Positions 1 to 64,000 of a DNA stretch of 64,000 bases are shown here, piece after piece. This stretch comes from Naegleria gruberi. Its lineage: Eukaryota. Both the position numbers and the translations under genes were made by a program. The stretch lies in the NCBI GenBank assembly GCA_000004985.1, contig GG738901.1; one strand, 5' to 3'. Below the pieces are notes generated by a model that ran no database searches, had not been told where the DNA came from, and saw only the letters and a list, made by a program, of their open reading frames with translations. Position 1 is the first letter of the stretch; the number at the start of each line of letters is the position of its first letter.

Positions 1-180
1 AGAAATAGTGGTGCTACTGGAGGAAATGGATCATATTTTGAGAGTTCTTCTAATGACAGAAATTATGGAAATCATTATTCAAATTATGAAAATCAAACCT
101 ATCACTCATACTCTCACCACGATGATGATGATGATACACGAGATCATACAGTTTATGGAATTTCTACAACTTCCAGGTAA
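1..180 (+). CDS. 3' end of a gene entering from upstream; low-complexity Asn/Gly/Tyr/His/Asp-rich C-terminus (...NYENQTYHSYSHHDDDDDTRDHTVYGISTTSR*)
   Basis: Frame 1 is open from the window edge to TAA at 178-180. The call rests on composition and ORF only; no domain was recognised. Confidence 0.35.
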   Translation, partial: RNSGATGGNGSYFESSSNDRNYGNHYSNYENQTYHSYSHHDDDDDTRDHTVYGISTTSR

Positions 181-271
181 AGATTTTCATTTAGCATGAT
201 TATTCTTCTCAATTGTCAATAAATCCACTTTGTAAATTCAAGAAAAAAATTTAAAAGTTTATTAATCGTAT

Positions 272-439
272 GAACCCGACGGGTTCGTCTTGATGATATT
301 ACGAATATTAAATAATAAATTCTTTCTTGTTGGGATTGCTTTGTTCATTTCTTGTAACTCTGTGGACACAAATACTTGGCTTGAACACCCTATGCTGGAA
401 CCCCGGGTAGTATAGGGTACGGTGACCCGACGTAAGTAT
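272..439 (-). ncRNA. Candidate spliceosomal snRNA (U1-like)
   Basis: The minus strand starts 5'-ATACTTACGTCGGG. Its first 8 nt equal the universal U1 5' end AUACUUAC. A 7-bp stem pairs ACCCTAT/ATAGGGT (387-393 with 412-418). An Sm-like AUUUGUG lies at 367-373, with an alternative AAUUUAUU near 314-321. A terminal hairpin GAACCC-GTC-GGGTTC lies at 272-286 and is followed on the minus strand by a T7 run (plus 243-249). The length of ~168 nt is U1-like, and there is no credible ORF. Confidence 0.35.
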
Positions 440-914
440 TGCGGCAACACACTGTGGTCTCAGGGTCAACAGTGTAGTTACTGAGTGGTATGACATTTTT
501 TTTGAGACGAAATTCAAGAAAAAAATGTAATTTAGTGAATTGTATTATTATTGAGCTTTTTCTTAATGACAGAATTTCCAAAATAAAGATCATTGCATTT
601 TCCTACCATTAAGGTTAAGTTTATTTGAATCTCCGGCCACTGGTTATATAGATTTGTGGGTGATGATCTATTCTATTGCGTTGAATAAAGTCAATGACCT
701 AAAAGGCAGCATTTCTGAGCAACATACCTCATCCTTTGGATGAAGAATATGTTGAGTGAGCTTCTACCCATTGGTTTATCAACGATTGTTTTATTGTTTC
801 TTTTGGAGAAATATGCGTTTTGAAATCTCTTTGTCATTTCAATTTTGGATTTGATTTTGCAAATTTTTTGATGATCAGTCTTTCGTAAGAGGTGAACTGA
901 CTGTTCAAGAAAAA

Positions 915-2633
915 ATGTCAGCAACACTAACAAACCTCTCACACGATGATCTGTTTAATATTCTCGATTTTATTTATCCCTTCTTTTCAGAATATGTCAA
1001 GGCAGTAGGAGGAAAACAATTCGAAGCTCAACATAAACGAGAATATTTAGCCAAGATAATTTTCGGAATTATGAAAGGAAATAATGAGAGGAAGGATTGG
1101 ATTTTGGATTTTCGTGGTAAACACTCTAAAATTATGGGAATTAAACTTGTTTCCAATTTGAATTATAATGAATACTTTTACAAATCGCTCGACGATTCGA
1201 ATGTTTATGTTCCTGCTTTATATTTGAGAAAGTTTTATGAGGATTTAGTTAAGGAAGTGAAGAATTGGTTACTCATTGCAAAGAATGGTCTTTTCTATGA
1301 AATTTTAATGCAAAGTCACATTCCAATAGTTCAACTTTTTTGGGAAAGTTTATTTCACATTATTTAGAGATACTCCTATTATTATGGGAAGTATGAAGTT
1401 TAAACAATATTACAATTTGGAATTGCCAATGATTCAGGATTATATTTTGGATAATATTATTGTGCATGTGATGAAGGCAGTGGAGGAACCAGTTTGGTTA
1501 TTCGAAACTTTTGTTTTCAATGAAATTTCATCTAAAGATGCCCATAGTTTGGGATTCAAAAGTTATCTACGACATTACCAGTTAGAAGAAGGTGAAAAAC
1601 ACGAATTGTATCAGGATGTTTTGGTGGAAAAGAAAGATTGGACGAGTTTGGCAACTGACAATCATTGGGAAGGTTTCTTGATGTTTCTTTCGGATTGTTT
1701 TAACAGATATCCAACTATTTTAAGTGATTCCAAATATGTAGACTTTATCAATTCTCAATTTGAAAAAGATCTAGGAAGGATTTCAAAATTTACTACTGAG
1801 CTTGCCAAATTCCTTTACCTTGACAGAAATATTCCGATTAATCCTATAATTTCAAACAAGTTGTTTACTCTGTTATCATTCACACCAGTTTTTAAACAAA
1901 TTCTAGAAAAGAAACTGAATGAATTAAGGATAACGACAAGGAAAGAAACTCGTTTCTTGCAAATCTCTTTTTAAGAGATTCACTACTTTCTTCCTCTATT
2001 TTAAATTTACAATTCGAAATAATTGACATGCATTTAGATTATATGGACGAATGTTTGGATAGTAAGGTGATTGATTCACACTTCTCAAAGTGCCCTGTAG
2101 TGACTTATTTCATAGAGGGTGCCCTAATGATGGAAGATTTAAGCGATCCATTGAAAAGTTCCATGATTGTTATTGAGTACATTGAGAAATTTAGGAAATT
2201 ATTCGAAAGGTTCAATAGAAAAAATTTTGGTTATTCAATTTATAGAAATATCATAACATTGTTTTCAAATTTCACCCGCAGTGGTCTTACAGAAGATTCA
2301 TATGAATGGCAGTAACGTTTTATAATCTTTACTGAACTATTCCAAAACCTGGTTTCAAATAAGATTGACGATTTACCCGAAACTGACCTATCTTTTATTT
2401 TCAGATATACCTCCAATGAAAAGATTATCACCTTCCTATTCGAACAACCACCACTATTCCATCAAATGTTAGCAAGATACATTCCAGATAGAATTAATGA
2501 AAATCTTTTGAAAATTATCGAGAAATATGTTGGCAATAACAATTCATATTATCAGAGGAATCAAATTGCAATATCCAATGATGAGAAAAATCTCAATGCT
2601 AAATCTACTACCACTTCTACTTTAAGATTATAA
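915..2633 (+). CDS. Hypothetical protein locus read as four ORF blocks; two phase-consistent introns plus one unresolved frame break
   Basis: ATG at 915 follows an A-run. ORF 915-1367 and ORF 1384-1974 overlap in open frames around a T6 run (1336-1341), which suggests a 1-nt indel. Proposed introns are 1952-2037 (GTTTCT...TTTAG, phase 1) and 2312-2404 (GTAACG...TTTTCAG, phase 2). The last exon, 2405-2633, ends ...STTTSTLRL*. No domain was recognised. Confidence 0.5.
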
Positions 2634-3449
2634 GAAACACATTCTCTTCTTAAGAATGTTGTTATAGGGTTGACTGATTAATGTTGTAATTTATACATAA
2701 GTTTGTTGACCATTTCCATTAGTAGGAGGAGTATAATAAGAAGGTTGTGGAGTAACATAGGTTGGTGGTGGTTGATTGACCATCATTGGTTGACCGTATT
2801 GTGGTTGATAAGGTTGTTGAGTCATCATTGGTTGACCATATGGTTGTTGTGGTGGATATGGTTGACCATAAGGTTGTTGTTGAGGTGGATAATAAACACC
2901 AGGTCCTGGATTTTGAATAACAACTGTAGTGACAGGTGGCATTGTTGGTTGAGCAGTGACAAGAGTAGAAGGCATTGTTGCTACTCCAATGGCAGCTGCT
3001 GCTTGTTGTTCTTGAGCTCTTCTCATCATCATAAGTCTTCTCTTTCTGGAAGCAGCACTAACAATAATGATAATTGCAATAAATATTATGAAACCTGGAA
3101 TTCCAAATCCTAAACCATATCCTAAAGCATCATAATCTCCATAACTATTCGAAACACAAACATTGGAAGAACAAGTTTGGGAAGAAGAACAACATGCATA
3201 ACTAGAAGCAATACATGTTGAATAACCAGATTTTCTACAACAAGTTTGTCCAGATAAGCAATAAACATAATTAGTGGAACCTGTTACTGAGCAACAAATA
3301 CTATCTTGAACAGCTGACACTTGGCTTTCATTGAGAGATGAGAAAGAAAGTTCCCCCTTTAATGAATTATCACCATAAGTTGTCAAACGGGCAGAGATTT
3401 TGGCACCTGACACGAGGAGTAATAACACAACTAGTGAGCTGGCAATTTG
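2583..3449. repeat. Segmental duplication, copy A (paired with 6602-7469)
   Basis: Aligned by eye to 6602-7469. The core is near-identical, with a few substitutions and one 9-bp indel (accaccact, present only in copy B at ~6941-6949). The left ~60 bp are more diverged. Similarity stops right after ...agtgagctgg(c/t)aatt(t/a)ggac. Confidence 0.9.
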
Positions 3450-3899
3450 GACCCATATTCTAATTTGCTCTTTGATTTGAGTTCTTTTCAAAGTTGGAGC
3501 ACTCTTTTTGATGAAACTAATTACTTTTGGAAGAAGGTTGTTGTTGGTTGGATCTGGCTTTGAAGATGAAGGATGAAGTGCTTCGTTTTGATGAATATCG
3601 CACCTTGCTTGGTGGTGATGAATTACCTTCAACTTTACATTACAAAATTCATTGCATTGACATGAAATATAGTAGTAAAGTTGAGGAGTTCCTACTTCAC
3701 ACTTATTGAATTCCTTTCTTTCTGAGTAAATGTCTTTCAATTCATAAATCATATTGTCCTTCATAACTGCTCGGCATAAAGAAGCTTGCTCAGTCACTTC
3801 ATGAACAGAGTGCACCTTCCATGGACGTTGTAAGTGGTTACAAATTCTATCGAACACATCTTGGTGCTCAATATTTGAGAGTAGTGGAGTATAACTCAT
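2691..3899 (-). CDS. Chimeric ORF: N-terminal Cys/His zinc-finger-like region (WRKY/FAR1/FLYWCH-like pattern, weak) fused to a paralog of the Cys-rich single-pass membrane protein with a Pro/Gln/Tyr tail
   Basis: A 402-aa ORF starts at ATG 3899 after an A-run. Residues ~150-402 are near-identical to the 261-aa protein at 6702-7487. However, its signal-peptide Met and 5' flank are replaced by ...YYYISCQCNEFCNVKLKVIHHHQARCDIHQNEALH... The ORF crosses the duplication breakpoint at ~3449. Confidence 0.6.
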   Translation of the reverse strand: MSYTPLLSNIEHQDVFDRICNHLQRPWKVHSVHEVTEQASLCRAVMKDNMIYELKDIYSERKEFNKCEVGTPQLYYYISCQCNEFCNVKLKVIHHHQARCDIHQNEALHPSSSKPDPTNNNLLPKVISFIKKSAPTLKRTQIKEQIRIWVQIASSLVVLLLLVSGAKISARLTTYGDNSLKGELSFSSLNESQVSAVQDSICCSVTGSTNYVYCLSGQTCCRKSGYSTCIASSYACCSSSQTCSSNVCVSNSYGDYDALGYGLGFGIPGFIIFIAIIIIVSAASRKRRLMMMRRAQEQQAAAAIGVATMPSTLVTAQPTMPPVTTVVIQNPGPGVYYPPQQQPYGQPYPPQQPYGQPMMTQQPYQPQYGQPMMVNQPPPTYVTPQPSYYTPPTNGNGQQTYV

Positions 3900-4779
3900 T
3901 CTATTTTTTTTGCTTGTTGTTGATGAATTGTTCCTTATTGTTGTTTTGTGGTTCTATTGCAAGATATATGTGTTGGTGTGTTGTGTGGTGTTTGTTGTAT
4001 CGTTAAGAATTTTTTTGATTGGTTGAACAATTGGCGCCATGTTTAATTTCCGTGTTTTGCCTTTTAGGAACAATAAAATTTGCTGTTTAAGAACAAAAAA
4101 TTGCAAATTAAGATGGATTTCTAAATTGTTCACAAATATGTACTTTACTGTGCTGGATGTAATGGAAAATAATGCTACTCAAATTAAGATATTAGACTTC
4201 CTTAAAAGTCAAAAAGACTAAGACACAAATTACAGTTTCAAGCGAGGAGCAGGGGTAGAAATCTTACTTTTAATTTAGGGTTCATCAAAAAATTGCGAAA
4301 TAATTGGGGTAAACAACATTATTTATTTATTTATTTCTTCTTTCGTGCTCTACTAGAGTTTCTCTTTACTGCTTCTTCAAATTGTGAATTCTTTGGTCCA
4401 CGTTTTTGTTTCTATAGCGGTTCTTCTTGTTCCAATTCCTTCTCTTGTTAAGGCTATGGAATTATCGTTGCTGAGAAAGTCTTCTTCACTTTTTCTTTGT
4501 TATGATGGGGTGAAGTACAAAATAATTGTATCGTGCTGGTTGTTGTGGATTAATCTTCCTTTCTATTTACAAAAGTGTATAACCAATTACCATCTCTACT
4601 AAGGTAATATATCCTTTAGTAATTTCTTGATGGAAATAGCTCTTGGCATTCATGAAGCGAAGGTAAGGTGTTTTATTGTAGGTGCAGTGGAAACATTTGG
4701 GAGTGCCTGCTTTTGTTTTGGTAGAGGATTTGGTTCCTTGAGGTTTTTTTAAATATTTACAACAAAGAACACAGCAGAA

Positions 4780-6600
4780 GAGGTTTTCGAAAAGATAAGA
4801 ACAGATTCGTGACAACAACTTACAACAGTTGGATGGAAAACGATGCATTCGGTCAACTCTGGGAGAAAGACTCACTGAATTATCTGAGATTATTGTGTGC
4901 CTCCTTTAGGTCTGATCCCCCAAGCTCTTTTCCATCTAATCGAGAGCGAACGGAACTTTTGAAGTGCTGTAGTGGCCAACTTCTCATTGGTTCTCAATAC
5001 TATTAAGGATTTCCTTAAAAGTGAGAAAGGTTCCAAGAATGCTTAGTGTGGATCCATACACCGAATTGTTCAACAAATTCGAAGTTTATGGAGCTTTCCA
5101 ATGGTTCGTAGTGATTCACAATATTCCAAGATCCAATCCTCATACAATAGAATACTTTGCAACTTACCTTTCAGAAAGGGTATGTTTTAAACAATTTGAA
5201 GCCAGCTCTTCAATCTTTTGTAGACGTTGAAGGTTGGAAACTTAATGTTCCCAATGGTTTTGCTAGACTAAAGAAAGGACTTTCATAAGGGTTACTACAT
5301 TGTTGATAGAAAGAAACTAAAAAATAAATGGAGTTTCAGCTTATGATATTAAGAATTATATTGATTCCGTGGCTTCCCATAATGAATTCACAGAATGTGG
5401 CAGGAGAATTGCAAAAGTATTTTTCATTCCATCAGAGAAAAATTCAATTGCATACAAACTTTGCTAAGCCTTTTAAGCGATTGGAAATCATCACCAGAAT
5501 TGATAAGTATGGTAGAAAAAGAATGCGGAAACCACACCATCGACAGATTTGCAACATCAGAGTAGGCAACGACAATCCAATTCAACTCTTGGTTAGAAAA
5601 CGATGCGGTTCAAGAACTTTGGGAACAAAACTCAATCAATTATTGTGTTCCTCCAATAGGTCTGATACCACAAGCTCTATTTCACTTGATCCCATCAAAG
5701 GATATAGCAACATTCGTAGTTCCTTTTTGGCTAACAGCTTACTGATCTTGCTAAAGATATCTTTTGAACAGAGAAGTGTTCCGCTCCAATGGCTTATAAC
5801 AGAGCATTACAACGAACTGCACAAACTATCAGGCAATCTTTAGTTCATGGCAGTCAAAGTGAATGGAATGCTCTCCTTTCAATGAGATTTCAGGCTTTAT
5901 CTACTGCTCTTGCAGAATCCACAGTCAAAAAGTATTCTTTAACTTATTCAGAATTTTCTTATTTCTGTCTACTCCATTATTTTAAAACATTCAGAAATTA
6001 GAGCCCCACCCTCTTGCAGTTCACAAAAAGCTCTACAGGTTGAATAATTTGAAACCTACGTTAGATTTCTATTCAAATTTGGAAGGATGGATCCGTAAAT
6101 TATTCCAATCAATTCTAGAATTCAAACAAGGTTTGAATAAGTTTTATTCACGAGCTGATATTGACACTTGATACTCCTTTTATCAGTTGGGTTTCTTTTG
6201 ATCTTTCTGGTCACAAAACAGACCAAAATTTGACAGATGAAGAAACTCCTATTGAGGAAATAAGAAATACTGTCCAGTTTATAACCTTAGAAGATACATG
6301 GATTATGCCAGATCGTGAGATGAAAATTTTAAGGATTTGGCAATTATTGAATAAAGACTTGATGTTATTTGAAAAGATTTCAAAGTTGGCTCAATCTTCA
6401 GCTAATTATCAAAAGATTGATGTTTGATTTCTTGTGTTGTTTCAAAATAAAGAACTTTAAAACACAAAAAAGTTGTTTTGAGACAGCTGGTAATTGGGTG
6501 CCTAATTCAAAAGTGAGATTGAGATATCAACGTAGAATTGGCCTTGCTACTCATGGTTTAACTACTTCTATTATGAGAACTGATTAATTGTATATATAAA
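4780..6600 (+). mobile_element. Decayed tyrosine-recombinase retroelement/Crypton-like fragments (DIRS/Ngaro-like), two tandem partial copies
   Basis: Copy 2, frame of 5539-5745, reads IDRFATSE*ATTIQFNSWLENDAVQELWEQNSINYCVPPIGLIPQALFHLIPSKDIATFVVPFWLTAY*. This is the (D/I)xFA(S/T)...N...W...DA...W...NY.PP..LI...ATxVVPxW block typical of YR-element polyproteins, here with an in-frame TAG at 5563-5565. Copy 1 at ~4790-4990 reads DKNRFVTTTYNSWMENDAFGQLWEKDSLNY... SAM-like integrase N-terminal strings follow each copy (IEYFATYLSE..., STVKKYSLTYSEFSYFC), as does NNLKP(A/T)L...EGW. A KYCPVYNLRRYM motif lies at ~6265-6300. There are multiple frameshifts and stops, and the boundaries are uncertain. 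Confidence 0.55.
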
Positions 6601-6601
6601 T

Positions 6602-7469
6602 AGAAAAATGTCAATGCTGCTACTAGTTCAACTTTAAGATTATAAGAAACCGTTTCTCTTCTTAAGAATGTTGTTATCGGGTTGACTGATTAATGTTTAA
6701 TTTATACATAAGTTTGTTGACCATTTCCATTGGTAGGAGGAGTATAATAAGAAGGTTGTGGAGTAACATAGGTTGGTGGTGGTTGATTGGCCATCATTGG
6801 TTGACCGTATTGTGGTTGATAAGGTTGTTGAGTCATCATTGGTTGACCATATGGTTGTTGTGGTGGATATTGTTGACCATAAGGTTGTTGTTGAGGTGGA
6901 TAATAAACACCAGGTCCAGGATTTTGAATAACAACTGTAGTACCACCACTGACAGGTGGCATTGTTGGTTGAGCAGTGACAAGAGTAGAAGGCATTGTTG
7001 CTACTCCAACGGCAGCTGCTGCTTGTTGTTCTTGAGCTCTTCTCATCATCATAAGTCTTCTCTTTCTAGAAGCAGCACTAACAATAATGATAATTGCAAT
7101 AAATATTATGAAACCTGGAATTCCAAATCCTAAACCATATCCTAAAGCATCATAATCTCCATAACTATTCGAAACGCAAACATTGGAAGAACAAGTTTGT
7201 GAAGAGGAACAACATGCATAACTAGAAGCAATACATGTTGAATAACCAGATTTTCTACAACAAGTTTGTCCAGATAAGCAATAAACATAATTAGTGGAAC
7301 CTGTCACTGAGCAACAAATACTATCTTGAACAGCTGACACTTGGCTTTCATTGAGAGATGAGAAAGAAAGTTCCCCCTTTAATGAATTATCATCATAAGT
7401 TGTCAAACGGGCAGAGATTTTGGCACCTGACACGAGGAGTAATAACACAACTAGTGAGCTGGTAATTAG
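6602..7469. repeat. Segmental duplication, copy B (paired with 2583-3449)
   Basis: See copy A. The offset between copies is ~4.02 kb. Copy B carries the intact gene 6702-7487 and a ~45-nt relic of the 3' end of the 915-2633 CDS. Confidence 0.9.
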
Positions 7470-7487
7470 GACGAGAATTGATTTCAT
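6702..7487 (-). CDS. Secreted/type I membrane protein: signal peptide, Cys-rich ectodomain, one TM helix, basic stop-transfer, Pro/Gln/Tyr-rich cytoplasmic tail with a PPxY-like motif
   Basis: A 261-aa ORF starts at ATG 7487 after an A-run. It reads MKSILVLITSSLVVLLLLVSG (signal), CCSVTGSTNYVYCLSGQTCCRKSGYSTCIASSYACCSSSQTCSSNVC, then TM GIPGFIIFIAIIIIVSAA followed by SRKRRLMMMRR. The tail has PQQPYGQ repeats and PPPTY. Confidence 0.8.
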   Translation of the reverse strand: MKSILVLITSSLVVLLLLVSGAKISARLTTYDDNSLKGELSFSSLNESQVSAVQDSICCSVTGSTNYVYCLSGQTCCRKSGYSTCIASSYACCSSSQTCSSNVCVSNSYGDYDALGYGLGFGIPGFIIFIAIIIIVSAASRKRRLMMMRRAQEQQAAAAVGVATMPSTLVTAQPTMPPVSGGTTVVIQNPGPGVYYPPQQQPYGQQYPPQQPYGQPMMTQQPYQPQYGQPMMANQPPPTYVTPQPSYYTPPTNGNGQQTYV

Positions 7488-8323
7488 TTTTTTTAATGGG
7501 GAAAAGTAAGAAGGAATTTATTTTGTTGATATTTACAACATAATGTTGATGAACCTGAGAGCTGCCTTTCAACAACATTCGAATAGCACTATGGTGGAAT
7601 AGAGATAGGAAGGTGAGGTGTCAATGTCAGCAGTATCTTTTGTTTGGTACTTTTTTAGACCCCAAGATTCGTTTAGGCTACGATACTTGCCAAAAATTAT
7701 GTTGTATTACGTTTTCTCAAGCCTGTTTGTGTTTCACAAAAAATAATTAGCGATTAATTTGAAAACTATATTTGTATTGATGTGTTTTGAATTCGTCCAA
7801 AAAGTAGTGAGGTGTTGTGACATTAATTTCTACTTGTTGTTGCATAGAATTGTTTTTCAGTGTAGTTTTACACTCTAACTCTATCGATTCAATCAATTGA
7901 TTGATCTACATACAACAGTGAAAGATTTTGACAATTCCTTACGATTATCTCTAAAATAATTATTGAACCAAAAACTTGTTTTATTGTTCTGGTATTAAAA
8001 ATTGAACAAATGCTCAATACTATTGCTCAATTTCTTAGTCTTTTTTTGAATGTCTTGTGATATTCAGGGTGAGAGGATCTGTGACAGGGCTTTTTTATGA
8101 TGACCAAACACTGTTAAGTTGACAAGCAAACATCTTTAGTAAACTATTTTTAACAGATATTCAGTTCTCAAAACCATAACATTTAAACTTTTTCAATTTT
8201 TACGAATTCAATAAGGAAAACAAATTCGAATAGAATTTCAATTCGTTCTAAAAATCTTTGTCATTAAGTTCACTATTCACATGTCCAGCACCATGAACTT
8301 GATTCCAAAAATCATTAAAAAAA

Positions 8324-9808
8324 ATGCTTAAAATCAGTTCTACTACTGCCTTCACGACTCGCTCACCAACAATCAAACAACAATTGCAAAAACAAATCTT
8401 TTCCGATGATATTTGCTTTGAAATTTTATCATTTCTTGATTTTAAATTTATTCTAACGAATTGTTGTTTAATTTCTCATCAGTGGGAGAATGTCATCAAT
8501 GTACAATCTAATTTATCAGTCATTTTCAATAATCAAAAAGTGACGAATGAATTTATTGATAAATTAATGAAAAATAGTTATTTGAAACGTTTCGTTTCGT
8601 TGAAAACTAGAGAAAGAAGCTTTTTGCATGATCGAGAAAAAGTTTTGAAACTTGTTGGAATGATGCAGAATTTGAAATCACTCTCCATTGTTGGTAATGG
8701 ATTAGTGGATGAACATTTGAAAGAAATTAGTGAAATGAAAGGTTTAACTTTACTCGATGTGAGTGAGAATAAGTTTGGAAAGGAAGGTGCGGAAAAAATT
8801 AGTGGAATGGTTGGATTGACCACATTGAATATTAATGATAATTATATACTTGATGAAGGGGCTAAATTCATTGGAACGATGAAACAATTGACCTTGTTGA
8901 AAATGAAATATTGTGAAATTAGAGAAGAAGGTGCGAGAGCAATAAGTGAATTGAAAAATTTAACATTTCTCAATCTGCATGGTAATTTTATAGGTGATAA
9001 AGGAGCCAGCTATATAAGTGAAATGGTCAATCTGACACATCTCAATGTTGGTAGCACCCAATTGACAGCTGAAGGGGCAAGACATGTTAGTGGACTCAAA
9101 AATCTGAAATCTCTATTGATTCATACCAATCAAATTGGACATCAAGGAGCAAAGTGGATTAGTACAATGAAAGATCTGGAAGGGTTGACTTCACTTGATG
9201 TTAGTGGAAACTCCATTCTTGATCAAGGAGTACAATATTTGAGTGAAATGTCAAATCTGACACATTTAGATATTGGAAGTAATCATGTTGGAGTTAAAGG
9301 AATTGAATCAATTATTGGAATGAAAGGATTAATCTCGCTAAATGTCAGTAGTAATGATTTGGGATCATCAGGAGCAAAGTTAATCAGTGGAATGTCAAAT
9401 TTAACCTCACTAAACATTTCAGCCAATCGACTATTAGGTGAAGGAGCTAAATTTATTGGAGAAATGCATAACGTAACAATATTAGTTATCAGAAACAATG
9501 ATATTGGTGATGAAGGAGCCAAATTCATTTGTAAAATGAAACAATTGAAATCTCTCAATGCTGTGTATAATAGAATATCTTCGAAAGGATTTGAATCAAT
9601 AAGTGAAATGAAACAATTAACATCACTTGATATTGGTTACAACAGTATTGACTCAAAAGGAGCTAAATCTGTTCGCAAATTGAAAAATTTGACTTCTCTC
9701 AATGTCAGAAGTAATATGATAGATGATGAAGGATTGAAAGCTATTGGTCAACTCAAAATTCCTTATCTAACCACTGGATATCAACAAGCAAAACAATCCA
9801 ATAATTAA
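8324..9808 (+). CDS. F-box-like + RNI-type leucine-rich repeat protein
   Basis: A 494-aa ORF starts at ATG after an A-run. The N-terminal F-box-like string is ICFEILSFLDFKFILTNCCLISHQWENVI. About 16 tandem 24-residue repeats follow, of the form LTxLxxxxNxIGxEGAKxISxMKx. Confidence 0.85.
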   Translation: MLKISSTTAFTTRSPTIKQQLQKQIFSDDICFEILSFLDFKFILTNCCLISHQWENVINVQSNLSVIFNNQKVTNEFIDKLMKNSYLKRFVSLKTRERSFLHDREKVLKLVGMMQNLKSLSIVGNGLVDEHLKEISEMKGLTLLDVSENKFGKEGAEKISGMVGLTTLNINDNYILDEGAKFIGTMKQLTLLKMKYCEIREEGARAISELKNLTFLNLHGNFIGDKGASYISEMVNLTHLNVGSTQLTAEGARHVSGLKNLKSLLIHTNQIGHQGAKWISTMKDLEGLTSLDVSGNSILDQGVQYLSEMSNLTHLDIGSNHVGVKGIESIIGMKGLISLNVSSNDLGSSGAKLISGMSNLTSLNISANRLLGEGAKFIGEMHNVTILVIRNNDIGDEGAKFICKMKQLKSLNAVYNRISSKGFESISEMKQLTSLDIGYNSIDSKGAKSVRKLKNLTSLNVRSNMIDDEGLKAIGQLKIPYLTTGYQQAKQSNN

Positions 9809-9893
9809 CTAAAATGTATGAATGCGAATAAACTTGGGCTTTCACATGTTGTTGTTATCAATTAGAAACCAAGAAAAATGTTTAAAAATATTT

Positions 9894-9964
9894 CTCCCCC
9901 TGGTGGGTTGAATATCGACCTGCAGATTAACAGTCTGACGCTCTACCGACTGAGCTAAGGGGGA
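9894..9964 (-). tRNA. tRNA-Asn(GUU)-like gene with defective T-arm (possible pseudogene)
   Basis: The minus strand reads TCCCCCT TA GCTC AGTCGGTA GAGC G TCAGA CTGTTAA TCTGC AGGTC GATATTCAACCCACC AGGGGGA G. The 7-bp acceptor and the D-arm are perfect, the anticodon stem has a 27:43 mismatch, and the anticodon is GTT. However, the T-arm is 2 nt short and its 5' strand cannot pair with CCACC, so the B-box is degraded. A T5 run lies just downstream. Confidence 0.5.
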
Positions 9965-10514
9965 TACATTCAGCAATAAAAAATATTTATAATATTCGAT
10001 GGAAAAAACTGTTTCTTTCCATTTTTGGAATTAACAGCCAAAGAGGTAAATATAATCAATTCGGTTTATCAATTAATAAAACAAAAAATCTGATTTCCTT
10101 CATTGCATTGTAATCATTGCCCTTCTCAGACCAATCAAAATTTGTCCAACCCATGCACAAACTCCTTGAGTATTACAACTTTCGAATAATATGACTGAAT
10201 TTCTTAGCTCATTCCCAAAATCTCATTCACCTCTTATTCATCAAAAACACATCCACAATCCATACAATAACCAAAACTCACTCATCAATATCTTCAAGTT
10301 CATTCCTTTAATCTTCTATCTGTCTTCCATTATCTAAAACCAATTACACCTTCTAATTTTCATCATCTATGTAACCCAACAAGAAGTAAACTAATCACCT
10401 TGGGTAATCAAATTGCTGGGGGAACCTGTCAAATTCTGAGTCAACTAAACTTCATTTGAACCTTTTAGAGGTTGCAGTAAATCGGTTTTTCATTGCAATT
10501 CGAAACAAAAAAAA

Positions 10515-11119
10515 ATGAGAGAAAGTGGCGTAGTAAGTATTTGCATCTTGTGAAAACAATCTCACAAACTGTCTTTCTCATTACCCAAATGGTTTCTAAT
10601 ATACTTTCGAATAATAACAATATCGTTTTGTGATGATCATTATTAATAGGCTTATCTTCTTTGGTTAGGTTGTTGTATTGGATTCTTCGGTTTGCACCGT
10701 TTCTATTTGGACTCTGTCATTTTGGGTGTCATCTGGTTCTGTACTGCTGGTTTGTTCGGCTTTGGTCAATTGATTGATCTTAGTAAGTAATCTTATTTCT
10801 AATATATGATGATTTAACCATTATCTATTACTCACACTAACACACATTCCAACTTTCTCTGTTACGAAAATCAACTTTCGAATAACAATTTAATTCTAAA
10901 GTCCTCATCCCAGGTATGGTCGATGAATGTAACCGTAAATATGGTACTCCACAAGTTACCACTGCTGTTACCAACGTAACAACTTATCAAACTCAACCAC
11001 AAGTCCAACAACCATACGTCCCACCACAACAAGCATATTATCCACCACAACAAGGTTATGTTCCTCCACAACAAGGATATGCTCAACAACCTGCTGTTAA
11101 TGTTTATGTTCAACAATAA
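10515..11119 (+). CDS. TM2 domain-containing membrane protein with Pro/Gln/Tyr-rich tail (3 exons)
   Basis: Exons are 10515-10532, 10650-10782 and 10914-11119. Both introns are GTAAGT...AG, the phases are consistent, and the total is 357 nt. The product is [55 protein letters not shown]..., which carries the TM2 signature G..G.HRFYL...G......G..G..Q..D. Confidence 0.8.
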
Positions 11120-11249
11120 ATATTATTAAATAATTTTAATTATGATGATGAAATATTGTTTTGTTTCGAATAGTGCTAAAGAAGACTAATGGATTGTGAA
11201 GAAAAGTTAAGAAGGGTGATGATGGATCCATCAGAATATACAATAAAAA

Positions 11250-12480
11250 ATGATGTTAAGAAGGAGAGCAGAAGATGAGTTGCAACTCTCAGCAACCATC
11301 ATCAAGGTTGAAAATCTCCAAACAGATCCCAAGTAAGTTTATTGCTTTATTCGAAAGTTGCCAACAACCCACATCAACAGCTCTGTCTATGCCATCCTAA
11401 CTTTCAATCAGGTCCAAAAGAAAGTTTCAACAGCCGACAAAAACCTCGAAGGAAAGAATAGTTACGAATGGTCTGACAATAACAATGTGCTCTTCAAGGA
11501 AATTCCAGAATTTTGCAATGAAAGACTCAAAATTGAAGTGAGGGATAAACAATCGGATAAGTTAATGTAAGGATTTTATGGATCTCAACTTATCTAATCA
11601 AATTGATTTATTTCATTACTATATTATTAATTGATATGATTTTAATGTCGTGCAATGATCATCATCATCAGGAATTAATTTATTATTTTAATTGATGATG
11701 ATCAAATTTATTTCCGAATGATCGATCAATTGAATGTAATATTAATAATAATAATACTATGTATTGATAATGATGAAAATGGATATATATTGGAAAATTA
11801 GAGGAATGACCACAACCTCACTTGAATCATTACCAAAGAATTTGGAAATTACACGTAAACTCAAACTCTACGATACCAAGAATGCAGTTGTTCACTTGAG
11901 GATGAAAGCAATTGGATTTGGAGTTGAGCAACGTTTGTTTGAGGTTCACTCTAAAATAATGCCCTTCCTCAGATCTATTCACACACCAACTGATGCCATG
12001 AGAAATGTTGTCATTATTCCAATGACAATGGAGAATTTCTTTGGATTGGAGCCAGCTATTGAGGCATTGAAGAAGATTAGAGAGAGAAGTTCTCCAGTGG
12101 CTACTCATGCTCTCTTTCCAGTCTTGTTGATTTTCCCTGGAAAGTATTTAGTGAGAGAGACCATTAAATTGACAGCTGCTTTGAATGGTTTGGTAATTTT
12201 TGGAATTACTGACAGTAAAGATAGTAGAGTTGAAATTATTCCATACAAGAAGAGTGAACCAATATTTGATTTATCAGTTGATGTGAATATTATTCACATG
12301 CATGGGTTGACTTTTGAGGCAGATAGTTTGTGTGTTAAGGCAATTAATCCAACAACTAAATTGGAAGCCTACTCGTGTGATTTATCAAAGATTTGGCCAC
12401 CTAATAGTAGTGTTGCTGATATTGTAAATTATGAATTCTTTGGAGAGGAAAATATGGACGAAGAAGAAGGTTTCTACTAG
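11250..12480 (+). CDS. C2-domain-like protein (3 exons)
   Basis: Exons are 11250-11332, 11381-11566 and 11802-12480 (948 nt in total). The introns are 48 nt (GTAAGT...CAACAG) and 235 nt (GTAAGG...AAATTAG). The spliced N-terminus is LQLSATIIKVENLQTDPNSVYAILTF...RLKIEVRDKQSDKLIGMTTTSLESL, which follows the C2 pattern (L.V.I..A.NL...D...YV......L...V.D...D..IG...I.L..L). Confidence 0.65.
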
Positions 12481-12656
12481 TAATATAAAAATTGTAATTG
12501 TATTACATGTCATTTCTTAACATTTTTATCTTGATCCAGTTAACTTTGTAAACCATTCAATAGAAGTCAATTAGACCTTCAAGTGTCAGAAGAAGATCAA
12601 TAGTAATCAAACTTAGTTCCAACTTCCTTAATTTACAATTTTCAAACTTTAAAAAA

Positions 12657-14180
12657 ATGCTTTCAAACAACCTTCCCTCCACAGATGTCTCCACTCAATC
12701 AGTAGCAGCAGCAACAACAACTCTTCCGAATGGTTATTCTCGGGAGTGGCCAATCATCGTTGAAAATTTACAGAAAATTGCAAATAGAGAAAAAGTGTTT
12801 GGATCGATTGCAGCTTGGATTGAATTTGTAAAGGATTTGGATCAGAAAATTGTTGATGATTGTATGAATAATAATCGTGATGATGACGATGATGGTAGTG
12901 TTCAAGAAGTTTCCAGATCAACTGATTATCACTTTAGAAATTTATCATTCCTTTATAAAAAGATGAATATTTCGGACAAGAAGGAAGCAAAAGAACATTC
13001 ATTGATGAGTGAGAAGGAATTTATGGAAAAGGTTGTTCCAAAGATTGCTCAGTGGATTTTGGATTTGGAAAGAGAGTTTCCAAGTGGAAAAATTCCAGTC
13101 TTGATGATGAATGCATCTGGTGTTGTGAGATTGACCAAGAGACAGATCAGGTCGATTATGAGTTGTGCATTTTGTTGTTTATTCAGAGAAAGAGGAGATG
13201 TATCAAAGAAAAATATGGGTGTTTTCGAGTTTGGATTATTCTGGAGTGTTGCTTCACAAAATTTCCTAATGTCATTATTTCACTATTTTGAGAGGATGTA
13301 TAAATTAGACAATGATAGCTCAACAAGCAGTTCTTTGGATGAAATAATTTTATTTGAAAGGAAGGTTTTAAAGAACAATTATAGGCGATTCATAGAAGAG
13401 GAAATTTGCAAGAGTCAACAAAAGATGTGCCCTTTATTATTCAAACAAGGAAAGATTCAAGATAATCTTAATCACTTGATGGTTGATTTTGCAAATTGTA
13501 TGATTGGTGGACATGTGCTCGGTGGTGCAGTTGCACAAGAAGAGATTTTATTTGTTGAATGTCCAGAGCTTTTTGCATCCATTTTAATTTGCCCTCAAAT
13601 GCAAGTTCATGAAACTATTAAGTTCACAGGATTTGAGAGATATTCAAATTTGAAAGGATACATTAAGAGTATGACTTATGAGACCTATCTAGACAATCAA
13701 CCAGTAATCGAGAACGTAAGAAAGAATCAACTAATTGCTATGGATGCTCTGCAAGGAGTGGGAATTTTCCAATTCCAAAAAGAATTCATTCTTAGAGAAA
13801 TATTCAAAACCACCTGTGCTTTCACATCAAAAGAGAATGATTTCCTCAAAGATTCATCATCTGATTTACCAACATTAGAAAACGAACCTATTGCAAGTGG
13901 ATTCTGGGGCTGTGGAATGTTTGGAGGTGATAAGCAATTGAAAACAATCATTCAATGGTTGAGTGCTACTTTATGTAATAGACCTTCTCTAACTATTCAT
14001 CTCTTTTCACCTGAGGATGAGAAAATTGAACAAGATTTCAACACAAAAATACTTCCATTAATTGTGGAGAAGGAGTTAAGTCTTGGTCAAGTTGCAGATG
14101 CATTACTCAACACTTACCAATCAGTTAGAAAAACAACATCTTTTTCAATTTTTGAATTTCTTCATCAAAACTTCAAATAA
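12657..14180 (+). CDS. PARG: Poly(ADP-ribose) glycohydrolase
   Basis: A 507-aa single ORF starts at ATG after an A-run. The PARG catalytic signature is IGGHVLGGAVAQEEILFVECPELFASIL (GGG-x6-8-QEE class), and ASGFWGCGMFGGDKQLKTIIQWLSAT is also present. Confidence 0.9.
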   Translation: MLSNNLPSTDVSTQSVAAATTTLPNGYSREWPIIVENLQKIANREKVFGSIAAWIEFVKDLDQKIVDDCMNNNRDDDDDGSVQEVSRSTDYHFRNLSFLYKKMNISDKKEAKEHSLMSEKEFMEKVVPKIAQWILDLEREFPSGKIPVLMMNASGVVRLTKRQIRSIMSCAFCCLFRERGDVSKKNMGVFEFGLFWSVASQNFLMSLFHYFERMYKLDNDSSTSSSLDEIILFERKVLKNNYRRFIEEEICKSQQKMCPLLFKQGKIQDNLNHLMVDFANCMIGGHVLGGAVAQEEILFVECPELFASILICPQMQVHETIKFTGFERYSNLKGYIKSMTYETYLDNQPVIENVRKNQLIAMDALQGVGIFQFQKEFILREIFKTTCAFTSKENDFLKDSSSDLPTLENEPIASGFWGCGMFGGDKQLKTIIQWLSATLCNRPSLTIHLFSPEDEKIEQDFNTKILPLIVEKELSLGQVADALLNTYQSVRKTTSFSIFEFLHQNFK

Positions 14181-14327
14181 AATCCAGAACTTGACTAATT
14201 TCAAATAGTAATCCTGTCAACTAAATCAATAAAACTAATTTACCAAATGGTATTAACAAAACCAAAGCACTTTAAAAAAGAAAACAAGTGCAGAATGTTT
14301 CTTGATATTAAAACACAAAATTACAAC

Positions 14328-14400
14328 CGCCCCACGTGGGGCTCGAACCCACGACCGTTGGATTAAAAGTCCAACGCTCTACCGACTGAGCTAGCAGGGC
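14328..14400 (-). tRNA. tRNA-Lys(UUU): tRNA-Lys (anticodon UUU)
   Basis: The minus strand reads GCCCTGC TA GCTC AGTCGGTA GAGC G TTGGA CTTTTAA TCCAA CGGTC GTGGG TTCGAGC CCCAC GTGGGGC G. This is a canonical 73-nt cloverleaf with no encoded CCA. Confidence 0.92.
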
Positions 14401-14503
14401 TGCTCATCAAAAATATCAAAGAAATTTACAAATAATACCCCATCCCTTTAGAGCTCCTAGGAGCCAAATTCCAAAGTTCATGATGAAAACCAACAGTAAA
14501 AAA

Positions 14504-15281
14504 ATGAAAACAAGGCTAGATAGATTAAATCTTATTCGTTGGTCTGATGAGGCAGAACGATTTGAGGGTTTGTTATTCTCCAAACAATGGTTTGCAAATA
14601 ATTATTAAAGATCTTATAAAATTTACAAAAAAATCAATTATTGAAATTCTTGATTCCGATTTGCCGATCCCAACCAAAGAGGAGAGAAATTGGATTGGTG
14701 GTTGTTTTAAAAGAACCATACCTGCAAAGATATGTTCCTATCGATCAATAAGAGTTCTACAACAACGAGAACAGAATGCCTCTTCTTCTCCTCATCATAG
14801 ACAATTAATTGATGATTATTTATTCAAAATTGCAAAAGAAATTATTGATGATTCAACGGAAATGATTGGATTAATAGATGAAATATTAAAGAGGGATTTA
14901 TTGGATGATGAGGATCGTTTATATTATTGCCACCTTAAAGGAGATTACTACAAAATGTTGTTTGCTATTGATGGGGAACAAGACAAGTGGAAGTTGTTGT
15001 ATTGTCAGAGTTTTGAGGATGGTAGAGATTCGTTGGAGAAGGTATCTCCTCTTAATGTTATTGGATTGAGGACGTCTCTTGCTGCCTCTGTATTCTACTA
15101 TGAAGTGATGAATGATCAGGAAAAAGCAGTTGAAATTGCAAAATCAGCATTCAACGCTGCTGTTCCTTTATTTGATGAATTGGATGAGGAAGTTACCAGT
15201 GAAATTTTGATGTTACTGCAAATGTTGAGGGATAACTTGACGCTGTGGACTTTTTCAGAAGAGCCAGATGAAGAAGATTAA
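14504..15281 (+). CDS. 14-3-3 family protein (divergent), 2 exons
   Basis: Exons are 14504-14567 and 14611-15281, with a 43-nt intron (GTTTGT...TTAAAG, phase 1) and a total of 735 nt. Splicing gives ...IRWSDEAERFEDLIKFTKK, compare 14-3-3 AKLAEQAERYDEMV..MK. Further matches are YYCHLKGDYYKMLFAI and LAASVFYYEVMNDQEKAVEIAKSAFNAAV...LLQMLRDNLTLWT. Confidence 0.85.
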
Positions 15282-15800
15282 GGTTCTAAAGAACATTGTA
15301 TGCTGGTAAGAGTATTGTATTTACTTGAATGACAGAGTATTAATTTACATGCCATTTGGAAAAATTATGTAATGTTGTTGGAAGTATTAAGGGATGTATG
15401 CACACAACAGCAGGAATAATATTCACGATTAGATTATCTAGCATGCAGAGCTCTATTGCATTGTTAAATTGTAGATGGACGTATCGTTGTATACAGTAAG
15501 GGAGAGGATGATTCATTTCGATTAGATAAAGGATAGGTTCGTTGTTGGTGTTCCTACATTCAAAGTGACAGTCAAATTGAAATAGGATATTATCAGAATG
15601 TAATTGTTCCTATTTTGAAGTGAGAGAGTTCTCTGCTGAGTACTTCCTATTATTGGTTGCGTGGATGCAAAAACTCCAATAATTAAAGTGATGTCCACCA
15701 GTTGATAATAGTTTCTAATGTTCTTCTATTGTCATGAAGTTTGTTTGCAATTCAACTGATGTATTTTATGGTGTTACAGACAAGATAAGAGACGGCCTGA

Positions 15801-16595
15801 TTATTGTTTGGTCAATTGAATTATTTGCTGAACAACACTGGCAACATCTTTTTCTTGGTTATCTACCACTACTAATTTGGCATTCTTAATTGTTGGATTA
15901 ATTGTGAGTTCAAGAGTTTCGAATTGACTAGGAATTAAACTACTATTCATAAAGTGTGCAGAACGATTTTCTAATCTATCCTGTGCTTCGTTTTGAGAAA
16001 TGGACAAGTTGACAAATAGCCAGTTGATATCCAAATTAACATTGTGTTGAATTGGCTTATCCAGAAGTTCCTCCTCATTTTCACATAGTTGTGCGTCACC
16101 CAACACAAGTAATTCTCTATAAATATTCTTCAAAGCACTACAAGAAACCACCACAATCTTCCTATTCGAATGTTTAATCTCATTCATAATTTGTAAATGA
16201 ATGGCCAATAACCAAGGTCGTCTATCCTGATCATTCAATGGAATTCCCTTTGCCATTTTCTCCACATTACTCTTTGAATGAAATTTGTCTCCCTCCAAGA
16301 AACAACACTCTCCACCACATTCGTTTAAATATTGAGTCAAAGCCTCTCCAATCGTCGATTTGCCACAACCACAAACTCCAAACAATACAATCACCAAATA
16401 TTTATCATCATTTACTCTTTCATCAGTATTTAAAACATTTTCAGAAGAAGTAAATTGATTCAAATTTTTATCACTCATCATCATACAACCAGAATCAAAG
16501 CCTTGAAGTTGTTGTTTATCTTCCATTCCGACGCAATTTTCTTGCTGTGCTGCGGCCAAAGATTTTGTGTTTCCTTGTGTAAGCAAATTGTTCAT
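15801..16595 (-). CDS. Gluconokinase (P-loop, GntK/IDNK family)
   Basis: Matching strings are VLFGVCGCGKSTIGEALTQYL...FLEGDKFHSKSNVEKMAKGIPLNDQDRRPWL...VVVSCSALKNIYRELL. The tracked ORF begins at a TTG (16718). The first ATG, at 16595, follows an A-run and is taken as the start. Confidence 0.85.
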   Translation of the reverse strand: MNNLLTQGNTKSLAAAQQENCVGMEDKQQLQGFDSGCMMMSDKNLNQFTSSENVLNTDERVNDDKYLVIVLFGVCGCGKSTIGEALTQYLNECGGECCFLEGDKFHSKSNVEKMAKGIPLNDQDRRPWLLAIHLQIMNEIKHSNRKIVVVSCSALKNIYRELLVLGDAQLCENEEELLDKPIQHNVNLDINWLFVNLSISQNEAQDRLENRSAHFMNSSLIPSQFETLELTINPTIKNAKLVVVDNQEKDVASVVQQIIQLTKQ

Positions 16596-17494
16596 TTTTT
16601 TTAAATGGAAAAAAAGATTTGGAGGGAAAATCTGCAAATTAGCACAAACTACAAATGCAAGCAATTTCCAAACTAATGAAATTTGTTTCCATTCAAAGGT
16701 TTGGTTACAATGAAACAATATGATTTTGATACTTACAAAGAATAGTTTGTACGATGTTACACTAAAGGCAATTTGTTAATTATTTATCTTATTCGAAAGG
16801 CAAGGTGCTAGGGGAAGGAGTCCTTGACAAAAAGAAAGTTTATATCACCACTCGTTTCGTCTTAATGAACCTTAAAATTTGTTTACAATAAACTATTCGA
16901 AACTGCAGAACCCTGCTTCATACAAAGCATACTCAAATTATACTCCAACTAAATAAAGTCAGAGAATGTTTCTTGTATCATACCCAAGAATCAACACAAT
17001 AACGCACTGAAGTTACAACTGCGGCCTATTTCAGTACAAGGTCCCAACTTGCCAAGACATTAAACGAAACTATTCGAAAGGGTAGATAAGGCAACCACTG
17101 CATATTACTGCTAAAACATCCTTTTTTACAATCCTTAAAACTCGACATTGACACATTGATCCAGATTTAATGTTGACTTTTCAACAATTCCGCTAATAGA
17201 AGTGATGCATAATGCATTCGGATAGTTTCATTGAGTTGCAAACTTTAAATTATTTAAAAAAGAGCAATAGGAATCTGCAGCACTTTCTTTTATCATCATC
17301 ATTTCCTACAACATTGTAGTTTTGTCTACAACCACCAATAAACTAAACAGAACTATTGTAGACGAAACAAAAAGAACACAAAATTCCACAACAACTCCAC
17401 CAACACAATTTACCTAATTTTGAAATCATCATCAACACATTTTCCCTCCTTTCCAGAGATTTTGAAATTTACAGTCAACACTTTTTACTAAAAA

Positions 17495-20122
17495 ATGTTT
17501 GGTTTCACAAGTGAATCGAGGTCTAATAGCAATGAGGATGGTGGATTTGTTTCACCTGCCAAGATTCGTTCTCAACAACAGTCGGCTTCAGTTTCGTCTA
17601 GTCATTCGAATACAATGATTCAGAATTTACCGACCACTTCGAATACACATGCACTTGATGGAGGAGACATACAAGACATGATGCATTCACCAAGATTTGA
17701 GGAAGATGAAGTGGACTACAGAGGTAAAGCTAGAGATTCGAATAATGATGATGAAATTAATCAATACGAAATTTCAATACCTGTTAGTGCGATTGTATTG
17801 AATACTTCATTTACTCCGATTTTGGTTACTAATCAATCCAATTCCACAAATTTACTTTCGAATAATCAACAATTTATGAATGTATCAGGTTTATCAAATA
17901 ATTCTTCAAATCAGTCAGCATCTGGTTCTGGTCAACTCAATTTATTCGAAAGTTCAACTTCTCAAAAACCAAGACCACAATCAGCTAGATACTGTAACTC
18001 ATCCATTTCTTCAATTGTTCTAGCGATGAATCCACCAACACCTCCACAAGGAGAAATTCAACAAAACAAATTGTTGGCCGTTTCTAATATTGAAAATTCA
18101 TTTAATAATTCTGGAAATTCATTACTGTCAAGTCAAAACTCTGCATGCAGTGGAGCTCATACAACATCTTCAATTATTTCGAATAAGGGAAGTGGAACTG
18201 GAAGTAATGGAGAAAGTGGATGGACCATGACGAAACAGCAACGAGAAAGGTTTCAACATGTGGAAAAATTGAGAAGTAAATTATTCGAAAGTATGGAAAC
18301 AATGAATTGGTTGAATGAGAAGGCATCATCCTCCAAACATGCAGATCAGAAAAACTCAGTTGAAGTCAAGAAACAGAAATTTGTGATGGAATGTGTGAGC
18401 AAACTCAAGTTTTTGGATGAATTCTACGATGCCCTCAATGGGAGAGTGAGAACATTTGATTGTGTGAGGGATGTGGTCGAGGCTCTTGATAATTTCTGTT
18501 CAAATATTCTCAGTTTTTCACATGAAAAGTTTGGATATATTAGGAGTCAAGAATCAAATGGTTCTTCCTCCTCAAGAAAATCCATTCGAATGACAACCTC
18601 CACTGGGTTGAGTACTGTTTCAGTGGGTGAAAAGAAGAGTGGAAGTGGCAATTTACTGACCGGAGCCTTGAGTAGAGATCCCAGCTCTGAAGATATGGGC
18701 AGCGGTTCACCACTCACAACTACAGCCCTATTGAAATCATCCCTAGATAATAATATCAACGAGTTGGCCAATGCAATGGAGCAAAACAAACTCTCACCTT
18801 GTTTTCAACATGAGAGGTTGAGAGATTTTATTATTGGTATTTGGTTAGAATTGACCAAATGTGATAATAACGAGAACAAATTGAATACACTTTTGAATAC
18901 CAAGATCAAACGATCAGTTGTTGACTCTGAGAGAATCAACAATACATTTAATAACTCTAGGAGAAATTCCACTAATTTGACATCACTTTTGCAATCTACT
19001 GAAGATTCAAGTCTCTCCCTGTTCAATTCTTCATTGGTGAGGAAGGAATCAGTAAAGACCCTCGAAAAGATCCTCATCATTGAAGAAAACCTTGGAGAAA
19101 AGCTTTCTAACGATATTAGAATTTTGACCGACATGTTCCTCACTGAAATGGATGATATTCTTGCTGTATTCCACGATAAGCAGGTAAAGTTTATCAGATC
19201 GTGGTATAATGAAGCTCTAGATAAATGCTTACTCCCATTCCACTCACTGAATGCAATGAAGAAGAGAAAGGAATGCCTCAAGGGATTGAAAACAGATCAC
19301 ACACTCAGTGAGGAGGATTTCGCTCTCAAGTATGTCATTGAGAAGGATTGGAAGTTTTTAGATAGACTTTGTGAATATACTCCAGATTGGAAAATTGTAA
19401 GCAAGAATCTTCCACTTGTCTCTGCATGGACATCTAACGAAAACTATAGCAACATTTCTGATATGAGGTTGACCAAGTTTGTTGGCTATTTTGACTGTTC
19501 GATTGAGAATGCAACAAGAGCACTGAGTCACGATGTATCACTAGAAAAGATTTACAATAACAGAGTTGTGTGGCATGAGTATAGTAAGCCAAGCATGTCA
19601 AGCTCTCTCGAAAAGTTTCCAACTGCGCTCATGTCTTGTGTGAATGAAACAAGTGGTCTACACAAGAAACAATCAATGGAATTGGTAATTTCAGGAAAGA
19701 CCAAATTCATTGGTAATGAATCCACTACAGAGCTAGTCGAGTCATGCTTTTGTTTCAAGTCATGTAACATCTTGAAAGGCAATAATTCAAAGGACTCGGA
19801 TTCCTCACGTTTCATCTCAATCGGTGCCAGATATATAACCAAAGTTGACAATAACAGAATTAGAGTTATGGAAGTGAGATTTAGTAGAATTGCAGGATTT
19901 TTGAAAAAGACCTTCCTCTTTTCTATCAATATGAAAAAGGAGATGGGTTTATTCTATACATCTCTGATTGAAATTTTTACAGGAGAAGAAGAGAAAGGTT
20001 TCCCACTTGCCTCTACAAGTAATAATCTAATGAAAGTCATTTGCGACTACGCAAGAACGTATTGCCATGTGGATTTTGGTATGAAATACTCACATAGCGA
20101 GGATGAAATTCCAGTCATTTAA
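17495..20122 (+). CDS. Hypothetical 875-aa Ser/Asn-rich protein; C-terminal ~220 aa possibly a START/Bet v1-like fold (weak)
   Basis: A long single ORF starts at ATG after an A-run. The N-terminal half is low-complexity. The fold suggestion rests only on a loose pattern (W...V.......K..G......L.D...). Confidence 0.75.
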   Translation: MFGFTSESRSNSNEDGGFVSPAKIRSQQQSASVSSSHSNTMIQNLPTTSNTHALDGGDIQDMMHSPRFEEDEVDYRGKARDSNNDDEINQYEISIPVSAIVLNTSFTPILVTNQSNSTNLLSNNQQFMNVSGLSNNSSNQSASGSGQLNLFESSTSQKPRPQSARYCNSSISSIVLAMNPPTPPQGEIQQNKLLAVSNIENSFNNSGNSLLSSQNSACSGAHTTSSIISNKGSGTGSNGESGWTMTKQQRERFQHVEKLRSKLFESMETMNWLNEKASSSKHADQKNSVEVKKQKFVMECVSKLKFLDEFYDALNGRVRTFDCVRDVVEALDNFCSNILSFSHEKFGYIRSQESNGSSSSRKSIRMTTSTGLSTVSVGEKKSGSGNLLTGALSRDPSSEDMGSGSPLTTTALLKSSLDNNINELANAMEQNKLSPCFQHERLRDFIIGIWLELTKCDNNENKLNTLLNTKIKRSVVDSERINNTFNNSRRNSTNLTSLLQSTEDSSLSLFNSSLVRKESVKTLEKILIIEENLGEKLSNDIRILTDMFLTEMDDILAVFHDKQVKFIRSWYNEALDKCLLPFHSLNAMKKRKECLKGLKTDHTLSEEDFALKYVIEKDWKFLDRLCEYTPDWKIVSKNLPLVSAWTSNENYSNISDMRLTKFVGYFDCSIENATRALSHDVSLEKIYNNRVVWHEYSKPSMSSSLEKFPTALMSCVNETSGLHKKQSMELVISGKTKFIGNESTTELVESCFCFKSCNILKGNNSKDSDSSRFISIGARYITKVDNNRIRVMEVRFSRIAGFLKKTFLFSINMKKEMGLFYTSLIEIFTGEEEKGFPLASTSNNLMKVICDYARTYCHVDFGMKYSHSEDEIPVI

Positions 20123-20777
20123 CTAAACTAATTTTTTATTGAACTGAATATTTACAATTTTTCCAATAAGAATAAGGATGTGTTGCGTGTGGAAAGACAA
20201 TTGTTCTGACATAGACGAATTGTGAAACTGTCTTAATTCCATTTCCAATAAACAATGAAGTGGATCTTCAGGAGCCTTTTCTTAAGAGAATGTCAGAATA
20301 TTCATGGTTTCTCAGTAGTGGCTATATATTGATAAAATTGAAATCTTCATCTAAAACACGTAAACAATGGATCATATTAGTATTGTAAAATACTTGTTCC
20401 GATATTTATTGTTTTTGCCTCATCACTCGAGTTAAGAATGGATTGTAAAGAAATCGAGAGGGAAACTGAAACAACAAAAAAAATACCTCAACTCGGTTTG
20501 TCAACACAGCTTGTAAGGAATCCAATCAAGGCTAAAGTCTTGCATTATCAACTTGTCAATTCAGTCTTTGAAATCATTTCGTCCACCTCACTACTCGAAA
20601 GAAGGCTAATTAACAATCACACAATCTTTCATTATTTCACTGATTCAAAGAAGGCTTCATTACTATCATCATACAATCTTCACTAATAGAAAGAAGGCTT
20701 CGTTTAACTACAATTCTCAACAAATTATCACAAGAAGCCACATTACAATTTAAAATCGCCAGGTGCTATTATAGATC

Positions 20778-21362
20778 ATGGAAGACATACAGAAATTCCT
20801 ACTATCTACTCAATCAAACAATGAATTAGTAATAGAAACATTGAAAGACAGAATCAAAGAACTGGAAGCTAAACTCCCAAACAATGATCTTCTTATGGAG
20901 AATGCTCTTTTAAAGCAATCTAATGCAAACCTCAAACAACAATATGTGTTACTTTCCGATAAAATAGCAAACATGAACACCATGTTAGAACCACTTTCAA
21001 ATCCCTTATCATCTTTGGGCTCAGGTAGTAAACCTTTAAAGAAACTGACTCTTGCAGAGGCATTACTAAAAGAAAATATTGCTCCATTCAGAGGTGAATT
21101 GGCTGATGTTTTAGTCCCTCCACAAAGGAGAGAACGTCTTAGACATTGTGATTTTAATCCTGAAAATTGTTGTACATCCCTTCGTGAATACTGTAACAAG
21201 GCAACAGAAATCATGGGAGAAAGGATTTATTTTCCTGGTGAAGAATCTGAAAAGAAGAAGACTAAAAAGAAGTCTGTAAAGAGAAAGAAAGATGGTACTG
21301 AATCAGATGAAGAATCAGATAAGAAGAAGACTTCCAAAAAGAAGTCTGTAAAGAAAAAGTAA
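20778..21362 (+). CDS. Hypothetical coiled-coil protein with Lys-rich C-terminus
   Basis: A 194-aa ORF with an ATG start, a heptad-like N-terminal region and a KKKTKKKSVKRKK...KKKTSKKKSVKKK tail. Confidence 0.65.
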   Translation: MEDIQKFLLSTQSNNELVIETLKDRIKELEAKLPNNDLLMENALLKQSNANLKQQYVLLSDKIANMNTMLEPLSNPLSSLGSGSKPLKKLTLAEALLKENIAPFRGELADVLVPPQRRERLRHCDFNPENCCTSLREYCNKATEIMGERIYFPGEESEKKKTKKKSVKRKKDGTESDEESDKKKTSKKKSVKKK

Positions 21363-21466
21363 ATGGCGTTCAAGAACAAATACCTTGACTTTTTACAATA
21401 ATAAACACTGTCACTTAAAGTTTTTTCTCAATTTCCAGCATTGATTGGAAATTAAGAGTAAAAAAA

Positions 21467-24400
21467 ATGAAACGAAAACTCCCATCATCATCTTCATCAA
21501 ATTCGGGAGGAAATTTTGATCATCATCAGCAAAATTCTCTTTCATCGTCCAATTCCCGAATGATGGAAATGATTAGGAGTCAGAAGGAGAGACGGAAAAA
21601 GATTAAACAACAGGAAAATACTTCATCAGCCTTTTTTATTATGGATACATTGCATGGAATTTATTCGGAAAAGAAGAATACATCATCATCAGCTTCATCA
21701 GAAGTACAGAGTTTATTTAATCTAGTGACGATTGGTTTATTAGCCGACTTGTCGAAATGTGAGAATTCATTGGAAATATTTAGAGAGAAAATTGAAAAGT
21801 ATATTGTGCATTCTGATCAGTATCGGGATGAAGCCAATTTAATGAATCAATTTATTGTATATCATATTTATCTTTCACAGGAGATTTTCCTTTGTTTTTT
21901 GAGGAGTAAAAGTGAGGCTGTGATTAGAGACAGATTAATAGAAATTGGATTGAAGAGCATTTTGGCTTTTGTAAATTCTAATAGCAATATTATCGAGTAT
22001 TATTTTAATAGATTCTTCAAGTTTTTAAACTGTGAATTTATTAACAAGTTGGCAGATAGAAATGTGTGGATACACATGCTGTCCAGCACGGAATTTCTAC
22101 AATTTACTTCAAAGGGGATTCAAAGGTTGTTTAATGTGACAAGTGAAGATACTCTCACATTGCACATTACAACTCTGTCACTTCTACAAGAATCTCAAAC
22201 TATTTCAATACCTAATTTTATAATGACATGCTCCGACTACTTTATAGATAATTTGGCACATAGGACAATATTGGAAAATCATAACTTTGAGAGCAATCCA
22301 AATATTGTTCAACACTTTGAGAATGTTTCATATCAGTGTATTTGGTTTATAACATTCTATGATAAGAAACGAGACACATCAAAATTACTGAGATTTATTT
22401 CGAATTTCAGGAAAGTTAGACAAGGGGAGAATTCACCTCTAATGATATGGGAAAACCTCTCTAATAATTTATCCAATCCTTTACCGCTGAAATCATACAT
22501 GACACTGTTAAAATCTGGAAAGAAGATTATTGACAAGCCTCTATTTCAATCTTTTGTAATTAGCGAGTTTTATAATTTATTCCAAGTTTCAGACAAATTA
22601 TCAACAGAGGAAATATTTAAAAAGAACAAGGAGCCAATCTACTTGACTGTAGAACCAGGATCTGACAAGATCTTAGAAGAGGTATTTCAATGGAATATGG
22701 ATAATTTGGAGAATTTTAATGAGCAAATGTGTGACATTTTGCGAGAGTTATTCTCCTTTCAGAATCTTGATTTTGTAGTCATGACACATTTTGTTAACAA
22801 GTTGTTAAAACTACAAGAGAATACTATTCTTAAATTATTGGATGAATTAGTTTTGGAATATATCAATAGAGAGGACATTCCTGGATGTGTAAATTGCCTA
22901 ATTATTGGAAGGAATATCTTTCCAATCCCAAAAACAATGAAACCTAAAAATGCTGTCTCCAATGGTAACCTACATCTTTCAACCATTGATCAGTGGATGA
23001 AGGACAACTTTTTCGTATACCTTTCTTCAGGTGGAACCAATACTGGAATTGAAAGAAATACGAGGCAGGCGTCCTTTGTGACTAAATTGATAGAGTATAT
23101 TATTCCACTAGAGAATAGCCTTCTGTTGACATTGTATCAAAAGGTTTTAAATAACCTTGTAAATTCTAGGTATGAATTAGTGAGTACCTTATTGAATAAG
23201 ATTAAGAAGGCACAACAATCTGAAACTGAAACCGATCAAGACTCAACAGCTGACTCCGACTATGAGGAATTAAAAACAATATTATTGGAGTATGAAAAAT
23301 ATGGAGAGAATGCCTATAACACATCATCCAAGTCCTCAATTCTTCCCCTCTCCTACTATCCAGTCATGAAAAAGACCAAATGGTGCAATGTGATTGTTCC
23401 CCAACTTCTCTCCTTCACACTAAGGGACAGTCATGATGGAGTAATGAGAACAAAATTTGAGAAACTCAAGTCAGCTCTCATTTCATCATTGGTCAATAGA
23501 AAGCTAATTCCAAAGGATATGATACAAATTGCAGATCCAAAAGAGGATAGCCAAGGTGTGGAAAGCGCTTCTTCAACACTCCATCTCAAAGTTTCATTAG
23601 TGGAGGGATGTTTGTTACGAGTTGTTTCTGAAATTGAAAATCAAATCAAGAAACAATCAACTAACATTGATTCACTCTTGGCACTCTTTTTTGAATGCCA
23701 CACAGCTATTACAGCTGTTACTAATATTTTAAAATCAGAAACATTTGATGTGAAAGTGAGGAACTCTACTCAAAGCAAACTGGTGGAAATAGTACTTCAA
23801 TCATTTTATGAATGTTGTATGGTAATGGGATCATTTAGCCAACACGAGGGATTACTTGTTACTATTTTGAGTGATGGAAATTCTCAAATATCTGAAACCT
23901 CGTCAAGTCAAAGAAAGCAAAACCATCTCGATTGGATAGTGCTATTCAAAGTTTCAGTTCTGATGCCTTTGGCTAATGTTAGTTCTTTGATCAAAGATAG
24001 AATACTGAAACTGCTGAAAAATATCAATACCAAAGACTCTAACTCTGATTTGATATTTACAATGTCAGTGCTATTGTCATCATTAATTACTGTTTCTACT
24101 AATGAAGTTACAATTATTCAAGAATTTATAGAATTGACCAACAAAGGAAAAGATCAATCCTCCCACAAAGTATTAGCAAATGGACTTGAAGAAAGAATGG
24201 CTTTGATTAAAGCCTGCTTTTTCATTTGGGATGAAATCAAGCCAAAGAATTTTGTTGAATCAATTATATTTGCCAAGTTGATAGTCTCCTGTTTAGAATT
24301 GTGCCACCATTTTCAAAACTATAACTCTGATTTTGGTGAATCCATCAATGTAATTGATTGTATTTCACATAATATTCTTGAAGAGACCTTCCAAAGATCT

Positions 24401-26393
24401 ATAGTCGAGCACTTTACTTCCTCTCAACCTAGAGATAATGAGTTCTTTTGCTTTATTCCAGCCAAAATGCAAAGATTATACTTTTGGATTAGCTCAAGAT
24501 ACTCTTTACTATTTTCTCAGGTGGATATTTCATCAAGAAAGAGTGAGAAGGTCCAACAATTTTCAAATTTGACCAAGCAAGATGAGTCTAAATTCAAGCA
24601 AGTGAAAAATCATTTAGAAAGCATACACTCATCCTTTAATAATGAATTTATTGATAATCTATTTAATGGAATTCAATTACTTGACTTTGATGAGTGGACA
24701 TATTTCGAGTTAAATATCCAGGATGAAATGTGCCACAAGGTATTATCTTCCTACTATAAGAATCAATTCCTTCAATATAATACCCTACTCTCATCCAAAA
24801 TGTCCCAAAACTCATTACCGTTCATGCTTTCAACATTGTTTTCACAGGCATTGTCTTTTGAAAGGGAATGCGAGCATCATTCTATAATGATACAATCCCT
24901 GATTGGCTTGATTCCAAAATTCAGTACGAATGACCAATTTTCCAACCAAGACCAATTTTGGCTATTTAAATCATGGCTACAAGCTATGCAATCAAGTCAA
25001 GAACATTCGAGAAAATGCCTCTATGATTTCGTAATATTTACCGAGCATCTAGATCCAATTATTTATTATTTGGGAACATATTCACTCTCTGTATTCTCCC
25101 AAGATTTTGATTCGAATATCAAGGTTTTGAAAAATACCCTTTCTCAATTTTCAAAATCTTGCCTTATACCAATATCACATCTGCATCCTTGGCCAGTTTT
25201 GTTTACCTCAAAGATTTTGGAAGGATTATTTTCACTAGTTTCCATTTCTCTAACCTGGATACCAAAGAGAGATACTTCAACTAGGGAACTGAAACAGTTG
25301 TTCAGAAATTTCATAACAGAAAACGAAATACTCAAACTTAATATTACAAGACATCTAGGATTACATGTATCAAATTTGGAGACTTGGATTTTCAATTACT
25401 TTTCAAACTCTCAAACAAACAAGGAAGAACTTTTATATAATTCAAAGGAAACACTCAAGGAAATTGTATCAGATTTGGAAAGGGATTATAATTTTGGTTT
25501 AAAGTTTTTGGTAAAGGAAACTCCTCTTGCCTTACTGAACACAATGTTGAACAAAATTGATTGCAATTTTGGAGGTTTATTGATTTCAGACATGTTGATT
25601 TCACTATTTATTAGTCCAACAGCTTCGAAATATTTGGATCCATTCTTTGAATTGAAAGAAAAAACAATTGAACAGCTGCCATCTCAGATATCAATCCATT
25701 CCCAAACAATTCTTGATTATCTAGATGAAACCAAATTCTCAAATACCACAGACACCAATAGATTGTCCAAAATAATAGAACTTGTATTTGGGAGAATAAG
25801 TTCCTTACTGAACACTCAGGAATTGGGTAGAGAAATGGTTCGACTTTTTCCAACAATTACTTAAATCCCTTTTCATCCACTACATTTCATTCATTAAGAA
25901 AATAGAACACATCTCTACCGCAACAATTCCAAATCCTCAAATTAACACCATCCACCAAGATATTCCCAAAATTTTAAAAACTATTATCCATCAAATATTA
26001 GCAAGCAATCCGATTAATTTTATTGCCATTGCCGAACAAGCCATACATGGCAACATTTCAGGTTTGCCACACTTTGAAGAAGACTCCTACCAAAAAGCGG
26101 AATATCAATCATTAATTACCATAGCCCTAGTTCAAATAATTTTGGCAAATGATGAGTTAATAAGATGCATCCTTAATCCAGATAGTGAGTCTCCATGGCT
26201 CGCTTTAACAAACTCTGCTGAATTCCAAAATATACTTTCTCAATTATTGGAAAATATTAATTCAATGGCTCTCCATAGTGAGATTCTTGTAAATTCACAA
26301 AGAATCAAGCTCAACCGAATCACTCCAACAGCACTCAATTTGGCTAGAAAGTTAATTCAAAAGAAATTAATCTCTGAAAGCGCCATTATCTAA
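21467..26393 (+). CDS. Large (~1,625 aa) alpha-helical-repeat-like hypothetical protein; proposed 2 exons
   Basis: The ORF 21467-25864 stops, but the +1 frame stays open from 25812 to 26393 with no ATG (the tracked 'M' at 26064 is TTG). A phase-0 intron at 25784-25832 (GTATTT...branch-like TTACTGAAC...GTAGAG) joins ...SKIIEL to KWFDFFQQLLKSLF... An alternative is intron 25838-25898. No domain was recognised. Confidence 0.65.
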
Positions 26394-28076
26394 TCATCTG
26401 ATACAATCAAGTACATAATGTAGGAAATAATAAATATCAGCGAAGGTGTACTTGATTTGATCATTTCATAAAGAACTTTTCTATTCTTAAGATTAGAATA
26501 AATCACCATAAGGAATTGTCTAGGAGCAATTTGACCCTTGAATTTTCCCAACTTGTCATTGATCTGAATTTGCCTCACATCGCTTACACTAAATCCAAAT
26601 GCTGTCAAAATCCAATTAATCAAGGAAATGTATTTTGTTGCCTGAACTGTTTTTAACTCTGAAACTAAATCTGTTTTTGGATCATACTTCATGACAGTAT
26701 ATTGTCCATTGAAAAAGTTTGAAGGTTGTAACCAAATTGAAGGAGCATTTTGAATACTCTTTGTATGTTTTCTCTTTTGAGCTTCCATGAAAAAATAATA
26801 ACGACTATAAACTTCTGACATCATGGCTCTCTTCCAAATGAAAATGAGTCCCAAACAGAATAGACCAATCCAGAAAACATTGCTTTGTTTCCATCTATTC
26901 AATCTACTGGCAGTCAACCAAGAATAGAAAAATACAATGAGTGTAAAGTCCCAACTCGTTACAATACCAAATGAATATAATTCTGATGAAATTGGATACA
27001 AGAGTGCAGTACCAAAATTAGTCATGAAATCCAACAATAAATGAGAACTCAAGCAACATGCAGATAATGTTGTACAATGTGTAAAGCTGTTAAATCCATG
27101 CAAGCCCAACACTTTCTGAACTCCAAAACCAATGAGTGGGGATAATAATAAATTAATAGGCAGAGAATGTGAAATAGTTCGCCTAAATGTAAGACTATTC
27201 TTGTCACGTCTTTCAAGCATGGCTTTCCAATTTCTTCTTGCGTTAGTAACTGTTGGTTGAGTATCCTCAGAATCAGAATCATATTGAGATAAATTACTAG
27301 AGCTACCAGCAGGAGTCTGTGCTGCATTAAGTGAAGAACTACTGAAACTTGAAGTCATTCCACCACCAGAAGATTCCTCCTGTTTCTTATTTGTTAATGA
27401 AATAAAAAGCTCCCACAATCTATGAATTCTGTCAATCATTCTCGAAAATCCCTTGAAGAATGACAAGAAAAACGAAATGATGAATAATGCAATATCTACA
27501 TCAGGTAAATTAGCCAAAATCATTCCAACTACGTAATACTTTTGTTCAAAAGTCAAATGGGAGAAGAATCGTTTAATTCTCCTCAGAAATTTAAACATAT
27601 TCGTGCTCAACACTTTAAAGAATTGTTTGAGTGATGTTTTTCTCAATAATTGTATCTTATCCTTTCCCATCATTAATTTACTTGCTCTATAGAGTTTCAA
27701 TTATAATATTTGGATCATTATTTTCCAATCAAGGCAATACATTCCATTGTCATCATTATCCGATAACAATATTTAAATAACAATTAATAGTAAATTTAAA
27801 TAATAATATTGATGATAATAATAATAATATTATAAATTAAATTGATGATCATCAAACATACCCATTAGCAGCCATTACTCCTCCATCCACAAGTGATTTT
27901 CCAATCAAGTAGAGAAATTGTTGTTGATCGGAGGTGTGTTTCAAATGTTCACTGTGTTTGACCATTGGACTCTCAGGAATCATTCGAAATCTCTTCCCTT
28001 TATCCGATACAAAATTCCTCTCAAACAAGTATCTCGAAATGACATAACCAAATATTGAGTGAATATCTGTTAACAT
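26390..28076 (-). CDS. Multi-pass membrane protein related to YdjM/DUF457 membrane-bound metal-dependent hydrolases (2 exons)
   Basis: Exons are 28076-27862 and 27686-26390, with a 175-nt intron (GTATGT...CTATAG, phase 2) and a total of 1512 nt. Family-like strings are MLTDIHSIFGYVISRYLF, FRRTISHSLPINLLL and SSHLLLDFMTNFGTALLYPIS. The stop codon overlaps the convergent gene's stop, sharing CTAA at 26390-26393. Confidence 0.65.
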
Positions 28077-28300
28077 TTTTTTATCTTAGTTTTGTTTCTG
28101 TTGTGTAAACAATTGTTGTTTGATAATTTTAATACTTTAAATAATAAAATTAAATAATAATTATTAAATATTTATATATTATTAAATTATGGTTGAATTA
28201 TCGTGCTTGGGTCATCATCGTCTTGATCTTGAGAAAATATCGCAACTGACTCTAATATCCTAGGAGGTGAATAATAAATTAGTGCTGGTTCTCTGAATAT

Positions 28301-29406
28301 TTATTCAGTCTTAGTCTTCTTCTTCTTGTTCCAATGAGGCTTACCACCACGTCCACCAAAGCCCTTTCTCTTATTCTTATTGCTTTCAGCAAACTTAGCT
28401 TCACAGGTCTTAGCAATATACTTTTCCAAATCTTCTGGAGCCATTTCCGAAGCAACAGCTTTACCTGGAAGTTCAATCTTTCCTTCATCGAATTGTTGTT
28501 TAAGAGAATCGAAAACTTCCTTTGATTCCAATCGAAGAATAGCCTTGGTCTTATCACCATCGAGTGGGAAATCAATAAACTTCAAACCATTCTTCTTGTT
28601 GTATGGCAATTTCTTGGAGAAATCAGCAAATCCGAACTTTTCGTCACCTTCAATTCCTTGAATGTGCAAGAAAAAGTTTTGCTTCAATTCAGTTTGCATA
28701 TTAGAAACATCTTCTTGCTTCTTTTCTTGATTCTTCTTTTGCTTACTTTCTTCACGTTCCTTTCTCTTTCTATCAAAATGTTGTTGCTTGGTTTCCAAGA
28801 GGAGAACAGATTCTCCAAACTTGAAGTCAGACTTTCCAGCCAATTCATTAACAGTAGATTCAGAATCGAATTCAATGAAAGCAGATCCCTTGAATGTACC
28901 ATTCTTTTCTCTTCTGGCTCTAACACAGACAACTTTACCAAAAGGTTCAAAAAGAGCCTTGATTGAATCGAGATTAGCAACACTTTCATCGAGTGGGAAT
29001 CCCTTAGCATATAAAGTACGAGCATTGCTAGTATCAACTTCTGGAAGAGCAGTGATTCTTCTAACCAACTTTCCTTCAGCATCAATTTCCAACATGGAAC
29101 TCTTCTTCAAAGCAGAAACAATAAGATCCATATCAGTAGAAATTTGTTTCATTCTATTAAAGGAAGCAATAGTCTTAAGTTCAACATCTATTCATCATCA
29201 TCATTATCAAATTATCATCATCATCAACAATAATATCAATGTATGGGATATCGGTTAATCAATATTGACAATATAAAACACTTACATCCTTCAGGATTGT
29301 TAGCAACGAGACTTCTCAAAAATTTATCCTTTGGAAGATTACTATCACTAAAGTAGAATTCAACTTGTTCACGAATCTTGTTTGAAGTAATTTCAGCGTC
29401 AGACAT
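28301..29406 (-). CDS. La protein (La motif + RRM), 2 exons
   Basis: Exons are 29406-29286 and 29187-28301, with a 98-nt intron (GTAAGT...GAATAG, phase 1) and a total of 1008 nt. The spliced product reads MSDAEITSNKIREQVEFYFSDSNLPKDKFLRSLVANNPEGYVELKTIASFNRMKQIS..., which is a canonical La motif. An RRM follows (RTLYAKGFP...KGSAFIEFDS), then a Lys/Glu-rich tail. Confidence 0.9.
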
Positions 29407-29832
29407 TTTGGTTATTGTTGTATTTTTTTAAAGACGAAAAAACGTTCAAATTTATTTCTGCAATAACATTTGTTGAAGTTGCTCAGAAATGCATAACAGA
29501 TAATAATAAAATATTTGATGATGGTGATGATGAACATGGAGATCAAGATCTGCATGATATGGTTCGGAATGATTCGTTTTTGAAATATAACGTGTTTATA
29601 AATACATTATCATAATGATGTGAGTTAGGTAATTGTTAATTGTTTAATATTAATGTGAGCATTATTAAGGATATAATTTCAATTGTCATCCTCAATGACA
29701 TTTCATGATAGGACTTCTTGGTTCACTACACTTTTGTTGGAATAACTATCTAGAGCTTGATCTCATTTTCATATCTAATCTTGGTTCCCTATAATATAGG
29801 AACAGCTAAGCAAAGCTTATTGCCTAAACAGC

Positions 29833-31136
29833 TTAGTTTTGATGTTCAGGGTGATTATGTCTCGAGTAGAGTGGTTGATCATCTATTTCGTCAGATAAAT
29901 CTTGTATATGAAGACCAGCAAAGGTACTTGAGCTCAGTGTACTCAATTTGATAACTTGCATTTTGCTGAGGGAGATTTCTAATTCTTGTTCAATTTCCTT
30001 TGAGGATTCCTCAGTGATGGCATTCTGATTTTGTAACCAATTGATAAAGTATTCTTCACTGGAGCAAGTGAGGATTGAGAAAACTATTCCTCTATAGTAG
30101 GACCAAAAGTAGTAACTGCCAACAAATATTGGTGTCATGGAGATGACAATTCTGATTGGAATTATTCTGTGAAGTGATAAGAGCCATGTCAGTAAGGCAA
30201 TAATAATACTAGCTACAATAAGAATGAGTCCACTGGTTTCAGTTGCTGCAGAACTGAACTCTTCAAGTACTCTGGAGAAAGTGAATATTGTAAATAAATT
30301 ATTAGTGAACACTTACTTTCTACTAAGAATAATCATAATAACAATCAATACCAAGTAAAAAATTGTAAATGAAAAATTGACAGCAACAGAAGTGACACTA
30401 TATCTACACTTGTCATTGCTAATATAAATTTCCTCAATTGCACTCGCAATAATACAGTAAATTATTACAGGAATCAGCAAGAGCACAATGAAAACCATGT
30501 TAATATATTTGAGTTTTCTCTTTGTTTTAAATCCAATCAAGACAATGAGTTGTCTTGTGAGCAATGTGCAAATCCAACCAAACTATTTCAATTTTTTAGA
30601 ATAATCCATTGCGAAGAAAATACTTACAAATCCAATATTGAAAAACCAAATTGAAAATGTCACACACAATCCCTTTGTTGAATTTGCGAGTAATCCATTA
30701 TTGAACTGTAAAATTCGAAAGATTAAGAATGTATCATTTCTAATACTGAAAAATATGAAATACCTACACAATATCCAATAAACATGACTGCATTGAAGAA
30801 TAAAGTTTTTGCCATTAGAAAGGGATGTTTCGAACGGACAGCAATCTTCTTGTACTTGGTAAAAACCAAAGCCATAGCAACGAAATTACACAAAATCATG
30901 AAACAACCAACAGAAAAAGCAACAATATCTGCAGGTGTTTGTGATGGTACTGGTTTAAATCCGAAAGGGTTTAGAATAGATGAATTAGAGGAATCTCCTG
31001 AATATAATGGTTGATATTGTTCCGTATCAAAATCTCCAAATAAATTAAACAGAGTTGATAGGAGTGGTGTTTGTTGTTCTTCTCCTATCGAATGAAATGT
31101 TAAATGTGTCATGTCATCCACAGTATGTTGAGACAT
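29833..31136 (-). CDS. Seven-transmembrane receptor-like protein (4 exons)
   Basis: Exons are 31136-30768, 30705-30628, 30582-30317 and 30271-29833. The introns are 62, 45 and 45 nt (GTAGGT or GTAAGT ... AG), all phases are consistent, and the total is 1152 nt. The spliced 383-aa product has a ~70-aa N-terminus with NSS sites and seven hydrophobic helices by eye. It ends in an acidic C-terminal tail. The family was not assigned. Confidence 0.75.
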
Positions 31137-31269
31137 TTTTTATTATAATTGTTTGATGGGCTGACAAGCTTGATTACAATACTTTCGAATATTGTGATAC
31201 ATACATTTATTATGTATAGTGGAGAACTAAATACTGATTAAATATTAAATACATGCAGAATATCTTTGA

Positions 31270-32250
31270 TTACAGAACAAATCTTGGTACGTTCTCATTT
31301 TCCTGTGCTAAATAATTTATATTATCAATGTTATTCATTGATAACATGTTTCCAATATTAAATTGAGTAAGGTCTGTATTCTGAGAGAGGAGAAATGTCA
31401 GAATAGTTTCAGAATCATTTGGTCCTGTATATTCTGTGAAATAATCAGAGAAGGGATACTTTTCCAATTTTTCCTTAAAGAGATCAAGCTTGGTAAAAAC
31501 TATTGAAACATCCGCTGGTATATATTCTGAATAATTTACAAATTCACTAAAATTTTGTAAAGCCAACCAAAGACAATTAGCTCCAGAAATTGAGTCTGTT
31601 AAATTGTAATCTGCAAGGGAAATTAAATAAATTACTCGTGTCATGGTATTGTCAAAATGAGAAATCCACTTTCGTTTCTCATTTCTTTGTGGACTAGGAT
31701 CAATTAGTTTACTTGTTTCAAATGAAAATTCATAAATTGATGACTTGGAATGAGGTATTTTAGTTTGTAAAAGATCATGAATTGTAAAATCTGCATTGAT
31801 TGCTTGTAATTTGGCAATGAAATTCTCAGAAAAAAAGTATCGAATATTTTCCATATATCTGAAATGATGTGAAATGAATTCCAATTCCTCACTCTTTAGC
31901 ATTGTTAAATATTTCATAAATTCGATCATGCTTGATGTGAAAACTCCACTTTTCCTAGCTTTTTTAATTTCCTCATTTAAATTACTGAATTTAAAATCGA
32001 CTATTTTGAATGTTTGCCAACAGATGTCCAAACATCGAATGACATACTTTCGAATATGCAATTCTCTTTCTTCCGCATTCATCATGCTATTAGTTTCTTT
32101 CGATAGATGATAAATTCCATGTCGAAAGGTTGACTTTCCACTTGAACATGCTCCTAGAATTAGTATTTGTTTTTTGCATGGTGTAATTCTGCGTCTCAAA
32201 GCAGTATCAATAGCTTGACTGTGAAGTTTCTGCTGCTTTCGTTTACTCAT
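31270..32250 (-). CDS. Heterotrimeric G-protein alpha subunit-like protein with degenerate GTPase motifs
   Basis: A 326-aa ORF starts at ATG after an A-run. It aligns to G-alpha-i across ILILGACSSGKSTF (P-loop kept), IDPSPQRNEKRKWISHFD (versus DVGGQRSERKKWIHCFE), VIYLISLADYNL and SIVFTKLDLFKEKLEKYPFSDYFTEYTG (versus IILFLNKKDLFEEKI...YPEYAG). Confidence 0.85.
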   Translation of the reverse strand: MSKRKQQKLHSQAIDTALRRRITPCKKQILILGACSSGKSTFRHGIYHLSKETNSMMNAEERELHIRKYVIRCLDICWQTFKIVDFKFSNLNEEIKKARKSGVFTSSMIEFMKYLTMLKSEELEFISHHFRYMENIRYFFSENFIAKLQAINADFTIHDLLQTKIPHSKSSIYEFSFETSKLIDPSPQRNEKRKWISHFDNTMTRVIYLISLADYNLTDSISGANCLWLALQNFSEFVNYSEYIPADVSIVFTKLDLFKEKLEKYPFSDYFTEYTGPNDSETILTFLLSQNTDLTQFNIGNMLSMNNIDNINYLAQENENVPRFVL

Positions 32251-32623
32251 TTTTTTCTTTCGTGGTTCTGCAAAAAGTTCTTGTCTTGTTCACTATAAGT
32301 AAGAGAAAGTAAGTTTGACTACAGCTCTGAAAAGTAATCTATTCGCAAATGAGGCAGTTTTACCACATTCCTAAATGAAAATTTTCTTTCCAAAAAAACA
32401 TTTGTTGAATTTTGGCTCCTTTTACCCAGGAAAAATGAAAGTCCTTTAAAGTGCATTCCGACTTACTCACATATCTGTTCGTTCATTATTATCTGATCTA
32501 TTTACCACATGCAATGAACCTCTTAAGAATCCATCAAGTGATAAAAAAACAAATAAATTGATCTCAATCATTGTAGAGGATTAAAATAATATTGTTTTTA
32601 TTCAATTACTATTTTTAAAATCA

Positions 32624-35600
32624 ATGTTGAACAATAAATCTGAGCGAAGTGGTGATGAAAAAGAGGAGGATCTTGTGATTCAGAATCCCTCTAACTGTAA
32701 ATGTAATAATCACAACAATGGTAAGCAGCATCTTGAAGGGACAAATTTAATGCAACAACCACAACCACTGTTGGATGATGATGTGAATGATATTCTTCAA
32801 TTATTAACAATAGAAAGTTGCAGTGGAGGTTGTAGCTTTGATTGTCTTAAATTCGAAGAGAAGGAAGCAGTCGAAGAGGATACCTGTAATCCAATGTCGC
32901 AACAACATCTTCCTTCCGATATCAAATCGGAACCAATTCTCCTACTGCTTACTGATAAGAAGGCAACATCAACAATGGATCACAACGTAAGTTATCATCA
33001 AACATGTAAATTAACGTGCCATTTGGGCGATTTGACTAATTCAGAAGTCGTATGCATCTAACAAACAAGGCGACAATTTTCATCATGAAAAAAGAACAGA
33101 CAATATCATCAACAAGAAGAACAAGGCTTCCTCATCATTAGGCAGTGCTTTTAAAGAAGATTTTGTAAATTTTGTTTCAGAATCCACAAGTTCCTCTTAC
33201 ATTCCGCAACAGCCATTCACAACATTATATTCGAAAAGAATGAAGGACGAAGAGATGGTGGAGAATAATCAATCTACTGTTAATGAAGATGGAATCAAGA
33301 CATCATCTGAAGCTAAACCAACACAATTTAACCACTCCTCACATCATCAAAGGCCTCATCATATTAACAAGGGTCTCGGAGAAGAACAACAATACAAATT
33401 TCCTTCATCTATTACACCACTTTCACTGGCCAATATTCATGCCAATGCATCGACTAACTTACTGCTAACTTCATCAACATTATTTAATTCTTCAAGTGAA
33501 TCACATGGTGGTGGAACCATTTCGAGAAGCTCCTCCAATACTTCAATGGATAGCTCCTCCTATTCACTCTTGAATAATCACCATCATCTAACCACATCTT
33601 CCTCACCCTCTGATGGTTTTCACTCAACTCTAAAATCCCTAGAAAATGTTCTCCCTCCATTCTTTACTCCATGCGTGCCACCTCATGCATCATTCAATTA
33701 CTATTCAGAACATTATTGGGGAGAACATCCCTTATCACTAACCTCCTTCTCTCCAATTCTTCATTATGAAAAGAAGTCATCTCTAACGATTATTTGTCGA
33801 TACACACCACAACAAACTAGGAATTCTCCAAGAAGGGAGAGACCTTCCTCTCAAAAAGAATTAATAGAGAATGAGATTTATTGTCTGAAAGTTTCACTGG
33901 ACAAACCATCCATTCCAAAGCTGGAAAGGGATGCAGAAATTTCTCGATTCTTGACCAATGAATTTTCTCAAGTGTTGGATCCAGCACAACAGGTTATTGT
34001 CAGTACTAAGGCCTATTTGTCTGATTATTTTATTCTCGTGAGGGAGTTTATTGATTGTGTTTCGTTGAGATCATTTATTGATAGATCGAAAACATATGCT
34101 AGAGCAGAACCAATTACTGATGAGAATTTTGAAACCTTAACAGATGATACTGTAACACTTCTCAATGAAGAACAACGAGTGAAAGAAAACATTACAATAT
34201 TGGAAAGTAATTTAACACTTGCTATTTCTATTTGTATGAGTGTTGCTCAACTGCATCACTCAAGAGTTTGTCATGCTGACATTAGGCCAGAAAATATAAT
34301 TGTAGAAGGACCTAAATGCAATATAAGATTGATTGATTTTGGAAAGAGTACATTCCTCCCTTTGGAGCATCCATTTTTATATACCGATAAAATTATTGGT
34401 AGTCAAATGTATTGTGCTCCAGAGGCAACAGGAAAGATTCCAAAACCAATAGGTTTCCACACTGATATATATTCACTTGGATTTGTTCTCTTTGAGTTAT
34501 TTTCCAAAGAACATCCATTTACCAAGTTTAGGACATTAGATTTCGTATTTCAACATTTGACTCAACAGCCAGAGTCCTTGTTTCAAAATCTAGCGAGAAG
34601 GTCTTTTATATCAGCCAATGAAGGAAACCTATTCACAGCTGCTACTAAAGCAATTTCAAGACTAATTACCAAAGCAATTCAAAAATCTATTGAGAAACGT
34701 TATTTGAGTATTTTTGGATTGAAACGAGATTTGGTCTACATACAGAATGCTATTCAACTAGAAGATATGGAAGCTCTTGAAAATTTTCAAGCTGGTATGA
34801 ATGATGTTCAAACAACTTTATCCATACCTTATGGTGTATATGGTAGAGAGGAAATTTTCAAAAAATTGGAACTGAAACTTGAAAATATGATGGAATCTAG
34901 TGAGCCAACGATTGTCCTTCTGGGGGGCTATAGTGGCATAGGTAAATCATGTATTGTTAAGGAGTTTAGGACAAGAAGTAAAACAGCAATACAATTCTTT
35001 GAGGCAAAATACGATCAACATATGAATGTACCTTACTATGCCATTATTTCCATATGTAAACAAATTATTGGCGACGTTCTTGGAGAATCTGAATCAGTGA
35101 TTAAGGATTTCAGATTCCAACTTGGTACACTTATCAATTCAGATCAATTAGAAATGTTGAGTGATGCAATTCCTGACATGTCATATTTATTTACAACTAA
35201 TGCAACCAAAAAGCATACCTCCCCATCAATGGGAGATCAGAATGGAGAGCGTATGAAGCTCTTTTCACAAGGAAGTAAGTAATATTTTGAATTTAACATT
35301 ATAACAATATTATATTGCTCAGTTATTCATCTCTTTAGTGTTTATACTCATTTAAAGAAAAAGAGGTTATGCATTTTCTTGGATGACTTGCAATGGACTG
35401 ATTTTGATAGCATGAAGCTATTGAAGGAAATTCTTGGAACTGGTTCTTGTGATACTGTTCCTCTTTTAATTATTGGAGCATATAGAAATAACGAAGTGGG
35501 AAAGGACCATCCTCTATTTTACTTTTTAGAAAATCTCAAACTTAAAGTGAACATTGAAGAAATTGAAGTTGTTGAGTTGACAGAAGATCAATCTAACATG

Positions 35601-38600
35601 ATTGTCTCAGAGTCTTTAAGGAAAAATAGAGCTGAAACAGAAGAACTAACCAAAATACTCTTCTCTAGGACGAATGGAAACCCCTTCTTTTTAAAGCAGT
35701 TATTGGCTGGTTTATTTAAGGACGGATCTATTTATTTCGATACTCAAACAGATACTATTACATGGGATAAAAAGAAAATAGAAAATGCAGAATACTCTGA
35801 AAATGTTATTGACTATCTCCTTGGACATTTGGAAAAATTACCAAAACAAACACAAGATATTCTTGCATTTGCTTCTTGCTTTGGAAATAAGTTTTCCAAT
35901 GAAGACATGCTCCACCTACTCAATCAGCAACAAGAAGAAAAGATAGACTTGATGCAACTTAAAGAAAGATTGAACTATGCGGTGAAGGAGGGATGGATTT
36001 CAAATATCAATTCTGGTAATTTACGATTTAATCATGATAGACTCCAACAAGCTGCTTATGAATCACTGCCTTTGAATGAAAGGTTGAGAATTCACTATAC
36101 CTATGGTAAGCAGCTTCTCAAAAAAGCAGAAGAAGATGATTCTTTGGAGGAACGTTTATTTGATATAGTTGTACAGTTAAATCACAAACATAATGATCCT
36201 GCTTTCTTGGAGAATAGAGATGAGAGAAGATTACTCATTGACCTCAATAATAGAGCTGCAAAGAAGGCTTTGGAAACATCATCTACAGATAAAGCCATTG
36301 GCTTTGTTTATATTGCAAGGCAAATTCTAGAACACGAACCAGACTGTTGGAGTGAAGAAACTTATAAGTTGGCTTTTGAGAGTTTACTAATTGTTGGTAA
36401 TTGTAACTATTCTGTAAATATAGAATTGGCAACCTCTCTATTCATGGAAGCTATTCAAAAAGCTCAAAACAAGACAGATCTTTATGAGGCATGCAACCAT
36501 GGATTGATGGCCTATCTTTCACAAGGAAAATATGAAGATGTGTTTAAAATTTTGACTGATCATGTATTTACTACATATGAAGAGTTGAATTTCCTTACTC
36601 AGGAGCATACTGTTGAATCCTTGACAACATGGATACTTAACAAGATGAAATACATGAAAGAACATGTGCTCGTTAATTTTACTCAAAAATCTGACATTCT
36701 CAATTTGCCAGATATTGATGATTTGGAAAAGTGGCATCTTATTTGTTTGCTCACTCAATCCTGTCCTGCTGTTTTTCATATGAATAACTCACTCAGCAAA
36801 CACTACTTTATGATTATGATATTAATATCGTCTGATATAGTTTTAAATAATGGCATTACTCCTCTTTCCCCATTGTTAATTTCAGTCTTTGCATGGTCTT
36901 GGTGTAATTTTGAGTTTTATCCTCAGATGAACATGTTCTTAGAGGCAGGATTAGAGATGGAAAAGACTAGATTCAGGAATGAGCATGAATTGGCAAGTTG
37001 CACATTGATGAAGTTGATGAGTTATTACTTTTCGCCAACAATTAACCCTCTTGAGGTGTGGAATATATCCGAGGAAGCCTTCTTATTGTCTGTGAAATCA
37101 AAGAACAAACACTATGGCGGTTTCTCTATTCTGTGGTATCCATTCCATCACTTATTCTATAGCCACGGAGATGTAAAGACTTCTATTGGATTGAGCTTGA
37201 ATTCAATTGAGATTTTCAAGAGAAATGGAAATGTTATGTTGATGGATGCCAGTAAAATGATACTGGAATTGAAATATGTTCTTTCAGGAGATGTAGACCA
37301 TTACCTGCCAACGTATGTAAGCCAAGTGAAGGAATATCCATTCTTTAGACAAATGCACTACTCGTTCAAGGGAATTTCACTCTATTTCCAAAATGATATT
37401 GAAAAATCTTTCAAGTGTATGGAAAAATCGTATGATTTTAGAGAAGACTCTGTTGGTATGTGTTCAAGCTGGATTGATTTAATCTTCCTAGGTTTAATCT
37501 CAGCTATCTTTTTGAGAAGTGCTCAAGAAAAGATTGAAAAAGCCCAAGAAATACTGAAATATTCTATAGAAAGATTGGAAATGATTTCCCAAGCTAATTC
37601 TTCTGTTTTTCTTGCTCCTTTGGAGTTCATAAGAGCCGAGACATTGTACTCAGAATATTGTAGAACAGGTGTCGAAAATACTAGAAAAATCATTTCTCAC
37701 TACAGAAAGAGTTATATTATGGCTGAAAAGGAAAGAAACACCTTTTTAGCTAGGCTGATTAATTTGAGAACAGGAGAGTTTTACAACAGTCTAGGTATGG
37801 ATGATGGTATTAGTGGAAACTACTTCCTTAGAGCTATGGAATCTTTTGAACAGTTTGGTGCTTCCATCGTTGTTGATTATATTTTGGAGAATTATTCAGG
37901 TCACATCGATGGCTATTCATCATTTAGTAATAGAAATCCTGAACAAGTATTCTCTAACACTTCTCTATCTGATGAAACAACAGATCACTCTCTTGCTGGA
38001 GTAACAAAGAGCAGAATTTCTGAATCAACAGAATTGGATTTTAGAGAGATTTTCATTTCAATTCTGCCAATTCTTTCAGAACAAACGTTATCACCAAGAT
38101 GTTGTTTGATTTTGAAGAGAGATTCAACAGTTTATGTAGATGCCGAATTTAATGCAGACCTGAATTCTATTGAAGCACTTTCGTCTACCAAACAATTCGA
38201 AAATAGTGATTTGGACAAATTTTCAGATTTATTCCCTCTCAAGATGATTCACAGAACTCTAAGATCCAGAACAGAGCAACAACTCGTATGGAATGACAAT
38301 GAGAAAGAGTATTACTTTGTGAAGAATGTAGTGGCCTCTGCTTTATCTATTCCTATCATGAAGAAAAAGACAGTCATAGGTATGCTTTTTATTATTATTT
38401 TATTTATATTATTTAATGTATTAAGGTTGTATATACTTGGAAAATAAGGAAACGAAGGATGTATTCACAACTGAAAAAATTAACCTTGCCAAACTTATCA
38501 TCTCGATCAGTTTGGACAATGCTGGAATTTTCACATCTATTAACAAATCCTATGCTAGGTTTTTACCTGCTGAATTCTTAAAGTTGCTTGGAAAGAGTCA

Positions 38601-39423
38601 CGTAACTAAGGTAAGGTTGGGCGATGCAGTTTCTAGAGAAATGACAGTGCTCTTCAGTGATATTTATGGATTTACAGAGATTATGGAGGGACTTTCTGCA
38701 AAGGATGGCTTTGCTTTTATTAATCTACTATTGAAGAGTATTGCACCTCCAATTTCAAGAAACTCTGGATTTATTGACAAGTTTGTTGGTGATGGAATAT
38801 TGGCATTGTTTATTGAACCGCAAGGAGCTGTCACTGCAGCTTTAGAAATGATTTCAGAATTGGAAGTTTTCAATAGTAGAAATAATACCAATGTAAAGTT
38901 GGGAGTTGGTTTGCATCATGGTATTGTTCAACTTGGTACGATTGGATATGAGCAACGATTGGATGCTACTGTTATTTCAGATACTGTGAACACAGCTAGC
39001 AGATGTGAATCTCTCACAAGAACTTTTCATTCACATATTCTAGTTACTAAACCAGTTATGGATGCTGTTACAGTGCCACACAGTGTGATAAGTACCGAGT
39101 TGGGTAAATTCATGCTGAAAGGAAAACACATACCTCATCAAATTTACAATATCGCTTCTAAATCATGGAAAGGAAGTGGTAGTGCTAAAGAATTCGCTTT
39201 ACTAAGCAAAGTTATTGATCTCTTCTCCAGGAGTGAATTTACCGAATCATTTGCCCTCGCAGAAACAATTCTCAAGAATACAAAGAACAATACCATTATA
39301 GCTGCATGCAACATGTATAAGGAAGCATCAACATTATACGGATCAGTTGTTTTACCAAGTGAATGGCAAGGTGAAATTCGGTTGACCAAGGATGGAGAAG
39401 TCAGAGAGTACTTTTCAAAATAA
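32624..39423 (+). CDS. Multidomain signalling protein: Ser/Thr kinase-like domain, AAA/STAND-type P-loop NTPase, helical/TPR-like region, GAF-like domain, class III adenylyl/guanylyl cyclase (4 exons, 2,215 aa)
   Basis: Exons are 32624-32986, 33045-35274, 35323-38379 and 38426-39423. The introns are 58, 48 and 46 nt (GTAAGT, GTAAGT and GTATGC ... AG), and the total is 6648 nt. Kinase strings are VCHADIRPENIIV, IDFGKS and MYCAPE. The P-loop is LLGGYSGIGKSCIV and the Walker B is LCIFLDDLQWTD. The GAF end, restored by splicing, is TVIGCIYLENKETKDVFTTEKINLAKLIISISLDNA. Cyclase strings are MTVLFSDIYGFTE, IDKFVGDGILALF and ISDTVNTASRCES. Confidence 0.85.
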
Positions 39424-39582
39424 ATGAGAGATTTCAGATAAATGAAAATTAATTTTCAACAAGCAATCCATCAAACCATTCAGAATCCAATTTAAATATA
39501 AATGGAAATTATCACATTGTACAACAATTAGCATATTAGTCACCTCATCCCAATAAATCACAACAAACCAAATTGAAAAAAA

Positions 39583-42039
39583 ATGAAAAAACGACATTCA
39601 ACCTTTTCCACCACAATCAATCATCGAGATTTGATTAAATCATCTAATTTTAATTCATTATCTACTAGTAATATTCAATCATCATCATCACCAATATTGA
39701 GCACTACTTCTAGAAAAGGCTTCCGAGAACGACCACTCATCAAATTCATATTAAAACAACGTTCCAAACGATTGCAACAACAAGGCTCTAGTGAGTTTGC
39801 TGGTGCGGAAGTGGAAATTTTGAAGGCTTGTTGGAGAAAAATAGAGGAAGAGGAGATGAAGGACTATCGAGAAAATCTCTCGAATCGATTGGGGTTTTAT
39901 TTTGATGATGAGGAATTGTTGGCCATGTTCGGAAATCAATTGATGAAGGATGAAGAGGAACTACAGCAGAGGACGACAATGGATACTACCAACACTGAAC
40001 CAAGTTCGGCTGGTGGTGCTACTCTTGACAATTCTTCACTGAAGAGTGGTGACAGTGCTCGTTCATTGACAAGTTTCGGATCTGACTCGAAACTAAATTC
40101 GCCAATTAGTCCCAACCTCGACAAGAAGCATTTGCAGTCAACTTCATCGACCAAAAGCTCCACTTCATTTGCATCCTTCTCTGGTGCACCATCATCACTC
40201 ACACCAAGCCCAAACATTGAGGAGAACAAAAATCTTTCCTACCTCTACGATATTCATACTTTTCCTAGCAAGCTGAATCTGATACCAACCATGCATTATA
40301 ATGTGTTGGATGTTGTTGAGTTGTCCTCTGTACAGCAAATTGTAAATATAACAAGTCCTTCTTCGGAGATTGGGATACTTAAAGATTGTACAAATGATTC
40401 TTCTCCTACTGTAAATATTGAATCAACCACTTTTAGTCTCGAGATTTTAGATAGTTTTATTACTGTTGATTCTTTTGAAGATTTTTCAAATCCTTCATAT
40501 AATCCACTCAATATTAGACATTTATATTGTGATTATTGGTCCAACAAACTAGAATTCAAACAAAGGATCAGTAAATCTTCTCTTACTTCAAACAATAAGA
40601 AGGAAAATGAAAAATCAAAAAACTATATACCATTTGAAGAATTGGAAAAATGTAGAAATTGTACAGAACTCAAATTGAACAATAACAAGATTAGATCTCT
40701 AGATTCTAAACATTTTACCAATTTTGCACACTTGACAGAATTGAATCTATCTTCGAATAGAATGTCTAAAGCAAGACTGCCTGAGGATATTTTCTCACAT
40801 ATGCCACATTTGCAGAGGCTTTCTCTCGATTATATGGGTCTTAAGACTCTACCAAAATCAATTAACAAATTGGTAGAGCTTACCTACCTTTCACTTTCCT
40901 TTAACAAATTGAACACTTTCAACTTGCTACATGGAAAAGACAGACACTTGAATGATTTTTGGCCAAAATTGACCAATTTGGAGTACTTGAATTTGTCTGG
41001 AAATAGATTGAATAGATTTCCTTCAGAAATTTGTAATTGCAAATCATTGGAATTTTTGAGTTTGTCCAACAATAGAATAATTAACGAGATACCAAAGGAA
41101 ATTGAAAATCTCAAAAAATTAGCAATACTCTTCTTGAATGGAAACAAAGTTACTGCTCTTGATATTAATAGAAATTTGGAATTTTTAGAGAATTTGACCC
41201 ATTTGGAATTGGGTCACAATCCTAATATCCATGTGGTTCCACCTCCTGTTTACAATTTAACCAAATTAGAATCACTCTGTTTGAGCCATCTAACCATTAG
41301 TCATTTATCGGATGATATTGGAAAATTAAGAAATTTGACTCACTTGGATTTGTATGGCTCCAAACTAACTGGTCTTCCAAAGGGTATTTCACAGCTTATC
41401 AACCTTAGGAATTTGGATATGCGATATTGCAGAGGTATCAAGGAGTTCCCTATTGAATTGTTTGGTCAAAAAGTTTCAAGTAGCACTATCACTACTACCT
41501 CTCCAATGAAATCCCTTACTAGATTGAGTCTTAGCTATACAATGATAGAGAGCATTCCTGAGGATATTTCCTCTCTCCAGAGTTTACAAGCACTTTTGGT
41601 GAATGACTGTCCCTTGCTCGAAGAAATTAAGGGTATTGACAAGCTTGTCAATCTTGTAGAGTTTGACATCAGTCGTTGCATCTCCCTTGTTGAGCCTCCT
41701 TCTGATGTGTGTGAGAGAGGTCTTGCCCACATTAGAGGATATCTGAAAGAAAAGGACGATGGACCTTCTATTTTTTTAAAGTTTATTGGATCAGTATTTG
41801 GTGGAAATACCTCAAATAATTCCTCCACCAACAAGAAGAAACTACCTTCACCAATAGGCACAGAAAACAACCTCAAAGTGGAACACAATGAATTACTTGT
41901 TGCCTCACCAGTACCAAGCATTAATTCTGGAGATGATGATGGTGATAGTGATTCTGATGATGAGATTGGCGCATCTAAAAAGAAGAAACCAAGTCCAAGT
42001 GGCAGTACTGTCAAGTCATTATTTTCCTTTTGGAAATAA
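39583..42039 (+). CDS. Leucine-rich repeat protein (typical/SDS22-like LRRs, SHOC2-like array) with low-complexity N-terminus
   Basis: An 818-aa ORF starts at ATG after an A-run. About 15 repeats of the form LxxLxLxxNxLxxLPxxI run from ~residue 360. The tail is acidic and basic. Confidence 0.85.
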   Translation: MKKRHSTFSTTINHRDLIKSSNFNSLSTSNIQSSSSPILSTTSRKGFRERPLIKFILKQRSKRLQQQGSSEFAGAEVEILKACWRKIEEEEMKDYRENLSNRLGFYFDDEELLAMFGNQLMKDEEELQQRTTMDTTNTEPSSAGGATLDNSSLKSGDSARSLTSFGSDSKLNSPISPNLDKKHLQSTSSTKSSTSFASFSGAPSSLTPSPNIEENKNLSYLYDIHTFPSKLNLIPTMHYNVLDVVELSSVQQIVNITSPSSEIGILKDCTNDSSPTVNIESTTFSLEILDSFITVDSFEDFSNPSYNPLNIRHLYCDYWSNKLEFKQRISKSSLTSNNKKENEKSKNYIPFEELEKCRNCTELKLNNNKIRSLDSKHFTNFAHLTELNLSSNRMSKARLPEDIFSHMPHLQRLSLDYMGLKTLPKSINKLVELTYLSLSFNKLNTFNLLHGKDRHLNDFWPKLTNLEYLNLSGNRLNRFPSEICNCKSLEFLSLSNNRIINEIPKEIENLKKLAILFLNGNKVTALDINRNLEFLENLTHLELGHNPNIHVVPPPVYNLTKLESLCLSHLTISHLSDDIGKLRNLTHLDLYGSKLTGLPKGISQLINLRNLDMRYCRGIKEFPIELFGQKVSSSTITTTSPMKSLTRLSLSYTMIESIPEDISSLQSLQALLVNDCPLLEEIKGIDKLVNLVEFDISRCISLVEPPSDVCERGLAHIRGYLKEKDDGPSIFLKFIGSVFGGNTSNNSSTNKKKLPSPIGTENNLKVEHNELLVASPVPSINSGDDDGDSDSDDEIGASKKKKPSPSGSTVKSLFSFWK

Positions 42040-42137
42040 AGTGTTGAGTAAATAAAAACTGATGAAACATTTAGACATCACCAAATATAATGTCGTTTTT
42101 TCCCGTAAATGAGAAATATTTGCATTAAGAACAAGAT

Positions 42138-42209
42138 TCCCGTGTAGTCCAATGGCTAGGATACCTGGCTTTCACCCAGGAGGTCCGGGTTCAATTCCCG
42201 GCATGGGAG
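42138..42209 (+). tRNA. tRNA-Glu(UUC): tRNA-Glu (anticodon UUC)
   Basis: The sequence is TCCCGTG TA GTCC AATGGCTA GGAT A CCTGG CTTTCAC CCAGG AGGT CCGGG TTCAATT CCCGG CATGGGA G. This is a canonical 72-nt cloverleaf with no encoded CCA. Confidence 0.92.
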
Positions 42210-42214
42210 AATCG

Positions 42215-42220
42215 TTTTTT
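42215..42220 (+). terminator. Pol III oligo-T terminator for tRNA-Glu
   Basis: A T6 run begins 6 nt after the tRNA 3' end (atcgTTTTTTattttt). Confidence 0.7.
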
Positions 42221-42271
42221 ATTTTTAAAAGTAATCTACAATGAAGTATTGTATTTTTTAAGCTTGATTCT

Positions 42272-43690
42272 TTATTCAGTACTTGGATTGTAAAATTCGT
42301 TAATGGAAGAGTGAGAAATAGATGCCACAAACTTTTCTTTGGTAATTTCATAGTACGACTCGACAGAATTATAATCTGCATCAGGATTTTTTGCTAGCAT
42401 GTTGGCATTGGTGATAAGATGATGCATTAGAGAGTCTTTCTCTATTAAATTGTCCTGAATCATTTTGTGAACCATTCCTGAACTGAAATAATTTGTTGAA
42501 TCCCATCTATTATGTGGTAACTGTGTTAAAATCTCTAAATAGAGAAGACCTCCAACAATATCCAATGTAAATATATTCTCCAACAATGACACATATTTCA
42601 CAGATAACCTTACCAGTTTTGGAAATCTGCTTCTAGTAATTCCTTGTAAAATATTCTTCTCTGCGGTATCATCTAAAAATTGAGGCATTTTGATTGTCAA
42701 ATCAATTACGTTTTGGAAAGAACAGTCCTCTAAAAATTTAACATTCGTCCAATCACTATCTCCACCTAAAATTAAGGATAGAAAAAGGACACTGTTTGGT
42801 ATTTGAAACTTTTCACTTTCCTCCTGTGATATTTCTATTGACATGGCAATAAATCTGTTTGAAAACAACAAATTATCTTTTGCATCTGAAGAGGAAACCA
42901 TCAATCCAATAGCATTGCTATTCAGAGTACTACTGAGAGATGTGAGTAAACCTAGGTTCATTAGTTGGCATTCCTCAAGAGTAGAAAACTCATTATAACT
43001 CGAATTTCTCTCACTATCAAAGTATGATATCATTTCCAATGATAAAATCAATGCCTTATGTAGAAACAACTCATAGCTGCCAAGGGAGAGGTTTTTCTCA
43101 ATCCTTTGCATCTTTTCATTGTCCACCATTAACTTGGCGAATCTATGATCAAATATCTCCTCAACATCCCAGTCGTAATATTCATTTTCCATTTGATTGA
43201 AATCTATTGTAAAACCATACGTGCTAAAAATGTTGTTTAATTCAACAATGTTGCGATATTCACTATTTACGCCCATTTCAGTTCTTTCAATCAACTTTTG
43301 TAAGTTAGCCATTTTCAACGTCTCTTCTTCATTAATATCACCCCTGGCGAGTTGAAGCCCACTATAAGAGTCATATCTTCTCAAATACAGAGTCATTTCA
43401 AATATGTTGGAAACTTTCAGCCAAAACTCTTGCATTTCCTCATCGTTTAATAATTGATCCCTAAGAGATTTAGAAACACAACAACAAACTGCATGAACTG
43501 CTCTTACCTGTGTCAATTTAATATACGAAAATAAGTATTGGTCGTAAAATCGAAAATAGACACACGGATACATTTTACCAAAGCGGCTGATAGGTCCTAG
43601 AAGATATTCAAAAATACTAAATTTCCACAGGTCTGTGGGAATATCCAACAAGGAAGAGTGTGGGTGATGGGGTTGTTGTGATGTGAACAT
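42272..43690 (-). CDS. Hypothetical protein with possible N-terminal F-box-like motif
   Basis: A 472-aa ORF starts at ATG after an A-run. The string LLDIPTDLWKFSIFEYLL lies near the N-terminus. No other domain was recognised. Confidence 0.7.
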   Translation of the reverse strand: MFTSQQPHHPHSSLLDIPTDLWKFSIFEYLLGPISRFGKMYPCVYFRFYDQYLFSYIKLTQVRAVHAVCCCVSKSLRDQLLNDEEMQEFWLKVSNIFEMTLYLRRYDSYSGLQLARGDINEEETLKMANLQKLIERTEMGVNSEYRNIVELNNIFSTYGFTIDFNQMENEYYDWDVEEIFDHRFAKLMVDNEKMQRIEKNLSLGSYELFLHKALILSLEMISYFDSERNSSYNEFSTLEECQLMNLGLLTSLSSTLNSNAIGLMVSSSDAKDNLLFSNRFIAMSIEISQEESEKFQIPNSVLFLSLILGGDSDWTNVKFLEDCSFQNVIDLTIKMPQFLDDTAEKNILQGITRSRFPKLVRLSVKYVSLLENIFTLDIVGGLLYLEILTQLPHNRWDSTNYFSSGMVHKMIQDNLIEKDSLMHHLITNANMLAKNPDADYNSVESYYEITKEKFVASISHSSINEFYNPSTE

Positions 43691-43740
43691 TTTTTTTTCA
43701 GTGTCGAACTAATCCAAAGTTCATATTTACAAAGGTGCAT

Positions 43741-46563
43741 TTAAAGGTCATCATCTGATTCAACCTCTTCGACTCCCTCCACTATTGGTTCTTCTTCTTC
43801 TACAATCATAGGGCCACTTTGATTGTCAACTCTGGCTTTGGTGAATTTGTAGAGTTTGTCCAAGAGTGAACGACCTTGATCCCACCAAGAAATATCAACC
43901 TCATGATAGGTGCCACGAAGTGGATTGATAACTCCAATATTCTTAATTTCCATTCCATCCAATCTAGCCATGGCTGCATAGCAGAGTAATTGAATAATCC
44001 ACTCAACTTCAATATCTTGGGATACCGAACATTTAATATCAATAATGGTCTCGCCATCAATGATGATATCTGCCTCTCCAGTAACATGTTTTCCATAACT
44101 GAGACTTCTATGGGTATTAACTGAGCTTTCAGTTTTTTCTACAATAAATGGAACAAAGTGCTCTTGTAAATTATTGAACAGTTCTGTATAGTTTGGAGCA
44201 ATGTCCTTAATAAAGTCAAACTTTTTCTTTAGATTGGTATTGCCAAGATAGAGCATTCTGGTTCTTCCCTCTTTAACAACTGCATCAAGTTTGGAAATTT
44301 CGAATACACTTTCTAGAATATCAATTGACTCATAATTTGGATTTGTAAAAATTCTGTAAGCTGTTTTTAAACTGTCTACATAACCGGGTGGGAAGGCATA
44401 TTCTGTCATTACTGGAATAACCTCGAATGAAAATTGTCCCTTCTCCAATATTTTCTCGAAAGATTCAATAATCTCAGTCATGACTATCTTTTCATAGCCA
44501 TCAGTAATAGATTTTAACAAAGCTTTTGGAGGTTTTCCATTTCTCATCAACTGCTTCAATTTCTTTGCATATCTATTAAAGACCTGGATACTGCCTGTAT
44601 TTAATACGATTGCCTCGTTAATGAAGAGTTCAGTGCATGTATGACTAAAACCTCCTCCATTAGGTATTTTCTCAGAAATCATTCTACAAAATAAAGTATC
44701 AATAAAGTTTCCAAAGTCTGTAAACATTTGATTTTCGTAAACCACGTCACAGTATGCAAAGTCTGTATCCACAATTTTGGTTTTCGTAAATTCGATTTGT
44801 GGCAAACATCCTTCTTCCTTGAGTATTGTCATGAGTTCTCCATCAATATTACGAACCATATTTGTTACGGTGTATGGATTAATAGATGAGTCGGATGCTG
44901 ATCTTGGCTGTTCTGAAATACGCAAGTCTGTGGGACTATGTAATCTGAATACGCTACGATCAATCTCTGTTATATAACTCAAACAAGTTGCTGTCTTGGG
45001 GAGAACAATGTGTAACTCATCCTTTGCTCTGGTAACAGCCACATATAATACACGTCTTAGTTCCGCATCATTATCACCTTTCCATTTATCATTTGATGAA
45101 TCCACCAAGAAAACAATATCCCACTCCAAACCTTTAGACTTGTGTATGGTTGATAGGCAAACTTTTCCAGTTGTTGTGTGTCTTTCCATTTCCTTTAAAG
45201 ATTTTGATTTTTCCATAATAGTAATATGTGGAATGAAGAATTTAGATAATTGTTCCTCTACCTTATAGAGACCATAATTTGTTGGAGAAAGGATTGCTAT
45301 TCTTTCTCTTGGCACTCCACGTTTCAAATATTCTGATATTTTCTTAGCAACATACAAACCCTGGTTATCATTTACAATGATTGGTTTAAGATTAGATTCT
45401 CTTGTGGTTGTCATTTCTTTTGGAATATTATCTGGATTATTTCTCAAAATTGCATTTGCCACTTGCAAAATTTCTGGCGTACTTCTATAATTTCTAGTCA
45501 GTGTTAACAGCTTAGAGTTTGGATATTTTGAGTGAAAATTCAAAATATGTTCCACACTGGATCCTCTCCATGAGTAAATGTTTTGCGAATCATCTCCTAC
45601 GGCAATTATCTTGCATCCTCTTTTGTGAAACTCTTCAAAAATCTCTGCTTGAAAATTATCAATATCTTGATACTCATCAATTATGAGATACTTTTTCTTT
45701 TTACAAATTTCATCCGCAATTTCTGGATAATTCTTCATTAAGTTCCTCAATCTATATCCATATTCAATCACACAAGCTTGAGAATCAAAATATTGCCAAT
45801 ATTTCTTCAATGTCTTGTAAGCAAATGCATCAATGGTTCCAATAGTAAATTTACTCTTAACTCCAATACTGGCAAGCTTTTCCTTCATATCATTTGCTGC
45901 CAATCTTGAAAATGTTGTCAACATGATCTGATGAGCTGGAATTTTCAAATACTTTATCATGTAAACAATTTTACAAATAATGGTTGTTGTCTTTCCACTT
46001 CCAGCGCAAGCCAACACTAACAAGTCATCATTCACATCTCCAAAAACAACTTGCTTTTGTTCTTCACTCAAATCAATCTGTACATCATCAATTGTAAATG
46101 TTTTCATAATTTCCTCTTCGGATGGAAAAACAATTTCCTTCTTCTTCCTTACTCTTTTTACAGGCTTTGAAATTTCCTCATCACCTCCAAAATTAATTTC
46201 CGGCATTAAACTAATTGCCTCATTACTCATAGCATTAATGATTTCTTCCTTTTCTTGAGGTTGGTGAGTAGAAAATAATTCCTTCACCTCATCATCTTGT
46301 TGCTTCAAAGTCTGTTTCCTTCTCGTAGCATTATTAATCAAAGATTGAGAAAAACATCTCCTCATCATTACATGATTCAATAAAGTAGAGTTATTGGTTT
46401 TCAACAAGGCTGATGAAGATCCTGTCGGGAATGATTTATTTCCACCATTAATTTTAATATGATTAATTATATTATTGTTATTACTATTTAAATGATGTAA
46501 AGTTGAAGTGGATGATAATGTATTCAAGCGATAGAGAAGTGAATTGTGCTTGATGTTGCGCAT
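43741..46563 (-). CDS. UvrD/Rep/PcrA-type SF1 DNA helicase fused to a C-terminal PD-(D/E)xK (RecB/Cas4-like) nuclease domain
   Basis: A 940-aa intronless ORF. Helicase motifs are I ACAGSGKTTT, II YLIIDEYQD, III VGDDSQNIYSWRGS, IV RNYRSTPEI, V STIHKSKGLEWDIVFL and VI LYVAVTRAKDEL. The C-terminal string is GEADIIIDGETIIDIKCS...EWIIQLLCYAAM. The N-terminal ~100 aa are Ser/Asn/Arg-rich and may be a targeting sequence. Confidence 0.9.
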   Translation of the reverse strand: MRNIKHNSLLYRLNTLSSTSTLHHLNSNNNNIINHIKINGGNKSFPTGSSSALLKTNNSTLLNHVMMRRCFSQSLINNATRRKQTLKQQDDEVKELFSTHQPQEKEEIINAMSNEAISLMPEINFGGDEEISKPVKRVRKKKEIVFPSEEEIMKTFTIDDVQIDLSEEQKQVVFGDVNDDLLVLACAGSGKTTTIICKIVYMIKYLKIPAHQIMLTTFSRLAANDMKEKLASIGVKSKFTIGTIDAFAYKTLKKYWQYFDSQACVIEYGYRLRNLMKNYPEIADEICKKKKYLIIDEYQDIDNFQAEIFEEFHKRGCKIIAVGDDSQNIYSWRGSSVEHILNFHSKYPNSKLLTLTRNYRSTPEILQVANAILRNNPDNIPKEMTTTRESNLKPIIVNDNQGLYVAKKISEYLKRGVPRERIAILSPTNYGLYKVEEQLSKFFIPHITIMEKSKSLKEMERHTTTGKVCLSTIHKSKGLEWDIVFLVDSSNDKWKGDNDAELRRVLYVAVTRAKDELHIVLPKTATCLSYITEIDRSVFRLHSPTDLRISEQPRSASDSSINPYTVTNMVRNIDGELMTILKEEGCLPQIEFTKTKIVDTDFAYCDVVYENQMFTDFGNFIDTLFCRMISEKIPNGGGFSHTCTELFINEAIVLNTGSIQVFNRYAKKLKQLMRNGKPPKALLKSITDGYEKIVMTEIIESFEKILEKGQFSFEVIPVMTEYAFPPGYVDSLKTAYRIFTNPNYESIDILESVFEISKLDAVVKEGRTRMLYLGNTNLKKKFDFIKDIAPNYTELFNNLQEHFVPFIVEKTESSVNTHRSLSYGKHVTGEADIIIDGETIIDIKCSVSQDIEVEWIIQLLCYAAMARLDGMEIKNIGVINPLRGTYHEVDISWWDQGRSLLDKLYKFTKARVDNQSGPMIVEEEEPIVEGVEEVESDDDL

Positions 46564-46660
46564 TTTTTTTTGATTTAATTTCTATCAATTTTAATTTACA
46601 TAATTGTTAATAATGTAATACTTTTGTAAAGTATTAATGTCATATCAAGGGTTAACCAAC

Positions 46661-48030
46661 TCAGCGTCTCTTGACTCTTATTTTCTTCTTCTTTGTAGTA
46701 GGTACATTATATTCATCGTCATCCTCTTTCATTAGTAAGGGAACTTCATCTTTCAAAGATTCTGCAACAATATTACTGAAAGATTTCTCAAACTGAACAA
46801 TAGATTCAGGTTGTTTTGGTACAGAGGATGACAAAGAAGGAGCCAAACTAGCTTCTTCTTTCGGTTCTTCTTCTGGTGTGGGTTTAGCAGAGATGCATTC
46901 CTTACATATATTGAATTTAATATCTAGTGGATAATCAAATACAAGTTGAGAAACAGCTTTGCTGATAGTAGTTTCTTTAAAATCTAAATTAGAAGGATTG
47001 TGTTTCTGGGTGAAAAATATTGGACTAGTGTCAAGTTGTTTACAATTCAAATCTTGTAAGGTAGATTCAATTTGATGTTCTGCAGTGATAAGGGATGTAA
47101 TATTCCTGAAATGAATGACTTTTTCAAAAGCATTTTTGATTCCTTGCATGTTTTCAATGAGACCTGACATGGTTGAGTATTGATCTTGAACAATTGCCAT
47201 TCTCTCTTGATGTTCTGATTGGCTTTTGTCAAGAATTTCTTTTCTTTTGTCTTCCACTTGTGCCAAATAGTTGTCAATCATAGTATTAACCCTCATTTCG
47301 TAAGTTTCTTGATTACTGACTAGTTTAGTTTGGAGAGAGCCAATCTTTTCCAATGCAACATACAAGAATTCAATATCTTGATCAACTTGCTCAATCTTGT
47401 TAGACATTCCTGCCTTAGCCTCTTCCATATGTTCATCAATTGGGACACATGTATGATTACTATGATTAGTTGATAAAGAACACAAATGACAAACTTATGT
47501 CTCTTACATTTTCCAACAGTTAGAATTGTTCCAAGTGGAGCTTTTTTATGAGAAGCAAAGAACTTGGGAGCATGAATGGATGTGAAACATTCCTCACAGA
47601 ATCTACTATTACAATCCTCACATTCAACTTGAACAATGTTAGTTTCACAATTGGCACAAGTTTCTCCCTTCTCCCTCTCCATCATATAATTTTCTACAGT
47701 ACTCTTGAGATCGTAATTAATAGGAAAGACACTTGGTACATCTTCAGAATGATTGACTTTACATTCCTTGTTGCAAGAGGGACAATTGAAACAAATTCCT
47801 TCCTTCTTGTTACTTTGATCACTTGTTGTTCCATACAATTTGTTGATCTTTGTTTGATTTCCCAGCACAGGAGCTTGAAGAAATGGTTCTTTGAGTTTTA
47901 ACTTTTTAAAATTGATATTTGCCATAATGCATCGGGTGCACATTGAATGACCACAAGGTAAAACTCTTGGATCTTGAAGAAGTTCAAAGCAAAACTTGCA
48001 TGAAAGTGATTCCTCGTCAATTACTAACAT
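46661..48030 (-). CDS. RING / B-box / coiled-coil (TRIM-like) protein; reading frame broken once inside the second B-box
   Basis: The RING is CKFCFELLQDPRVLPCGHSMCTRCI...CPSC. B-box 1 is CANCETNIVQVECEDCNSRFCEECFTSIHAPKFFASH. Then CKRHK (frame A) abuts VCHLCSLSTNHSNHTCVPIDEH (frame B, which opens at 47494), and a long coiled coil follows. ORFs 47320-48030 and 46661-47485 overlap in different frames, and no intron can fit. Confidence 0.7.
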
Positions 48031-48914
48031 TTTTTTTTGTATTTTAGAAGAAGGAATTCGTCAATTTGTTCTCAATATCGAACGCACCAACCTTTTAAGT
48101 ACCATCAGAATAATAGGAACAAAAAATGCAGCAGAATTTAGTTCAGAAAAGGTCACAGTGATAGGAACTCATCAAATTTCTCAATGTACACTGTAAAACG
48201 CTATTTCTCAAATTATGTTCAACGAACATGGACGAACCAAAGTAACCCCGATGAACATCCCAAAAAACTTTAAAGTGCCTCGACTCGTCACGAACCCACG
48301 ACTGCCCTTGTAACCGTGGTGAACATGTTGAAATCTCTTTAGAGAATTGAAACCATCAAACATATGGTTAGAATGCTTATTTGATATGTTTGAGAACTTG
48401 CATGATTTGACCTTGCAACAATTAGAATCACGACCAATTCGAAAGGATTCGTCTAACCATCTAATTAAATAGATTTGTCAATATTTATATATGGACAAAC
48501 AGTGACAAATCTCGAGATGTTTAACCAACATCCTCAATTGATAGTATAGAGCTACTTAACGGGGAAAAGTTTAGTTTAGTTTCTTATTACTGACGCAACG
48601 AATCATCAAAATAACTCGTTTATCTCTTCAACAACAAGCCCTGAACAAATCATTTCGTCCAAATATCGACATTTTTCCGTGTTCTCGCCCTTTCTTTTAG
48701 AAACATTTGACACCTGAAATAGATGTCAAACATTGTGTGTGATTAGAACACTCATCATACCATGCAACCGTGATTTTTGCCTGCGAACATTATATCGTGG
48801 TTTTGTCCACCCTGTCTTGACCCATTCGCTCTAGGTATTTGTTGATTCAGCTGGATACCTATACTAAACTAACTTTCGAATTGGAATGCAAACTAATCAG
48901 AAAAAAACAGTGCC

Positions 48915-49925
48915 ATGTCTCACCTACCAAGTACACCACAACTATTCTGCAACAACATGTTTCCAACGCAACAACTTATACCCAACAATAAGACAAACAT
49001 CAACATGCCACCATTCACTTATCACTTTCCTTATTTGTCAGTCAACGAACAAGCATCAACAGTACCTTCAGCAAGTGTTGTGGGAAACACAAGCATTGAC
49101 ATGCTTCCCACCATCATGTATAATTACATGCTTTTGAATCAACAAATGTATCAAATACTAAACCTGCAACTCTTTCAAACATGCCAAGTTGACTCTTCGC
49201 CACATGCATATGTTTATGATGAAATTGCATTGGAATCACTCTTTCCTGCACCATTGTGTTTTAATAATGGTTCTGAAACCATGTTGAAAGCAATTCAACC
49301 TGAAGATTTATTGGAAAGTAGACTAAATGACAATACATGCTGCTCGGATGTATTTTTGTTGGAAGAGGAAGAAATCACCACATGCACTGCTATTGGAAGT
49401 GATGAAACAAACATGCTTCAATTATTAACAAGTGATATCAGTCCAGCATGTTCCTCTGTTAATGAGACAATGTTTAGTCGACAGAATATTGAGGCCTATC
49501 AACAAAATTCGAATGCAATAATTAGAAATAGTAATTGTGAATCGACATCTACTGATTCTAATTCATTCAATTCATCAAGCAAGCTAGCATTATCACCAAC
49601 TATCGGAAACATTTCTCCTTCATCTTCTTCTGAGACTAAACTTCAAAAAAACAGAAAATGCAAAGAAACCAAATCTCAACATTATTCTTCACAAGACATG
49701 TCCAAACTCTTCAATTCACTCATTAAAAAGAAGAGAGGAAGGCCACCAAAAGTAAATTTTAAAGTGGAATTTAGTGAACACGCCTATTCAATGATTTACA
49801 ATGGAAAAGTGGAGGAAGCAATTAAAGTAGAAAGTGCTAGTAGTAGAAGAGGAAAGAGTAGAGTATTGAAAAGTATTCCACAGCACATTCTAGAACAGAA
49901 TAATGAAACTCAGAGTAGTAAGTGA
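48915..49925 (+). CDS. Hypothetical low-complexity protein with C-terminal AT-hook
   Basis: A 336-aa ORF with an ATG start. The AT-hook core is KKKRGRPPKV. Confidence 0.6.
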   Translation: MSHLPSTPQLFCNNMFPTQQLIPNNKTNINMPPFTYHFPYLSVNEQASTVPSASVVGNTSIDMLPTIMYNYMLLNQQMYQILNLQLFQTCQVDSSPHAYVYDEIALESLFPAPLCFNNGSETMLKAIQPEDLLESRLNDNTCCSDVFLLEEEEITTCTAIGSDETNMLQLLTSDISPACSSVNETMFSRQNIEAYQQNSNAIIRNSNCESTSTDSNSFNSSSKLALSPTIGNISPSSSSETKLQKNRKCKETKSQHYSSQDMSKLFNSLIKKKRGRPPKVNFKVEFSEHAYSMIYNGKVEEAIKVESASSRRGKSRVLKSIPQHILEQNNETQSSK

Positions 49926-50120
49926 TTGGATGAACGTGGAAATTTAATGGTGATTGGTAGCTTGAGGAGAATTAAGTTACATGTTGTGTAAATAGCAAGA
50001 TTTTTCGAATGTAAAATGAAATAGAATATCGAGATTAATGTAATAAATTGTATTGATAAAGCGAAAAATTCAGATATCTTCTTGTAGTATAGGAATAATT
50101 TCCAAATCTAGTAGATTACT

Positions 50121-51413
50121 TCAAATATTTAATATTATGGAAATATCAGAAAATGAACTATTTCGAATCAGGTCTGAATATTTGGAAAAGAATGGTAGTG
50201 AGTTTTCAATCCAGATAGTGTTTGTATCTGATAGATACCTCACTTTTCTTATCTTTCCTAATGCAACAACCATATTCCTGAACTTGATCATGCATAGCCC
50301 ACTACTTTGACATTTTTCAAAGTTTGTTACAAAGGTTGGTTGTCGCGTTGATTGGAAACTTGTTTCTTTCAAACTGGGTTTGTTTAAAAGCACATCATTG
50401 AATGGCTTGAATTCAATTAGAAGTGATTCATGGTTTGACTTGGATGGATTAGTTTGGAGTACTCGACATATTAATGCTCTCTGTCCACAATAAATTTTAA
50501 ATTCTCTTTCCTTAGAAAAATCAACGGCTGAAAGAGGGTTGTGAATTGTGAGCTCGACCCAAAAGGAGTCCACCACTACTTAAGATCCTTTGGATTTATC
50601 AAACCAATTTCCTAACAACGCTCCTCTCAACAACCTCATTTCGTTCGAACTTCGAGTTTTATACTTCAGTGATTGTAAATTAATAGGAACTAATTGACCA
50701 GCATATGCTCTTTCCCAGTCTATTGCATCATTGAATGAAGAATATCCATAAGATGGATTTCTTTCAATTTTTAAACTAGTTGGATTTTCAGAATTAATGT
50801 CAACAGTTCCCAAATGTGTTAAATATCCACTCTCGATTTTCACCAATACGTTTGTGCCATAATAATTCTTAAATGAGTTAATTGAAGAACATAAAGGTGG
50901 CTGATTTTTCAAATTTTCATAATTCAAGTTTGGACCTAAACTTCGTAGCCATTCCAATAGTTCATTTGATTCATTAGAAGTCTCCACTCTTTTCAAATAT
51001 CTGGATAAATTGTCGTCGCTTGAATAGCCAGCGAATGAAACTACTTTGAAAATCAAATTTCTTTTGATTAGTTTATCGAATTCATTCTCAAAATCATATA
51101 TTTGAATTGTTGGATGAACTAGCACAAGGACATTTCTGATCGATGTAGAATTGTTGATAATTAACAGAATATTCTGAAACATTTCAAAATTATTATTATG
51201 ACTATTAATTGCAATAATACAAGCATCTGCTATGCAACATAATCGGAAGGCACTTGGTACTGACAATCGTTCCAAAATTGCAAAATTTATTTGCAATTTG
51301 TTGATTAGAAACCGATCATATGCAAAAACAGAGCTTGTTCCTCTTCTATAATCAATTTCACCAAGCAGTCCGAACAATGCAACTGACAAACAAGGTGGAT
51401 CATCTATCGTCAT
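50121..51413 (-). CDS. EF1A/eRF3/HBS1-family-like pseudo-GTPase (G-like domain without GTPase motifs plus beta-barrel domains II and III), interrupted by one in-frame TAA
   Basis: ORFs 50580-51413 and 50121-50576 are in the same frame, separated only by TAA at 50580-50582. The G-like strings are SVALFGLLGEIDYRRGTSS, CCIADACIIAINS and NVLVLVHPTIQ. Domain II is GTNVLVKIESGYLTHLG...AYAGQLVPINLQSL...LLRGALLG. Domain III is FWVELTIHNPLS...KIYCGQRALICRV...SGLCMIKFRNMVVALGKIRKV, compare lGRFavRd..tvAvGvI. Confidence 0.7.
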
Positions 51414-51644
51414 TTTTTTAAGTGAAAGTTGGTCAATTTACAGCTTGTAGACTCCAAAGTTTACAAAGTCAGTTGGGCAATTGTGAAAAGTGTTATCATG
51501 TCTGTTTGAGACAATAATGGTAATACTGTTATTATTCAATTCCAAAAAAGAAATAAACCCACTTTAGTATTTGTATTGTTCTGGCTGTTGAAAAAAGCAA
51601 TAAATTCTTCCAAATCAAACGTGGGGATTTTCCTCATTTAAAAA

Positions 51645-53587
51645 ATGGTAGAAATAAAGAAGGAAAAGAAGTCAAAACAATCTCATCAATTACATGAGAA
51701 GCACAAGAAGCAACCACTCTTGGAGAAGACTTCTCAATCATCTGTGCCAAAGTATGAAGACATTGTAAAGCACAAGATCAGACCTTCCTATCCATCACCA
51801 ATTATTGAGAAGGGAAAGGATAAGAACTTTGAGGAATTGGTAAAACATTCACTTGATGAAATTCTCAAACTCAAACACAAAGAAAAGGCTCACAGTTCAT
51901 TCTTGGGAACACCTGAGAGAATACTCAATTGTGAAGAGGATATTGTTGAACAGAGATCCAAGGTAGAAATTCCTCAATCCTGTAAAACTCCACAGGAAGT
52001 TATCTCAAAAGTTTCTTCCTACTTTAATGGTGTGTTAGATAATGCAAGTCCAATCATGTTGGAGAATGTTCATCCTCCTTCAAATATTCCAGCAATTATT
52101 TCAACTCTATTTGCTTCGCTGTACAATGTTGGTATGGTACAAGATGAATTTTCATGGAATGTTGTGCTAACAGAGATTGAAACTATTGGAATGATGGCTA
52201 AATTGATTGGTTGGGATGCCAAGAAAGCTAATGGTGTATTTACCTTTGGTGGAACAGGAAATGAGTTGGTAAGTTTTAATGACTAATCTATTTCTAACAC
52301 CATGATGATTATCTAATACAGTACGGAATCAAAGTTGCCCTAACAAGAGCCTTGGGAATGGACTACCGTTACAAGGGTATTAGAGAAAATGTAAAGATTT
52401 TCGTTTCAGAAATTGGCCACTATTGTAAATTCAATGTTACAGATTGGCTAGGCATTGGTATGGACAATGTTGTTCCAATTAGTATTACAGAAGATAACTC
52501 TATGAATTATGATGATCTCTATGATAAATTATCCAAATCTGTCAAGAATGGTGAAAAGATTGCTGCCATTGTCTCAACTTGTGGTTCCACAGACCCATTC
52601 TCTGTTGATGATGTTTCAGAAATTGTAAAGATTAGAGATAGAATTGTTGAGGAGAATAATCTAGATTACAAACCATTTGTCTATGCTGATTCAGTCATTG
52701 GTTGGCCATGGCTCTTCTTTAAGACCTATAACTTTGAAGAGAATCCACTTCAAATCGAAGCTGACTATGTCTTGCCAGCAATCAAGTCAGTTCTCTCCAA
52801 AATGGAAAAGTTAGAATTGGCAGATGCTGTAGGATTAGATTTCCACAAGACTGGTTTCTGCCACTACATTTGTAGCTGTGTAATGTTCAAGGATGGAAAA
52901 GAGTTCGAAGAAAACCTATCCAGACCGAAAGACTTTGCTCAATATCTGTACAACTTTTCAGTTTACAAACCAGGAACATACACTCTCGAATGTTCAAGAG
53001 CTGCATCTTGTCTCGCTGCATTTAGTACCATTCACTTGTTTGGTGTTGAAGGTTATCAATCACTCATAGCTCACTTGATAAGTGTTCAACATGCTCTTCG
53101 AACAAACCTCACAGAACAGATGAAGAATGTGGCCATTGTTAATGATTTGGACAATGGTTTTGTTTCCTTGTTCAGAGTCTATCCACAAGGAGTTGATGCC
53201 AAGAAGGAATTTGAAAAGGAGTTGAATGGTCAACTCTCCGATGATGAAATTAACAAGTACAATGAATATCAAAAGCACATTGCCAATGTTCTCCATCTGA
53301 AGAGAGTACAAGAAGATGGTCCAGCTCTATCCTATACACGTTGCTTTAGAAAGAACAAGAATGGCTGTCCAATTTCTGCTCTCAAGGTCTTCCCTATGAG
53401 TCCATTCTGCTCAAAGGACATGATGATTAATCATGTTGTTCCCTTCATCAAGGATACTGTTGAGCAAGTAGGCTCACAAGAAGATATGGAAGAACACAAG
53501 AAGAAGGTTGAGAGTGAAGATCATCCAAAGTGGGCCTATCCAAGACATAGACACTTTGAGAATGTTACCCTCCACAATACATGGTGA
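51645..53587 (+). CDS. Group II pyridoxal-phosphate-dependent decarboxylase (2 exons)
   Basis: Exons are 51645-52268 and 52322-53587, with a 53-nt intron (GTAAGT...ATACAG, phase 0) and a total of 1890 nt. Matching strings are FTFGGTGNELYGIKVALTRA and the PLP-lysine motif GLDFHKTGFCHYICSCVMF (DFHK class, as in diaminobutyrate/tyrosine decarboxylase-like enzymes). Confidence 0.85.
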
Positions 53588-53723
53588 GAAGATCATATAA
53601 GATCATCATCCAACAATAATAATAAAACGCTTGAATATTTTGTGATTATTGGTAAGCCTTTGGCGCTATTTTTTATTTTTTAAAATAATTAAAATTTCTT
53701 ACCGTTAAAAAATCTTTTAGAAA

Positions 53724-56084
53724 ATGCTTGGAAAGAGAAGCAACAACTCTTCAACGTGCTGTGCCAGCAAGAAAACCAAATATGATTCTTGCTGTTCATC
53801 TTCATCCTGTTACTCTCCGTTTAATGTAGAATGGGATGGAGTGGAACGTTCCGAATTAGCCAACGTTTTACATCAAATTGGCTCCAATCCTCATCAATAT
53901 TCGTATGGCAAAAGAAATAGTGAAAAGGAAGGCTTGTTAGGCTTTCCTGGGTTGAAAATTCATTTCGATCATGATGTTTCCATCAATGTTGGATTGCCTC
54001 TCTGTTCGGAACAACTTGAATCCATACGGAATAATTTAAATTCTAATTTGCAATTAATATCGTCAAATTCTTCATCATCAACTTTATCGGAGAAGATGAT
54101 TTGTTTGAATGATGAAGATTTATTCTCCATTGAAAATCCCTATTGGATGGAACAATTAGAGGAAATACTGAAGGACGTTCTTTCACAATTACAAGTTGAA
54201 AATCACATATCTGGATTGATTAGAAAGAATTCACTCATCATTGCTAGTGAAGGGTGTTCGGATATTCCCATTACGAGTACACGAGAGAATTGTTTTGTCA
54301 AGTTGGTTGTGAGATTGCCTTCTAATTGTGAGGGTGGTCATGTAGTAGTTAATTCGGGAAAGATTTCTTACAACTTCTCTAAGGGGTCGTGCTATTCCAG
54401 TACTTTGACTGCTTGCTATTCTAACATTGATGCCACTATCAAGGGAATCACCAAAGGTTGTGCAATGTATTTGGTGTTTGATATTTGTCATCAGGATGGA
54501 TGTGAAACACCAACATTTATTAATTCTAAAGAGCTATTTAGCAAATTTATGGACAATTGGGAGAAATCACCCTACTTTGTAATAGAGTACAAGCAGAATT
54601 CTGATTATTATAAATCAATAACAAGCATATTGAATTGGTACGTACATGAAATGCCAATAGGAAGTTTAGAATTTGAATTTGGAACGCTGAATAATGATGT
54701 ATTGTACTTTCGTAGAATCAATGCAGATTTAGACATTAATTCGCAATCACTCCTCTTCTCTAAAGGAGATCGAGAAAATATTGAATGTATTATTATCATT
54801 TCAAAACATTTCACTACTGAAGTATATTTACATTTGGGCATGGAGATTGCTCTTGATTATTTGAAGAGAGTTTTCAATGGTGCCACTTCTCAACATATTA
54901 TTAACTTTTTAAAGAAAATAATTGACAAGTATTCCAAACAATTGGATGGAAAGAAGATTGTAGATTATATAATAGAATTGAACGATTTGGAGCTAGCAAA
55001 GTTACTGTTGAGAGAAATATTATGCCATAATTTCAATCATGAGGTTCTTTTCAAATTAGTACAAGCTTTCACACTCAAAGAATTGCGTACAGAAGTAATC
55101 AAGGTGTTATCAGTTTGTTTCATCGATCATTTGGATGGATGTGTGGATGTATTGGAGGCTCTTAATTGTCCTACAGTTTCTGCTTCAGTTTTACCTCAAT
55201 GTAGTCTGAGTGAACAAACATGTACATGCTCTCAGTTGGAAAAGGTTTTGGATTTGGCTTCAAAATTTGATATTGTCATTCAACAAATACCTGAAAACAT
55301 TAGCAAGCTATCAGGAAACCCAGATGATATGTACAGATTATCTAAAAAGATCAAAAATAAGAGTTGTATTAAGGAAACGTTACAAAGATCTTGGAAATCT
55401 AAAACACTCAATCCTAAAATGATTGTTGAATGTGTGGGTACTATAGGATTGACTGAATCTAGGGATTTAATGAGGGACGGAGTTGATTCATTCTGCTCAA
55501 GTCATAAAAATGTGGAAATCCTAGAAACTATTGGATCATTCTCGGAAATTCTCAACTCATCAAACGATGCTTCCTGCAATCTTGTAATGTCAATGCTAGC
55601 AAGAAACCTTATCAGCCGTACGAATTTTACAATTAGGTTTGTTCATCACCTAGTTATTCCATTCCTCAAACAATTGACCAATAAGGAAGCTCTATCTAAA
55701 AGTGCTACTCAATCAATTGCAAAACACTGCTTAAAACTTTACAATAACCAAAACAAGGTTGCTATCGAACACCTGCAACCTCTCAATAGCAAGATTTCCC
55801 ATATTATTCTATCATGTTCATGTGAAACGTGTGCTCCAGTTCAGGAATTTATAGAGTCGAATGAGAGAATTTACACTATCCCATTTGCTACAAAGGTTAA
55901 TGTTGACCATTTGGTCGAGAAAGTTTCGGGCTTCTACTCTGACATTCTCCTCAGCCAATCTTCAAATGGAAATGCAATAATTGAAAAAGTACTCCTCAAG
56001 CAAACCAAAATTGAAATCAAGGAGAACATTGCATTCTTAAACTCCTTACACGATTTGACTCTCCTTGAAGATGATGTAGAGTAG
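53724..56084 (+). CDS. Hypothetical 786-aa protein; N-terminal region possibly 2OG-Fe(II) oxygenase/P4H-like (weak)
   Basis: A single ORF starts at ATG after an A-run. The string CFVKLVVRLPSNCEGGHVVVNSGKISYNF resembles the ...LPS..EGG.L.V.H.G... strand pair of PF13640-type proteins. This was not verified. Confidence 0.7.
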   Translation: MLGKRSNNSSTCCASKKTKYDSCCSSSSCYSPFNVEWDGVERSELANVLHQIGSNPHQYSYGKRNSEKEGLLGFPGLKIHFDHDVSINVGLPLCSEQLESIRNNLNSNLQLISSNSSSSTLSEKMICLNDEDLFSIENPYWMEQLEEILKDVLSQLQVENHISGLIRKNSLIIASEGCSDIPITSTRENCFVKLVVRLPSNCEGGHVVVNSGKISYNFSKGSCYSSTLTACYSNIDATIKGITKGCAMYLVFDICHQDGCETPTFINSKELFSKFMDNWEKSPYFVIEYKQNSDYYKSITSILNWYVHEMPIGSLEFEFGTLNNDVLYFRRINADLDINSQSLLFSKGDRENIECIIIISKHFTTEVYLHLGMEIALDYLKRVFNGATSQHIINFLKKIIDKYSKQLDGKKIVDYIIELNDLELAKLLLREILCHNFNHEVLFKLVQAFTLKELRTEVIKVLSVCFIDHLDGCVDVLEALNCPTVSASVLPQCSLSEQTCTCSQLEKVLDLASKFDIVIQQIPENISKLSGNPDDMYRLSKKIKNKSCIKETLQRSWKSKTLNPKMIVECVGTIGLTESRDLMRDGVDSFCSSHKNVEILETIGSFSEILNSSNDASCNLVMSMLARNLISRTNFTIRFVHHLVIPFLKQLTNKEALSKSATQSIAKHCLKLYNNQNKVAIEHLQPLNSKISHIILSCSCETCAPVQEFIESNERIYTIPFATKVNVDHLVEKVSGFYSDILLSQSSNGNAIIEKVLLKQTKIEIKENIAFLNSLHDLTLLEDDVE

Positions 56085-56151
56085 GAGTGCAATTACTGGG
56101 AGTACAAATTTACTATTGGAGCCATTTGGATGCGGAGAATATTTAAAAAAA

Positions 56152-57224
56152 ATGCTACATATTTCACCGCAATCCTTGCTACTCTTATTGCTCGTTATTT
56201 GCACTTGTTGCTGTTTGGGAGTGTCTTGTACACATTGTCCACCAGGTAGTTTCTTTGAGAAATCAGTTTGGGGAGGATGTTTTGGATGTGATCCGGGAAC
56301 ATATTGTAGGTTTATTAATTATTATGAAATAATTGTTAACTTGTAAAAGGTCCTGGTGATGATAGAGCTTATCCTTGTCAAGTTGGTACTATAGCCCCGA
56401 ATACTGGATCTGTTTCATGTAGTCCTTGTCCTAGTGGATACAACACGAATCCGGCTCATACTAATTGCTCAAAATGTTCTAGTGGAAGAATGTCTCCTGA
56501 TGAGACTTTTTGTTTGTTGCCAAATACTCCTTTTAATGCTGTTCCATTTATTGGAAATGTTTTAACAATTGGAGGAAAGCAAACATTTTCCTATGTTGAG
56601 GTTTCCTTCCTCAATACTGATGAAACTGAAAGAGGAATGACCCAACTTACATTGATGAGTAAGGATAGAACCAATCTATTGGTTTATGCATCATCAGTGA
56701 CAGGATCTCCTAGCCCTGTAAATTATGAGTATTCTGGTTTTGGGCAGAATGTCACTTTAGCTATTAAGGGAAAGGCAGATACCACTTCTCTAATTTACTT
56801 GAACATTACTATTGTTGATAATCCAGAAAAACTACCATTCACACTAACTTCCACATTTTACAATATGAAAATCGATCAAATCAAGAAGGTTGACGATGGA
56901 GACAATTTCATTACTTTGGATACCAACTTTGAAGGAGAGGTTATTTTACAATATTCCAACATTAATATTCATGCAGATATTCAGTTCACCATCTCACTAC
57001 AGGGCTACATGTTCTATCATGTGTTTTACAGTTCTAACCAATTGATTCAATATCCAAATCCAAATAATGCTGATTTTGTCTATTATGGAGGAGATGCCAG
57101 AACCAATCCTATTGTTCAAGTCAATGCCATGAATAGAGCACCAGGATTTGTCAACGTTGCCATTCAATCCAAGTACGGCAATAGTGATGTTATTAAGGTG
57201 AATGTTAAAACTCTCAAACATTAA
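56152..57224 (+). CDS. Secreted protein with ephrin-receptor/GCC2_GCC3-type Cys-rich repeats and a C-terminal beta-rich domain (2 exons)
   Basis: Exons are 56152-56305 and 56350-57224, with a 44-nt intron (GTAGGT...AAAAG, phase 1) and a total of 1029 nt. The signal peptide is MLHISPQSLLLLLLVICTCCCLG. The repeats read CTHCPPGSFF...CFGCDPGTYCPGDDRAYPCQVGTIAPNTGSVSCSPCPSGYNT...CSKCSSG. Confidence 0.75.
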
Positions 57225-57239
57225 TTTATTTACACTTTC

Positions 57240-58526
57240 CTAATTGCTTGTAATTTCATTAATCTTACCAACAAAGAGAACACTCTGAGTTGGAACGTGA
57301 TGCAAAATAAAAGCAAAAGGTCTGTCAGCAATGAATTCATAAACCTCCTCAGATGCAGCCCTTCTCTTTCGTTTACAAGCTACGGCAGTTGCAGCACTTG
57401 CCACTGTTCCTGACTCATCTACTTGAATGCATGCCTTGTGAATTATTTGACTGACACATACACCATCAACTTGTGGATTGGAGAGCATATTGGAAAAATC
57501 AGCATTGGTTGGACTAAACAATCTATTGATTTCGAATGGTTTCTTGGCTATAGTTGGAATGATATTGTCAAATTGCTTTTCAAATTTGAATTTTGGAATT
57601 TGAATTCTGTTCATTTTGACTGATTCACTTGGATTGAGTCGACTAATATCGGTCAACTTGGATTGAAGCCACTTGTTAAATTCTGTTTCGTTTTCTTCAT
57701 CAATCTCTAAATCATCATTTGGTTTAATAAATGTCATACAATATTCTTCATCTGTGTATGGTAATTGTAAAATTTGATAATCATCCATTTCTTCATAGAG
57801 GAATTTTGACTTGCAATCTTCCAAACTCATCATTTGACAGTTGCATTCTCCATTCAAGGTGTTAAATGATTTTTCAATAGTTCTATTCTTGTTAAATTGA
57901 TGTTTCCACTTTCCATTAAAGTAAATTGCATTTACAATGACCATAAGTGTGTCTGAATCCAATTTAGATATTAAATTCTTGATATTATTCTTAGTATTGG
58001 ATGCAACCCATGCATTGATATTCTTCACTTCTATATTGGCCATACCCTTAAAGTTTGCCAATTGAGTTTGAGAATCAAATTGGTCAACCAACTCATTAAT
58101 AAATTCATTCTTAACACCAAGAGATTTTTCCAGATAAATTCTATTGGCAATTGATAAAACGCTCTCATTTTGAACAATATTCTTAATCATACCCGAATAT
58201 TGCTTCAATTCACTTTCCTTCCATTTTTGGAATTGCTCAACTGCATTTTCCATTTTACAACTATTAAAACTTTCTCTCAAAAACAAGCCATCAATCATTT
58301 CCCTCAATGTTTCTCCACCTGTTCCCAACATGCAATTCATCATTGCAATATAAATCGAAAATGGTGAAATGATCAAATTTCCATTTCCATTTTCCTGCAC
58401 AAATTGACCAAACAATGCAGAGGAAAATTCATTCTGGGCCAACAACATGTTATTCTGTGCTTGTTTCTTATTATTGGAAGCATTGTTTCTAGTACTTGAT
58501 AATTTCTTACTGTTTACCTTGACCAT
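57240..58526 (-). CDS. Serpin (intracellular type) with polybasic reactive-centre loop
   Basis: A 428-aa ORF. Serpin strings are SPFSIYIAMMNCMLGTGGET, NAIYFNGKWKHQFNKNRT and FIADRPFAFILHHVPTQSVLFVGKI. The hinge and RCL read ESGTVASAATAVACKRKRRAAS. The N-terminus is hydrophilic, with no signal peptide. Confidence 0.9.
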   Translation of the reverse strand: MVKVNSKKLSSTRNNASNNKKQAQNNMLLAQNEFSSALFGQFVQENGNGNLIISPFSIYIAMMNCMLGTGGETLREMIDGLFLRESFNSCKMENAVEQFQKWKESELKQYSGMIKNIVQNESVLSIANRIYLEKSLGVKNEFINELVDQFDSQTQLANFKGMANIEVKNINAWVASNTKNNIKNLISKLDSDTLMVIVNAIYFNGKWKHQFNKNRTIEKSFNTLNGECNCQMMSLEDCKSKFLYEEMDDYQILQLPYTDEEYCMTFIKPNDDLEIDEENETEFNKWLQSKLTDISRLNPSESVKMNRIQIPKFKFEKQFDNIIPTIAKKPFEINRLFSPTNADFSNMLSNPQVDGVCVSQIIHKACIQVDESGTVASAATAVACKRKRRAASEEVYEFIADRPFAFILHHVPTQSVLFVGKINEITSN

Positions 58527-58823
58527 TTTTTATTCTGAATATAAGTTATTAATGTTGATGAAGATCTGATTACAGAGTGTTATTGTTTTGTTTTTTTTGA
58601 ATTGTTTTTTTTGTTGTGATCGGTTAAATATCTAAAGAAATGTTGCGATTGCGATTGGATATTTTTTGTTGTAACATGGTAAAGTTTGGAGGTCACATTC
58701 CAGTTCAAAGATACCAAAATATTTGTATGTTTGAATATTCTTCATAGATCATGCATGAAAAATGTTGAAGTTCAATAAAGTTTATTACAAATTATTGTTG
58801 AAACTAAACTAAATTCTTTAATG

Positions 58824-59372
58824 TTAATCCATTTTGATTCGTTTACTGCTGCTGGAAGAAGAAACACAATTAGATGAAGAAGAATTGTTCATTGATTCGA
58901 AACTATTCTTACGAGGTCGTCCCCTTGGTCGTTTCGGAAGAGTTTTCTTCAATTCTTCTTCTTCCTTAATAGATTCCAGAGTCGATACGATGAAGAATAC
59001 ATTATTAGGTTTGCTAATGTTGCTCGGAGTAGTATTTACATGCGGAGGATAAGAGGAGTTGATCTTTGGAGTGGTGGTGGAGTTATAATTGAGGGTTTTC
59101 ATTGAATGCTTCTTGTTGGAAGTATGATTGGATGACTTCATCTCGATTAGTTTGGATGGTTGTAATTTGCATTCTTCTACCTTCTCAAACACAATATTAT
59201 TATTAGCATAGGTATTATTCGTAGTATTATTAGTGGAAGTATTATTCACTGGACAATAATTGTTATCATCGTTTTCCAAGCACGGAAGGAATGAATCATC
59301 ATTAGAGTTCTGTAACAGCAGATGTAACAAGAATAAAAGTGTCTGTTCGTGTATTGTATTGGTTGGAAGCAT
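58824..59372 (-). CDS. Hypothetical low-complexity protein with AT-hook
   Basis: A 182-aa ORF with an ATG start. It has an AT-hook KRPRGRPRKN and Asn/Thr/Ser-rich tracts. Confidence 0.55.
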   Translation of the reverse strand: MLPTNTIHEQTLLFLLHLLLQNSNDDSFLPCLENDDNNYCPVNNTSTNNTTNNTYANNNIVFEKVEECKLQPSKLIEMKSSNHTSNKKHSMKTLNYNSTTTPKINSSYPPHVNTTPSNISKPNNVFFIVSTLESIKEEEELKKTLPKRPRGRPRKNSFESMNNSSSSNCVSSSSSSKRIKMD

Positions 59373-59816
59373 TCTTTTTGAGCTGTTTAATCTACAACAC
59401 TATGTATACGTGTATTAATAGCAAAATAATAAGATCCTCTACTATGGTAATGGTTTACGACAACTCAGGAAATATGTCTCCACCTTATTTGGAATATCTC
59501 TGTGAATAAGTCCATATTTCTCAAAACTCAGAATTATGAAAGATGCACAGTATTAAGTAATGACAGTCTCAGTTATGGTAAATGAAAATGGTTGATTGTT
59601 ATCCAAATTTTTGAGATTATATATAAGACTTTTTATGGGAACGTTGTATATTATTTTCAGCATTGATTCTCATTACATGAACTTCCACTGAAATAACCAC
59701 AGGAATATCTCCAATTCGAATGAACTGAGAGGGAGATTTGAAAGTGTAATCCTCAATCTTGTCTGCAATGAAAGTTTCACCTTAAGGTAAACTATGAGCT
59801 GAAGTGATCATGATGG

Positions 59817-60782
59817 TTACCCTCCACGCAATCTAAATATCATGGTCAATTTAGAATCGCTGTTAATCTCCAATTCTTTCAATGTTTTTTCATCATCTTC
59901 CTCTGGAATTGGTTTTGACTTGTGAACAATTCTGACACCATCCAAATTTCCCCATGCCTCTACTACCTGGAGACGAATCATTCTGAAACTATCTTCTGGA
60001 TTCACATAAACTTTCAAATCTCTTCCAGCCATTGATTTAATGTGCAATTCCATAGAGCTGGCCTTTGTGGAAAATATGGAAATTTTCTTATCATATAACA
60101 AGTCTTGTCCCACAAATCGAAATGCATTAGGATTTTGATTCAGGGCAGTTAAATTAATTTCTCTATCATTCTTGAGTGATTTTCCAATATATTCCAATGA
60201 TAAACCATACTGTTTCACAATTTCCAACATGAATTCTCTATTATTCAATAAATCTTGATTGTGAACATATCTGATAGCTCTTGGATTTCGTTTCAGAGCA
60301 GCCCTACAAATTTCCTCATCTTCCCTAATGTCCAAATCCATATCTTTTAACAAGATCCAATTTTCCTGAACTAATTCCTTGACAAATTTTCGATCTCTTC
60401 TCAATGTCTTTCCAATATATCCACTATTCATAAAATCATCCTTCGAAACGGCTTTCAAAATAATCTCCCTATCATTTCTCAACGTTTCATGAATAATTTT
60501 CAATGCATCACTTCCATGTTTACTGACCACAGCAAGGGCAACATCTCTATCCAAACCAAAATCGAATGGTTTTCTACTCGGAACAAATGGAACATTCGAG
60601 TGTCTAATCTGCTTTAAAATCATTAATTTTGAATAGAGCAAATTTGTTCGTTCTTGTGATTTCTTCATCATTTCATTCCGTAACATTTGTTGCAAATTAA
60701 ATTCAGAAGAATAATTATTTGTATTTGTCGATTCATCATGGTGATGACTTTGAAAATCGATGAGAATAATTTTTGTGGGCAT
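59817..60782 (-). CDS. DUF4116-repeat protein with C-terminal ubiquitin-like domain ending RLRGG-stop
   Basis: A 321-aa ORF. The N-terminal repeats are NDREIILKAVSKD, DEEICRAALKRNPRAIRYV, NREFMLEIVKQYGLSLEYIGKSLKNDREINLTALNQNPNAFRFV. The last 78 aa, MELHIKSMAGRDLKVYVNPEDSFRMIRLQVVEAWG...TLKELEINSDSKLTMIFRLRGG*, align along the whole of ubiquitin. Confidence 0.85.
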   Translation of the reverse strand: MPTKIILIDFQSHHHDESTNTNNYSSEFNLQQMLRNEMMKKSQERTNLLYSKLMILKQIRHSNVPFVPSRKPFDFGLDRDVALAVVSKHGSDALKIIHETLRNDREIILKAVSKDDFMNSGYIGKTLRRDRKFVKELVQENWILLKDMDLDIREDEEICRAALKRNPRAIRYVHNQDLLNNREFMLEIVKQYGLSLEYIGKSLKNDREINLTALNQNPNAFRFVGQDLLYDKKISIFSTKASSMELHIKSMAGRDLKVYVNPEDSFRMIRLQVVEAWGNLDGVRIVHKSKPIPEEDDEKTLKELEINSDSKLTMIFRLRGG

Positions 60783-61037
60783 TTTGGTGGTTTTCTTATT
60801 TTTTTGATCTTTTCCAAGTTTTGATCTTAATTAAGTTGGAAATTGAGGTCTTTTGTAATGTTTTAGAGTTTTTTGAATGGAATTTCAAGAGATTTAAAGA
60901 GTTCAAACATTCGAGTGACGATTCAAAACATAAGAATGAATGTGAATCCATCTAGTTTTCCTGCTTTTGTTATAAAATTCAAGTGAATTCACAATAGTAA
61001 AAACATGATGAATAGTGAAATAGGAAAATGAATTGTT

Positions 61038-61916
61038 TTAATTTAGTTTAATAAAACTAGGTGGAACACTTGGAAAGTGTTTAATATATTCAATTCCTCC
61101 TCCATTAGCTATTTCGTCCCTATGAATATCGAGATATTTCAAATTCTTCATTTCACTAATCAATTTTGCACTATCAGCTTTCAAACGATTATCGAAAATA
61201 TTGAGAGCTGTCAGATTGTTCATTTCACAAATGTGTTTAGCTCCGTTGTGAGTTATATCACTGCAGGCAATGTCGAGTTTAGTCAACTGATTTAGTTCAC
61301 TTAAATATTTGGCTCCTTCTTTCTCAATACTATTTCTGTGAATACTGAGATCGGTCAATTGTTTCAATTTGCAAATTGATTTGACTCCCTCGACATCCAT
61401 TCTATTACAAGCAATATCAAGATATGTTAAATTTTCAAGTTGACTAATATATTCAGCTCCTTCATTTCCAATATTATTGTAAATAATATTGAGCTCTCTC
61501 AATTGTTTCAATTTACCAATCTCCTTGGCACCTTTTACTCCAAGTTTGTTCATTCCTATATCAAGCTTTGTCAATTGACTCATCTTTTGTAAAGCATCCA
61601 AAACATTGTCCAAAACTCCATCTTCCAACAATGTGTTTAATTGAAATTTCGCACCAATAACATTTTCCAAAAATTCACTTTGCATCATTAGTCTACTATT
61701 TTCTAAAGTGATACTTTGGGTAAAGTGCAAATTAATTTTGGTGAATTGTTTAATAATTTGCTTCCACTGTTTAGAAATTAAAACACCACTCCATAGTAGA
61801 AATTCATGTGGAAGATATAAAATTATTTCTGAACAAATATCATCGGGAAAGTTGAAATTATTCAGAGTTTTGATGCTTGTGGTTGTGGTGGTGGTGCTTG
61901 TTGTGTGATTAATCAT
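61038..61916 (-). CDS. F-box-like + RNI-type LRR protein
   Basis: The tracked ORF starts at a TTG (62084). The first ATG (61916) follows an A-run and removes the overlap with the upstream ORF. It has an F-box-like string DICSEIILYLPHEFLLWSGVLISKQWKQII and about 8 repeats of 24-25 residues with xGxEGAKxIS. Confidence 0.8.
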   Translation of the reverse strand: MINHTTSTTTTTTSIKTLNNFNFPDDICSEIILYLPHEFLLWSGVLISKQWKQIIKQFTKINLHFTQSITLENSRLMMQSEFLENVIGAKFQLNTLLEDGVLDNVLDALQKMSQLTKLDIGMNKLGVKGAKEIGKLKQLRELNIIYNNIGNEGAEYISQLENLTYLDIACNRMDVEGVKSICKLKQLTDLSIHRNSIEKEGAKYLSELNQLTKLDIACSDITHNGAKHICEMNNLTALNIFDNRLKADSAKLISEMKNLKYLDIHRDEIANGGGIEYIKHFPSVPPSFIKLN

Positions 61917-62061
61917 TTTTTTCTTGTTAAATTCATTAGAGTTTAATGAAACCTTCTTGGTTTTGGAGATTTTTTGGTGTTTCTTTTTGGTTGACTTGTT
62001 AAAAGTGGTAACACTCAATATTTCTATAAATAATTTGAGTGTGTTTGTAATTATCTCGAGA

Positions 62062-62493
62062 TTATTTGTTGTTGAATAGCTCAATAATTTCCTTTACCTG
62101 GGTTGGGTAGAACTTGGATTCAAATGTCATTCCAGTGCATTGAATAATTTGTGATCTGTGACATGGACCAAAGAGTTTGAGAATGCATTTGGCAAAATCA
62201 TTGCTAGTTGTCTTCTTTTTATCATCGTCTAGTAGTGTCCAATTAATATCCAAAATTTCCAAAATTAATTTGGAAATACTCGCATTTTCACCATCCAATT
62301 TGAGGATTACTTTCTTGGATGGATAAGAATAAGTGAACAACATTTCTAATTTGAAAGAAAGCTCAGATAAAGTACCATTTGCCATCTCAAACATGGCATT
62401 GGCAAATATCTTCTCCTCATGAATATATTCTGTAAATCCAATGCTGTAAGCTTCATGAAGTGTGAAATACTTGAGCTTGGAAGATGAATTCAT
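62062..62493 (-). CDS. 143-aa ORF, probably the 3' part of the upstream gene (62453-63751) rather than an independent gene
   Basis: It has an ATG at 62493 without an A-run context. It overlaps the upstream ORF by 41 nt in another frame, and its own frame opens only 10 codons before the ATG. Confidence 0.4.
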   Translation of the reverse strand: MNSSSKLKYFTLHEAYSIGFTEYIHEEKIFANAMFEMANGTLSELSFKLEMLFTYSYPSKKVILKLDGENASISKLILEILDINWTLLDDDKKKTTSNDFAKCILKLFGPCHRSQIIQCTGMTFESKFYPTQVKEIIELFNNK

Positions 62494-63751
62494 TGATGGA
62501 AATGTCGTAACTTGGCGATTGAATCACTGAATCGAACGAGAACAAATTCTGAGATTTTCTTGCCGAGTGTTTAAGGATTTCCCTCCTAATGTAATGGAAA
62601 TATTCCATTCGTTGAGAGTGTCTCAAATCAGATTGAATAATTGGAGTTAGAATTTCCTCCTCTAAATATTTCAATCCTTCCTTTACAGTATCTGATTCAG
62701 ATTTCAATCTATTATCATCCTCTTCGTCCTCTTCATATGATATTTCTTCTATGGATCCCAATTCCTTAATCATACTCTCCATGACATTACTATTATTGTT
62801 AGCAAACGGTGCCAGACAGTTATATGTTTTGGAGCCAGCACAAATCATTAAAAAATTGAGGAAATCTTCCCAATTCCACATGATAGGAATATCCAACTCT
62901 TTCATTACTTCCGTAATGGCTTCAGAGTCAATTTTTCCAATAGCTTCATAAGAATGGTAATTGTTTTGATATTGAACTAGAATCTTCTCTTCATTATTCG
63001 AATCTCTCACCGTCAATTCATAAAATCTCTCCAGATTATAGGTTCTAGTATTCGGTCCATAAACAAAATGTTGAGAAAATATCATAAATTCCCTAATATC
63101 ATTCTCTTGTTGATTTGATTTTTTCAAAATCTTCAACTCTGCTCTTCCTCCCTGAGCTTGTGAAAAAATTCCACCAATAAATGAATTAAACGAAACTCTT
63201 CCACTCTTGAACAAGTCGCAATTTTCCATAATAACGAAGAACTCTGCAAAATGTTCATCATTTTCAAACAAATAATCAAAATACGAATCATCATTAGTAC
63301 AAATCATGCAATTTCTAATTTCGGCATTGATTTTCAATAGGCAACCATGAAAAAATTCACAACTTTTATCCTCTAGATCTATCTTGATTTTTGATAATCT
63401 ATTCATGAAGAATAATGGATCGGTGGATGAAGATGAAATGTGCAATTCTTCAGAAATTGCTTGATTGACCAATCGGAAAGTTAAAACCTCATGCAGTGGT
63501 AGAAAGGAATAAATATTGAACAAGACAGCACCATTTAGCCATGTTGAATGATGTGGTAATGTGATGCCAGATTTTTCTTGTTTAAATTCTTCCATTTTTT
63601 TCAAAATCAAATTGTAATTTAAATGTACTTTAATGGAAGTGCCATCTCCATATTGAAATGGTTGGTTGCTGGCATAATGACGAGCAAAGTAGGGCTGATT
63701 CCTTGGAAAATGTCTTTTCATCAATAATTTTGCTATTAGAATCTGATTCAT
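62453..63751 (-). CDS. Hypothetical protein with F-box-like motif
   Basis: A 432-aa ORF with an ATG start. It contains the string VLFNIYSFLPLHEVLTFRLVNQAISEEL and an acidic stretch EEISYEEDEEDD. Confidence 0.7.
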   Translation of the reverse strand: MNQILIAKLLMKRHFPRNQPYFARHYASNQPFQYGDGTSIKVHLNYNLILKKMEEFKQEKSGITLPHHSTWLNGAVLFNIYSFLPLHEVLTFRLVNQAISEELHISSSSTDPLFFMNRLSKIKIDLEDKSCEFFHGCLLKINAEIRNCMICTNDDSYFDYLFENDEHFAEFFVIMENCDLFKSGRVSFNSFIGGIFSQAQGGRAELKILKKSNQQENDIREFMIFSQHFVYGPNTRTYNLERFYELTVRDSNNEEKILVQYQNNYHSYEAIGKIDSEAITEVMKELDIPIMWNWEDFLNFLMICAGSKTYNCLAPFANNNSNVMESMIKELGSIEEISYEEDEEDDNRLKSESDTVKEGLKYLEEEILTPIIQSDLRHSQRMEYFHYIRREILKHSARKSQNLFSFDSVIQSPSYDISINEFIFQAQVFHTS

Positions 63752-63789
63752 CTCTGGTATTTAATGGTGGGTTGTTAAATGATTATAAT

Positions 63790-64000
63790 TCATTTGAATT
63801 TAATAATTCGTCCTGAACTAGCAATCAATAATTCGCCAGAACGTTCATCCAAACAAATTCCAGTAATTTTCCCATCCATTTTGTGTTCCTTTACAATTTC
63901 CAAATCGCTTCTTCTCAAAACTAAAACGCTATCAGTAAAGGTATTGGTAAGAATAATATATTGTCTTGATGAGTCATAAACTATTCCATAAAAGTCACTT
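63790..64000 (-). CDS. 3' end of a gene entering from the right edge; beta-propeller (NHL-like) repeat character
   Basis: The minus strand is open from the window edge to TGA at 63792-63790. It reads SDFYGIVYDSSRQYIILTNTFTDSVLVLRRSDLEIVKEHKMDGKITGICLDERSGELLIASSGRIIKFK*. The repeat assignment rests on pattern only. Confidence 0.5.
   Translation of the reverse strand, partial: SDFYGIVYDSSRQYIILTNTFTDSVLVLRRSDLEIVKEHKMDGKITGICLDERSGELLIASSGRIIKFK

Follow-up and report, generated by a model that had tools for sequence, protein, structure and literature searches.

Four open reading frames (ORFs) in the Naegleria gruberi NEG-M genome (assembly GCA_000004985.1, contig GG738901.1) are the exons of one large signaling gene, which probably encodes an HstK/CHK1-like sensor in which a class IIIb adenylyl cyclase replaces the histidine-kinase output. 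The gene lies on the plus strand of a stretch of 64,000 nucleotides, referred to here as the window, and all positions are those of the window. The gene structure, the order of the domains, the intact catalytic motifs of the three nucleotide-using domains and the distribution of the family were established in this analysis. The predicted product is a soluble signaling enzyme of about 2,150-2,215 aa with a small TPR-like tail after the cyclase. Its exons, introns and domains are as follows.

Exon 1, 32624..32986 (+): low-complexity, non-conserved N-terminus; putative start ATG at 32624
Intron 1 in the version of an earlier note on this DNA, 32987..33044 (+): 58 nt, GTAAGT...TTCAG
Exon 2, 33045..35274 (+): Ser/Asn-rich linker, Ser/Thr kinase and first half of AAA_16 including Walker A
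Intron 2, 35275..35322 (+): 48 nt, GTAAGT...CAG, phase 1, 19% GC, with an in-frame TAA inside
Exon 3, 35323..38379 (+): Walker B, helical/winged-helix arm, TPR-like sensor region and most of GAF
Intron 3, 38380..38425 (+): 46 nt, GTATGC...AAG, phase 1, 11% GC
Exon 4, 38426..39423 (+): end of GAF, linker helix, cyclase and C-terminal tail; stop codon 39421-39423
Hanks-type Ser/Thr kinase domain, 33744..34751 (+): about aa 355-690; Pfam Pkinase and PK_Tyr_Ser-Thr
AAA_16 / STAND P-loop NTPase, 34836..35474 (+): aa 719-915, split by intron 2; Pfam AAA_16
STAND arm and alpha-solenoid, 35475..38009 (+): aa 916-1760; predicted with AF2 and Foldseek
GAF domain, 38040..38496 (+): aa 1771-1907, split by intron 3; Pfam GAF below cut-off
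Linker helix and cyclase-proximal element YARFLPAEFLKLLGK, 38470..38598 (+): aa 1899-1941, between GAF and cyclase
Class III nucleotidyl cyclase catalytic domain, 38635..39129 (+): aa 1954-2118; Pfam Guanylate_cyc
Three-helix TPR-like tail, 39184..39384 (+): aa 2137-2203, PxxWxGE motif; predicted with AF2

Domains and active-site residues

The domain order kinase, AAA/STAND, helical region, GAF and cyclase, which the earlier note had read from the raw sequence, was confirmed by Pfam matches to Pkinase, AAA_16 and Guanylate_cyc, with the GAF match falling below its cut-off. The kinase domain matched Pkinase (PF00069; E=1.3e-22, 80.9 bits with the cut-off at 31.7) and PK_Tyr_Ser-Thr (2.2e-11), and its best solved relatives were bacterial PknB-type kinases. 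The motif residues Lys403, Glu419, His-Ala-Asp533, Asn538, Asp552-Phe-Gly and Ala-Pro-Glu581 were all present. Residue conservation in the family was counted in an alignment of 30 relatives. Among those aligned, the beta3 Lys (26/26), the catalytic Asp (27/28), the Asn (28/28), the DFG Asp (27/28) and the APE Glu (28/29) were near-invariant, and the alphaC Glu was conserved in 16/28.

The earlier note had suggested a pseudokinase sensor, given that no Gly-rich loop was obvious. The family alignment confirmed that GxGxxG is absent from the kinase domain; a Ser is typical of the family there, and the loop reads SPILHYEKKSSLTIICRY. The domain could be catalytically dead, with a purely regulatory or scaffolding role, since in addition to the missing loop it carries Arg535 in its catalytic loop (HADIRPEN), where HRDxKxxN has Lys, and contains two large insertions, one in the N-lobe and one before the catalytic loop. 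The position of the catalytic-loop Lys is variable among the relatives (K10, N9, R3), and the Pfam kinase match lies mainly over the C-lobe. Against this, each of the key residues other than the alphaC Glu was kept by 26 or more of the 30 relatives, a pattern of near-invariance (beta3 Lys, catalytic Asp, Asn, DFG Asp, APE Glu) that suggests a domain still able to bind nucleotide and transfer phosphate. Cyanobacterial Ser/Thr kinases, too, often have a divergent subdomain I, 47% of them lacking an exact GXGXXG (PMC2176072), and a degenerate Gly-rich loop is common to the HstK-type family. As the Lys, Glu, Asp, Asn and DFG are kept and the loss of GxGxxG is, according to the family alignments, family-wide, the pseudokinase suggestion was not supported, and we regard a dead kinase as unlikely, if still to be reckoned with.

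The AAA_16 domain (PF13191, E=1.5e-23; matches to nSTAND6 and NB-ARC were weak) contains the Walker A motif GGYSGIGKS, with Lys755 at nt 34944-34946, and the Walker B motif LCIFLDD, with Asp885/886 at nt 35382-35387. The Walker A Lys and the Walker B Asp were invariant (30/30 relatives). The spliced product reads ...KKKRLCIFLDDLQWTD, so the Walker B context is restored as the earlier note had proposed, but the Walker B strand lies entirely in exon 3 and had been cut in the raw ORFs by the start-codon rule, not by intron 2. The arm contains a GxP-type motif, TNGNPFF, and the Pro of GNPFF was kept in 24 of the 30 relatives. The AF2 model of the arm and solenoid (pLDDT 76.7) predicted winged-helix-like beta-hairpins followed by ~30 TPR-like helices, the TPR-like helical region being about 800 aa long. 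A single hydrophobic helix found by hydropathy scan (aa 1575-1598) was modeled inside the solenoid. Foldseek searches with the arm and solenoid matched TPR superhelices; the second-best match, a weak one (TM 0.28-0.38), was 6mfv, a STAND-TPR protein in which a MalT-type STAND NTPase is joined to a TPR sensor.

The Pfam GAF match (PF01590) was weak in the window protein, at 16.4-19.4 bits (E=0.0016-0.014) under a cut-off of 22.4; the same family was matched by 17/20 aligned homologs, the best with 3.5e-18. The spliced product reads ...TVIGCIYLENKETKDVFTTEKI...SLDNA, and the GAF C-terminal motif that the earlier note had expected is thus recovered across intron 3, which is positioned within the codon for Gly1884. 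The AF2 model of GAF, helix, cyclase and tail (pLDDT 87) had an alpha/beta GAF fold, and Foldseek matched it to sensor-helix-cyclase proteins. The predicted linker helices comprise model residues 139-167 and 172-178, and the RF[LV]PxEFLxxLGK motif is kept across homologs in a stretch that aligns to the bPAC handle region. The predicted tail helices (model residues 377-429) were modeled with a pLDDT of 92-96, and the tail is kept in bacterial and heterolobosean homologs.

The cyclase domain matched Guanylate_cyc (PF00211) with E=3.2e-15, scoring 56.6-60.3 bits where the cut-off is 21.9. Its active site would comprise the metal-binding Asp1962 and Asp2006, the substrate-specifying Lys2002 and Thr2065, and Asn2072, Arg2076 and Lys2117. 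Asp1962, Asp2006, Asn2072, Arg2076 and Lys2117 align to residues of bPAC and OaPAC, and each was found in 25-30 of the 30 relatives. Lys2002 lies in DKFVGDG and Thr2065 in DATVISD, which in the alignment correspond to KFIGDC and DHTLLGD of bPAC; the substrate Lys was present in 26/30 relatives and the Thr in 24/30. The solved catalytic domains closest in sequence were those of the class IIIb adenylyl cyclases bPAC (5mbh), OaPAC (4yus), Pseudomonas aeruginosa CyaB (3r5g) and Spirulina CyaC (1wc0), with E values between about 1e-17 and 1e-14. These four and the window cyclase have the seven residues for catalysis and specificity in common, the alignment with bPAC extends over the pre-cyclase handle, and Foldseek gave TM scores of 0.75-0.80 against CyaC and CyaB. 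As sensors they carry BLUF, MASE or other domains, and none of the four has the kinase-STAND-GAF front end.

By its Lys/Thr pair the domain is classified as a class IIIb adenylyl cyclase. A guanylyl cyclase producing cGMP, or a non-catalytic cyclase-homology domain, might be considered in its place, as the Pfam family spans adenylyl and guanylyl cyclases and UniRef names the N. lovaniensis paralogs 'Guanylate cyclase'. However, substrate choice follows a Lys/Asp versus Glu/Cys rule in adenylyl and guanylyl cyclases (PMC1262709), and the Lys2002/Thr2065 pair is as in bPAC, OaPAC and CyaB, unlike the Glu/Cys-type guanylyl pair. With all metal and transition-state residues also present at the conservation given above, we consider either of these outputs very improbable.

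Exon structure and the public gene model

The ORFs 32624-33061 and 33240-35282, which begin at ATG, and 35379-38447 and 38437-39423, which begin at TTG, were found where the earlier note had placed them, and its reading of them as one gene with three short introns held. Splicing out the three GT-AG introns gave an uninterrupted CDS of 6,648 nt coding for 2,215 aa with 0 internal stops, and the junction motifs were as predicted: GTAAGT...CAG at 32986/33045, GTAAGT...CAG at 35274/35323 and GTATGC...AAG at 38379/38426. In the N. lovaniensis ortholog an intron is present at the identical codon and in the same phase as intron 2, and intron 3 is missing, the coding sequence running through junction 3 without interruption (KSVLGCVYLENRE). 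Exon 1 is a 145-codon ORF with in-frame codon log-odds of +0.21 bits/codon, the other five frames being negative. Since aa 1-317 are not conserved among homologs, exon 1 is without homology support.

The annotation of a second N. gruberi copy, XP_002678939.1 (96.7% identical), as a stand-alone 854-aa 'soluble adenylate/guanylate cyclase' might suggest two or more separate genes (e.g. a kinase-ATPase and a GAF-cyclase) or a decaying pseudogene, with chance GT...AG pairs for introns, but this is effectively refuted: the whole array occurs in one polypeptide in the orthologs and in over 100 homologs from bacteria and eukaryotes, many of them single uninterrupted ORFs, the N. lovaniensis ortholog is colinear with the spliced protein over junctions 2 and 3, the introns are far more AT-rich than the exons (11-19% against about 35% GC), and the catalytic motifs are all intact.

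The gene is not newly recovered: its exons are already joined in the public N. gruberi NEG-M model XP_002671953.1 / EFC39209.1, a protein of 2,148 aa named 'serine/threonine protein kinase'. The window exons 32750-32986, 33120-35274, 35323-38379 and 38426-39423 reproduce XP_002671953.1 exactly. Intron 2, intron 3 and the donor of intron 1 are the same in the public model and that of the earlier note, and only two mismatches were found. The start codon is the ATG at 32750 in the public model instead of the one at 32624, with which it is in frame, and the acceptor of intron 1 is 33119/33120 instead of 33044/33045, giving an intron of 133 nt versus 58 nt; the frame is kept by both. Owing to the downstream ATG and the later acceptor, XP_002671953.1 is 67 aa shorter, and its name covers the kinase alone.

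Codon scores were +8.0 for 32624-32749 and +17.4 for 32750-32986. The disputed 75 nt (33045-33119) scored +4.4, where coding windows scored 5.3±2.7 and out-of-frame windows -16±11, and going upstream, the reading frame of exon 2 stays open as far as 33036, which is 9 nt ahead of the acceptor at 33044/33045. By these measures both the disputed 75 nt and the stretch upstream of the public ATG look coding, although the codon statistics gave no decisive preference between the two intron-1 acceptors. XP_002671953.1 may lack 67 N-terminal residues. Given these possibly missing residues and the nearly identical copy annotated only as an 854-aa cyclase, it may be worth re-annotating the genes locally. 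Reading the raw sequence had yielded the right four-exon gene of 6.6 kb and the right order of domains, and the value of this lies mainly in its use as a check.

Relatives and family distribution

The heterolobosean relatives comprised four N. lovaniensis paralogs, C9374_007874 (1,990 aa), C9374_011087, C9374_011032 and C9374_005915, together with N. fowleri FDP41_008422 and a 2,012-aa protein of Percolomonas sp. WS. The N. lovaniensis proteins have the domain order of the window protein and are 44-49% identical to it, and C9374_007874 adjoins an orthologous LRR gene. The N. fowleri and Percolomonas proteins were grouped as relatives with the same order; in the part-by-part search the matches of FDP41_008422 were confined to the kinase, the AAA_16 domain and the helical region, and its model may for this reason be truncated. 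The N-terminal ~320 aa of the window protein are not conserved in the Naegleria and Percolomonas relatives, and the intron positions differ from theirs except for intron 2.

Full-length homology was also found to bacterial proteins annotated as 'trifunctional serine/threonine-protein kinase/ATP-binding protein/sensor histidine kinase', and this histidine-kinase type made up most of the bacterial matches (21-31% identity). Its front end of kinase, AAA_16, TPR and GAF is homologous to that of the window protein in HstK (Anabaena Alr2258) and the cyanobacterial STK family III 'dual kinases', as well as in the fungal group X hybrid histidine kinases (Candida albicans Chk1, Schizosaccharomyces pombe Mak2/Mak3). 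The kinase-AAA_16-GAF front end has been described for CHK1, Mak2 and Mak3, with phenotypes on deletion of the CHK1 kinase or AAA domains, and the Chk1 domains (S_TKc 435-636, AAA_16 689-894, GAF 1828-1975; PMC9069115) are spaced very similarly to those of the window protein. In these cyanobacterial and fungal proteins HisKA/HATPase forms the output, to which a receiver domain may be added, whereas the window protein gave no Pfam match to HisKA/HATPase and ends in a class III cyclase. This places it, by domain content, in the cyclase-output branch of the HstK/CHK1-like family, in which Arthrospira platensis NIES39_A07100, an HstK-type protein with an adenylate cyclase in the place of the histidine kinase, was described in 2010 (PMC2853384). 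Like the window protein, NIES39_A07100 has an N-terminal Ser/Thr kinase, a GAF domain and a C-terminal adenylate cyclase; it has an extra PAS domain.

Kinase, AAA_16 and cyclase were found in this order in 118 of the top 144 50%-identity cluster representatives, 105 of which also have a detectable GAF. Single-ORF kinase-AAA_16-cyclase proteins occur in Spirosoma, Okeania, Microcoleus, Leptospirales, Chitinophagales and Saprospiraceae, and a Leptospiraceae MAG and Parabeggiatoa supplied further named relatives. These bacterial proteins, in Parabeggiatoa as in the other groups annotated as 'predicted ATPase/class 3 adenylate cyclase', are intronless, are without the long low-complexity N-terminus and, as single-ORF homologs, share 22-27% full-length identity with the window protein; some have another cyclase subtype (P0007, KTIGDAYM-type motif). 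The kinase, STAND ATPase and cyclase sites are intact in the bacterial and in several heterolobosean members. Judged by this distribution the kinase-STAND-GAF-cyclase architecture is not rare, and the earlier note's view of it as less familiar did not stand. Its comparison with kinase-AAA-GAF-histidine kinases and with actinobacterial AAA/TPR cyclases was apt. Mycobacterial cyclase-AAA_16-TPR-LuxR proteins, e.g. Rv0386, join an N-terminal class III cyclase to a MalT-type STAND NTPase and have a DNA-binding output; they are not known to contain a kinase or a GAF domain.

In a neighbor-joining (NJ) tree the Naegleria sequences formed one clade (100/100 bootstraps), and the histidine-kinase and cyclase types were interleaved, which suggests repeated swaps of the output between histidine kinase and cyclase. 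As the public annotation already contains it and its family is common in bacteria, the gene is real but ordinary.

Proposed mechanism and significance

The active sites of class III cyclases form at a dimer interface, and for this reason we propose a dimeric or higher oligomeric state for the protein. The STAND module and its TPR sensor would serve as a nucleotide-dependent on/off and oligomerization switch; like the dimer model, this switch is borrowed from other families. A signal from the GAF domain may reach the cyclase by way of the long linker helix and the RFLPxEFLxxLGK element and so control how ATP is converted to cAMP. ATP binding by the N-terminal kinase is probable, and the kinase may phosphorylate itself or a partner, which would provide a second output or feedback.

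A pangenome count gave at least 81 cyclases in the genus Naegleria (PMC9928731). The window gene is one member of this large repertoire. We know of no cyclase-output member of the kinase-STAND-GAF family that has been biochemically characterized, and the biochemistry of any one member would define the role of a common three-enzyme sensor. A bolder reading, which we hold to be improbable, is that the heterolobosean proteins, from Naegleria, Percolomonas and other protist contigs, are a separate and old clade, within eukaryotes, of a bacterial-type sensor in which the STAND switch directly gates both cAMP synthesis and a still-active kinase. If true, these would be STAND receptors of eukaryotes that put out a second messenger, not cell death or transcription, and that might serve, for example, in the sensing of prey, bacteria or stress.

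Gene structure and public annotation of the cyclase gene

The window is AT-rich and eukaryotic, with a GC content of about 33%. The four open reading frames (ORFs) that the earlier note had assembled into one gene with three introns were recovered at exactly its coordinates, and two of the four start at TTG. Splicing out all three introns resulted in a 6,648-nt coding sequence for a protein of 2,215 aa with no internal stops, which contains KKKRLCIFLDDLQWTD and TVIGCIYLENKETKDVFTTEKI...SLDNA, as had been read before. The note had further stated that the raw ORFs split the Walker B and GAF motifs. This was correct for the GAF motif, where intron 3 falls inside the Gly1884 codon, but not for an intron in Walker B: this strand lies wholly in exon 3 and is cut in the raw ORFs because of the start-codon rule of the ORF caller. 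The database protein XP_002671953.1 (“serine/threonine protein kinase”, 2,148 aa, N. gruberi NEG-M) was reproduced exactly from window exons, and the cyclase gene is therefore already in the public annotation as one gene with four exons.

Exons and introns of the cyclase gene (window positions)
32750-32986, 33120-35274, 35323-38379 and 38426-39423, plus strand: exons of XP_002671953.1, exact sequence match
32987-33044, plus strand: intron 1 in the version of the earlier note, 58 nt, GTAAGT...TTCAG
35275-35322, plus strand: intron 2, 48 nt, GTAAGT...CAG
38380-38425, plus strand: intron 3, 46 nt, GTATGC...AAG

Both models use identical junctions for introns 2 and 3 and share the intron-1 donor. 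The sole differences are the start codon (ATG at 32750 in XP_002671953.1 versus 32624) and the intron-1 acceptor (33119/33120 versus 33044/33045), and the reading frame is kept with either acceptor. Homology gives no support for exon 1 and junction 1 (32986/33045), as aa 1-317 are of low complexity and not conserved. On its upstream side the exon-2 frame is open only as far as 33036, 9 nt before the acceptor of the earlier note; it has 68 stop-free codons 5′ of its first ATG, in a region with a stop frequency of 0.061 per codon. The codon usage of exon 1 is coding-like, with +0.21 bits/codon in frame and negative values in the five other frames. The open frame, the stop-free run and the exon-1 codon usage agree and suggest that coding sequence extends 5′ of the first ATG in the exon-2 frame. 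The 126 nt (42 codons) before the public ATG, 32624-32749, are absent from XP_002671953.1 and had a coding-like codon score of +8.0. The 75 nt (25 codons) at 33045-33119, intronic in XP_002671953.1, had an in-frame score of +4.4 against +2.9 in one other frame; this second test is weak, and the codon statistics did not decide between the two acceptors. Because both segments have coding-like codon usage, the public model may lack 67 aa encoded near its 5′ end.

Domain composition and predicted activities

The order of kinase, AAA, helical, GAF and cyclase domains proposed from the sequence was borne out by Pfam profile searches and AF2 models.

Pfam domains of the 2,215-aa product
N-terminal to AAA_16, plus strand: Pkinase, E=1.3e-22
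aa 719-915, plus strand: AAA_16, E=1.5e-23
aa 1771-1907, plus strand: GAF, sub-threshold in this protein alone
aa 1954-2118, plus strand: Guanylate_cyc, E=3.2e-15

The kinase domain lacks a GxGxxG motif, as had been noticed, and its catalytic-loop Lys is replaced by Arg, a position that is variable across the family. Both features would fit a dead kinase, and the earlier note had considered a pseudokinase because of the missing loop. However, the domain keeps the β3 Lys, the αC Glu, the catalytic Asp and Asn, the DFG Asp and the APE Glu, all of which but the αC Glu (16/28) recur in 26 or more of 30 aligned relatives. The Gly-rich loop is degenerate in bacterial homologs as well, and the exact GXGXXG is found in only 53% of cyanobacterial Ser/Thr kinases, among which HstK was assigned to family III, with other motif variants (PMC2176072). 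As the catalytic residues are retained and the loss of the loop motif is shared with bacterial homologs and common among cyanobacterial kinases, the sequence comparison does not support a pseudokinase, and we consider a dead kinase unlikely.

The NTPase motifs GGYSGIGKS and LCIFLDD were invariant in 30/30 relatives and are followed downstream by a TNGNPFF motif. An AF2 model (pLDDT 76.7) of the protein segment encoded by exon 3 consists of winged-helix-like hairpins followed by about 30 helices, and its Foldseek matches were TPR superhelices and the STAND-TPR protein 6mfv. No signal peptide-like N-terminus was found, and outside the kinase domain the only hydrophobic 19-mer window, at aa 1575-1598, was modeled as a buried solenoid helix. 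On these two grounds a transmembrane or receptor reading was rejected and the protein is probably soluble.

The GAF assignment was secured by matches of 17/20 aligned homologs to PF01590 (best 3.5e-18) and by the AF2 model of aa 1761-2215 (pLDDT 87), in which a linker helix of 29 residues joins an alpha/beta domain to the cyclase and three helices form the tail. In Foldseek searches this model resembled the sensor-helix-cyclase structures of OaPAC, bPAC and a phytochrome-cyclase, and CyaC and CyaB had TM scores of 0.75-0.80 to it. The best alignments of the cyclase domain itself were to the class IIIb adenylyl cyclases bPAC, OaPAC, CyaB and CyaC. Aligned to solved cyclases, the domain keeps both metal Asp residues, the Lys/Thr substrate pair, the Asn, the Arg and the terminal Lys, and the catalytic and substrate residues are conserved in 24-30 of 30 relatives. 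Because of this conservation, the predicted output is an active adenylyl cyclase. A guanylyl cyclase, for its part, is highly improbable given the Lys/Thr pair, which is present as in class IIIb adenylyl cyclases. The three-helix, TPR-like tail (aa 2137-2203; window 39184-39384) was modeled with pLDDT >90 and ends in PxxWxGE; it is conserved from bacteria to Naegleria, in GAF-cyclases and in other class IIIb cyclases.

Relatives in Naegleria and distribution of the family

The best relative in another species was N. lovaniensis C9374_007874 (1,990 aa, 49% identity; locus L001 10001-16398). It is colinear with the N. gruberi protein through junctions 2 (35274/35323) and 3 (38379/38426), and XP_002671953.1 joins the same ORFs; separate genes are effectively excluded. 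Intron 2 is kept in N. lovaniensis at the same codon and phase (CAA TCA A/GTAAGT...GCAG/TT ATT versus CAA GGA A/GTAAGT...CAG/TT ATT in N. gruberi; slashes mark the intron boundaries). Intron 3 is absent there, junction 3 being continuous coding sequence (KSVLGCVYLENRE), and the N. lovaniensis gene has two introns without an N. gruberi counterpart, at about query aa 1104 and aa 2072. The cyclase gene has thus undergone intron turnover between the two species.

Genes flanking the cyclase gene (window positions)
31270-32250, minus strand: G-protein alpha subunit, PF00503 E=3.9e-44
39583-42039, plus strand: LRR gene
43741-46563, minus strand: UvrD-like helicase, the gene after the LRR gene; counterpart of this and the LRR gene, L001 16417-21688

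The LRR gene and the one adjoining the N. lovaniensis ortholog are orthologs with 52% identity but have opposite orientations, which indicates a local inversion of this gene; the helicase is also syntenic. The G-protein alpha gene and the cyclase gene are arranged head-to-head, with 373 nt between the former and the ATG at 32624. This pairing is probably coincidental, because the N. lovaniensis locus does not preserve it.

No paralog was found within the 64-kb window by tblastn. Homolog counts are based on an exhaustive search of cluster representatives with aa 1016-2215 as query. XP_002678939.1 (“soluble adenylate/guanylate cyclase”, 854 aa), located on another scaffold, is 96.7% identical to aa 1363-2213, and its 90% cluster contains two N. 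gruberi NEG-M entries, itself and XP_002671953.1. It is probably an allelic scaffold copy or a recent duplicate with an under-called gene model. The family has at least four members in N. lovaniensis and at least one in N. fowleri, and a related cluster includes a 2,012-aa protein from Percolomonas.

The search of representatives gave 3,353 matches below 1e-30. Among the best 150 of these, 118 of 144 new proteins had kinase, AAA_16 and cyclase in the same order, and GAF was also detectable in 105 of the 118 by single-sequence search. The architecture, which had been called less familiar, is instead abundant, and it has already been described: the Arthrospira platensis protein NIES39_A07100 is HstK-like, with the histidine kinase swapped for an adenylate cyclase (PMC2853384). 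A literature search for papers pairing the domain names AAA_16 and Guanylate_cyc found none. When one genome per bacterial species was scanned, the histidine-kinase-output form predominated, in cyanobacteria and myxobacteria, and cyclase-output members were present as single uninterrupted ORFs in Spirosoma, Okeania, Microcoleus, Leptospirales, Chitinophagales and Saprospiraceae. Named relatives included a Leptospiraceae MAG protein and a Parabeggiatoa protein. A Bacteroidota-like metagenomic contig (L004 10001-20304) carries two tandem kinase-AAA_16-GAF-cyclase genes of 1,717 aa that overlap by 4 nt and have a cyclase motif of a different type, KTIGDAYM. The fungal histidine kinases Chk1, Mak2 and Mak3 have the same kinase, AAA_16 and GAF front end, and deletion of the Chk1 kinase/AAA region causes phenotypes (PMC9069115); the front-end spacing of all three is very similar to that of the N. 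gruberi protein.

Two of the nearest non-Naegleria relatives are intronless full-length homologs (L085 8001-14339, 2,112 aa; L086 8001-13463, 1,820 aa) on contigs with eukaryotic neighbors: one contig carries GNT-I, ankyrin and retro-integrase genes, the other NRDE-2, catalase and WD40/IFT-like genes. In a rough NJ tree, indicative only and with most tips lacking a taxonomic label, the Naegleria proteins were monophyletic (100/100) on a long stem beside eukaryote-context sequences, and bacterial histidine-kinase-type and cyclase-type members interleaved. The tree fits an old presence in Heterolobosea with repeated swapping of output domains, and an ancient bacterial origin of the Naegleria proteins is plausible. 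Recent horizontal transfer from bacteria was rejected, as the long-stemmed monophyletic clade and the nearest relatives on contigs of eukaryotic content speak against it.

Proposed mechanism

Class III cyclases work as dimers. Beyond the gene structure, domain order, intact motifs and distribution, which were observed here, what is known of the component families suggests a nucleotide-dependent switch or oligomerizer formed by the STAND NTPase with its TPR sensor. A signal could pass from the GAF domain to a catalytic dimer of cyclase domains by way of the linker helix and the conserved element RF[LV]PxEFLxxLGK, and the kinase may serve as a second output or as feedback. To our knowledge, no cyclase-output member of the family has been characterized biochemically. 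As the gene is already annotated and its architecture is abundant and already described, the remaining value of the locus is a possible correction of the public 5′ gene model and its membership in a common family whose cyclase-output members await biochemical characterization.

Follow-up and report, generated by a model that had tools for sequence, protein, structure and literature searches.

A UvrD-like helicase fused to a PD-(D/E)xK nuclease in Naegleria gruberi, probably acquired from a giant virus

Introduction

A single open reading frame of Naegleria gruberi raises the question of how a helicase-nuclease with an AddA/RecB-like layout came to reside in a nuclear eukaryotic genome, and what purpose it may serve there. 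The frame lies in a 64,000 nucleotide stretch of contig GG738901.1 (assembly GCA_000004985.1), here called the window. The initial annotation considered the arrangement more typical of bacteria, organelles and large DNA viruses than of nuclear repair genes, and offered an organelle-targeted enzyme or a horizontally acquired gene as possible explanations.

Exchange of genes between giant viruses and protists is already well documented. Naegleria is host to a giant virus, Naegleriavirus (NiV) (PMC11043551). A link between Naegleria and Klosneuviruses at this gene is already present in Supplementary Table 2 of Arthofer et al. 2024, where NiV CDS 493 is listed as a UvrD/REP helicase with the eggNOG seed ortholog 5762.XP_002672029.1. 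It was placed there as "sister branch to or within Naegleria homologs", and such genes were termed putatively host-derived (PMC11043551).

Gene and product

The complete helicase-nuclease CDS occupies positions 43741..46563 of the minus strand. It starts with ATG and encodes 940 amino acids plus stop in one uninterrupted ORF. The product is identical (100%) to N. gruberi XP_002672029.1 (NAEGRDRAFT_52552), and the match supports the delimitation of the CDS. The annotated start of XP_002672029.1 is Met67 of the 940-aa ORF. The stop codon of the upstream gene is 97 nt away from the ORF and therefore leaves no space for an additional 5' exon. The description of the gene as intronless thus holds for N. 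gruberi; the ortholog in N. lovaniensis contains two spliceosomal introns. The fusion of a UvrD helicase to a PD-(D/E)xK nuclease, read earlier from the letters of the ORF, is borne out by motifs, Pfam matches and the modelled fold of the nuclease. No mention of the gene's accessions was found in the main text of the literature searched.

Helicase motor

The SF1A (UvrD/Rep/PcrA-type) helicase core with motifs I-VI comprises aa 160-530 (44974..46086, minus strand), as delimited by Pfam and by alignment with PcrA. The Pfam models UvrD-helicase (PF00580; E 4e-40, 138 bits) and UvrD_C (PF13361; E 3e-25, 90 bits) matched above their gathering scores, and AAA_19 matched with E 1e-18. The full set of SF1A motifs announced by the initial annotation was located and is conserved in the homolog alignment: I (ACAGSGKT, residue 185), Ia (TTFSR, 216), II (DEYQD, 296), III (GDDSQNIYSWRGS, 323), IV (NYRS, 358), V (TIHKSKGLEW, 472) and VI (YVAVTRAK, 507). 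Motif I, the Walker A motif (aa 185-192; 45988..46011, minus strand), is invariant in the alignment, as are D296, E297, Q299 and D300 of motif II, the Walker B motif (aa 296-300; 45664..45678, minus strand).

The closest solved structure for the motor is PcrA 1pjr (E 1e-39). Residues 160-246 of the query align with PcrA 7-94, residues 276-447 with 203-379, and residues 443-545 with 534-643. PcrA residues 95-202 (1B) and 380-533 (2B included) have no counterpart; compared with PcrA, 2B is missing and of the 1B domain only a vestige of about 29 aa is left. Scores against the NCBIfam equivalog models were far below the cut-offs for PcrA (182.8 vs 911), Rep (172 vs 951) and UvrD (153-171 vs 965-1144), and likewise for addA_Gpos (82 vs 708), recB (100 vs 696) and RecB-like (85 vs 650). 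As judged from sequence, the protein is a UvrD/Rep/PcrA-like SF1A helicase at the level of the superfamily and not an ortholog of UvrD, PcrA or Rep.

Nuclease domain and whole-protein model

The motor is joined to the nuclease by a family-specific middle region (aa 545-744; 44332..44931, minus strand), which is mostly alpha-helical according to confidently modelled helices. The PD-(D/E)xK nuclease domain of the RecB/Cas4/MGME1 type follows at aa ~745-915 (43819..44331, minus strand), as delimited by the modelled fold and its structural matches. The C-terminal RecB/Cas4-like signature noted at first reading was recovered as G-E-x-D, D-x-K and Q-x-x-x-Y motifs, with which the modelled fold agrees. 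In the alignments these are G829-E-A-D832, D842-I-K844-C-S846 and Q858-L-L-C-Y862 (43978..44079, minus strand), and of 120 homologs 100-114 retain the motifs of aa 829-862. The D-D-K triad and the Q...Y motif are intact in N. gruberi, and the triad is kept in all five eukaryotic copies; it is degenerate in about 35 of 165 family members (approximately a fifth of the viral members).

The top structural matches of the modelled C-terminal domain are the PD-(D/E)xK nucleases Cas4, Dna2, Exo5 and MGME1. With high confidence, the domain is predicted to fold as a RecB/Cas4/Dna2/MGME1-type nuclease with a restriction-endonuclease-like alpha/beta core. A set of four cysteines for an Fe-S cluster is not conserved in the homolog alignments, including that of 120 sequences; the most conserved cysteine column upstream of the nuclease core is occupied by Leu759 in N. 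gruberi. An assignment to the Cas4-like Fe-S nucleases was rejected on the missing cysteine set. The acidic C-terminal tail (aa 916-940; 43744..43818, minus strand) is unconserved and of low confidence (pLDDT below 50). The predicted full-length structure (pLDDT 87.9, pTM 0.88) is consistent with a fixed arrangement of helicase and nuclease.

Distribution of the family

Full-length homologs were found in giant viruses, with 30-35% identity, E values of 1e-94 to 1e-124 and approximately 80% coverage; Catovirus CTV1 ARF08794 is among them. In IMG/VR, aa 163-927 are matched by many GVMAG contigs (best E 1e-109). The homology spans aa ~160-925, and the 2B-less core, the helical middle region and the nuclease motifs are all alike. 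In a BFVD fold search the 411-aa C-module matched helicases of Fadolivirus, Hokovirus, Moumouvirus and Sylvanvirus as one unit, and the models gave TMq values of 0.63-0.64 to those of Fadolivirus and Hokovirus. A phmmer search with the C-module returned 201 matches, the query itself included, among 1.84 billion cluster representatives. When only the C-terminal 396 aa were used as query, a word-indexed homolog search gave no matches, which was taken as a limit of the tool and not as evidence. Many of the viral proteins have, besides, a DnaQ-like 3'-5' exonuclease (PF00929) at the N-terminus or contain inteins. The viral status of most sequences, which are metagenomic, was deduced from GVMAG and IMG/VR labels, from ORFan-dense, intron-free contexts and from a few named isolates; on these assignments the centre of diversity of the family is in the giant viruses, mainly Mimiviridae-like ones (Mimiviridae/Klosneuvirinae isolates and many GVMAGs). 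The UvrD/Rep-like helicase AKI80299.1 of APMV, which has been termed AddA-like (PMC6466248), probably belongs to the same helicase-nuclease family.

Among 185,579 prokaryotic species genomes only the helicase core was matched (aa ~150-540, best E 5e-33). Almost all of these matches end at aa ~520-540, and none extends past aa ~590. Homologs of the C-module were not found in prokaryotes or in further eukaryotes (185,579 genomes; 1.84 billion cluster representatives). Because prokaryotes match the core only and giant viruses match aa ~163-927, the source is placed in giant viruses of Imitervirales/Mimiviridae-like type rather than in bacteria. A gene of UvrD/AddA type taken directly from a prokaryote or an endosymbiont would account for the fact that the core scores highest against PcrA, Rep and UvrD models and structures; it is very improbable given the distance of these scores from every equivalog cut-off (PcrA 183 vs 911; AddA 82 vs 708), the missing 1B and 2B domains, and the best prokaryotic E value of 5e-33 as against 1e-109 for viral contigs. 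An origin directly from bacteria was rejected, the C-module being covered by no prokaryotic match. The original characterization of the gene as being in the style of bacteria, organelles or viruses therefore stands in part: the gene is atypical among nuclear eukaryotic repair genes and its layout is AddA/RecB-like, but the source lies in giant viruses and not in bacteria or an organelle.

Eukaryotic carriers were confined to Naegleria species and one uncultured heterolobosean. The five copies include those of N. gruberi, N. lovaniensis and N. fowleri, an environmental Naegleria-like contig, and the uncultured organism's sequence P0126. The P0126 contig is assigned to a heterolobosean because it carries intron-split HYOU1 and OST3/6 genes and because one neighbouring gene has its best named matches in Willaertia and Acrasis. 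Orthologs were not found in the proteomes of Willaertia magna and Acrasis kona, both of which are in the database searched, so the gene is patchy in Heterolobosea and losses or a later transfer are needed.

Phylogeny and direction of transfer

Trees were computed by neighbour-joining with Kimura-corrected distances from sequences that are approximately 30-40% identical. They were rooted with distant bacterial and phage helicase cores, with an ingroup monophyly of 65-80%. The eukaryotic clade (four Naegleria-type sequences and P0126) is monophyletic in 67% of replicates for the helicase core and 83% for the full length, and it is nested among viral sequences, with bootstrap values of 95% and 100% at deeper nodes; support for its immediate sister is weak (27-60%). 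With the bacterial/phage outgroup, the viruses were monophyletic to the exclusion of eukaryotes in 0 of 200 replicates. The Naegleria sequences form a single clade (100%), which is nearer to the DnaQ-fused viral clade and the P0005/6 clade than to Catovirus and NiV. Long-branch attraction would draw the eukaryotic sequences towards the root and not into the viral crown.

The gene is thus not nested in a broadly conserved eukaryotic clade, and horizontal acquisition, one of the two explanations proposed at the outset, accounts best for a eukaryotic clade nested in viral diversity in the neighbour-joining trees. Since the family is most diverse in viruses and the heteroloboseans form a clade nested among them, the likely direction is from virus to host, and the sequence data favour an ancient transfer from a virus to heteroloboseans. 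They thereby also favour a direction opposed to the "host-derived" reading of the Naegleriavirus homolog in the 2024 supplement. According to that alternative, an old heterolobosean gene was taken up by Klosneuvirinae-like viruses from a host that resembled Naegleria. The reading of NiV CDS 493 as putatively host-derived speaks for it, and so does the infection of Naegleria by NiV, which offers ecological opportunity in both directions (PMC11043551). Giant viruses, however, harbour a much greater diversity of the family than eukaryotes do, the Naegleria clade (100%) is not closest to Catovirus and NiV, no replicate separated the viruses from the eukaryotes, and the C-module is confined to the family in the eukaryotes and prokaryotes searched; uptake by the virus from its host is accordingly considered improbable.

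Genomic context and domestication

The neighbours of the gene in the window are all cellular, one of them with an apparent intron, and no viral hallmark genes were found among them. The order helicase, LRR gene, kinase/cyclase gene is kept in N. lovaniensis; the synteny is one-sided. GC3 and codon usage of the gene are typical of the window. Codon usage and flanking synteny, proposed earlier as checks, both point to a host-like gene. All helicase and nuclease motifs are retained in the five eukaryotic copies. On the basis of the synteny, the host-like codons, the introns of N. lovaniensis and the catalytic motifs kept in all eukaryotic copies, the gene is domesticated in its host.

A recent giant-virus insertion (an endogenous viral element) or contamination of the assembly would fit the observation that the nearest relatives outside heteroloboseans are viral. 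It is exceedingly unlikely in view of the orthologs in N. lovaniensis, N. fowleri, the environmental Naegleria-like contig and another heterolobosean, and of an identity of only 30-35% to any virus. Synteny, introns and codon usage, together with the cellular neighbours, led to the rejection of both GEVE and contamination. We regard it as probable that the gene is a member of a giant-virus helicase-nuclease family which was taken up by an ancestor from which Naegleria and one or more further heteroloboseans descend, and which is now an ordinary resident gene.

N-terminal extension and possible compartment

The first 150 residues (46114..46563, minus strand) form a eukaryote-specific extension, delimited by comparison with the viral homologs, and are a candidate targeting region. 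They are basic and rich in Ser, Asn and Thr, and the first 89 are without Asp or Glu, the first acidic residue being at position 90; in viral homologs the first D/E is at a median position of 6. The Ser/Asn/Arg-rich extension remarked upon earlier is real: Walker A is at residue 188 in N. gruberi, compared with 40-97 in viruses. In all five eukaryotic copies the N-terminus is free of acidic residues for 21-89 positions, and its first 40 aa carry a net charge of +3 to +8. Most plausibly, this basic, acid-free stretch of ~90-100 aa, gained in eukaryotes, would steer the enzyme to one of the compartments that contain DNA, mitochondrion or nucleus.

An enzyme imported into mitochondria by means of the extension might resect or degrade linear mtDNA, as a functional analogue of MGME1, DNA2 or Hmi1. 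The added, positively charged, acid-free N-terminus of all five copies is in keeping with import, as are the ML(R/N)L(F/I) start of three copies and the Rx[FYL]|[SA]-like sites RCF|S in N. gruberi and RSL|S in N. lovaniensis. In a simple test for an amphipathic helix, however, the hydrophobic moment was no higher than in shuffled controls (fraction equal to or above the observed value 0.11-0.83), a result by which a presequence is neither favoured nor excluded. The extension of N. gruberi moreover consists in part of low-complexity Asn/Ser, basic clusters like those of an NLS are present too, and the structural match to MGME1 reflects a common nuclease fold and not orthology. A mitochondrial role in genome maintenance is put forward only tentatively. 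The literature searched yielded nothing relevant on a virus-derived mitochondrial helicase or nuclease of Naegleria.

The basic cluster KRVRKKK (aa 136-142; 46138..46158, minus strand), found by motif scan, resembles a monopartite NLS. Weaker RKK/RKR clusters are present at similar positions in the orthologs of N. lovaniensis and N. fowleri, and the extended P0004 gene has the clusters PRKKVAK and KPKRVSRAKAK. These would fit DNA-end processing in the nucleus or nucleolus (break resection, fork processing, extrachromosomal rDNA circles), or a nuclear or cytoplasmic nuclease that attacks the linear DNA of invading viruses. Break repair and the destruction of foreign linear DNA are both functions of AddAB and of RecBCD, the nearest analogues in function. 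Naegleria is, moreover, a giant-virus host (PMC11043551). Short basic clusters are nevertheless common in disordered regions and weakly conserved here, and the neighbours are ordinary cellular genes of which none ties the gene to rDNA circles or to defence; a nuclear or defensive function is likewise put forward only tentatively.

Significance

New with respect to previous work are the viral centre of diversity with a nested heterolobosean clade, which makes transfer from virus to host the likely direction, and the age of the transfer. It is considered old because deeply diverged Naegleria and another heterolobosean share the gene, its synteny is conserved and introns have been gained. New as well is that the captured gene, to judge by its motifs, appears to have stayed catalytically intact and has acquired a basic N-terminal extension, which together point to a cellular task in a DNA-containing compartment.

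If the virus-to-host reading is true, the gene is molecular evidence of an ancient association of Mimiviridae-like viruses with Heterolobosea, a group from which the first virus was isolated only in 2024. It is rather speculative that the enzyme was recruited before the Naegleria radiation for the maintenance of a mitochondrial, other organellar or episomal genome in Heterolobosea, with the presequence gained en route; recruitment at that stage would make the association older than the split between N. gruberi and N. fowleri. Recruitment to an organelle or episome would be a new case, with a donor from the Nucleocytoviricota, of the principle by which mitochondria obtained phage-type RNA polymerase, Twinkle and Pol gamma. 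The compact, 2B-less single chain is a candidate minimal AddA/RecB analogue for biochemistry. The ortholog in the human pathogen N. fowleri, together with the lack of a close homolog in animals, lends the enzyme some applied interest.

Comparison with known systems

AddA, RecB and AdnB resemble the Naegleria protein in carrying an SF1A motor and, C-terminal to it, a RecB-type nuclease on the same polypeptide chain. A mechanism is proposed by analogy because the domain order is the same: the motor would load on a DNA end or 3' tail, move 3'->5' with ATP, and pass the strand that is displaced or tracked on to the nuclease at the C-terminus. Linear or broken DNA would thus be resected or degraded during recombination, repair or the processing of replication intermediates. 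Polarity, substrate and the coupling of motor and nuclease are inferred from AddA and RecB, which are only distant relatives. These proteins are larger (AddA/RecB/AdnB ~1100-1240 aa, compared with 940 aa without 2B and with a vestigial 1B), and the NCBIfam cut-offs for AddA and RecB are far above the scores of the Naegleria protein. AddA and RecB work with partner subunits, whereas no gene for an AddB, RecC or RecD partner was found beside the Naegleria gene in the window or in the contexts of the viral homologs, and there is no evidence of Chi recognition in the Naegleria protein.

UvrD, PcrA and Rep are the best match for the motor in sequence and structure, with all SF1A motifs conserved. 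They possess 1B and 2B and no nuclease; the Naegleria protein is without 2B and has a nuclease. Cas4, Dna2, Exo5 and MGME1 have the same catalytic D...D/ExK and QxxxY arrangement. Cas4, Dna2 and Exo5, like AddB, carry a four-Cys [4Fe-4S] cluster by which the nuclease domain is stapled, unlike the Naegleria protein. In Dna2 the nuclease is N-terminal and the motor is of the 5'->3' SF1B type, whereas here the nuclease is C-terminal and the motor SF1A. MGME1 differs in having no motor.

The giant-virus UvrD/REP helicases with a C-terminal nuclease module are the closest counterparts, among them Catovirus ARF08794, Naegleriavirus CDS 493, Fadolivirus A0A7D3QTW5, Hokovirus A0A1V0SET7 and Moumouvirus H2EDS0. 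Compared with these, the heterolobosean copies add the basic N-terminal extension of ~90-100 aa, and the Naegleria gene resides on a cellular chromosome with conserved synteny and with introns in one ortholog.

Gene and genomic context
One uninterrupted ORF of 940 codons, opening with ATG, makes up the helicase-nuclease gene (window 43741..46563, minus strand). Over 874 aa the encoded protein matches, at 100% identity, the N. gruberi 'predicted protein' XP_002672029.1 / EFC39285.1 (NAEGRDRAFT_52552, UniProt D2VVC4), whose annotated gene model begins at Met67 of the ORF; the window thus belongs to the nuclear genome of N. gruberi. The RING/B-box gene directly upstream has its stop codon at 46661, and the gap of just 97 nt therefore leaves no space for a further 5' exon. 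Two overlapping ORFs in this upstream region, 47320..48030 and 46661..47485 (window 46661..48030, minus strand), look like one RING plus B-box (TRIM-like) gene split by a short intron or frame change. The GC content is about 33% throughout the window, and the genes around the helicase-nuclease are cellular (kinase-STAND NTPase, LRR protein, RING/B-box protein, PLP decarboxylase). Three successive ORFs on the plus strand (33240..39423), namely kinase plus AAA_16/STAND, a 1022-aa ORF without a Pfam match and a 328-aa ORF, correspond in order to one 1990-aa kinase-STAND-guanylate cyclase gene of N. lovaniensis and probably make up a single multi-exon gene.

Helicase motor
The UvrD-type helicase of the initial annotation was confirmed by Pfam matches above the gathering scores (UvrD-helicase, E 4e-40; UvrD_C, 3e-25; AAA_19, 1e-18) and by a complete set of SF1A motifs (ACAGSGKT, TTFSR, DEYQD, GDDSQNIYSWRGS, NYRS, TIHKSKGLEW and YVAVTRAK), invariant or nearly so among homologs. 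The closest solved structures are PcrA (1e-39), UvrD and Rep. In the alignment to PcrA, residues 95-202 and 380-533 of that enzyme are skipped, so that about 29 residues remain of the 1B domain and the 2B domain is lacking. This leaves a minimal SF1A motor, some 370 aa long. Orthology to any named bacterial enzyme was ruled out by NCBIfam equivalog scores 5-10 times below the cut-offs.

Nuclease and C-terminal module
Although a Pfam search of aa 530-940 returned nothing, the C-terminal nuclease signature noted earlier is real, being strongly conserved in 120 homologs: G829-E-x-D832 (114/120 and 113/120), D842-x-K844-x-S846 (100/120 with E in another 11, 108/120 and 105/120) and Q858-L-L-x-Y862 (105/120 and 107/120); R767, N880 and G884 are also invariant or nearly so. 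AlphaFold2 modelled aa 530-940 with good confidence (pLDDT 87.4, pTM 0.85), and PD-(D/E)xK nucleases (Cas4, lambda-exonuclease, Dna2 or AdnA type) account for all of the best 25 Foldseek matches of this model in the PDB. The E-values are modest (0.018 and up), the probabilities are 0.2-1.0 (at least 0.8 in the top ten), and the matches are mutually consistent. Unlike the Fe-S nucleases Cas4, AddB and Dna2, the family has no conserved four-cysteine set, and an Fe-S nuclease of that kind was ruled out.

Ahead of the nuclease core, some 200 aa (aa 545-744) form a helical region; the two together make up one conserved module, here called the C-module. The model of aa 150-940 is confident as well (pLDDT 87.9, pTM 0.88) and suggests a fixed predicted arrangement of motor and nuclease. 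In fold searches the 411-aa C-module matched as a unit helicases of Fadolivirus (E 8e-21, TMq 0.64), Hokovirus, Moumouvirus and Sylvanvirus. It is also shared by the Pithovirus 'AP endonuclease family 2' proteins A0A481Z608 and A0A481Z335 (BFVD; E 2e-7, about 380 aligned columns), and seems portable among giant-virus DNA-repair proteins.

The catalytic triad D-D/E-K is degenerate in about 35 of 165 family members, many of them with a DnaQ fusion. A large viral subclade, which is the closest or almost the closest to the Naegleria clade, has the helicase-nuclease fused to a DnaQ/RNase_T-like 3'-5' exonuclease (PF00929) at the N-terminus (proteins P0009-P0050 etc.; contig locus L084:9383-12268). 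Many of its members have a degenerate triad (e.g. P0026 DDR, P0040 PDT, P0047 SDM, P0050 TIA), and it looks as if one nuclease had replaced the other. In proteins P0007, P0008 and P0020, of the viral-like P0005/6 clade, the catalytic Lys is gone (D-x-N, or SEV) but the remaining module is retained; these proteins look like nuclease-dead helicases. P0029 and P0046 (1227-1257 aa) carry PF05203 (Hom_end_hint), indicating an intein inserted in the helicase-nuclease.

Distribution of homologs
Among 185,579 prokaryotic species, searched with one genome per species, the best 80 loci match the helicase core alone (best E 5e-33), nearly all ending at about aa 520-540. Together with the equivalog scores, this speaks against a gene acquired directly from bacteria. 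Contigs of giant-virus metagenome-assembled genomes (GVMAGs) in IMG/VR align over aa 163-927 (best E 1e-109), and a large protein database holds hundreds of full-length homologs at 30-35% identity, including Catovirus CTV1 ARF08794. The C-module by itself is rare: used as the query of an exhaustive phmmer search, it recovered just 201 among 1.84 billion cluster representatives (E <= 1e-3). A word-indexed search with the C-terminal 396 aa gave zero matches and missed even the self-hit, so that negatives of indexed searches are untrustworthy for such queries. The viral gene contexts inspected are dense, intron-free and ORFan-rich, and hold an intein-bearing SF2 helicase, NDK, Ras-like GTPases, and F-box and RING proteins, in keeping with giant-virus genomes. 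On contig L084, the SF2 helicase with an intein/LAGLIDADG adjoins the helicase-nuclease copy.

Eukaryotic copies occur in N. lovaniensis and N. fowleri (41-42% identity), on an environmental Naegleria-like contig whose second gene also matches the window (P0004), and on a 130-kb metagenomic contig (P0126). The last copy is flanked by intron-split HYOU1 and OST3/6 genes, the HYOU1 homolog being closest to Willaertia magna and Acrasis kona, and its organism is an uncultured heterolobosean. No ortholog was found in Willaertia or Acrasis, both of whose proteomes are present in the database searched; the distribution within Heterolobosea is therefore patchy.

Phylogeny and direction of transfer
Neighbour-joining trees (Kimura distances, 200 bootstraps) were built from MAFFT alignments of the helicase core (370 columns, rooted on 16 UvrD-like cores from bacteria or phages) and of the full-length protein (725 columns, rooted on a deep GVMAG clade identified by outgroup analysis). 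The four Naegleria-type sequences form one clade (100% in both trees), joined by P0126 at 67% (core) and 83% (full length). The eukaryotes fall within clades of 59 tips (29% and 70%), 137 tips (62% and 95%) and 149 tips (not recovered with the core, 100% at full length). Viral monophyly excluding the eukaryotes was found in 0/200 core replicates; it is not applicable to the full-length tree (unrooted equivalent). The nearest viral groups are the clade with the N-terminal DnaQ-like exonuclease and the P0005/6/20/127 clade; Catovirus and Naegleriavirus belong to a lineage that is more distant.

Long-branch attraction draws a fast-evolving branch towards the outgroup. The eukaryotic branch is placed opposite to that pull, which together with the tree results favours transfer from virus to heterolobosean. 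With a simple tree method, a weakly resolved sister group and mostly metagenomic sequences, this direction is considered quite probable. Of the origins offered initially, horizontal acquisition is supported, with giant viruses as the likely donors. The gene would be a giant-virus-to-protist transfer of a helicase-nuclease, a type of transfer already known.

Arthofer et al. 2024 (PMC11043551) listed Naegleriavirus CDS 493 ('DNA helicase, UvrD/REP type'; best match Catovirus ARF08794, eggNOG seed ortholog 5762.XP_002672029.1) among viral genes 'sister branch to or within Naegleria homologs', took such genes as putatively host-derived and stated that no endogenization of viral genomes has been seen in Naegleria. 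The virus-Naegleria link for exactly this gene was therefore previously recorded, in a supplement; the broader sampling used here likely reverses the direction and makes the event ancient. A mimivirus 'UvrD/Rep-like helicase' was described as AddA-like on sequence grounds (Akashi & Takemura 2019, PMC6466248). No mention of the Naegleria gene accessions was found in the main text of the literature searched.

Evolution in the Naegleria genome
Flanking synteny is kept, the order helicase, LRR gene, kinase/STAND/cyclase gene being common to N. gruberi and N. lovaniensis, with the LRR gene inverted in N. gruberi. There, the helicase and the LRR gene are separated by a 472-aa ORF (window 42272..43690, minus strand) that lacks a Pfam match and to which nothing corresponds in the syntenic region of N. 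lovaniensis; ORF and inversion look like a local rearrangement or insertion. GC, GC3 and the codon-adaptation index of the helicase gene (reference, other window ORFs) are all mid-range. The N. lovaniensis ortholog (L001:10001-12947) has introns of 122 nt after codon 327 and of 53 nt after codon 627, the second bounded by GTAAGT...CAG. Both are missing from the N. gruberi gene, and represent either post-transfer gain or loss in N. gruberi. Ortholog identity of just about 41% indicates fast evolution, with the catalytic residues under constraint: each of the five eukaryotic copies retains every helicase and nuclease motif intact.

N-terminal extension
The Walker A motif lies at residue 170-188 in the Naegleria copies and at 115 in that of P0126, versus 40-97 in viral homologs. 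The extension is acid-free for 21-89 residues in the eukaryotic copies (first D/E in viral homologs: median position 6, 90th percentile 31), and no other among 30 window ORFs of 200 aa or more has a run as long as the 89 residues of the N. gruberi protein. The first 40 aa carry a net charge of +3 to +8, and three copies begin with ML(R/N)L(F/I). The P0004 gene call is truncated (contig L164:~200-622); its frame runs upstream to MKRLLGGALRQCSGHQ..., and the extended frame begins MKRLLGGALRQ..., with a basic acid-free extension of the Naegleria kind. Charge, acid-free run and N-termini are compatible with a putative mitochondrial presequence, and the organellar targeting suggested initially is a candidate reading. 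However, the maximal hydrophobic moment of the N-termini is not above shuffled controls, and NLS-like basic clusters follow (KRVRKKK, aa 136-142, in N. gruberi; PRKKVAK/KPKRVSRAKAK in P0004). Mitochondrial recruitment, if demonstrated, would make the finding substantially more significant.

Comparison with known systems
The fusion of the C-module to DnaQ exonucleases and its presence within a pithovirus protein annotated as AP endonuclease point to a role in DNA repair and end processing in viruses. In UvrD, PcrA and Rep the 2B domain is regulatory and touches duplex DNA; its absence here, with a vestigial 1B domain, suggests that duplex contacts or strand separation may fall to the family-specific helical region. 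One chain combines an intact SF1A-type ATPase/helicase core and an intact RecB-type nuclease, linked by the conserved helical module, in the same domain order as AddA, RecB and AdnB. By analogy with these three enzymes, the protein would translocate 3'->5' from a DNA end or 3' tail, driven by ATP, and pass the strand to its C-terminal nuclease, resulting in end resection or degradation of linear DNA.

Follow-up and report, generated by a model that had tools for sequence, protein, structure and literature searches.

Does a Naegleria gruberi gene whose reading frame breaks inside a zinc-binding domain still encode one protein, does it encode two, or is it a disabled copy? The gene is of the TRIM/RBCC type (RING, two B-boxes, coiled coil) and lies on the minus strand of a stretch of 64,000 nucleotides from contig GG738901.1 (assembly GCA_000004985.1), which is called the window here. 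The window is AT-rich (~33 % G+C), and its coding density and short introns are like those of a small eukaryotic genome. According to the ORF list and the sequence, the full gene comprises an open reading frame from 48030 to 47320 (ORF1) and a second frame from 47494 to 46661 (ORF2). The initial annotation, made from the letters alone, had described these frames (the second one starting at 47485 or 47494) and the break which separates the B-box 2 motifs CKRH and CHLCSLSTNHSNH; both the positions and the frames were recovered as described.

ORF1 spans 236 amino acids. The RING, B-box 1 and the two leading ligands of B-box 2 are all encoded in its portion upstream of the break, Met1-Lys179 in frame 1 (47495..48030), which coincides exactly with exon 1 of the NCBI gene model. 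The RING finger (47773..48000) is formed by C11-x2-C14 ... C26-x-H28-x2-C31-x2-C34 ... C83-x2-C86, and an insert of 48 residues separates ligands 6 and 7. The profile searches which the initial annotation had recommended place the Pfam RING families above their cut-offs in ORF1 (zf-C3HC4, 28.7 bits, cut-off 21; zf-RING_UBOX, 30.1 bits, cut-off 25.2), with scores that rest on the first part of the RING only. The last cysteine pair, C83/C86, is invariant in an alignment of 18 sequences, 17 of them distant relatives (A2), and Foldseek matches the modelled RING to the RING domains of TRIM25, TRIM2 and TRIM21. B-box 1 (47548..47658) follows the pattern C125-x2-C-x8-C-x2-C-x4-C-x2-C-x4-H-x7-H161. 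Residues 122-165 obtain 22.0 bits with zf-B_box, below the cut-off of 24.1, and 23.1 bits with ANCHR-like_BBOX. All eight ligands can be read directly, C125, C137, C140, C145, C148 and H161 are invariant in A2, and the structural matches of the modelled domain are the tandem B-boxes of CONSTANS and MID1. The two B-box 2 ligands that remain in frame 1, C175-K-R-H178, are encoded at 47497..47508. Beyond them, frame 1 reads through for 58 codons (KFVICVLYQ...SKLN, 47320..47496, stop codon 47322-47320), and this tail aligns to no relative.

The downstream frame is reached by a -1 (or +2) shift from frame 1. A TAA at 47497-47495 sits just upstream within it, and from there the frame stays open to 46661, for 274 codons when counted from 47485 and 277 from 47494. 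At the local base composition an open frame of 277 codons past the break has a chance probability of ~7e-10, which argues that the downstream part is real coding sequence. It contains the remainder of B-box 2, a long coiled coil and a tail. The last four B-box 2 ligands, C-H-L-C-SLSTN-H-SN-H, are encoded at 47453..47491 and are identical to residues 194-206 of P0002, the protein of an intact ortholog, where they fall inside a zf-B_box match. The coiled coil (47051..47440), which in the window is encoded out of frame with the RING, consists of a long helix (47440-47117; P0002 211-318) and a return helix (47101-47051; P0002 324-340). The C-terminal tail (46661..47050) is of low complexity, with an acidic stretch, a basic end KKKKIRVKRR and a stop codon at 46663-46661; it has no Pfam match, and its counterpart in the ortholog model has pLDDT <50. 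Neither in ORF1 nor in the protein of the NCBI model (P0001) does Pfam detect a B-box 2.

Searching with a conceptual fusion of both frames returned two close proteins, P0001 and P0002. The latter, of 415 amino acids, is encoded by L001, a 1,782-nt ENA metagenome contig of project PRJEB11402, of which no mention was found in the literature searched. The whole of L001 aligns collinearly with window positions 48515-46615, 490 nt of upstream intergenic DNA included. The two sequences are 95.7 % identical in the upstream DNA; for the coding sequence the figure is 98.5 % in the N-terminal part and 94.6 % in the C-terminal part with the coiled coil. Collinearity and an identity of ~95-98 % indicate that L001 represents this locus in a closely related organism. 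The ORF of L001 is uninterrupted, with CKRHKKDLDLICKNCQVTVCHLCSLSTNHSNH in place of the break, and P0002 matches zf-B_box with 38.9 bits over residues 173-211. Its B-box 2 reads CKRH-KKDLDLI-C-KN-C-QVTV-C-HL-C-SLSTN-H-SN-H, the canonical eight-ligand pattern.

Compared with this ortholog, exactly 40 nt are missing from the window at the point where GACATA meets AGTTTGTCAT. The junction was placed at 47493..47496 by DNA alignment (A1), a script and a global alignment, and because of a microhomology of 2 nt (AG) the breakpoint can be fixed only to within 2 nt. The missing segment (GAAGGATCTCGATTTGATTTGTAAGAATTGTCAGGTCACA) codes for KDLDLICKNCQVT, with the zinc ligands C186 and C189, and has 1 nt left over; putting it back into the window yields a single ORF of 469 codons with a complete B-box 2. 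The small out-of-frame deletion suspected in the initial annotation is thus borne out by comparison; the loss of residues estimated there at ~15 is real, and its size is 13 codons and 1 nt. The 40-nt gap is the only coding indel relative to L001 which is not a multiple of 3: the others, of 9, 6 and 147 nt, are in frame and all lie in the low-complexity tail. Pairwise dN/dS is 0.24 and ~0.4 for the two halves of the gene (dS 0.04-0.10), values which derive from few substitutions that cannot be assigned to a lineage, and neither half shows a second disabling mutation. Since both halves are otherwise undamaged and dN/dS is low, the lesion, if real, is recent. The missing segment was not found elsewhere in the 64-kb window. 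The comparison is built on one intact ortholog, from a metagenomic Naegleria, and the deletion is known from one assembly.

The direction of the change follows from the wider comparison which the initial annotation had also proposed, as both the ortholog and the paralog retain the segment that is missing in the window. The N. gruberi paralog XP_002671198.1 has CMKHGKDLDLFCMNDNEKVCSLCAISETHKNH and keeps the motif KDLDLFC. A2 shows no variation at C175, H178, C194 and C197 and almost none at C186. The presence of the segment in ortholog, paralog and distant relatives makes it ancestral and its loss derived. An intron of the other lineage was considered as an explanation of the 40 nt and rejected: no GT..AG ends exist at any of the three possible placements, and the segment encodes conserved cysteines in frame and is present in the paralog too. 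Slippage between the two TGTAAGA repeats of the ortholog was likewise dismissed, as these are spaced 33 nt apart and not 40. In the cross-brace of B-box 2, ligands 3 and 4 pair with the final two histidines. The deletion takes out C186 and C189, which are ligands 3 and 4, so that even an in-frame repair would cost one zinc site.

The public record conceals the break. P0001, named ‘transcriptional intermediary factor 1 alpha [Naegleria gruberi]’ by NCBI, has 444 amino acids and is the exact translation of 48030-47495 joined to 47459-46661. Removal of a 35-nt GT..AG ‘intron’ (47460..47494, minus strand; GTTTGTCATTTGTGTTCTTTATCAACTAATCATAG) reproduces it exactly. At the resulting junction the protein reads ...CKRH-N-NHTCV..., and the second half of B-box 2 is discarded. 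The corresponding 35 nt in L001 are in-frame coding sequence (VCHLCSLSTNHS) for four zinc ligands, and their excision there would break the frame; in the window the frame is restored only because 40 + 35 = 75. The window offers two convincing introns for calibration of splice signals, both in a kinase/AAA_16/GAF/cyclase gene (33240-39423) which becomes one ORF of 2,029 codons once they are removed. The one at 35275-35322 has 48 nt, GTAAGT..CAG ends and 19 % G+C, and once it is spliced out the AAA_16 match grows from 2-103/167 (55 bits) to 2-167/167 (89 bits); the other, at 38380-38425, has 46 nt, GTATGC..AAG ends and 11 % G+C. The ‘intron’ of the NCBI model has the donor GTTTGT and an exon-like G+C content of 29 %. 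A literature search on the distribution of intron lengths in N. gruberi and on heterozygosity at this locus yielded only a mean intron length, 203 bp, and a minimum intron of 30 bp applied to N. fowleri (PMC8296547); N. gruberi RNA-seq is deposited as PRJEB23822 (PMC6142364). The splice-site and coding comparisons suggest that the 35-nt ‘intron’ is probably a gene-prediction workaround and not a real intron.

Could the 40 nt have been lost in the assembled sequence only, through an assembly, cloning or consensus artefact, while the gene of the organism is intact? Apart from the gap the gene shows no damage: the two frames are open, dN/dS stays below 1, the other indels are in frame, and the returned segment gives a perfect ORF. 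The absence of a second disabling mutation fits an artefact as well as it fits a recent lesion. Furthermore, no independent sequence with the deletion came to light: the assembly collection, queried for exact copies of the neighbouring helicase, of ORF1, of ORF2 from its ATG and of the NCBI model, returned no independent contigs, and neither the intact protein nor a conserved 24-mer found further alleles in scans of JGI metagenomes. The junction itself speaks against an artefact, lying as it does in unique sequence with its short microhomology and no repeat to mislead an assembler; in addition, the public gene model derives from this broken sequence as well. Consensus errors of a multi-fold shotgun assembly do not typically take the form of a clean 40-nt loss in unique, non-repetitive coding DNA, and such a junction is more in keeping with a deletion by end joining or slippage in the organism than with a fault of assembly. 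We regard an artefact as unlikely.

If the deletion is real, its consequence might be masked during expression. True splicing of the 35 nt (47494-47460) would produce a 444-residue RING/B-box 1/coiled-coil ligase without B-box 2, a natural rescue of a frameshift by coding sequence turned intron. The combined loss of 75 nt does restore the frame and gives the uninterrupted ORF of the NCBI protein, the ends are GT and AG, and a branch-point-like ACTAAT motif lies 7 nt from the acceptor; short introns exist in Naegleria, as shown by the two of 46 and 48 nt in the window and the 30-bp minimum adopted for N. fowleri (PMC8296547). These features have to be set against a segment that is constrained to encode four zinc ligands in the ortholog, a donor unlike the two supported ones, an exon-like composition and a length shorter than either supported intron. 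The product would moreover retain only CKRH-N-NH of B-box 2 and be unable to fold this domain, and genuine splicing appears distinctly improbable to us. The initial annotation had also raised two polypeptides; as functional proteins these would be a RING/B-box 1 protein encoded by 48030-47320 and a coiled-coil protein initiated at an internal site such as the in-frame ATG at 47428. Both ORFs are indeed long and open, but ortholog, paralog and 17 of 17 distant relatives hold the domains in one chain, ORF1 ends in 58 out-of-frame residues without a homolog, no sign of an internal promoter was seen, and the break splits a zinc-binding domain rather than a linker. Separate functional proteins are hence hard to credit. 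Programmed -1 ribosomal frameshifting would suit the -1 relation of the frames and their overlap of 175 nt. However, the stretch from 47494 to 47320 has no X XXY YYZ slippery heptamer (the sole one in the gene is at 47863), the joined frames would still miss two B-box 2 ligands, and the ortholog requires no frameshift; this mechanism has next to no chance of being correct.

We therefore return to a real and recent 40-nt frameshifting deletion which has created a pseudogene or a null allele, and to which, on the comparison of homologous sequences, we assign a probability of about 0.65. The intact form would have been a TRIM/RBCC protein of 469 amino acids with RING, B-box 1, B-box 2 and a helical hairpin coiled coil of ~130 residues, and with no substrate-binding domain after the coiled coil. 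A deletion of 40 bp with 2 bp of microhomology would then have removed the central part of B-box 2 together with two zinc ligands and put the remainder out of frame. From the normal start, translation would yield a product of 236 amino acids with RING, B-box 1 and 58 nonsense residues, while coiled coil and tail would be left untranslated, and the copy would be a recently inactivated pseudogene or null allele. The comparison demonstrates the domain architecture, the deletion, its derived state and the make-up of the public model, whereas the presence of the deletion in the organism and the resulting loss of function are what we infer. Naegleria has been reported to be a heterozygous diploid (PMC9928731); beside the assembled null allele, a second and intact one may persist, and the organism may keep the function.

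In biological terms the locus is a commonplace case of a disabled gene copy, or possibly of a sequence error, within a known family. The main value of the analysis is the correction of an annotation, as the public protein of 444 amino acids hides a frameshift and is without the family-defining domain. Analyses using P0001 will get the number of B-boxes wrong and may count as functional a copy that is dead or heterozygous-null. The name ‘transcriptional intermediary factor 1 alpha’ is an over-annotation, since no PHD/bromo, MATH, SPRY or NHL domain is present; the PHD finger and bromodomain which characterize the TIF1 family (TRIM24/28/33/66) were not found in the Naegleria protein by Pfam.

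The structure predicted for the ortholog supports the family assignment. An AlphaFold2 model of P0002, computed from an alignment of 18 sequences, has a mean pLDDT of 77.9 and displays the RING, two B-boxes and a disordered tail; its coiled coil is a helix of 108 residues (211-318) with a return helix (324-340), at pLDDT 80-93. In a Foldseek search of the PDB, the model matched the RBCC of KAP1/TRIM28, TRIM72, TRIM21 and the B-box/coiled coil of TRIM5alpha (TM 0.67), and its B-box 2 superposes on that of TRIM5alpha with an rmsd of 0.7-0.9 A at 33 % identity. Among solved structures, the closest by sequence are TRIM3, TRIM72, TRIM28 and TRIM2, and phmmer aligns residues 174-307 with TRIM3. Animal TRIMs with two B-boxes (TRIM28/KAP1 and TRIM24/TIF1-alpha of class VI, TRIM3/TRIM2 and TRIM72) share the order and spacing of the domains, the canonical C-x2-H-x7-C-x2-C-x4-C-x2-C-x5-H-x2-H B-box 2, which the intact ortholog also has, and the coiled coil of long helix and return helix seen in the ortholog model. 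The identity is only 13-25 %, and the Naegleria protein differs in having no C-terminal PHD/bromo, NHL, SPRY or filamin domain and in the 48-residue insert before the last cysteine pair of the RING; in the window, B-box 2 is broken and the chain interrupted. By analogy with animal TRIMs, the intact protein would be a dimeric RING E3 ubiquitin ligase.

The top Foldseek hits were the pre-conoid ring proteins PCR4 and PCR5 of Toxoplasma gondii (PDB 9ya0), which are also significant by sequence over the tandem B-boxes. In contrast to a ligase, these are structural components of the apical complex; the match is limited to B-boxes and helices (TM ~0.2), and no RING match is reported.

The RING/B-box/coiled-coil order, which the initial annotation called usually discussed as metazoan, is not restricted to animals. 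Non-animal TRIM37-like proteins (Subfamily A) were reported by Marin 2012 (PMC3503706), and DdTRIM of Dictyostelium is one of them (PMC5758549). This subfamily resembles the Naegleria protein in carrying RING, B-box and coiled coil outside Metazoa, including in excavates. However, its members have a MATH domain and almost always a single B-box, whereas the Naegleria protein has two B-boxes, and Pfam detects no MATH domain in ORF2, P0001 or P0002. On domain content, the Naegleria protein does not fit Subfamily A.

Its relatives were sought by an exhaustive HMMER search of 1.8 billion representative proteins, which gave 2,033 hits at E <= 1e-3, 118 of them at E <= 1e-10; a profile search of a word-indexed protein collection added almost no relatives. 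The nearest named hits come from the Amoebozoa Phalansterium and Pelomyxa, the glaucophyte Cyanoptyche, Euglena and a diplonemid, and further hits from unplaced eukaryotes, environmental contigs and vertebrate TRIMs. A common core of RING, B-box 1, B-box 2 and coiled coil runs through all of them. Together with the intact ortholog, these relatives, which reach from Amoebozoa and Euglenozoa to a glaucophyte, suggest that this order is widespread outside animals. Two-B-box proteins would then extend beyond the TRIM37-like group on which the literature consulted concentrates. The protist sequences support the view that two-B-box ligases, beyond the TRIM37-like ones, may be an old pan-eukaryotic family.

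The protist RBCC proteins comprise EP01116_P000196 of Phalansterium solitarium, KAH3746276.1 of Pelomyxa schiedti (annotated ‘midline 1’) and sequences from Cyanoptyche gloeocystis, Euglena gracilis, Artemidia motanka and environmental eukaryotes. The alignments extend from RING to coiled coil and reach E-values between 1e-20 and 1e-27. The identity is 20-28 %, compared with 44 % over the B-boxes for the paralog XP_002671198.1. All of these proteins are uninterrupted, and in protists and paralog alike the zinc ligands are all conserved and the same long RING insert is present. Unlike the Naegleria protein, many of the relatives carry a C-terminal fn3, filamin, TLDc, F5/8-C, Ras-like GTPase or SPRY domain.

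The RING finger of the TRIM-like protein contains a partly helical insert of 48 residues between zinc-binding ligands 6 and 7 (window 47773-48000 (-)), as delineated in A2, the alignment of this protein with its distant relatives. A comparable insert is present in all of the protist and environmental relatives aligned (17/17). Owing to this insert, Pfam RING models cover only the first three quarters of the RING. Further along the protein, the tandem B-box region finds among its best fold and sequence matches the Toxoplasma gondii proteins PCR4 and PCR5 (PDB 9ya0 chains AA-AD), which serve as structural components of the pre-conoid ring in apicomplexans. This match hints at a role for B-box/coiled-coil proteins as cytoskeletal building blocks in protists.

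The C-terminal tail of the TRIM-like gene (46661-46905 (-)) is fast-evolving. Its identity to the intact ortholog on the metagenome contig L001 (1660-1737) is about 83 %, much below that of the rest of the gene, and indels of 9, 6 and 147 nt, all of them in frame, distinguish the two tails. The window's tail includes an extra Ser/acidic stretch of 49 residues relative to L001, and no recognisable domain was found in it. Only 97 nt separate the stop codon from the gene immediately downstream (43741-46563 (-)), which encodes a UvrD/Rep-type superfamily 1 helicase of 940 amino acids whose C-terminal half is long and domain-less.

Other candidate frame breaks occur in the window. At 855-2633 (+), four open frames (855-1367, 1330-1974, 1923-2315 and 2316-2633) lie in different frames and overlap or abut; the region offers a single, weak intron candidate (1888-1928, 41 nt) and could be either a further gene with a broken frame or a group of small genes. 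At 61038-63760 (-), the open frames 63760-62453, 62523-62062 and 62093-61038, the last of which encodes a leucine-rich-repeat (LRR) protein, overlap one another, each in a different frame. No AT-rich GT..AG intron linking the three was found, and they are therefore separate genes or further frame breaks. At 50121-51437 (-), open frames of 286 and 153 codons share the same frame, and just one stop codon (50582-50580) lies between them; Pfam gives no match to the upstream part. This stop may mark the end of a gene followed by a chance open frame, or it may be an in-frame nonsense codon.

The window also encodes a poly(ADP-ribose) glycohydrolase (12657-14180 (+)), a serpin (57240-58526 (-)), a YdjM-like membrane protein (26390-27700 (-)) and leucine-rich-repeat proteins at 8324-9808 (+) and 39583-42039 (+). 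Genes for tRNA-Lys(UUU) and tRNA-Glu(UUC) are located at 14328-14400 (-) and 42137-42210 (+), respectively; a third, weak tRNA-like match (9895-9964 (-)) comes from Rfam only (38.3 bits) and is not reported by ARAGORN. Lastly, three consecutive ORFs at 33240-39423 (+) form one large gene. Removal of its two short introns (35275-35322, 48 nt, and 38380-38425, 46 nt) yields a spliced ORF of 2,029 codons, which comprises a protein kinase domain, an AAA_16 STAND-type ATPase domain, a long stretch of helices, a weak match to GAF and a domain of the adenylate/guanylate cyclase type. Once the gene is spliced, the AAA_16 match is full length.

What the first reader, a model, noticed from the sequence alone, without database searches (positions are those of the whole stretch)
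50121..51413. Translation-GTPase-like pseudo-GTPase with a single in-frame TAA at the domain II/III boundary
A 429-codon reading frame is continuous except for one TAA (50580-50582, minus strand), reading ...LGNWFDKSKGS * VVVDSFWVELTIHNP... Both halves align to one protein family, with eEF1A/eRF3/HBS1 domain II before the stop and domain III after it. They are therefore parts of one ancestral gene. The G domain has lost GxxxxGKS, DxxG and NKxD, as in Ski7-like adaptors. No GT...AG intron of plausible length can remove the stop; the only candidate is 26 nt. The options are stop-codon readthrough, a very recent pseudogene, or a base-call error. A termination/rescue-factor homolog that itself needs readthrough would be notable.
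Basis: partly seen in the sequence, partly recalled or inferred. Interest (0 to 1): 0.7.

Follow-up and report, generated by a model that had tools for sequence, protein, structure and literature searches.

The report
Naegleria eEF1A-like pseudo-GTPase with nonsense codon
This is a Naegleria gruberi gene from a small, amoeba-specific family of dead relatives of translation factor eEF1A, and it carries one very recent premature TAA stop that is most likely an ordinary nonsense mutation or a sequencing error, not programmed readthrough.

Summary
On the minus strand, 50121-51413 is one reading frame of 277 + 152 sense codons, broken only by TAA at 50580-50582 and ending in TGA. The window is Naegleria gruberi. 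The upstream part is the annotated 277-aa hypothetical protein NAEGRDRAFT_81360.

Only three homologs were found among billions of proteins: two N. gruberi paralogs and one metagenome protein. All three read straight through the stop position and reach the same C-terminal end, so the two halves were one gene.

The part after the stop is the better conserved half and shows no extra lesion or rate acceleration. The stop is therefore very young, or an error, or read through.

No plausible intron removes it. Two real introns in this window start GTAAGT, end CAG, and are 48 and 53 nt long. Readthrough has no support: UAA-G context, no downstream RNA structure, and TAA is the usual terminator here.

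The family resembles eEF1A only remotely (collinear hhalign match far above controls; low-confidence model with a G-domain fold). It lacks the G1, G3 and G4 motifs and matches no Pfam model.

Verdict: a young nonsense allele or pseudogene (possibly a consensus error) in a new, lineage-specific eEF1A-like pseudo-GTPase family. Interest is modest.

The parts
50121..51413 (-). Whole interrupted reading frame: ATG, 277 codons, TAA, 152 codons, TGA. This is the ancestral full-length gene of about 429 aa.
   Evidence: Single tblastn HSPs of P0002 and P0003 span it.
50583..51413 (-). Upstream 277 codons, identical to the annotated hypothetical protein NAEGRDRAFT_81360 of Naegleria gruberi (P0001).
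   Evidence: 100% identity to P0001 over 277 aa.
50934..51392 (-). G-domain-like region (residues ~8-160) with beta-alpha-beta topology. It has no P-loop, DxxG or NKxD motif.
50583..50906 (-). Region collinear with eEF1A domain II (residues ~170-277). The assignment is weak.
   Evidence: Collinear hhalign alignment only: KVLSG opposite RVETG, PG opposite PGDNVGF, G.L.GN opposite RRGNVCGD. AF2 pLDDT is below 50 here.
50580..50582 (-). In-frame TAA (context UCU UAA GUA). It sits in a variable-length linker, opposite K, M and C in the homologs and opposite Cys335 of yeast eEF1A.
50124..50579 (-). Downstream 152 sense codons. This is the best conserved part of the family (VDSFW, FEK, GLGK, PFFSK, DISI), is beta-rich, and is collinear with eEF1A domain III.
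   Evidence: 17 of the 31 invariant columns of A2 lie here. Identity to homologs is 34/25/31% here against 22/18/18% upstream. The Tajima test gives 13 vs 15 unique changes. hhalign places it on eEF1A 358-440, score 18.0.
50121..50123 (-). TGA that ends the full-length frame, at the same position as the C-terminus of P0002.

Best explanation
The locus is one member of a very small, Naegleria-type-specific family of proteins of about 350-440 aa. The family descends from an eEF1A-like translational GTPase and has lost every nucleotide-binding motif, so it is a pseudo-GTPase, presumably a binding or scaffold protein rather than an enzyme.

In this copy a single base substitution in the variable linker between the domain II-like and domain III-like parts created a TAA. 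The change is evolutionarily very recent. Nothing downstream has decayed, and the downstream domain is the most conserved part of the family.

I take the TAA to be a genuine termination codon. As assembled, the gene would yield a 277-aa product lacking the conserved C-terminal domain, from an mRNA with a 3'UTR at least ~460 nt long. The copy is therefore a nascent pseudogene or a nonsense allele, possibly one haplotype of a heterozygous locus.

Shown: the stop, the family, the uninterrupted homologs, the lack of decay, and the lack of intron or readthrough signals. Inferred: that the TAA is real in the organism rather than a consensus error, that it terminates, and the scaffold function.
For: - Stop and frame.
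- Organism and annotation, with the model ending at the TAA.
- The family has only four members, and none is interrupted at the stop column.
- No decay after the stop. Downstream identity to homologs (34/25/31%) is higher than upstream (22/18/18%). The Tajima relative-rate test downstream gives 13 vs 15 unique changes, no acceleration, while the upstream part is accelerated (37 vs 14, chi2 10.4).
- The absence of a second stop limits neutral divergence since the lesion to below about 0.13 substitutions per site at 95%.
- No intron. The gene contains no GTAAG or GTATG donor. Every in-frame GT/GC..AG pair that removes the stop has a non-consensus donor, and the shorter candidates examined (69-75 nt) delete residues conserved across the family, such as G268. 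Two verified local introns are GTAAGT..CAG, 48 and 53 nt.
- No readthrough signal. The context is UAA followed by G, and folding of 50460-50600 gives z = 0.27. TAA terminates 12 of 18 long ORFs in the window.
- eEF1A relationship. Motif loss.
- Literature: N. gruberi carries several highly divergent eEF1A duplicates (PMC4342817). Naegleria is described as mainly a heterozygous diploid (PMC9928731), which makes a nonsense allele in a collapsed assembly plausible.
Against: - No reads, second strain, transcript or close ortholog could be examined. A real mutation cannot be told from a consensus error, nor a fixed lesion from a heterozygous one.
- A perfectly intact and well conserved downstream domain is also what programmed readthrough would predict.
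- The eEF1A homology is remote. The pairwise hhalign E-value is only 2e-4 to 1.2e-3 and probability 20-46%. Pfam and PDB HMMER searches are negative, and the family profile gave a spurious-looking CERT START hit at E 0.005. The AF2 model has mean pLDDT 41.
Confidence: 0.6

Rival explanations
1. Sequencing or assembly error. The organism has a sense codon here (for example AAA, CAA, GAA, TAT, TTA or TCA, each one step from TAA), and the gene is an intact 429-aa member of the family.
For: There is a single lesion, and the downstream domain is fully intact and well conserved, with no rate acceleration. The gene ends exactly where P0002 ends. No independent sequence of this locus is available to confirm the T.
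Against: It is a substitution inside non-repetitive sequence of ordinary composition, not a homopolymer. From my own background knowledge, not tested here, real loss-of-function alleles in a heterozygous, long-cultured clonal strain are expected to outnumber consensus substitution errors that happen to create a stop.
Confidence: 0.22
2. Programmed or functionally relevant stop-codon readthrough. Ribosomes read through UAA at a useful frequency, producing a 277-aa form (G-like plus domain II-like) and a 429-aa full-length form.
For: The 152 downstream codons are open, in frame, and the most conserved part of the family. This pattern is required for readthrough but is not specific to it.
Against: By established knowledge of eukaryotic termination, UAA is the least leaky stop and a purine at +4 favours termination; here the context is UAA-G. 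There is no CARYYA or CUAG-type motif. The downstream RNA is no more structured than shuffled sequence, z = 0.27. TAA is the commonest genuine terminator in the window. All three homologs have ordinary sense codons at this variable linker position, so the stop is not a conserved feature. A text search of the paper library for 'Naegleria gruberi' plus 'readthrough' returned 9 listed papers, none with a title or abstract about stop-codon readthrough in Naegleria.
Confidence: 0.06
3. The TAA is removed from the mRNA by an unusual intron or by RNA editing.
For: In-frame introns that contain a TAA do occur in this window: the 48-nt intron at 35275-35322 splits an AAA_16 domain. A GTAGTG sits immediately 3' of the TAA.
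Against: That GT lies after the stop, so it cannot remove it. The gene has no GTAAG or GTATG donor. The only short pair, 26 nt, is out of frame. The next in-frame candidates, 69-75 nt, have poor donors (GCGTTG, GTTCGA) and would delete the conserved G.L.GNW/YF block. The linker length with the stop (13 residues) already matches the paralogs (12 residues). The metagenome homolog is intronless. The flanks of the TAA are relatively GC-rich coding-like sequence, unlike the two AT-rich real introns.
Confidence: 0.03
4. The truncation is adaptive. The 277-aa product is the functional protein, and the downstream ORF is a not-yet-decayed remnant or a separately expressed piece.
For: The annotated model is the 277-aa protein. 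The upstream part of this copy has evolved faster than its homolog, 37 vs 14 unique changes, which could reflect a change of function.
Against: The lost C-terminal region holds 17 of the 31 family-invariant positions. The downstream ORF has no early ATG; the first Met is about 55 codons from the end, so separate expression is implausible. Nothing here distinguishes this from simple loss of function.
Confidence: 0.07

Closest known systems
eEF1A (eukaryotic/archaeal EF1A clade of translational GTPases; yeast eEF1A, PDB 1F60)
   Same: hhalign gives a collinear alignment over about 320 columns, from switch II through domain III. It includes the IKNM-like block (P0002 'SIKNMFRVVCLSDYAII' opposite 'FIKNMITGTSQADCAIL'), KVLSG opposite RVETG, and GLGKV.KV opposite VAVGVIKSV. 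The predicted N-terminal domain has a G-domain fold, and trGTPases align over 165-178 residues. Overall size, about 430 aa, is similar.
   Different: Identity is only about 20%. There is no Pfam GTP_EFTU, D2 or D3 hit. G1 (GxxxxGKS), G3 (DxxG) and G4 (NKxD) are all absent, so GTP binding and hydrolysis are not expected. The match to bacterial EF-Tu is negligible, score 19.2.
Ski7 / HBS1LV3-type pseudo-GTPase adaptors of the eRF3/Hbs1 subfamily
   Different: From my background knowledge, Ski7 keeps a P-loop and binds GTP, and its adaptor function lies in a long N-terminal extension that binds the exosome and Ski complex. Here the G-like domain starts at about residue 8, with no extension, and the P-loop is gone. 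No specific affinity to the Hbs1/eRF3 branch was demonstrated.
Divergent lineage-specific eEF1A duplicates of Naegleria gruberi (Atkinson 2015, PMC4342817)
   Same: [quoted passage not shown] The present family fits as an extreme end of the same duplication tendency.
   Different: These four proteins are too divergent for HMM-based trGTPase classification (no Pfam hit). I did not check that survey's supplementary tables for these accessions, so whether it counted them is unknown.
Programmed stop-codon readthrough genes (e.g. TMV-type UAG-CARYYA, UGA-CUAG, Drosophila/fungal readthrough extensions)
   Same: A long, conserved, in-frame ORF follows a stop codon.
   Different: The stop is UAA-G, with no known stimulatory motif or structure. 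The stop is not conserved in any homolog. It interrupts an ancestral domain architecture rather than adding an extension.

Membership tests
Translational GTPase, EF1A/eRF3/Hbs1 clade | G1 P-loop [AG]xxxxGK[ST] | tested here: not met
   A regex search finds it in none of the four family members. The aligned position reads LFGLLGEIDY in the query and LIGDHSDHSE in P0004.
Translational GTPase, EF1A/eRF3/Hbs1 clade | G3 DxxG (switch II) and G4 [NT]KxD | tested here: not met
   Neither motif occurs at the aligned positions, and there is no NKxD anywhere. The only DxxG is an unrelated one at residue 57 of P0003.
Translational GTPase, EF1A/eRF3/Hbs1 clade | Significant match to Pfam GTP_EFTU / GTP_EFTU_D2 / GTP_EFTU_D3, or to solved trGTPase sequences | tested here: not met
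   Pfam returns no family even at E <= 10 for the query, and no trGTPase family for P0002-P0004. phmmer and hmmsearch against the PDB find no trGTPase.
Translational GTPase, EF1A/eRF3/Hbs1 clade | Collinear profile-level homology across the G domain, domain II and domain III | tested here: met
   hhalign of A2 against yeast eEF1A scores 33.8, E 1.2e-3, over 320 columns. Against a 3-sequence eEF1A/EF-Tu profile it scores 39.9, E 2e-4, probability 46%. Controls: reversed alignment 12.0; 100 column shuffles max 26.0; 100 block shuffles max 22.1; 31 real decoy proteins max 21.5. The signal comes mainly from the G domain; the downstream half alone scores 18.0, E 0.11.
Translational GTPase, EF1A/eRF3/Hbs1 clade | Three-domain fold: G domain plus two beta-barrels | tested here: inconclusive
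Ski7-like pseudo-GTPase adaptor | Long N-terminal exosome/Ski-complex-binding extension ahead of the GTPase-like domain | tested here: not met
   The first beta-strand of the G-like domain starts at about residue 8-9 in the query, P0002 and P0004. The Ski7 architecture is from my background knowledge.
Ski7-like pseudo-GTPase adaptor | Phylogenetic placement within the Hbs1/eRF3 branch | not tested
Programmed stop-codon readthrough gene | Leaky stop context or downstream stimulatory RNA structure | tested here: not met
   The context is UCU UAA GUA GUG. The MFE of 50460-50600 is -26.7 kcal/mol against a shuffle mean of -27.7, z = 0.27.
Programmed stop-codon readthrough gene | Stop codon conserved in orthologs, with purifying selection on the extension | tested here: not met
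   All three homologs have sense codons (K, M, C) at the column. No close ortholog exists in the collections searched, so dN/dS could not be computed.
Programmed stop-codon readthrough gene | Translation past the stop observed (Ribo-seq, peptides) | not testable with these tools
   No expression or proteomic data were accessible. The locus tag NAEGRDRAFT_81360 appears in no paper in the searched library.
Pseudogene / nonsense allele | Disabling lesion relative to intact homologs | tested here: met
   One TAA at codon 278 of about 429 removes the most conserved third of the protein.
Pseudogene / nonsense allele | Further lesions or relaxed constraint downstream of the first lesion | tested here: not met
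   There is no other stop or frameshift, and the Tajima test downstream gives 13 vs 15. If this is a pseudogene it is very young, with neutral d below ~0.13.

The most novel reading that the evidence does not exclude
Naegleria has evolved a private family of eEF1A-derived proteins that have lost all nucleotide-binding motifs but keep a strongly conserved domain III-like module. In this member a UAA in the interdomain linker would be decoded at low efficiency, setting the ratio of a truncated (G-like plus II-like) form to a full-length form. That would make it a translation-factor relative whose own expression reports on termination fidelity.
Probability: 0.05. Interest if true: 0.75.

Novelty: new member of a known kind. 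Interest (0 to 1): 0.3.

Why it matters
As a stop-codon anomaly it matters little. A single, very recent nonsense codon in a redundant, fast-evolving, lineage-specific paralog is what mutation or consensus error produces routinely, and nothing points to recoding.

The by-product is of more interest. Four 'hypothetical' proteins with no Pfam domain, three of them from N. gruberi, can now be tentatively read as extreme, motif-less derivatives of eEF1A.

If the homology is confirmed, the conserved C-terminal module would be the place to look for a partner such as a tRNA-like ligand or an eRF1/Pelota-like protein. On the practical side, the annotated 277-aa model NAEGRDRAFT_81360 should be flagged as a truncated or possibly mis-sequenced gene whose ancestral form is 429 aa.

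Tried and rejected
1. Alternative genetic code (TAA as sense, as in ciliates). Rejected: the window is N. gruberi, long ORFs are intact under the standard code, and 12 of 18 end in TAA.

2. Intron removal of the stop. I enumerated all GT/GC..AG pairs of 20-600 nt that restore an open frame, 219 in all. None has a GTAAG or GTATG donor. Rejected.

3. Codon-usage log-likelihood for the downstream 152 codons. It was uninformative: 0.14 in frame against 0.15 in another frame, because the stretch is too short.

4. Single-sequence AF2 model. pLDDT was 33, unusable. The 4-sequence run reached only pLDDT 41.

5. Direct sequence searches for a trGTPase link (Pfam at E <= 10; phmmer and hmmsearch against the PDB). 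All negative. They produced only noise: NAA40, eL38, CERT START at E 0.005, IL-18 and a Ski2 beta-barrel at E 0.06.

6. Searches for orthologs or other sequences of the locus. The 5.8e9-protein word-indexed search ran twice and the exhaustive HMMER scan of 1.84e9 representatives ran once. I also ran a JGI metagenome scan with family peptide patterns, a scan with the exact DNA flanking the stop, and an exact-protein contig look-up. These yielded only two paralogs and one metagenome homolog, and no second copy of this locus.

7. Contig look-ups for the N. gruberi paralogs P0003 and P0004. Not on record, so their gene structures could not be inspected.

8. Synteny between the metagenome contig L001 and the window. 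None.

9. Two-gene interpretation. Rejected because the downstream ORF has no early ATG, and homologs align as single HSPs across the stop.

Full report
**What is in the sequence.** On the minus strand, 51413..50121 translates as ATG, 277 sense codons, TAA (50582..50580), 152 sense codons, then TGA (50123..50121). The only slip is 152 rather than 151 downstream codons. The other two frames of the downstream stretch are full of stops. At this base composition (33% G+C) a stop-free run of 152 codons has a chance of roughly 1e-5 (my arithmetic). Antisense ORFs of about 155 aa do occur inside real genes in this window, so openness alone is not proof. Homology settles the matter (see the family paragraph).

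**Organism and annotation.** The upstream 277 codons are 100% identical to the hypothetical protein NAEGRDRAFT_81360 of Naegleria gruberi. That was the only hit among 5.8 billion proteins. The public gene model therefore stops at this TAA. The window is a compact eukaryotic region. It contains a PLP-decarboxylase, a UvrD-type helicase, a RING/B-box protein, a serpin, an LRR protein, a kinase-STAND-cyclase gene and two tRNA genes. The standard code applies: 12 of 18 long ORFs end in TAA.

**A tiny family, uninterrupted elsewhere.** An exhaustive HMMER scan of 1.84 billion representative proteins with the joined 430-residue sequence found only two relatives besides the protein itself.
- P0002 (436 aa, E 1.7e-11) matches in two stretches, the best-scoring one being the downstream half (query 279-427); tblastn against the window then aligns it across both halves in one HSP.
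- P0003 (353 aa, E 6.4e-8) matches in one stretch, query 147-413, that runs across the stop.

P0003 is an N. gruberi paralog (XP_002679280). P0002 comes from an ENA metagenome contig with 35% G+C, where the gene is intronless. A profile search added a third N. gruberi member, P0004, 419 aa.

In the alignments all three read through the stop column with ordinary residues (K, M, C), inside a linker of variable length. P0002 ends '...DISILNV' where the query frame ends '...DISIILNI'. tblastn of P0002 and P0003 against the window gives single HSPs spanning the TAA, at E 1.3e-16 and 9.6e-12. The two halves are therefore one ancestral gene of about 429 codons.

**State of the downstream half.** The downstream part is the better conserved part of the family.
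- 17 of the 31 invariant columns lie in it.
- Its identity to P0002, P0004 and P0003 is 34, 25 and 31%, against 22, 18 and 18% upstream.
- A Tajima relative-rate test (query vs P0002, outgroup P0004) shows no excess of query-specific changes downstream (13 vs 15).
- The upstream part of this copy is accelerated (37 vs 14, chi2 10.4).
- There is no second stop and no frameshift. About 5.2% of possible substitutions in these codons would create a stop, so the absence of one limits neutral divergence since inactivation to below about 0.13 substitutions per site at 95%.

Whatever the TAA is, it is young relative to the history of the gene.

**Can the stop be removed?** Two genuine introns in the window serve as a local reference.
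- 52269-52321 (+) is 53 nt, GTAAGT...ACAG, and joins the two PLP-decarboxylase ORFs in the right frames.
- 35275-35322 (+) is 48 nt, GTAAGT...CTCAG. It is in frame, contains a TAA, and splits an AAA_16 domain between two ORFs.

Both are AT-rich and have the consensus donor. The gene under study has no GTAAG or GTATG anywhere. The GTAGTG next to the stop lies 3' of it. The shortest in-frame candidates (69-75 nt, donors GCGTTG and GTTCGA) would delete the conserved G.L.GNW/YF block. The linker already has the family's length with the stop codon counted. Splicing is rejected.

**Readthrough.** The context is UCU UAA GUA. By established knowledge of eukaryotic termination, UAA is the tightest stop and a purine at +4 strengthens it. 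None of the known stimulators (CARYYA, CUAG, +4 C) is present. The 141 nt around and downstream of the stop fold no better than shuffled sequence, z = 0.27. TAA is the normal terminator here. The stop is not conserved in any homolog. A text search of the held paper library for 'Naegleria gruberi' plus 'readthrough' returned 9 listed papers, none with a title or abstract about stop-codon readthrough in Naegleria. Readthrough is not excluded, but it has no positive support beyond the intact downstream ORF, which the alternatives explain equally well.

**Is it eEF1A-like?** Ordinary searches say nothing.
- Pfam returns no family even at E <= 10.
- PDB phmmer and hmmsearch find no trGTPase, only noise, including a CERT START hit at E 0.005.

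Profile-profile comparison gives a different picture.
- hhalign of the 4-member alignment against yeast eEF1A gives one collinear alignment of 320 columns, query 39-391 to eEF1A 85-441, score 33.8, E 1.2e-3.
- Against a small eEF1A/EF-Tu profile the score is 39.9, E 2e-4, probability 46%.
- Controls are far lower: reversed alignment 12.0; 100 column shuffles max 26.0; 100 block shuffles max 22.1; 31 real decoy proteins, including Ras, RecA and CheY, max 21.5 over 25 columns.

The aligned blocks make sense. P0002 'SIKNMFRVVCLSDYAII' lies opposite 'FIKNMITGTSQADCAIL', KVLSG opposite RVETG, and GLGKV.KV opposite VAVGVIKSV. The stop lies opposite Cys335, at the domain II/III junction of eEF1A (domain limits are from my background knowledge of 1F60).

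The weak points are these. The significance comes from the G-like domain (upstream half alone 34.8; downstream half alone 18.0, E 0.11, though on the correct region 358-440). Domains II and III are not confidently modelled. I rate the eEF1A descent as probable, about 0.75-0.8, not proven. All four members lack G1, G3 and G4, so 'pseudo-GTPase' is apt if the homology holds. Atkinson (2015) already noted several highly divergent eEF1A versions in N. gruberi (PMC4342817).

**What does not follow.** Nothing ties the family specifically to eRF3, Hbs1 or Ski7. There is no Ski7-type N-terminal adaptor region, since the G-like domain starts at about residue 8. By my background knowledge Ski7 keeps its P-loop, and this family does not. 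Calling the protein a 'termination/rescue-factor homolog' is therefore an over-reading.

**Most likely account.** A lineage-specific eEF1A-derived pseudo-GTPase paralog acquired one substitution to TAA in a tolerant linker. Read literally, the gene now encodes a 277-aa product without its most conserved domain, which makes it a nascent pseudogene or nonsense allele. Naegleria is described as mainly a heterozygous diploid (PMC9928731), so the assembly may carry one of two alleles.

A consensus error is the main rival, and these tools cannot separate the two. No reads, transcripts, second strains or close orthologs are in any collection searched. My weights are:
- real recent nonsense mutation, about 0.6;
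- sequence error, about 0.2;
- truncated but functional product, about 0.07;
- functional readthrough, about 0.06;
- splicing or editing, about 0.03.

**Verdict.** This is a new member of known kinds, a trGTPase-derived pseudo-GTPase and a nonsense-interrupted gene. Interest is modest and rests mainly on the previously unrecognised family.

Noticed in passing
window 33240-39423 (+), intron 35275-35322: Two large same-frame ORFs (680 and 1022+ aa) are separated by a single TAA at 35280-35282. This turns out to be an ordinary 48-nt in-frame intron (GTAAGT...CTCAG) that contains the TAA and splits an AAA_16/STAND NTPase domain. With the adjoining ORF 38437-39423 (adenylate/guanylate cyclase domain), the locus looks like one large kinase-STAND-cyclase signalling gene.
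   Followed up: partly
window 51645-53587 (+), intron 52269-52321: The neighbouring PLP-dependent decarboxylase gene is split by a 53-nt GTAAGT...ACAG intron that joins the two ORFs in the correct frames. I used it as a local intron reference.
   Followed up: yes
window 1923-2633 (+), TAA at 2313-2315: This is a third same-frame ORF pair (130 + 105 codons) separated by one TAA. No GTAAGT is obvious at the stop. I did not determine whether it is coding at all.
   Followed up: no
window 14328-14400 (-) and 42137-42210 (+): tRNA-Lys(UUU) and tRNA-Glu(UUC) genes. Both would be near-cognate for UAA, but they are ordinary tRNAs, and no suppressor tRNA is present in the window.
   Followed up: no
window 57240-58526 (-): A full-length serpin gene (Pfam Serpin, E 3.7e-83).
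   Followed up: no
window 46661-48030 (-): A RING finger plus B-box protein (47320-48030), with an overlapping ORF downstream of it on the minus strand (46661-47485) in another frame. This is probably one gene with an intron or frameshift.
   Followed up: no
window 18805-19281 (-), 28788-29258 (+), 41535-42014 (-): Antisense ORFs of 156-159 aa lie inside or opposite longer ORFs. In this genome, open frames of about 150 codons are not by themselves evidence of a gene.
   Followed up: no
P0003 (N. gruberi XP_002679280, not in window): This paralog's annotated model starts at 'MNKALVVSDYAII', about 77 residues into the family alignment relative to its close paralog P0004. Its N-terminus is probably mis-annotated or degraded. 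The DNA could not be fetched.
   Followed up: partly
upstream part of the gene, window 50583-51413 (-): The G-like and domain II-like part of this copy has accumulated many more unique changes than P0002 (37 vs 14, outgroup P0004), while the part after the stop has not (13 vs 15). The reason for this asymmetry is unexplained.
   Followed up: partly

Follow-up and report, generated by a model that had tools for sequence, protein, structure and literature searches.

Can a ubiquitin-like (Ubl) domain that ends exactly at Gly-Gly turn the whole of a much larger protein into a modifier? Ubiquitin-like modifiers are nearly always small stand-alone proteins or di-Ubls, and a locus in Naegleria gruberi places a Ubl at the very C-terminus of a 321-residue polypeptide. 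Conjugation requires a free C-terminus of the beta-grasp domain, and Ubl domains within larger proteins are mostly not conjugated (PMC1949818).

The locus lies in the window, by which we mean the whole 64,000-nucleotide stretch of DNA that was analysed (contig GG738901.1). It consists of a single unbroken ORF of 321 codons from its ATG, on the minus strand at 59817-60782, with the end ...KLTMIFRLRGG followed by TAA. The encoded protein is 100% identical, over its full length, to N. gruberi XP_002672034 (EFC39290, D2VVD3; P0001 in our set), publicly named NAEGRDRAFT_72975, "predicted protein", for which the gene model is the plain ORF. This is not a chance ORF, because it runs for 321 codons in DNA of 31-33% GC, contains two domain matches and has two paralogs. 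Its parts are as follows.

59817..60782, minus strand: complete CDS including the stop, 321 aa, NAEGRDRAFT_72975 (ORF list, sequence, 100% identity to XP_002672034)
60669..60782, minus strand: residues 1-38, a His/Asn/Thr-rich N-terminal stretch, probably disordered (low confidence in the model; pLDDT <50 at residues 1-19)
60552..60668, minus strand: residues 39-77, a conserved long helix followed by the motif HSNVPFxPSxKPFDF, not DUF4116 (comparison with paralog P0002, model)
60078..60551, minus strand: residues 78-235, DUF4116 (PF13475) helical repeats, a predicted alpha-solenoid (Pfam, model, paralog identity)
60054..60077, minus strand: residues 236-243, the short linker SIFSTKAS between solenoid and Ubl (sequence)
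59820..60053, minus strand: residues 244-321, the ubiquitin-like beta-grasp domain (Met244 aligned with ubiquitin Met1, Gly321 with Gly76)
59820..59834, minus strand: residues 317-321, the RLRGG tail, identical to ubiquitin 72-76 (translation)
59817..59819, minus strand: TAA stop immediately after Gly321 (sequence)
59373..59816, minus strand: 3' flank as far as the ATG of the next gene (splice enumeration, Pfam)

Residues 1-38 have no counterpart in P0002, which starts at the equivalent of Met39. Judging from this comparison, the true start may be Met38 or Met39, which would leave residues 1-38 upstream of the CDS. Residues 39-77, for which Pfam returned no match, are 64% identical to P0002 and include an invariant run at 61-75, and a helix spans residues 21-61 in the predicted structure. 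The initial annotation had described everything in front of the Ubl as a DUF4116-repeat N-terminus of 240 residues. The family assignment holds, with PF13475 matching in three stretches at 134.6 bits against a gathering score of 24.9 (E 7.9e-40; best stretch, residues 181-228) and the other two paralogs scoring 117.3 and 78.1 bits, but the repeats span only residues ~78-235 rather than the whole N-terminus. They contain a sub-repeat of ~25 residues (L-x-N/R-D-R-E-hydrophobic...) and are predicted to form helix pairs with pLDDT 88-98; an alpha-solenoid has also been modelled for DUF4116 in PMC8078820.

The last 78 residues had been said to align along all of ubiquitin, and a phmmer search of PDB sequences bears this out: residues 244-321 pair end to end with ubiquitin 1-76 (E ~2e-5 for the 76-aa mono-ubiquitin chains), and NEDD8 scores like ubiquitin (E 2.3e-5). 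Judged from such alignments, the similarity is real but weak. The Ubl is 28% identical to human ubiquitin, with a 1-residue deletion and a 3-residue insertion, and tblastn with human ubiquitin against the window gave nothing at E<=1. The two profile searches proposed in the initial annotation thus parted ways, PF13475 being found well above threshold and PF00240 scoring 15.5 bits (E 0.015) against a gathering score of 25.4. Paralog P0002 comes just under that score at 24.8 bits, paralog P0085 has no PF00240 match at E<=0.01, and precomputed annotation, which uses a newer version of PF00240, gives the domain for P0002 only. The Ubls of the three paralogs are 22-28% identical to ubiquitin; this divergence, together with the PF00240 score under the cut-off, is an observation that speaks against conjugation.

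The predicted structure of residues 244-321 has a beta-grasp topology that superposes on ubiquitin, a fold without which the initial annotation would have given up its proposal. The RLRGG tail is predicted to be flexible, because its pLDDT is <50. An AlphaFold2 model of the third paralog's Ubl, built from a 3-sequence alignment, was of low confidence (pLDDT 66.6) and had no significant structural match.

TAA follows Gly321 directly, so the stop immediately behind RLRGG is as originally described. Judged on the genomic ORF and the gene models alone, the protein therefore has the free C-terminal Gly-Gly of conjugatable (type I) modifiers. The initial annotation had also suggested looking for the same architecture elsewhere. 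Two N. gruberi paralogs have it, at separate loci on other scaffolds, as the differing lengths of their contigs show: NAEGRDRAFT_51273, ending FRLVGG, and NAEGRDRAFT_63234, ending YRFYGG. No DUF4116-Ubl protein was found outside N. gruberi in protein searches. Both paralog gene models likewise end at GG. In all three proteins Arg317, Gly320, Gly321 and the stop position are unchanged, while tail positions 73 (L/L/F) and 74 (R/V/Y) vary, a point against conjugation. Because the GG-stop recurs in two diverged paralogs, a functional C-terminus is likelier than an accident, the evidence base for this conservation being three paralogs in one species. Positions 8, 44 and 70 (the hydrophobic patch) and Arg72, which we take to be those at which Uba1 recognizes ubiquitin, were read onto the Ubl alignment. 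The residues there are of the kind predicted for recognition by a Uba1-type E1 (Leu8 = M/I/L, Ile44 = V/I/I, Val70 = I/V/L and Arg72 = R/R/R in the paralogs); NEDD8 has Ala at the Arg72 position. Elsewhere, Arg42 corresponds to R/R/V and Lys48 is invariant.

A HMMER search with the Ubl against 1.84 billion representatives gave a list dominated by polyubiquitins, whose repeats add up. The only single-domain matches among its best 150 were P0002 and P0085, and an ortholog of less than ~40% identity could sit lower. A Ubl-only profile run against a 5.8-billion-protein set matched nothing at E<=1, and the three query proteins themselves also went unmatched there. We considered the one related DUF4116 gene of N. 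fowleri (P0178, at locus L001) as an ortholog of the fusion and rejected it, since no Ubl coding sequence lies within 4 kb on either side. In our reading this is a genuine gene, specific to the N. gruberi lineage and belonging to a set of three paralogs.

We favour, with a probability of roughly 0.4, the reading that the protein is a ready-made conjugatable Ubl carrying an alpha-solenoid as its cargo. It would consist of the DUF4116 solenoid, a short uncleavable linker and a diverged, ubiquitin-derived beta-grasp, with the newly translated chain itself ending in Gly-Gly. An E1 would adenylate the free C-terminal Gly, and the retained Arg72 equivalent leads us, by residue logic, to propose that this E1 is of the Uba1 type. 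The protein would then form thioesters with E1 and subsequently E2, and finally the entire ~37 kDa protein would be joined by an isopeptide bond to target lysines. Precursor processing would be unneeded, as for FAT10, ATG12 and URM1, and conjugation would link the DUF4116 solenoid, which is probably a platform for protein binding, covalently to the target. When ubiquitin is fused artificially to the C-terminus of a protein and its GG is left intact, as in GFP-Ub, the cell's own enzymes charge the fusion and join it to cellular proteins, and the toxicity of PCNA-Ub is GG-dependent (PMC9703124); by analogy, a large N-terminal cargo should be no bar to activation.

The neighbouring genes encode a serpin, an AT-hook protein and LRR proteins, with a RING/B-box ORF 12 kb off. 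No dedicated E1, E2 or DUB was found among them, nor any linkage to ubiquitin-system genes, but eukaryotic gene order says little. In a bolder version of the conjugation reading, which we regard as improbable and which draws on analogy, the modifier would have a built-in substrate receptor: the solenoid would bind the target, and the E2-charged Gly of the protein's own Ubl would pass to a lysine close by. The modifier itself, and not an E3, would then select the target, the product would be a permanent covalent adaptor-target complex, and the three paralogs would be three modifiers of differing target specificity.

The main rival, which ranks behind conjugation but is a real possibility, is that this is an ordinary ubiquitin-domain protein. 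Its C-terminal Ubl would bind partners non-covalently, for instance proteasome receptors, UBA/UIM proteins or the protein's own solenoid, and the GG and stop would be unused for conjugation, having been inherited from a captured ubiquitin gene, for example from the last unit of a ubiquitin gene together with its stop. The initial annotation had named a built-in interaction or degradation tag as its alternative, and this is almost as likely as the modifier reading. Most Ubl domains of multidomain proteins are adaptors (PMC1949818), and the equivalents of the hydrophobic patch used in ubiquitin-receptor binding are kept in the sequence alignment. The Ubl has drifted far from ubiquitin and is the fastest-evolving part of the protein: between paralogs the Ubl shows 40-54% identity, with 24 of 78 columns invariant, against 62-71% for the DUF4116 part. 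Such fast evolution would be expected of a domain under relaxed constraint, possibly a vestige, and equally of a modifier that has few partners. Moreover, the most conserved stretch of the Ubl is EDDEKTLKELEINSxSKL rather than the tail, which suggests a paralog-specific binding surface.

Yet in a flexible tail that served no purpose, drift and the gain or loss of residues should set in before they do elsewhere, and R..GG with an exact stop has been kept in all three paralogs, whose Ubl cores are 38-52% identical. A free GG on a ubiquitin-like fold also tends to be charged by E1, and selection should remove it if this were unwanted. With 243 residues preceding it, the Ubl forms part of a longer chain, as in type II proteins, but these have no exposed conjugatable C-terminal Gly, whereas each of the three paralogs ends in GG. 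We know of no integral Ubl, OASL and SF3A1 included, that ends exactly at GG: SF3A1 runs on past RGG, OASL lacks the motif, and neither is conjugated, in contrast to the Naegleria chain, which stops there in every paralog.

It is unlikely, though less so than the readings discussed below, that the GG terminus is functionless, belonging either to a decaying or neutral lineage-specific fusion or to a mis-modelled 3' end, in which splicing at a GT, either the one overlapping the stop or another further upstream, would alter the C-terminus. No search took the family beyond N. gruberi or turned up expression data, and protist ubiquitin fusions have been discussed as possibly neutral (PMC11354881). 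A GT stands directly after the second Gly codon, in a candidate donor GG|GTAACC found by splice enumeration, with the acceptor-like ttgcag 58 nt downstream; splicing through this pair would yield ...RLRGGQD*. This product would itself be a classical ubiquitin-type precursor, which deubiquitinases could trim to GG, and the public gene model is the plain ORF, with all three models ending at GG. The three paralogous ORFs are 51-63% identical over their full length and intact, without frameshifts or internal stops, which argues for purifying selection. Many GT/AG pairs that would carry splicing past GG are formally possible; they were rejected, as none gives a conserved or Pfam-recognisable extension. 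A stop-free stretch of 54 codons in the 3' flank (59373..59816) has no Pfam match, and the neighbouring genes, in which we sought the splice-site habits of Naegleria, yielded no clear intron.

That only a free Ubl of ~78 aa is the modifier, released from a precursor by proteolysis in the linker or made by internal initiation at Met244, is very improbable. Met244 lies exactly opposite ubiquitin Met1 in the alignment, but both paralogs have Ile at this position, and internal initiation was rejected on this ground. Against proteolysis, deubiquitinases cut after a ubiquitin domain and not before it, the linker sequence (236-243) has no GG or other known ubiquitin-type cleavage site, and its I-S-x-F-S motif is conserved in all three paralogs and modelled with moderate confidence. 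Least probable of all is that the terminal Gly-Gly is a C-end degron of a short-lived protein and not a conjugation site. C-terminal di-Gly is read by CRL2-KLHDC2 in animals, but the KLHDC2 clade has been reported mainly from animals and amoebozoans, not from Heterolobosea (PMC10591846), and a degron would not need a 78-residue beta-grasp in register with ubiquitin.

If conjugation takes place, this would be a natural case of a GG-terminated Ubl carrying a non-Ubl region of 240 residues, maintained in a small gene family. Cells could then graft whole adaptor domains onto targets via the ubiquitin machinery, something so far known only from engineered constructs of the GFP-Ub type, and DUF4116, a widespread repeat family without a known role, would gain its first functional handle. 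If it does not, the gene is another lineage-specific Ubl-domain protein of limited interest. Our literature search returned no paper functionally linking DUF4116 to ubiquitin, none mentioning the three locus tags or accessions, and none describing a DUF4116-Ubl protein. The combination thus appears undescribed, and the initial annotation likewise knew of no description, but its claim of novelty was overstated in view of algal fusions (PMC6332867), PUBL (PMC5487736), X-Ub-GG constructs (PMC9703124) and ISG15/FAT10.

ISG15 and FAT10 are modifiers that carry extra N-terminal parts. In them the N-terminal domain is a second Ubl of ~80 aa, whereas the Naegleria protein has in its place ~240 aa that include a DUF4116 alpha-solenoid. 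Both belong to vertebrates and have known E1, E2 and E3 enzymes, in contrast to the Naegleria protein, and no specific sequence relationship joins them to it beyond the ubiquitin family. Classical ubiquitin fusion precursors (polyubiquitin, Ub-L40, Ub-S27a) are built differently: in them a near-invariant ubiquitin precedes its partner and is cut free after GG, whereas the Naegleria Ubl is C-terminal, only 28% identical to ubiquitin and followed by nothing after GG.

Toxoplasma PUBL offers a natural precedent: as in the Naegleria protein, a ubiquitin derivative that has diverged strongly makes up the C-terminal part of a chain whose N-terminal extension is not cleaved at the Ubl boundary; its C-terminal RGG is essential, and its divergence has been explained by relaxed constraint from few partners (PMC5487736). 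The PUBL extension, however, is an organelle-targeting leader rather than a folded repeat domain, and PUBL uses an organelle-specific, ERAD-derived machinery; its conjugates have likewise not been seen directly. C-terminal ubiquitin fusions with unrelated partners, of unknown function, occur in algae (Guillardia, Bigelowiella, dinoflagellates and others; Sibbald et al. 2019, PMC6332867). These were found as ubiquitin-encoding genes, unlike the Naegleria Ubl with its low identity to ubiquitin; their partners include a transmembrane protein and IMP, and the study reports neither a DUF4116 partner nor a conserved set of paralogs that maintain a GG-stop.

Engineered GFP-Ub and PCNA-Ub have a topology identical to that of the Naegleria protein, namely cargo, ubiquitin and free GG, and supply a proof of principle for the mechanism, but they are artificial and contain authentic ubiquitin, and they conjugate promiscuously, sometimes with toxic effect (PMC9703124). 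Finally, in two proteins of other organisms (P0165 and P0171), DUF4116 repeats stand behind F-box domains, so that the same repeat family again adjoins a domain of the ubiquitin system. The repeat region of an F-box protein is normally the substrate receptor, and by analogy this arrangement is consistent with DUF4116 serving the ubiquitin system as a module that binds targets. The F-box proteins would bring in an SCF ligase, whereas the Naegleria proteins bear the modifier-like domain itself.

The gene for the window protein (P0001, NAEGRDRAFT_72975) and its neighbours are arranged as follows:

57240-58526 (-), near neighbour, a full-length serpin (E 3.7e-83)
58824-59372 (-), immediate neighbour, a low-complexity Asn/Ser-rich protein with one AT-hook
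59373-59816 (-), 444-bp spacer from the stop of the Ubl gene to the ATG of the next gene
59817-60782 (-), Ubl gene, a single ATG-to-TAA ORF of 321 codons
61038-62084 (-), immediate neighbour, an LRR_6 (RNI-type) leucine-rich-repeat protein

Translation of the ORF ends in ...KLTMIFRLRGG with TAA as the next codon, as the initial annotation had read it. Because the ORF matches N. gruberi XP_002672034 (EFC39290; UniProt D2VVD3) from end to end at 100% identity, the public gene model is likewise an intronless plain ORF, annotated as 'predicted protein' and nothing more.

Of the two Pfam families proposed at the outset, DUF4116 (PF13475) matched strongly in three stretches (E 7.9e-40, 134.6 bits against a cut-off of 24.9), whereas the ubiquitin family (PF00240) fell short of its threshold (15.5 bits, E 0.015, cut-off 25.4). 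The repeats are thus present, but they are confined to about residues 78-235 rather than making up the whole 240-aa N-terminal region. The expectation that the last 78 residues align along all of ubiquitin was borne out: in a phmmer search against solved chains, residues 244-321 pair with the full span of ubiquitin 1-76 (E ~2e-5 for single ubiquitin chains, with an equal score for NEDD8). At the sequence level the similarity is weak, with 28% identity to human ubiquitin in a five-way alignment, one residue deleted after Gly35 and three inserted after Leu50; human ubiquitin as a tblastn query did not recover the Ubl domain at E<=1. An AlphaFold2 model built from 21 sequences (mean pLDDT 81.9) predicts:

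Residues 1-19, disordered start
Residues 21-61, long helix
Residues 79-235, helix-pair stack (pLDDT 88-98)
Residues 244-316, beta-beta-alpha-beta-beta-(3-10)-beta unit (pLDDT about 72-85)
Last four residues, flexible tail (low confidence)

Searches covering 5.8 billion and 1.84 billion proteins brought up two N. gruberi paralogs of the same architecture. The contigs that carry them differ in length, so the loci are separate, and both paralogs end in GG:

P0001 (window protein), NAEGRDRAFT_72975, 321 aa, ends ...FRLRGG
P0002, NAEGRDRAFT_51273, 285 aa, ends ...VFRLVGG
P0085, NAEGRDRAFT_63234, 171 aa, probably a truncated model, ends ...YRFYGG

The three align without frameshifts, with 62-71% identity in the DUF4116 part but only 40-54% in the Ubl. 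Among the 24 invariant columns of the 78 in the Ubl are Arg317 (equivalent to ubiquitin Arg72), Gly320 and Gly321, and the stop position is also invariant. By rough arithmetic that assumes exchangeable columns, the chance of all three residues being invariant is ~0.03. As a flexible tail without a use should change faster than the average position, the pattern argues with moderate, though not decisive, strength for selection on the C-terminus. At the positions of ubiquitin Leu8, Ile44 and Val70 all three proteins have hydrophobic residues, and all three keep Lys48.

E1 enzymes adenylate ubiquitin-like folds with a free, flexible ...R-x-x-G-G end, and the window protein has the features of a conjugatable Ubl at the level of both sequence and fold. 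Our preferred reading, to which we assign a probability of roughly 0.4, is that the polypeptide as a whole serves as a ready-made modifier: E1 would adenylate its free end, and the entire protein would then be put onto targets with the DUF4116 solenoid as cargo. Large N-terminal cargo does not stop activation: according to a review, the endogenous machinery charges fusions that carry ubiquitin at the C-terminus and keep GG intact, and joins them to cellular proteins (PMC9703124, section 2.2.2); GFP-Ub is used on purpose, and the toxicity of PCNA-Ub is GG-dependent (PMC9703124). Given the published alpha-solenoid model of DUF4116 (PMC8078820) and the occurrence of these repeats behind F-box domains, a role as a target-binding or scaffold module can reasonably be inferred. 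A less likely and more novel reading would make the solenoid a built-in receptor, choosing the target for its own Ubl.

Almost as likely, the domain could be an ordinary integral Ubl. Ubls within larger proteins are mostly adaptors (PMC1949818), the Ubl evolves faster than any other part of the protein, and conservation within it is highest in an internal surface, EDDEKTLKELEINSxSKL, and not in the tail. However, integral Ubl-domain proteins are defined in part by lacking an exposed Gly terminus, which the window protein has.

A fusion that is neutral or in decay, or an error in the modelled end, is considerably less probable. A GT directly follows the last Gly codon, and a possible donor, GG/GTAACC, overlaps the stop; pairing it with an acceptor-like ttgcag that lies 58 nt downstream would yield ...RLRGGQD and a stop, which even so would be an ordinary ubiquitin-type precursor. 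Other GT/AG pairs at the 3' end give extensions without a recognisable domain. The public model and both paralog models terminate at GG, and R..GG-stop would have no reason to be conserved in a tail that splicing removes. The spacer also contains a 54-codon stop-free stretch (GETFIADKIEDYTFKSPSQFIRIGDIPVV...) without a Pfam match. Release of a small free Ubl is improbable, and its separate initiation unlikely, since Met244, opposite ubiquitin Met1, is Ile in both P0002 and P0085. Least probable is a di-Gly C-degron, as reports of the KLHDC2 clade, which reads such ends, come mainly from animals and amoebozoans (PMC10591846).

A profile built from the three full-length paralogs matched 32 proteins at E<=0.01; apart from the paralogs themselves these are all DUF4116-only, some with other partner domains that include F-box (P0165, P0171) and diphthamide synthase. 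The sole N. fowleri match is a 154-aa DUF4116 protein (P0178), and no Ubl coding sequence was found within 4 kb of its locus. Among the best 150 matches of an HMMER scan with the Ubl as query, all but P0002 and P0085 were polyubiquitin-like. On these results the fusion looks confined to N. gruberi, although unannotated genes and distant orthologs could have been missed.

In other organisms, DUF4116 repeats occur with an N-terminal F-box or a C-terminal diphthamide-synthase domain (PF01902; P0165, P0171, P0161, P0166), and the F-box fusion suggests a substrate-receptor role in SCF ligases. In N. fowleri VFQX01000068.1, tblastn matches form a DUF4116-coding cluster on both strands at about 2500-4300 (2526-3401 (-), 3595-4285 (+)). 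It spans three called genes, two of which lack Pfam annotation in the record, and contains no Ubl.

The window is AT-rich (31-37% GC) with typical eukaryotic gene content, including a serpin, a 14-3-3 protein, a G-alpha subunit, PARG, kinases and many LRR proteins. Other features are:

8324-9808 and 39583-42039, additional LRR proteins
33240-35282 (+), Pkinase and AAA_16 ORF
35379-38447 (+), 1022-aa ORF without Pfam match
38437-39423 (+), adenylate/guanylate cyclase domain ORF, overlapping the preceding ORF by 11 nt
46661-47485 (-), 274-aa ORF without Pfam match
47320-48030 (-), RING finger and B-box ORF, overlapping the 274-aa ORF
62062-62493 and 62453-63751 (-), ORFs of 143 and 432 aa without Pfam match, overlapping by 41 nt in different frames

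The three adjacent ORFs at 33240-39423 (+) may be one very large signalling gene, and the pair at 46661-48030 (-) may be the two parts of a TRIM-like E3 gene that an intron interrupts; its RING/B-box ORF lies 12 kb from the Ubl gene, with no link implied. The pair at 62062-63751 may belong to a single gene, with a small intron or a frameshift between the ORFs, or to two closely packed genes; the sequence at their junction showed no obvious intron. A G-alpha homolog at 31270-32250 (-) (E 3.9e-44) ends at profile position 302 of 333, short of the C-terminus that usually couples to receptors, with no exon evident downstream. A 436-aa ORF at 26390-27700 (-) matches YdjM (PF04307, E 2e-14), a bacterial inner-membrane protein family; unusual in a eukaryotic genome, it may derive from horizontal transfer.

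As the initial annotation supposed, a DUF4116-Ubl modifier appears to be undescribed: the papers searched yielded neither a functional DUF4116-ubiquitin connection nor any mention of NAEGRDRAFT_72975, _51273 or _63234. ISG15 and FAT10 consist of an N-terminal Ubl followed by a C-terminal Ubl-GG, and are natural precedents for a GG-ended Ubl carrying an N-terminal part, as in the window protein. C-terminal ubiquitin fusions also have precedent in Guillardia, Bigelowiella and other algae, with no function known (Sibbald et al., PMC6332867; also PMC11354881). Finally, Toxoplasma PUBL, a further natural precedent, is strongly diverged from ubiquitin; its N-terminal extension stays unprocessed and its C-terminal RGG is essential (PMC5487736).
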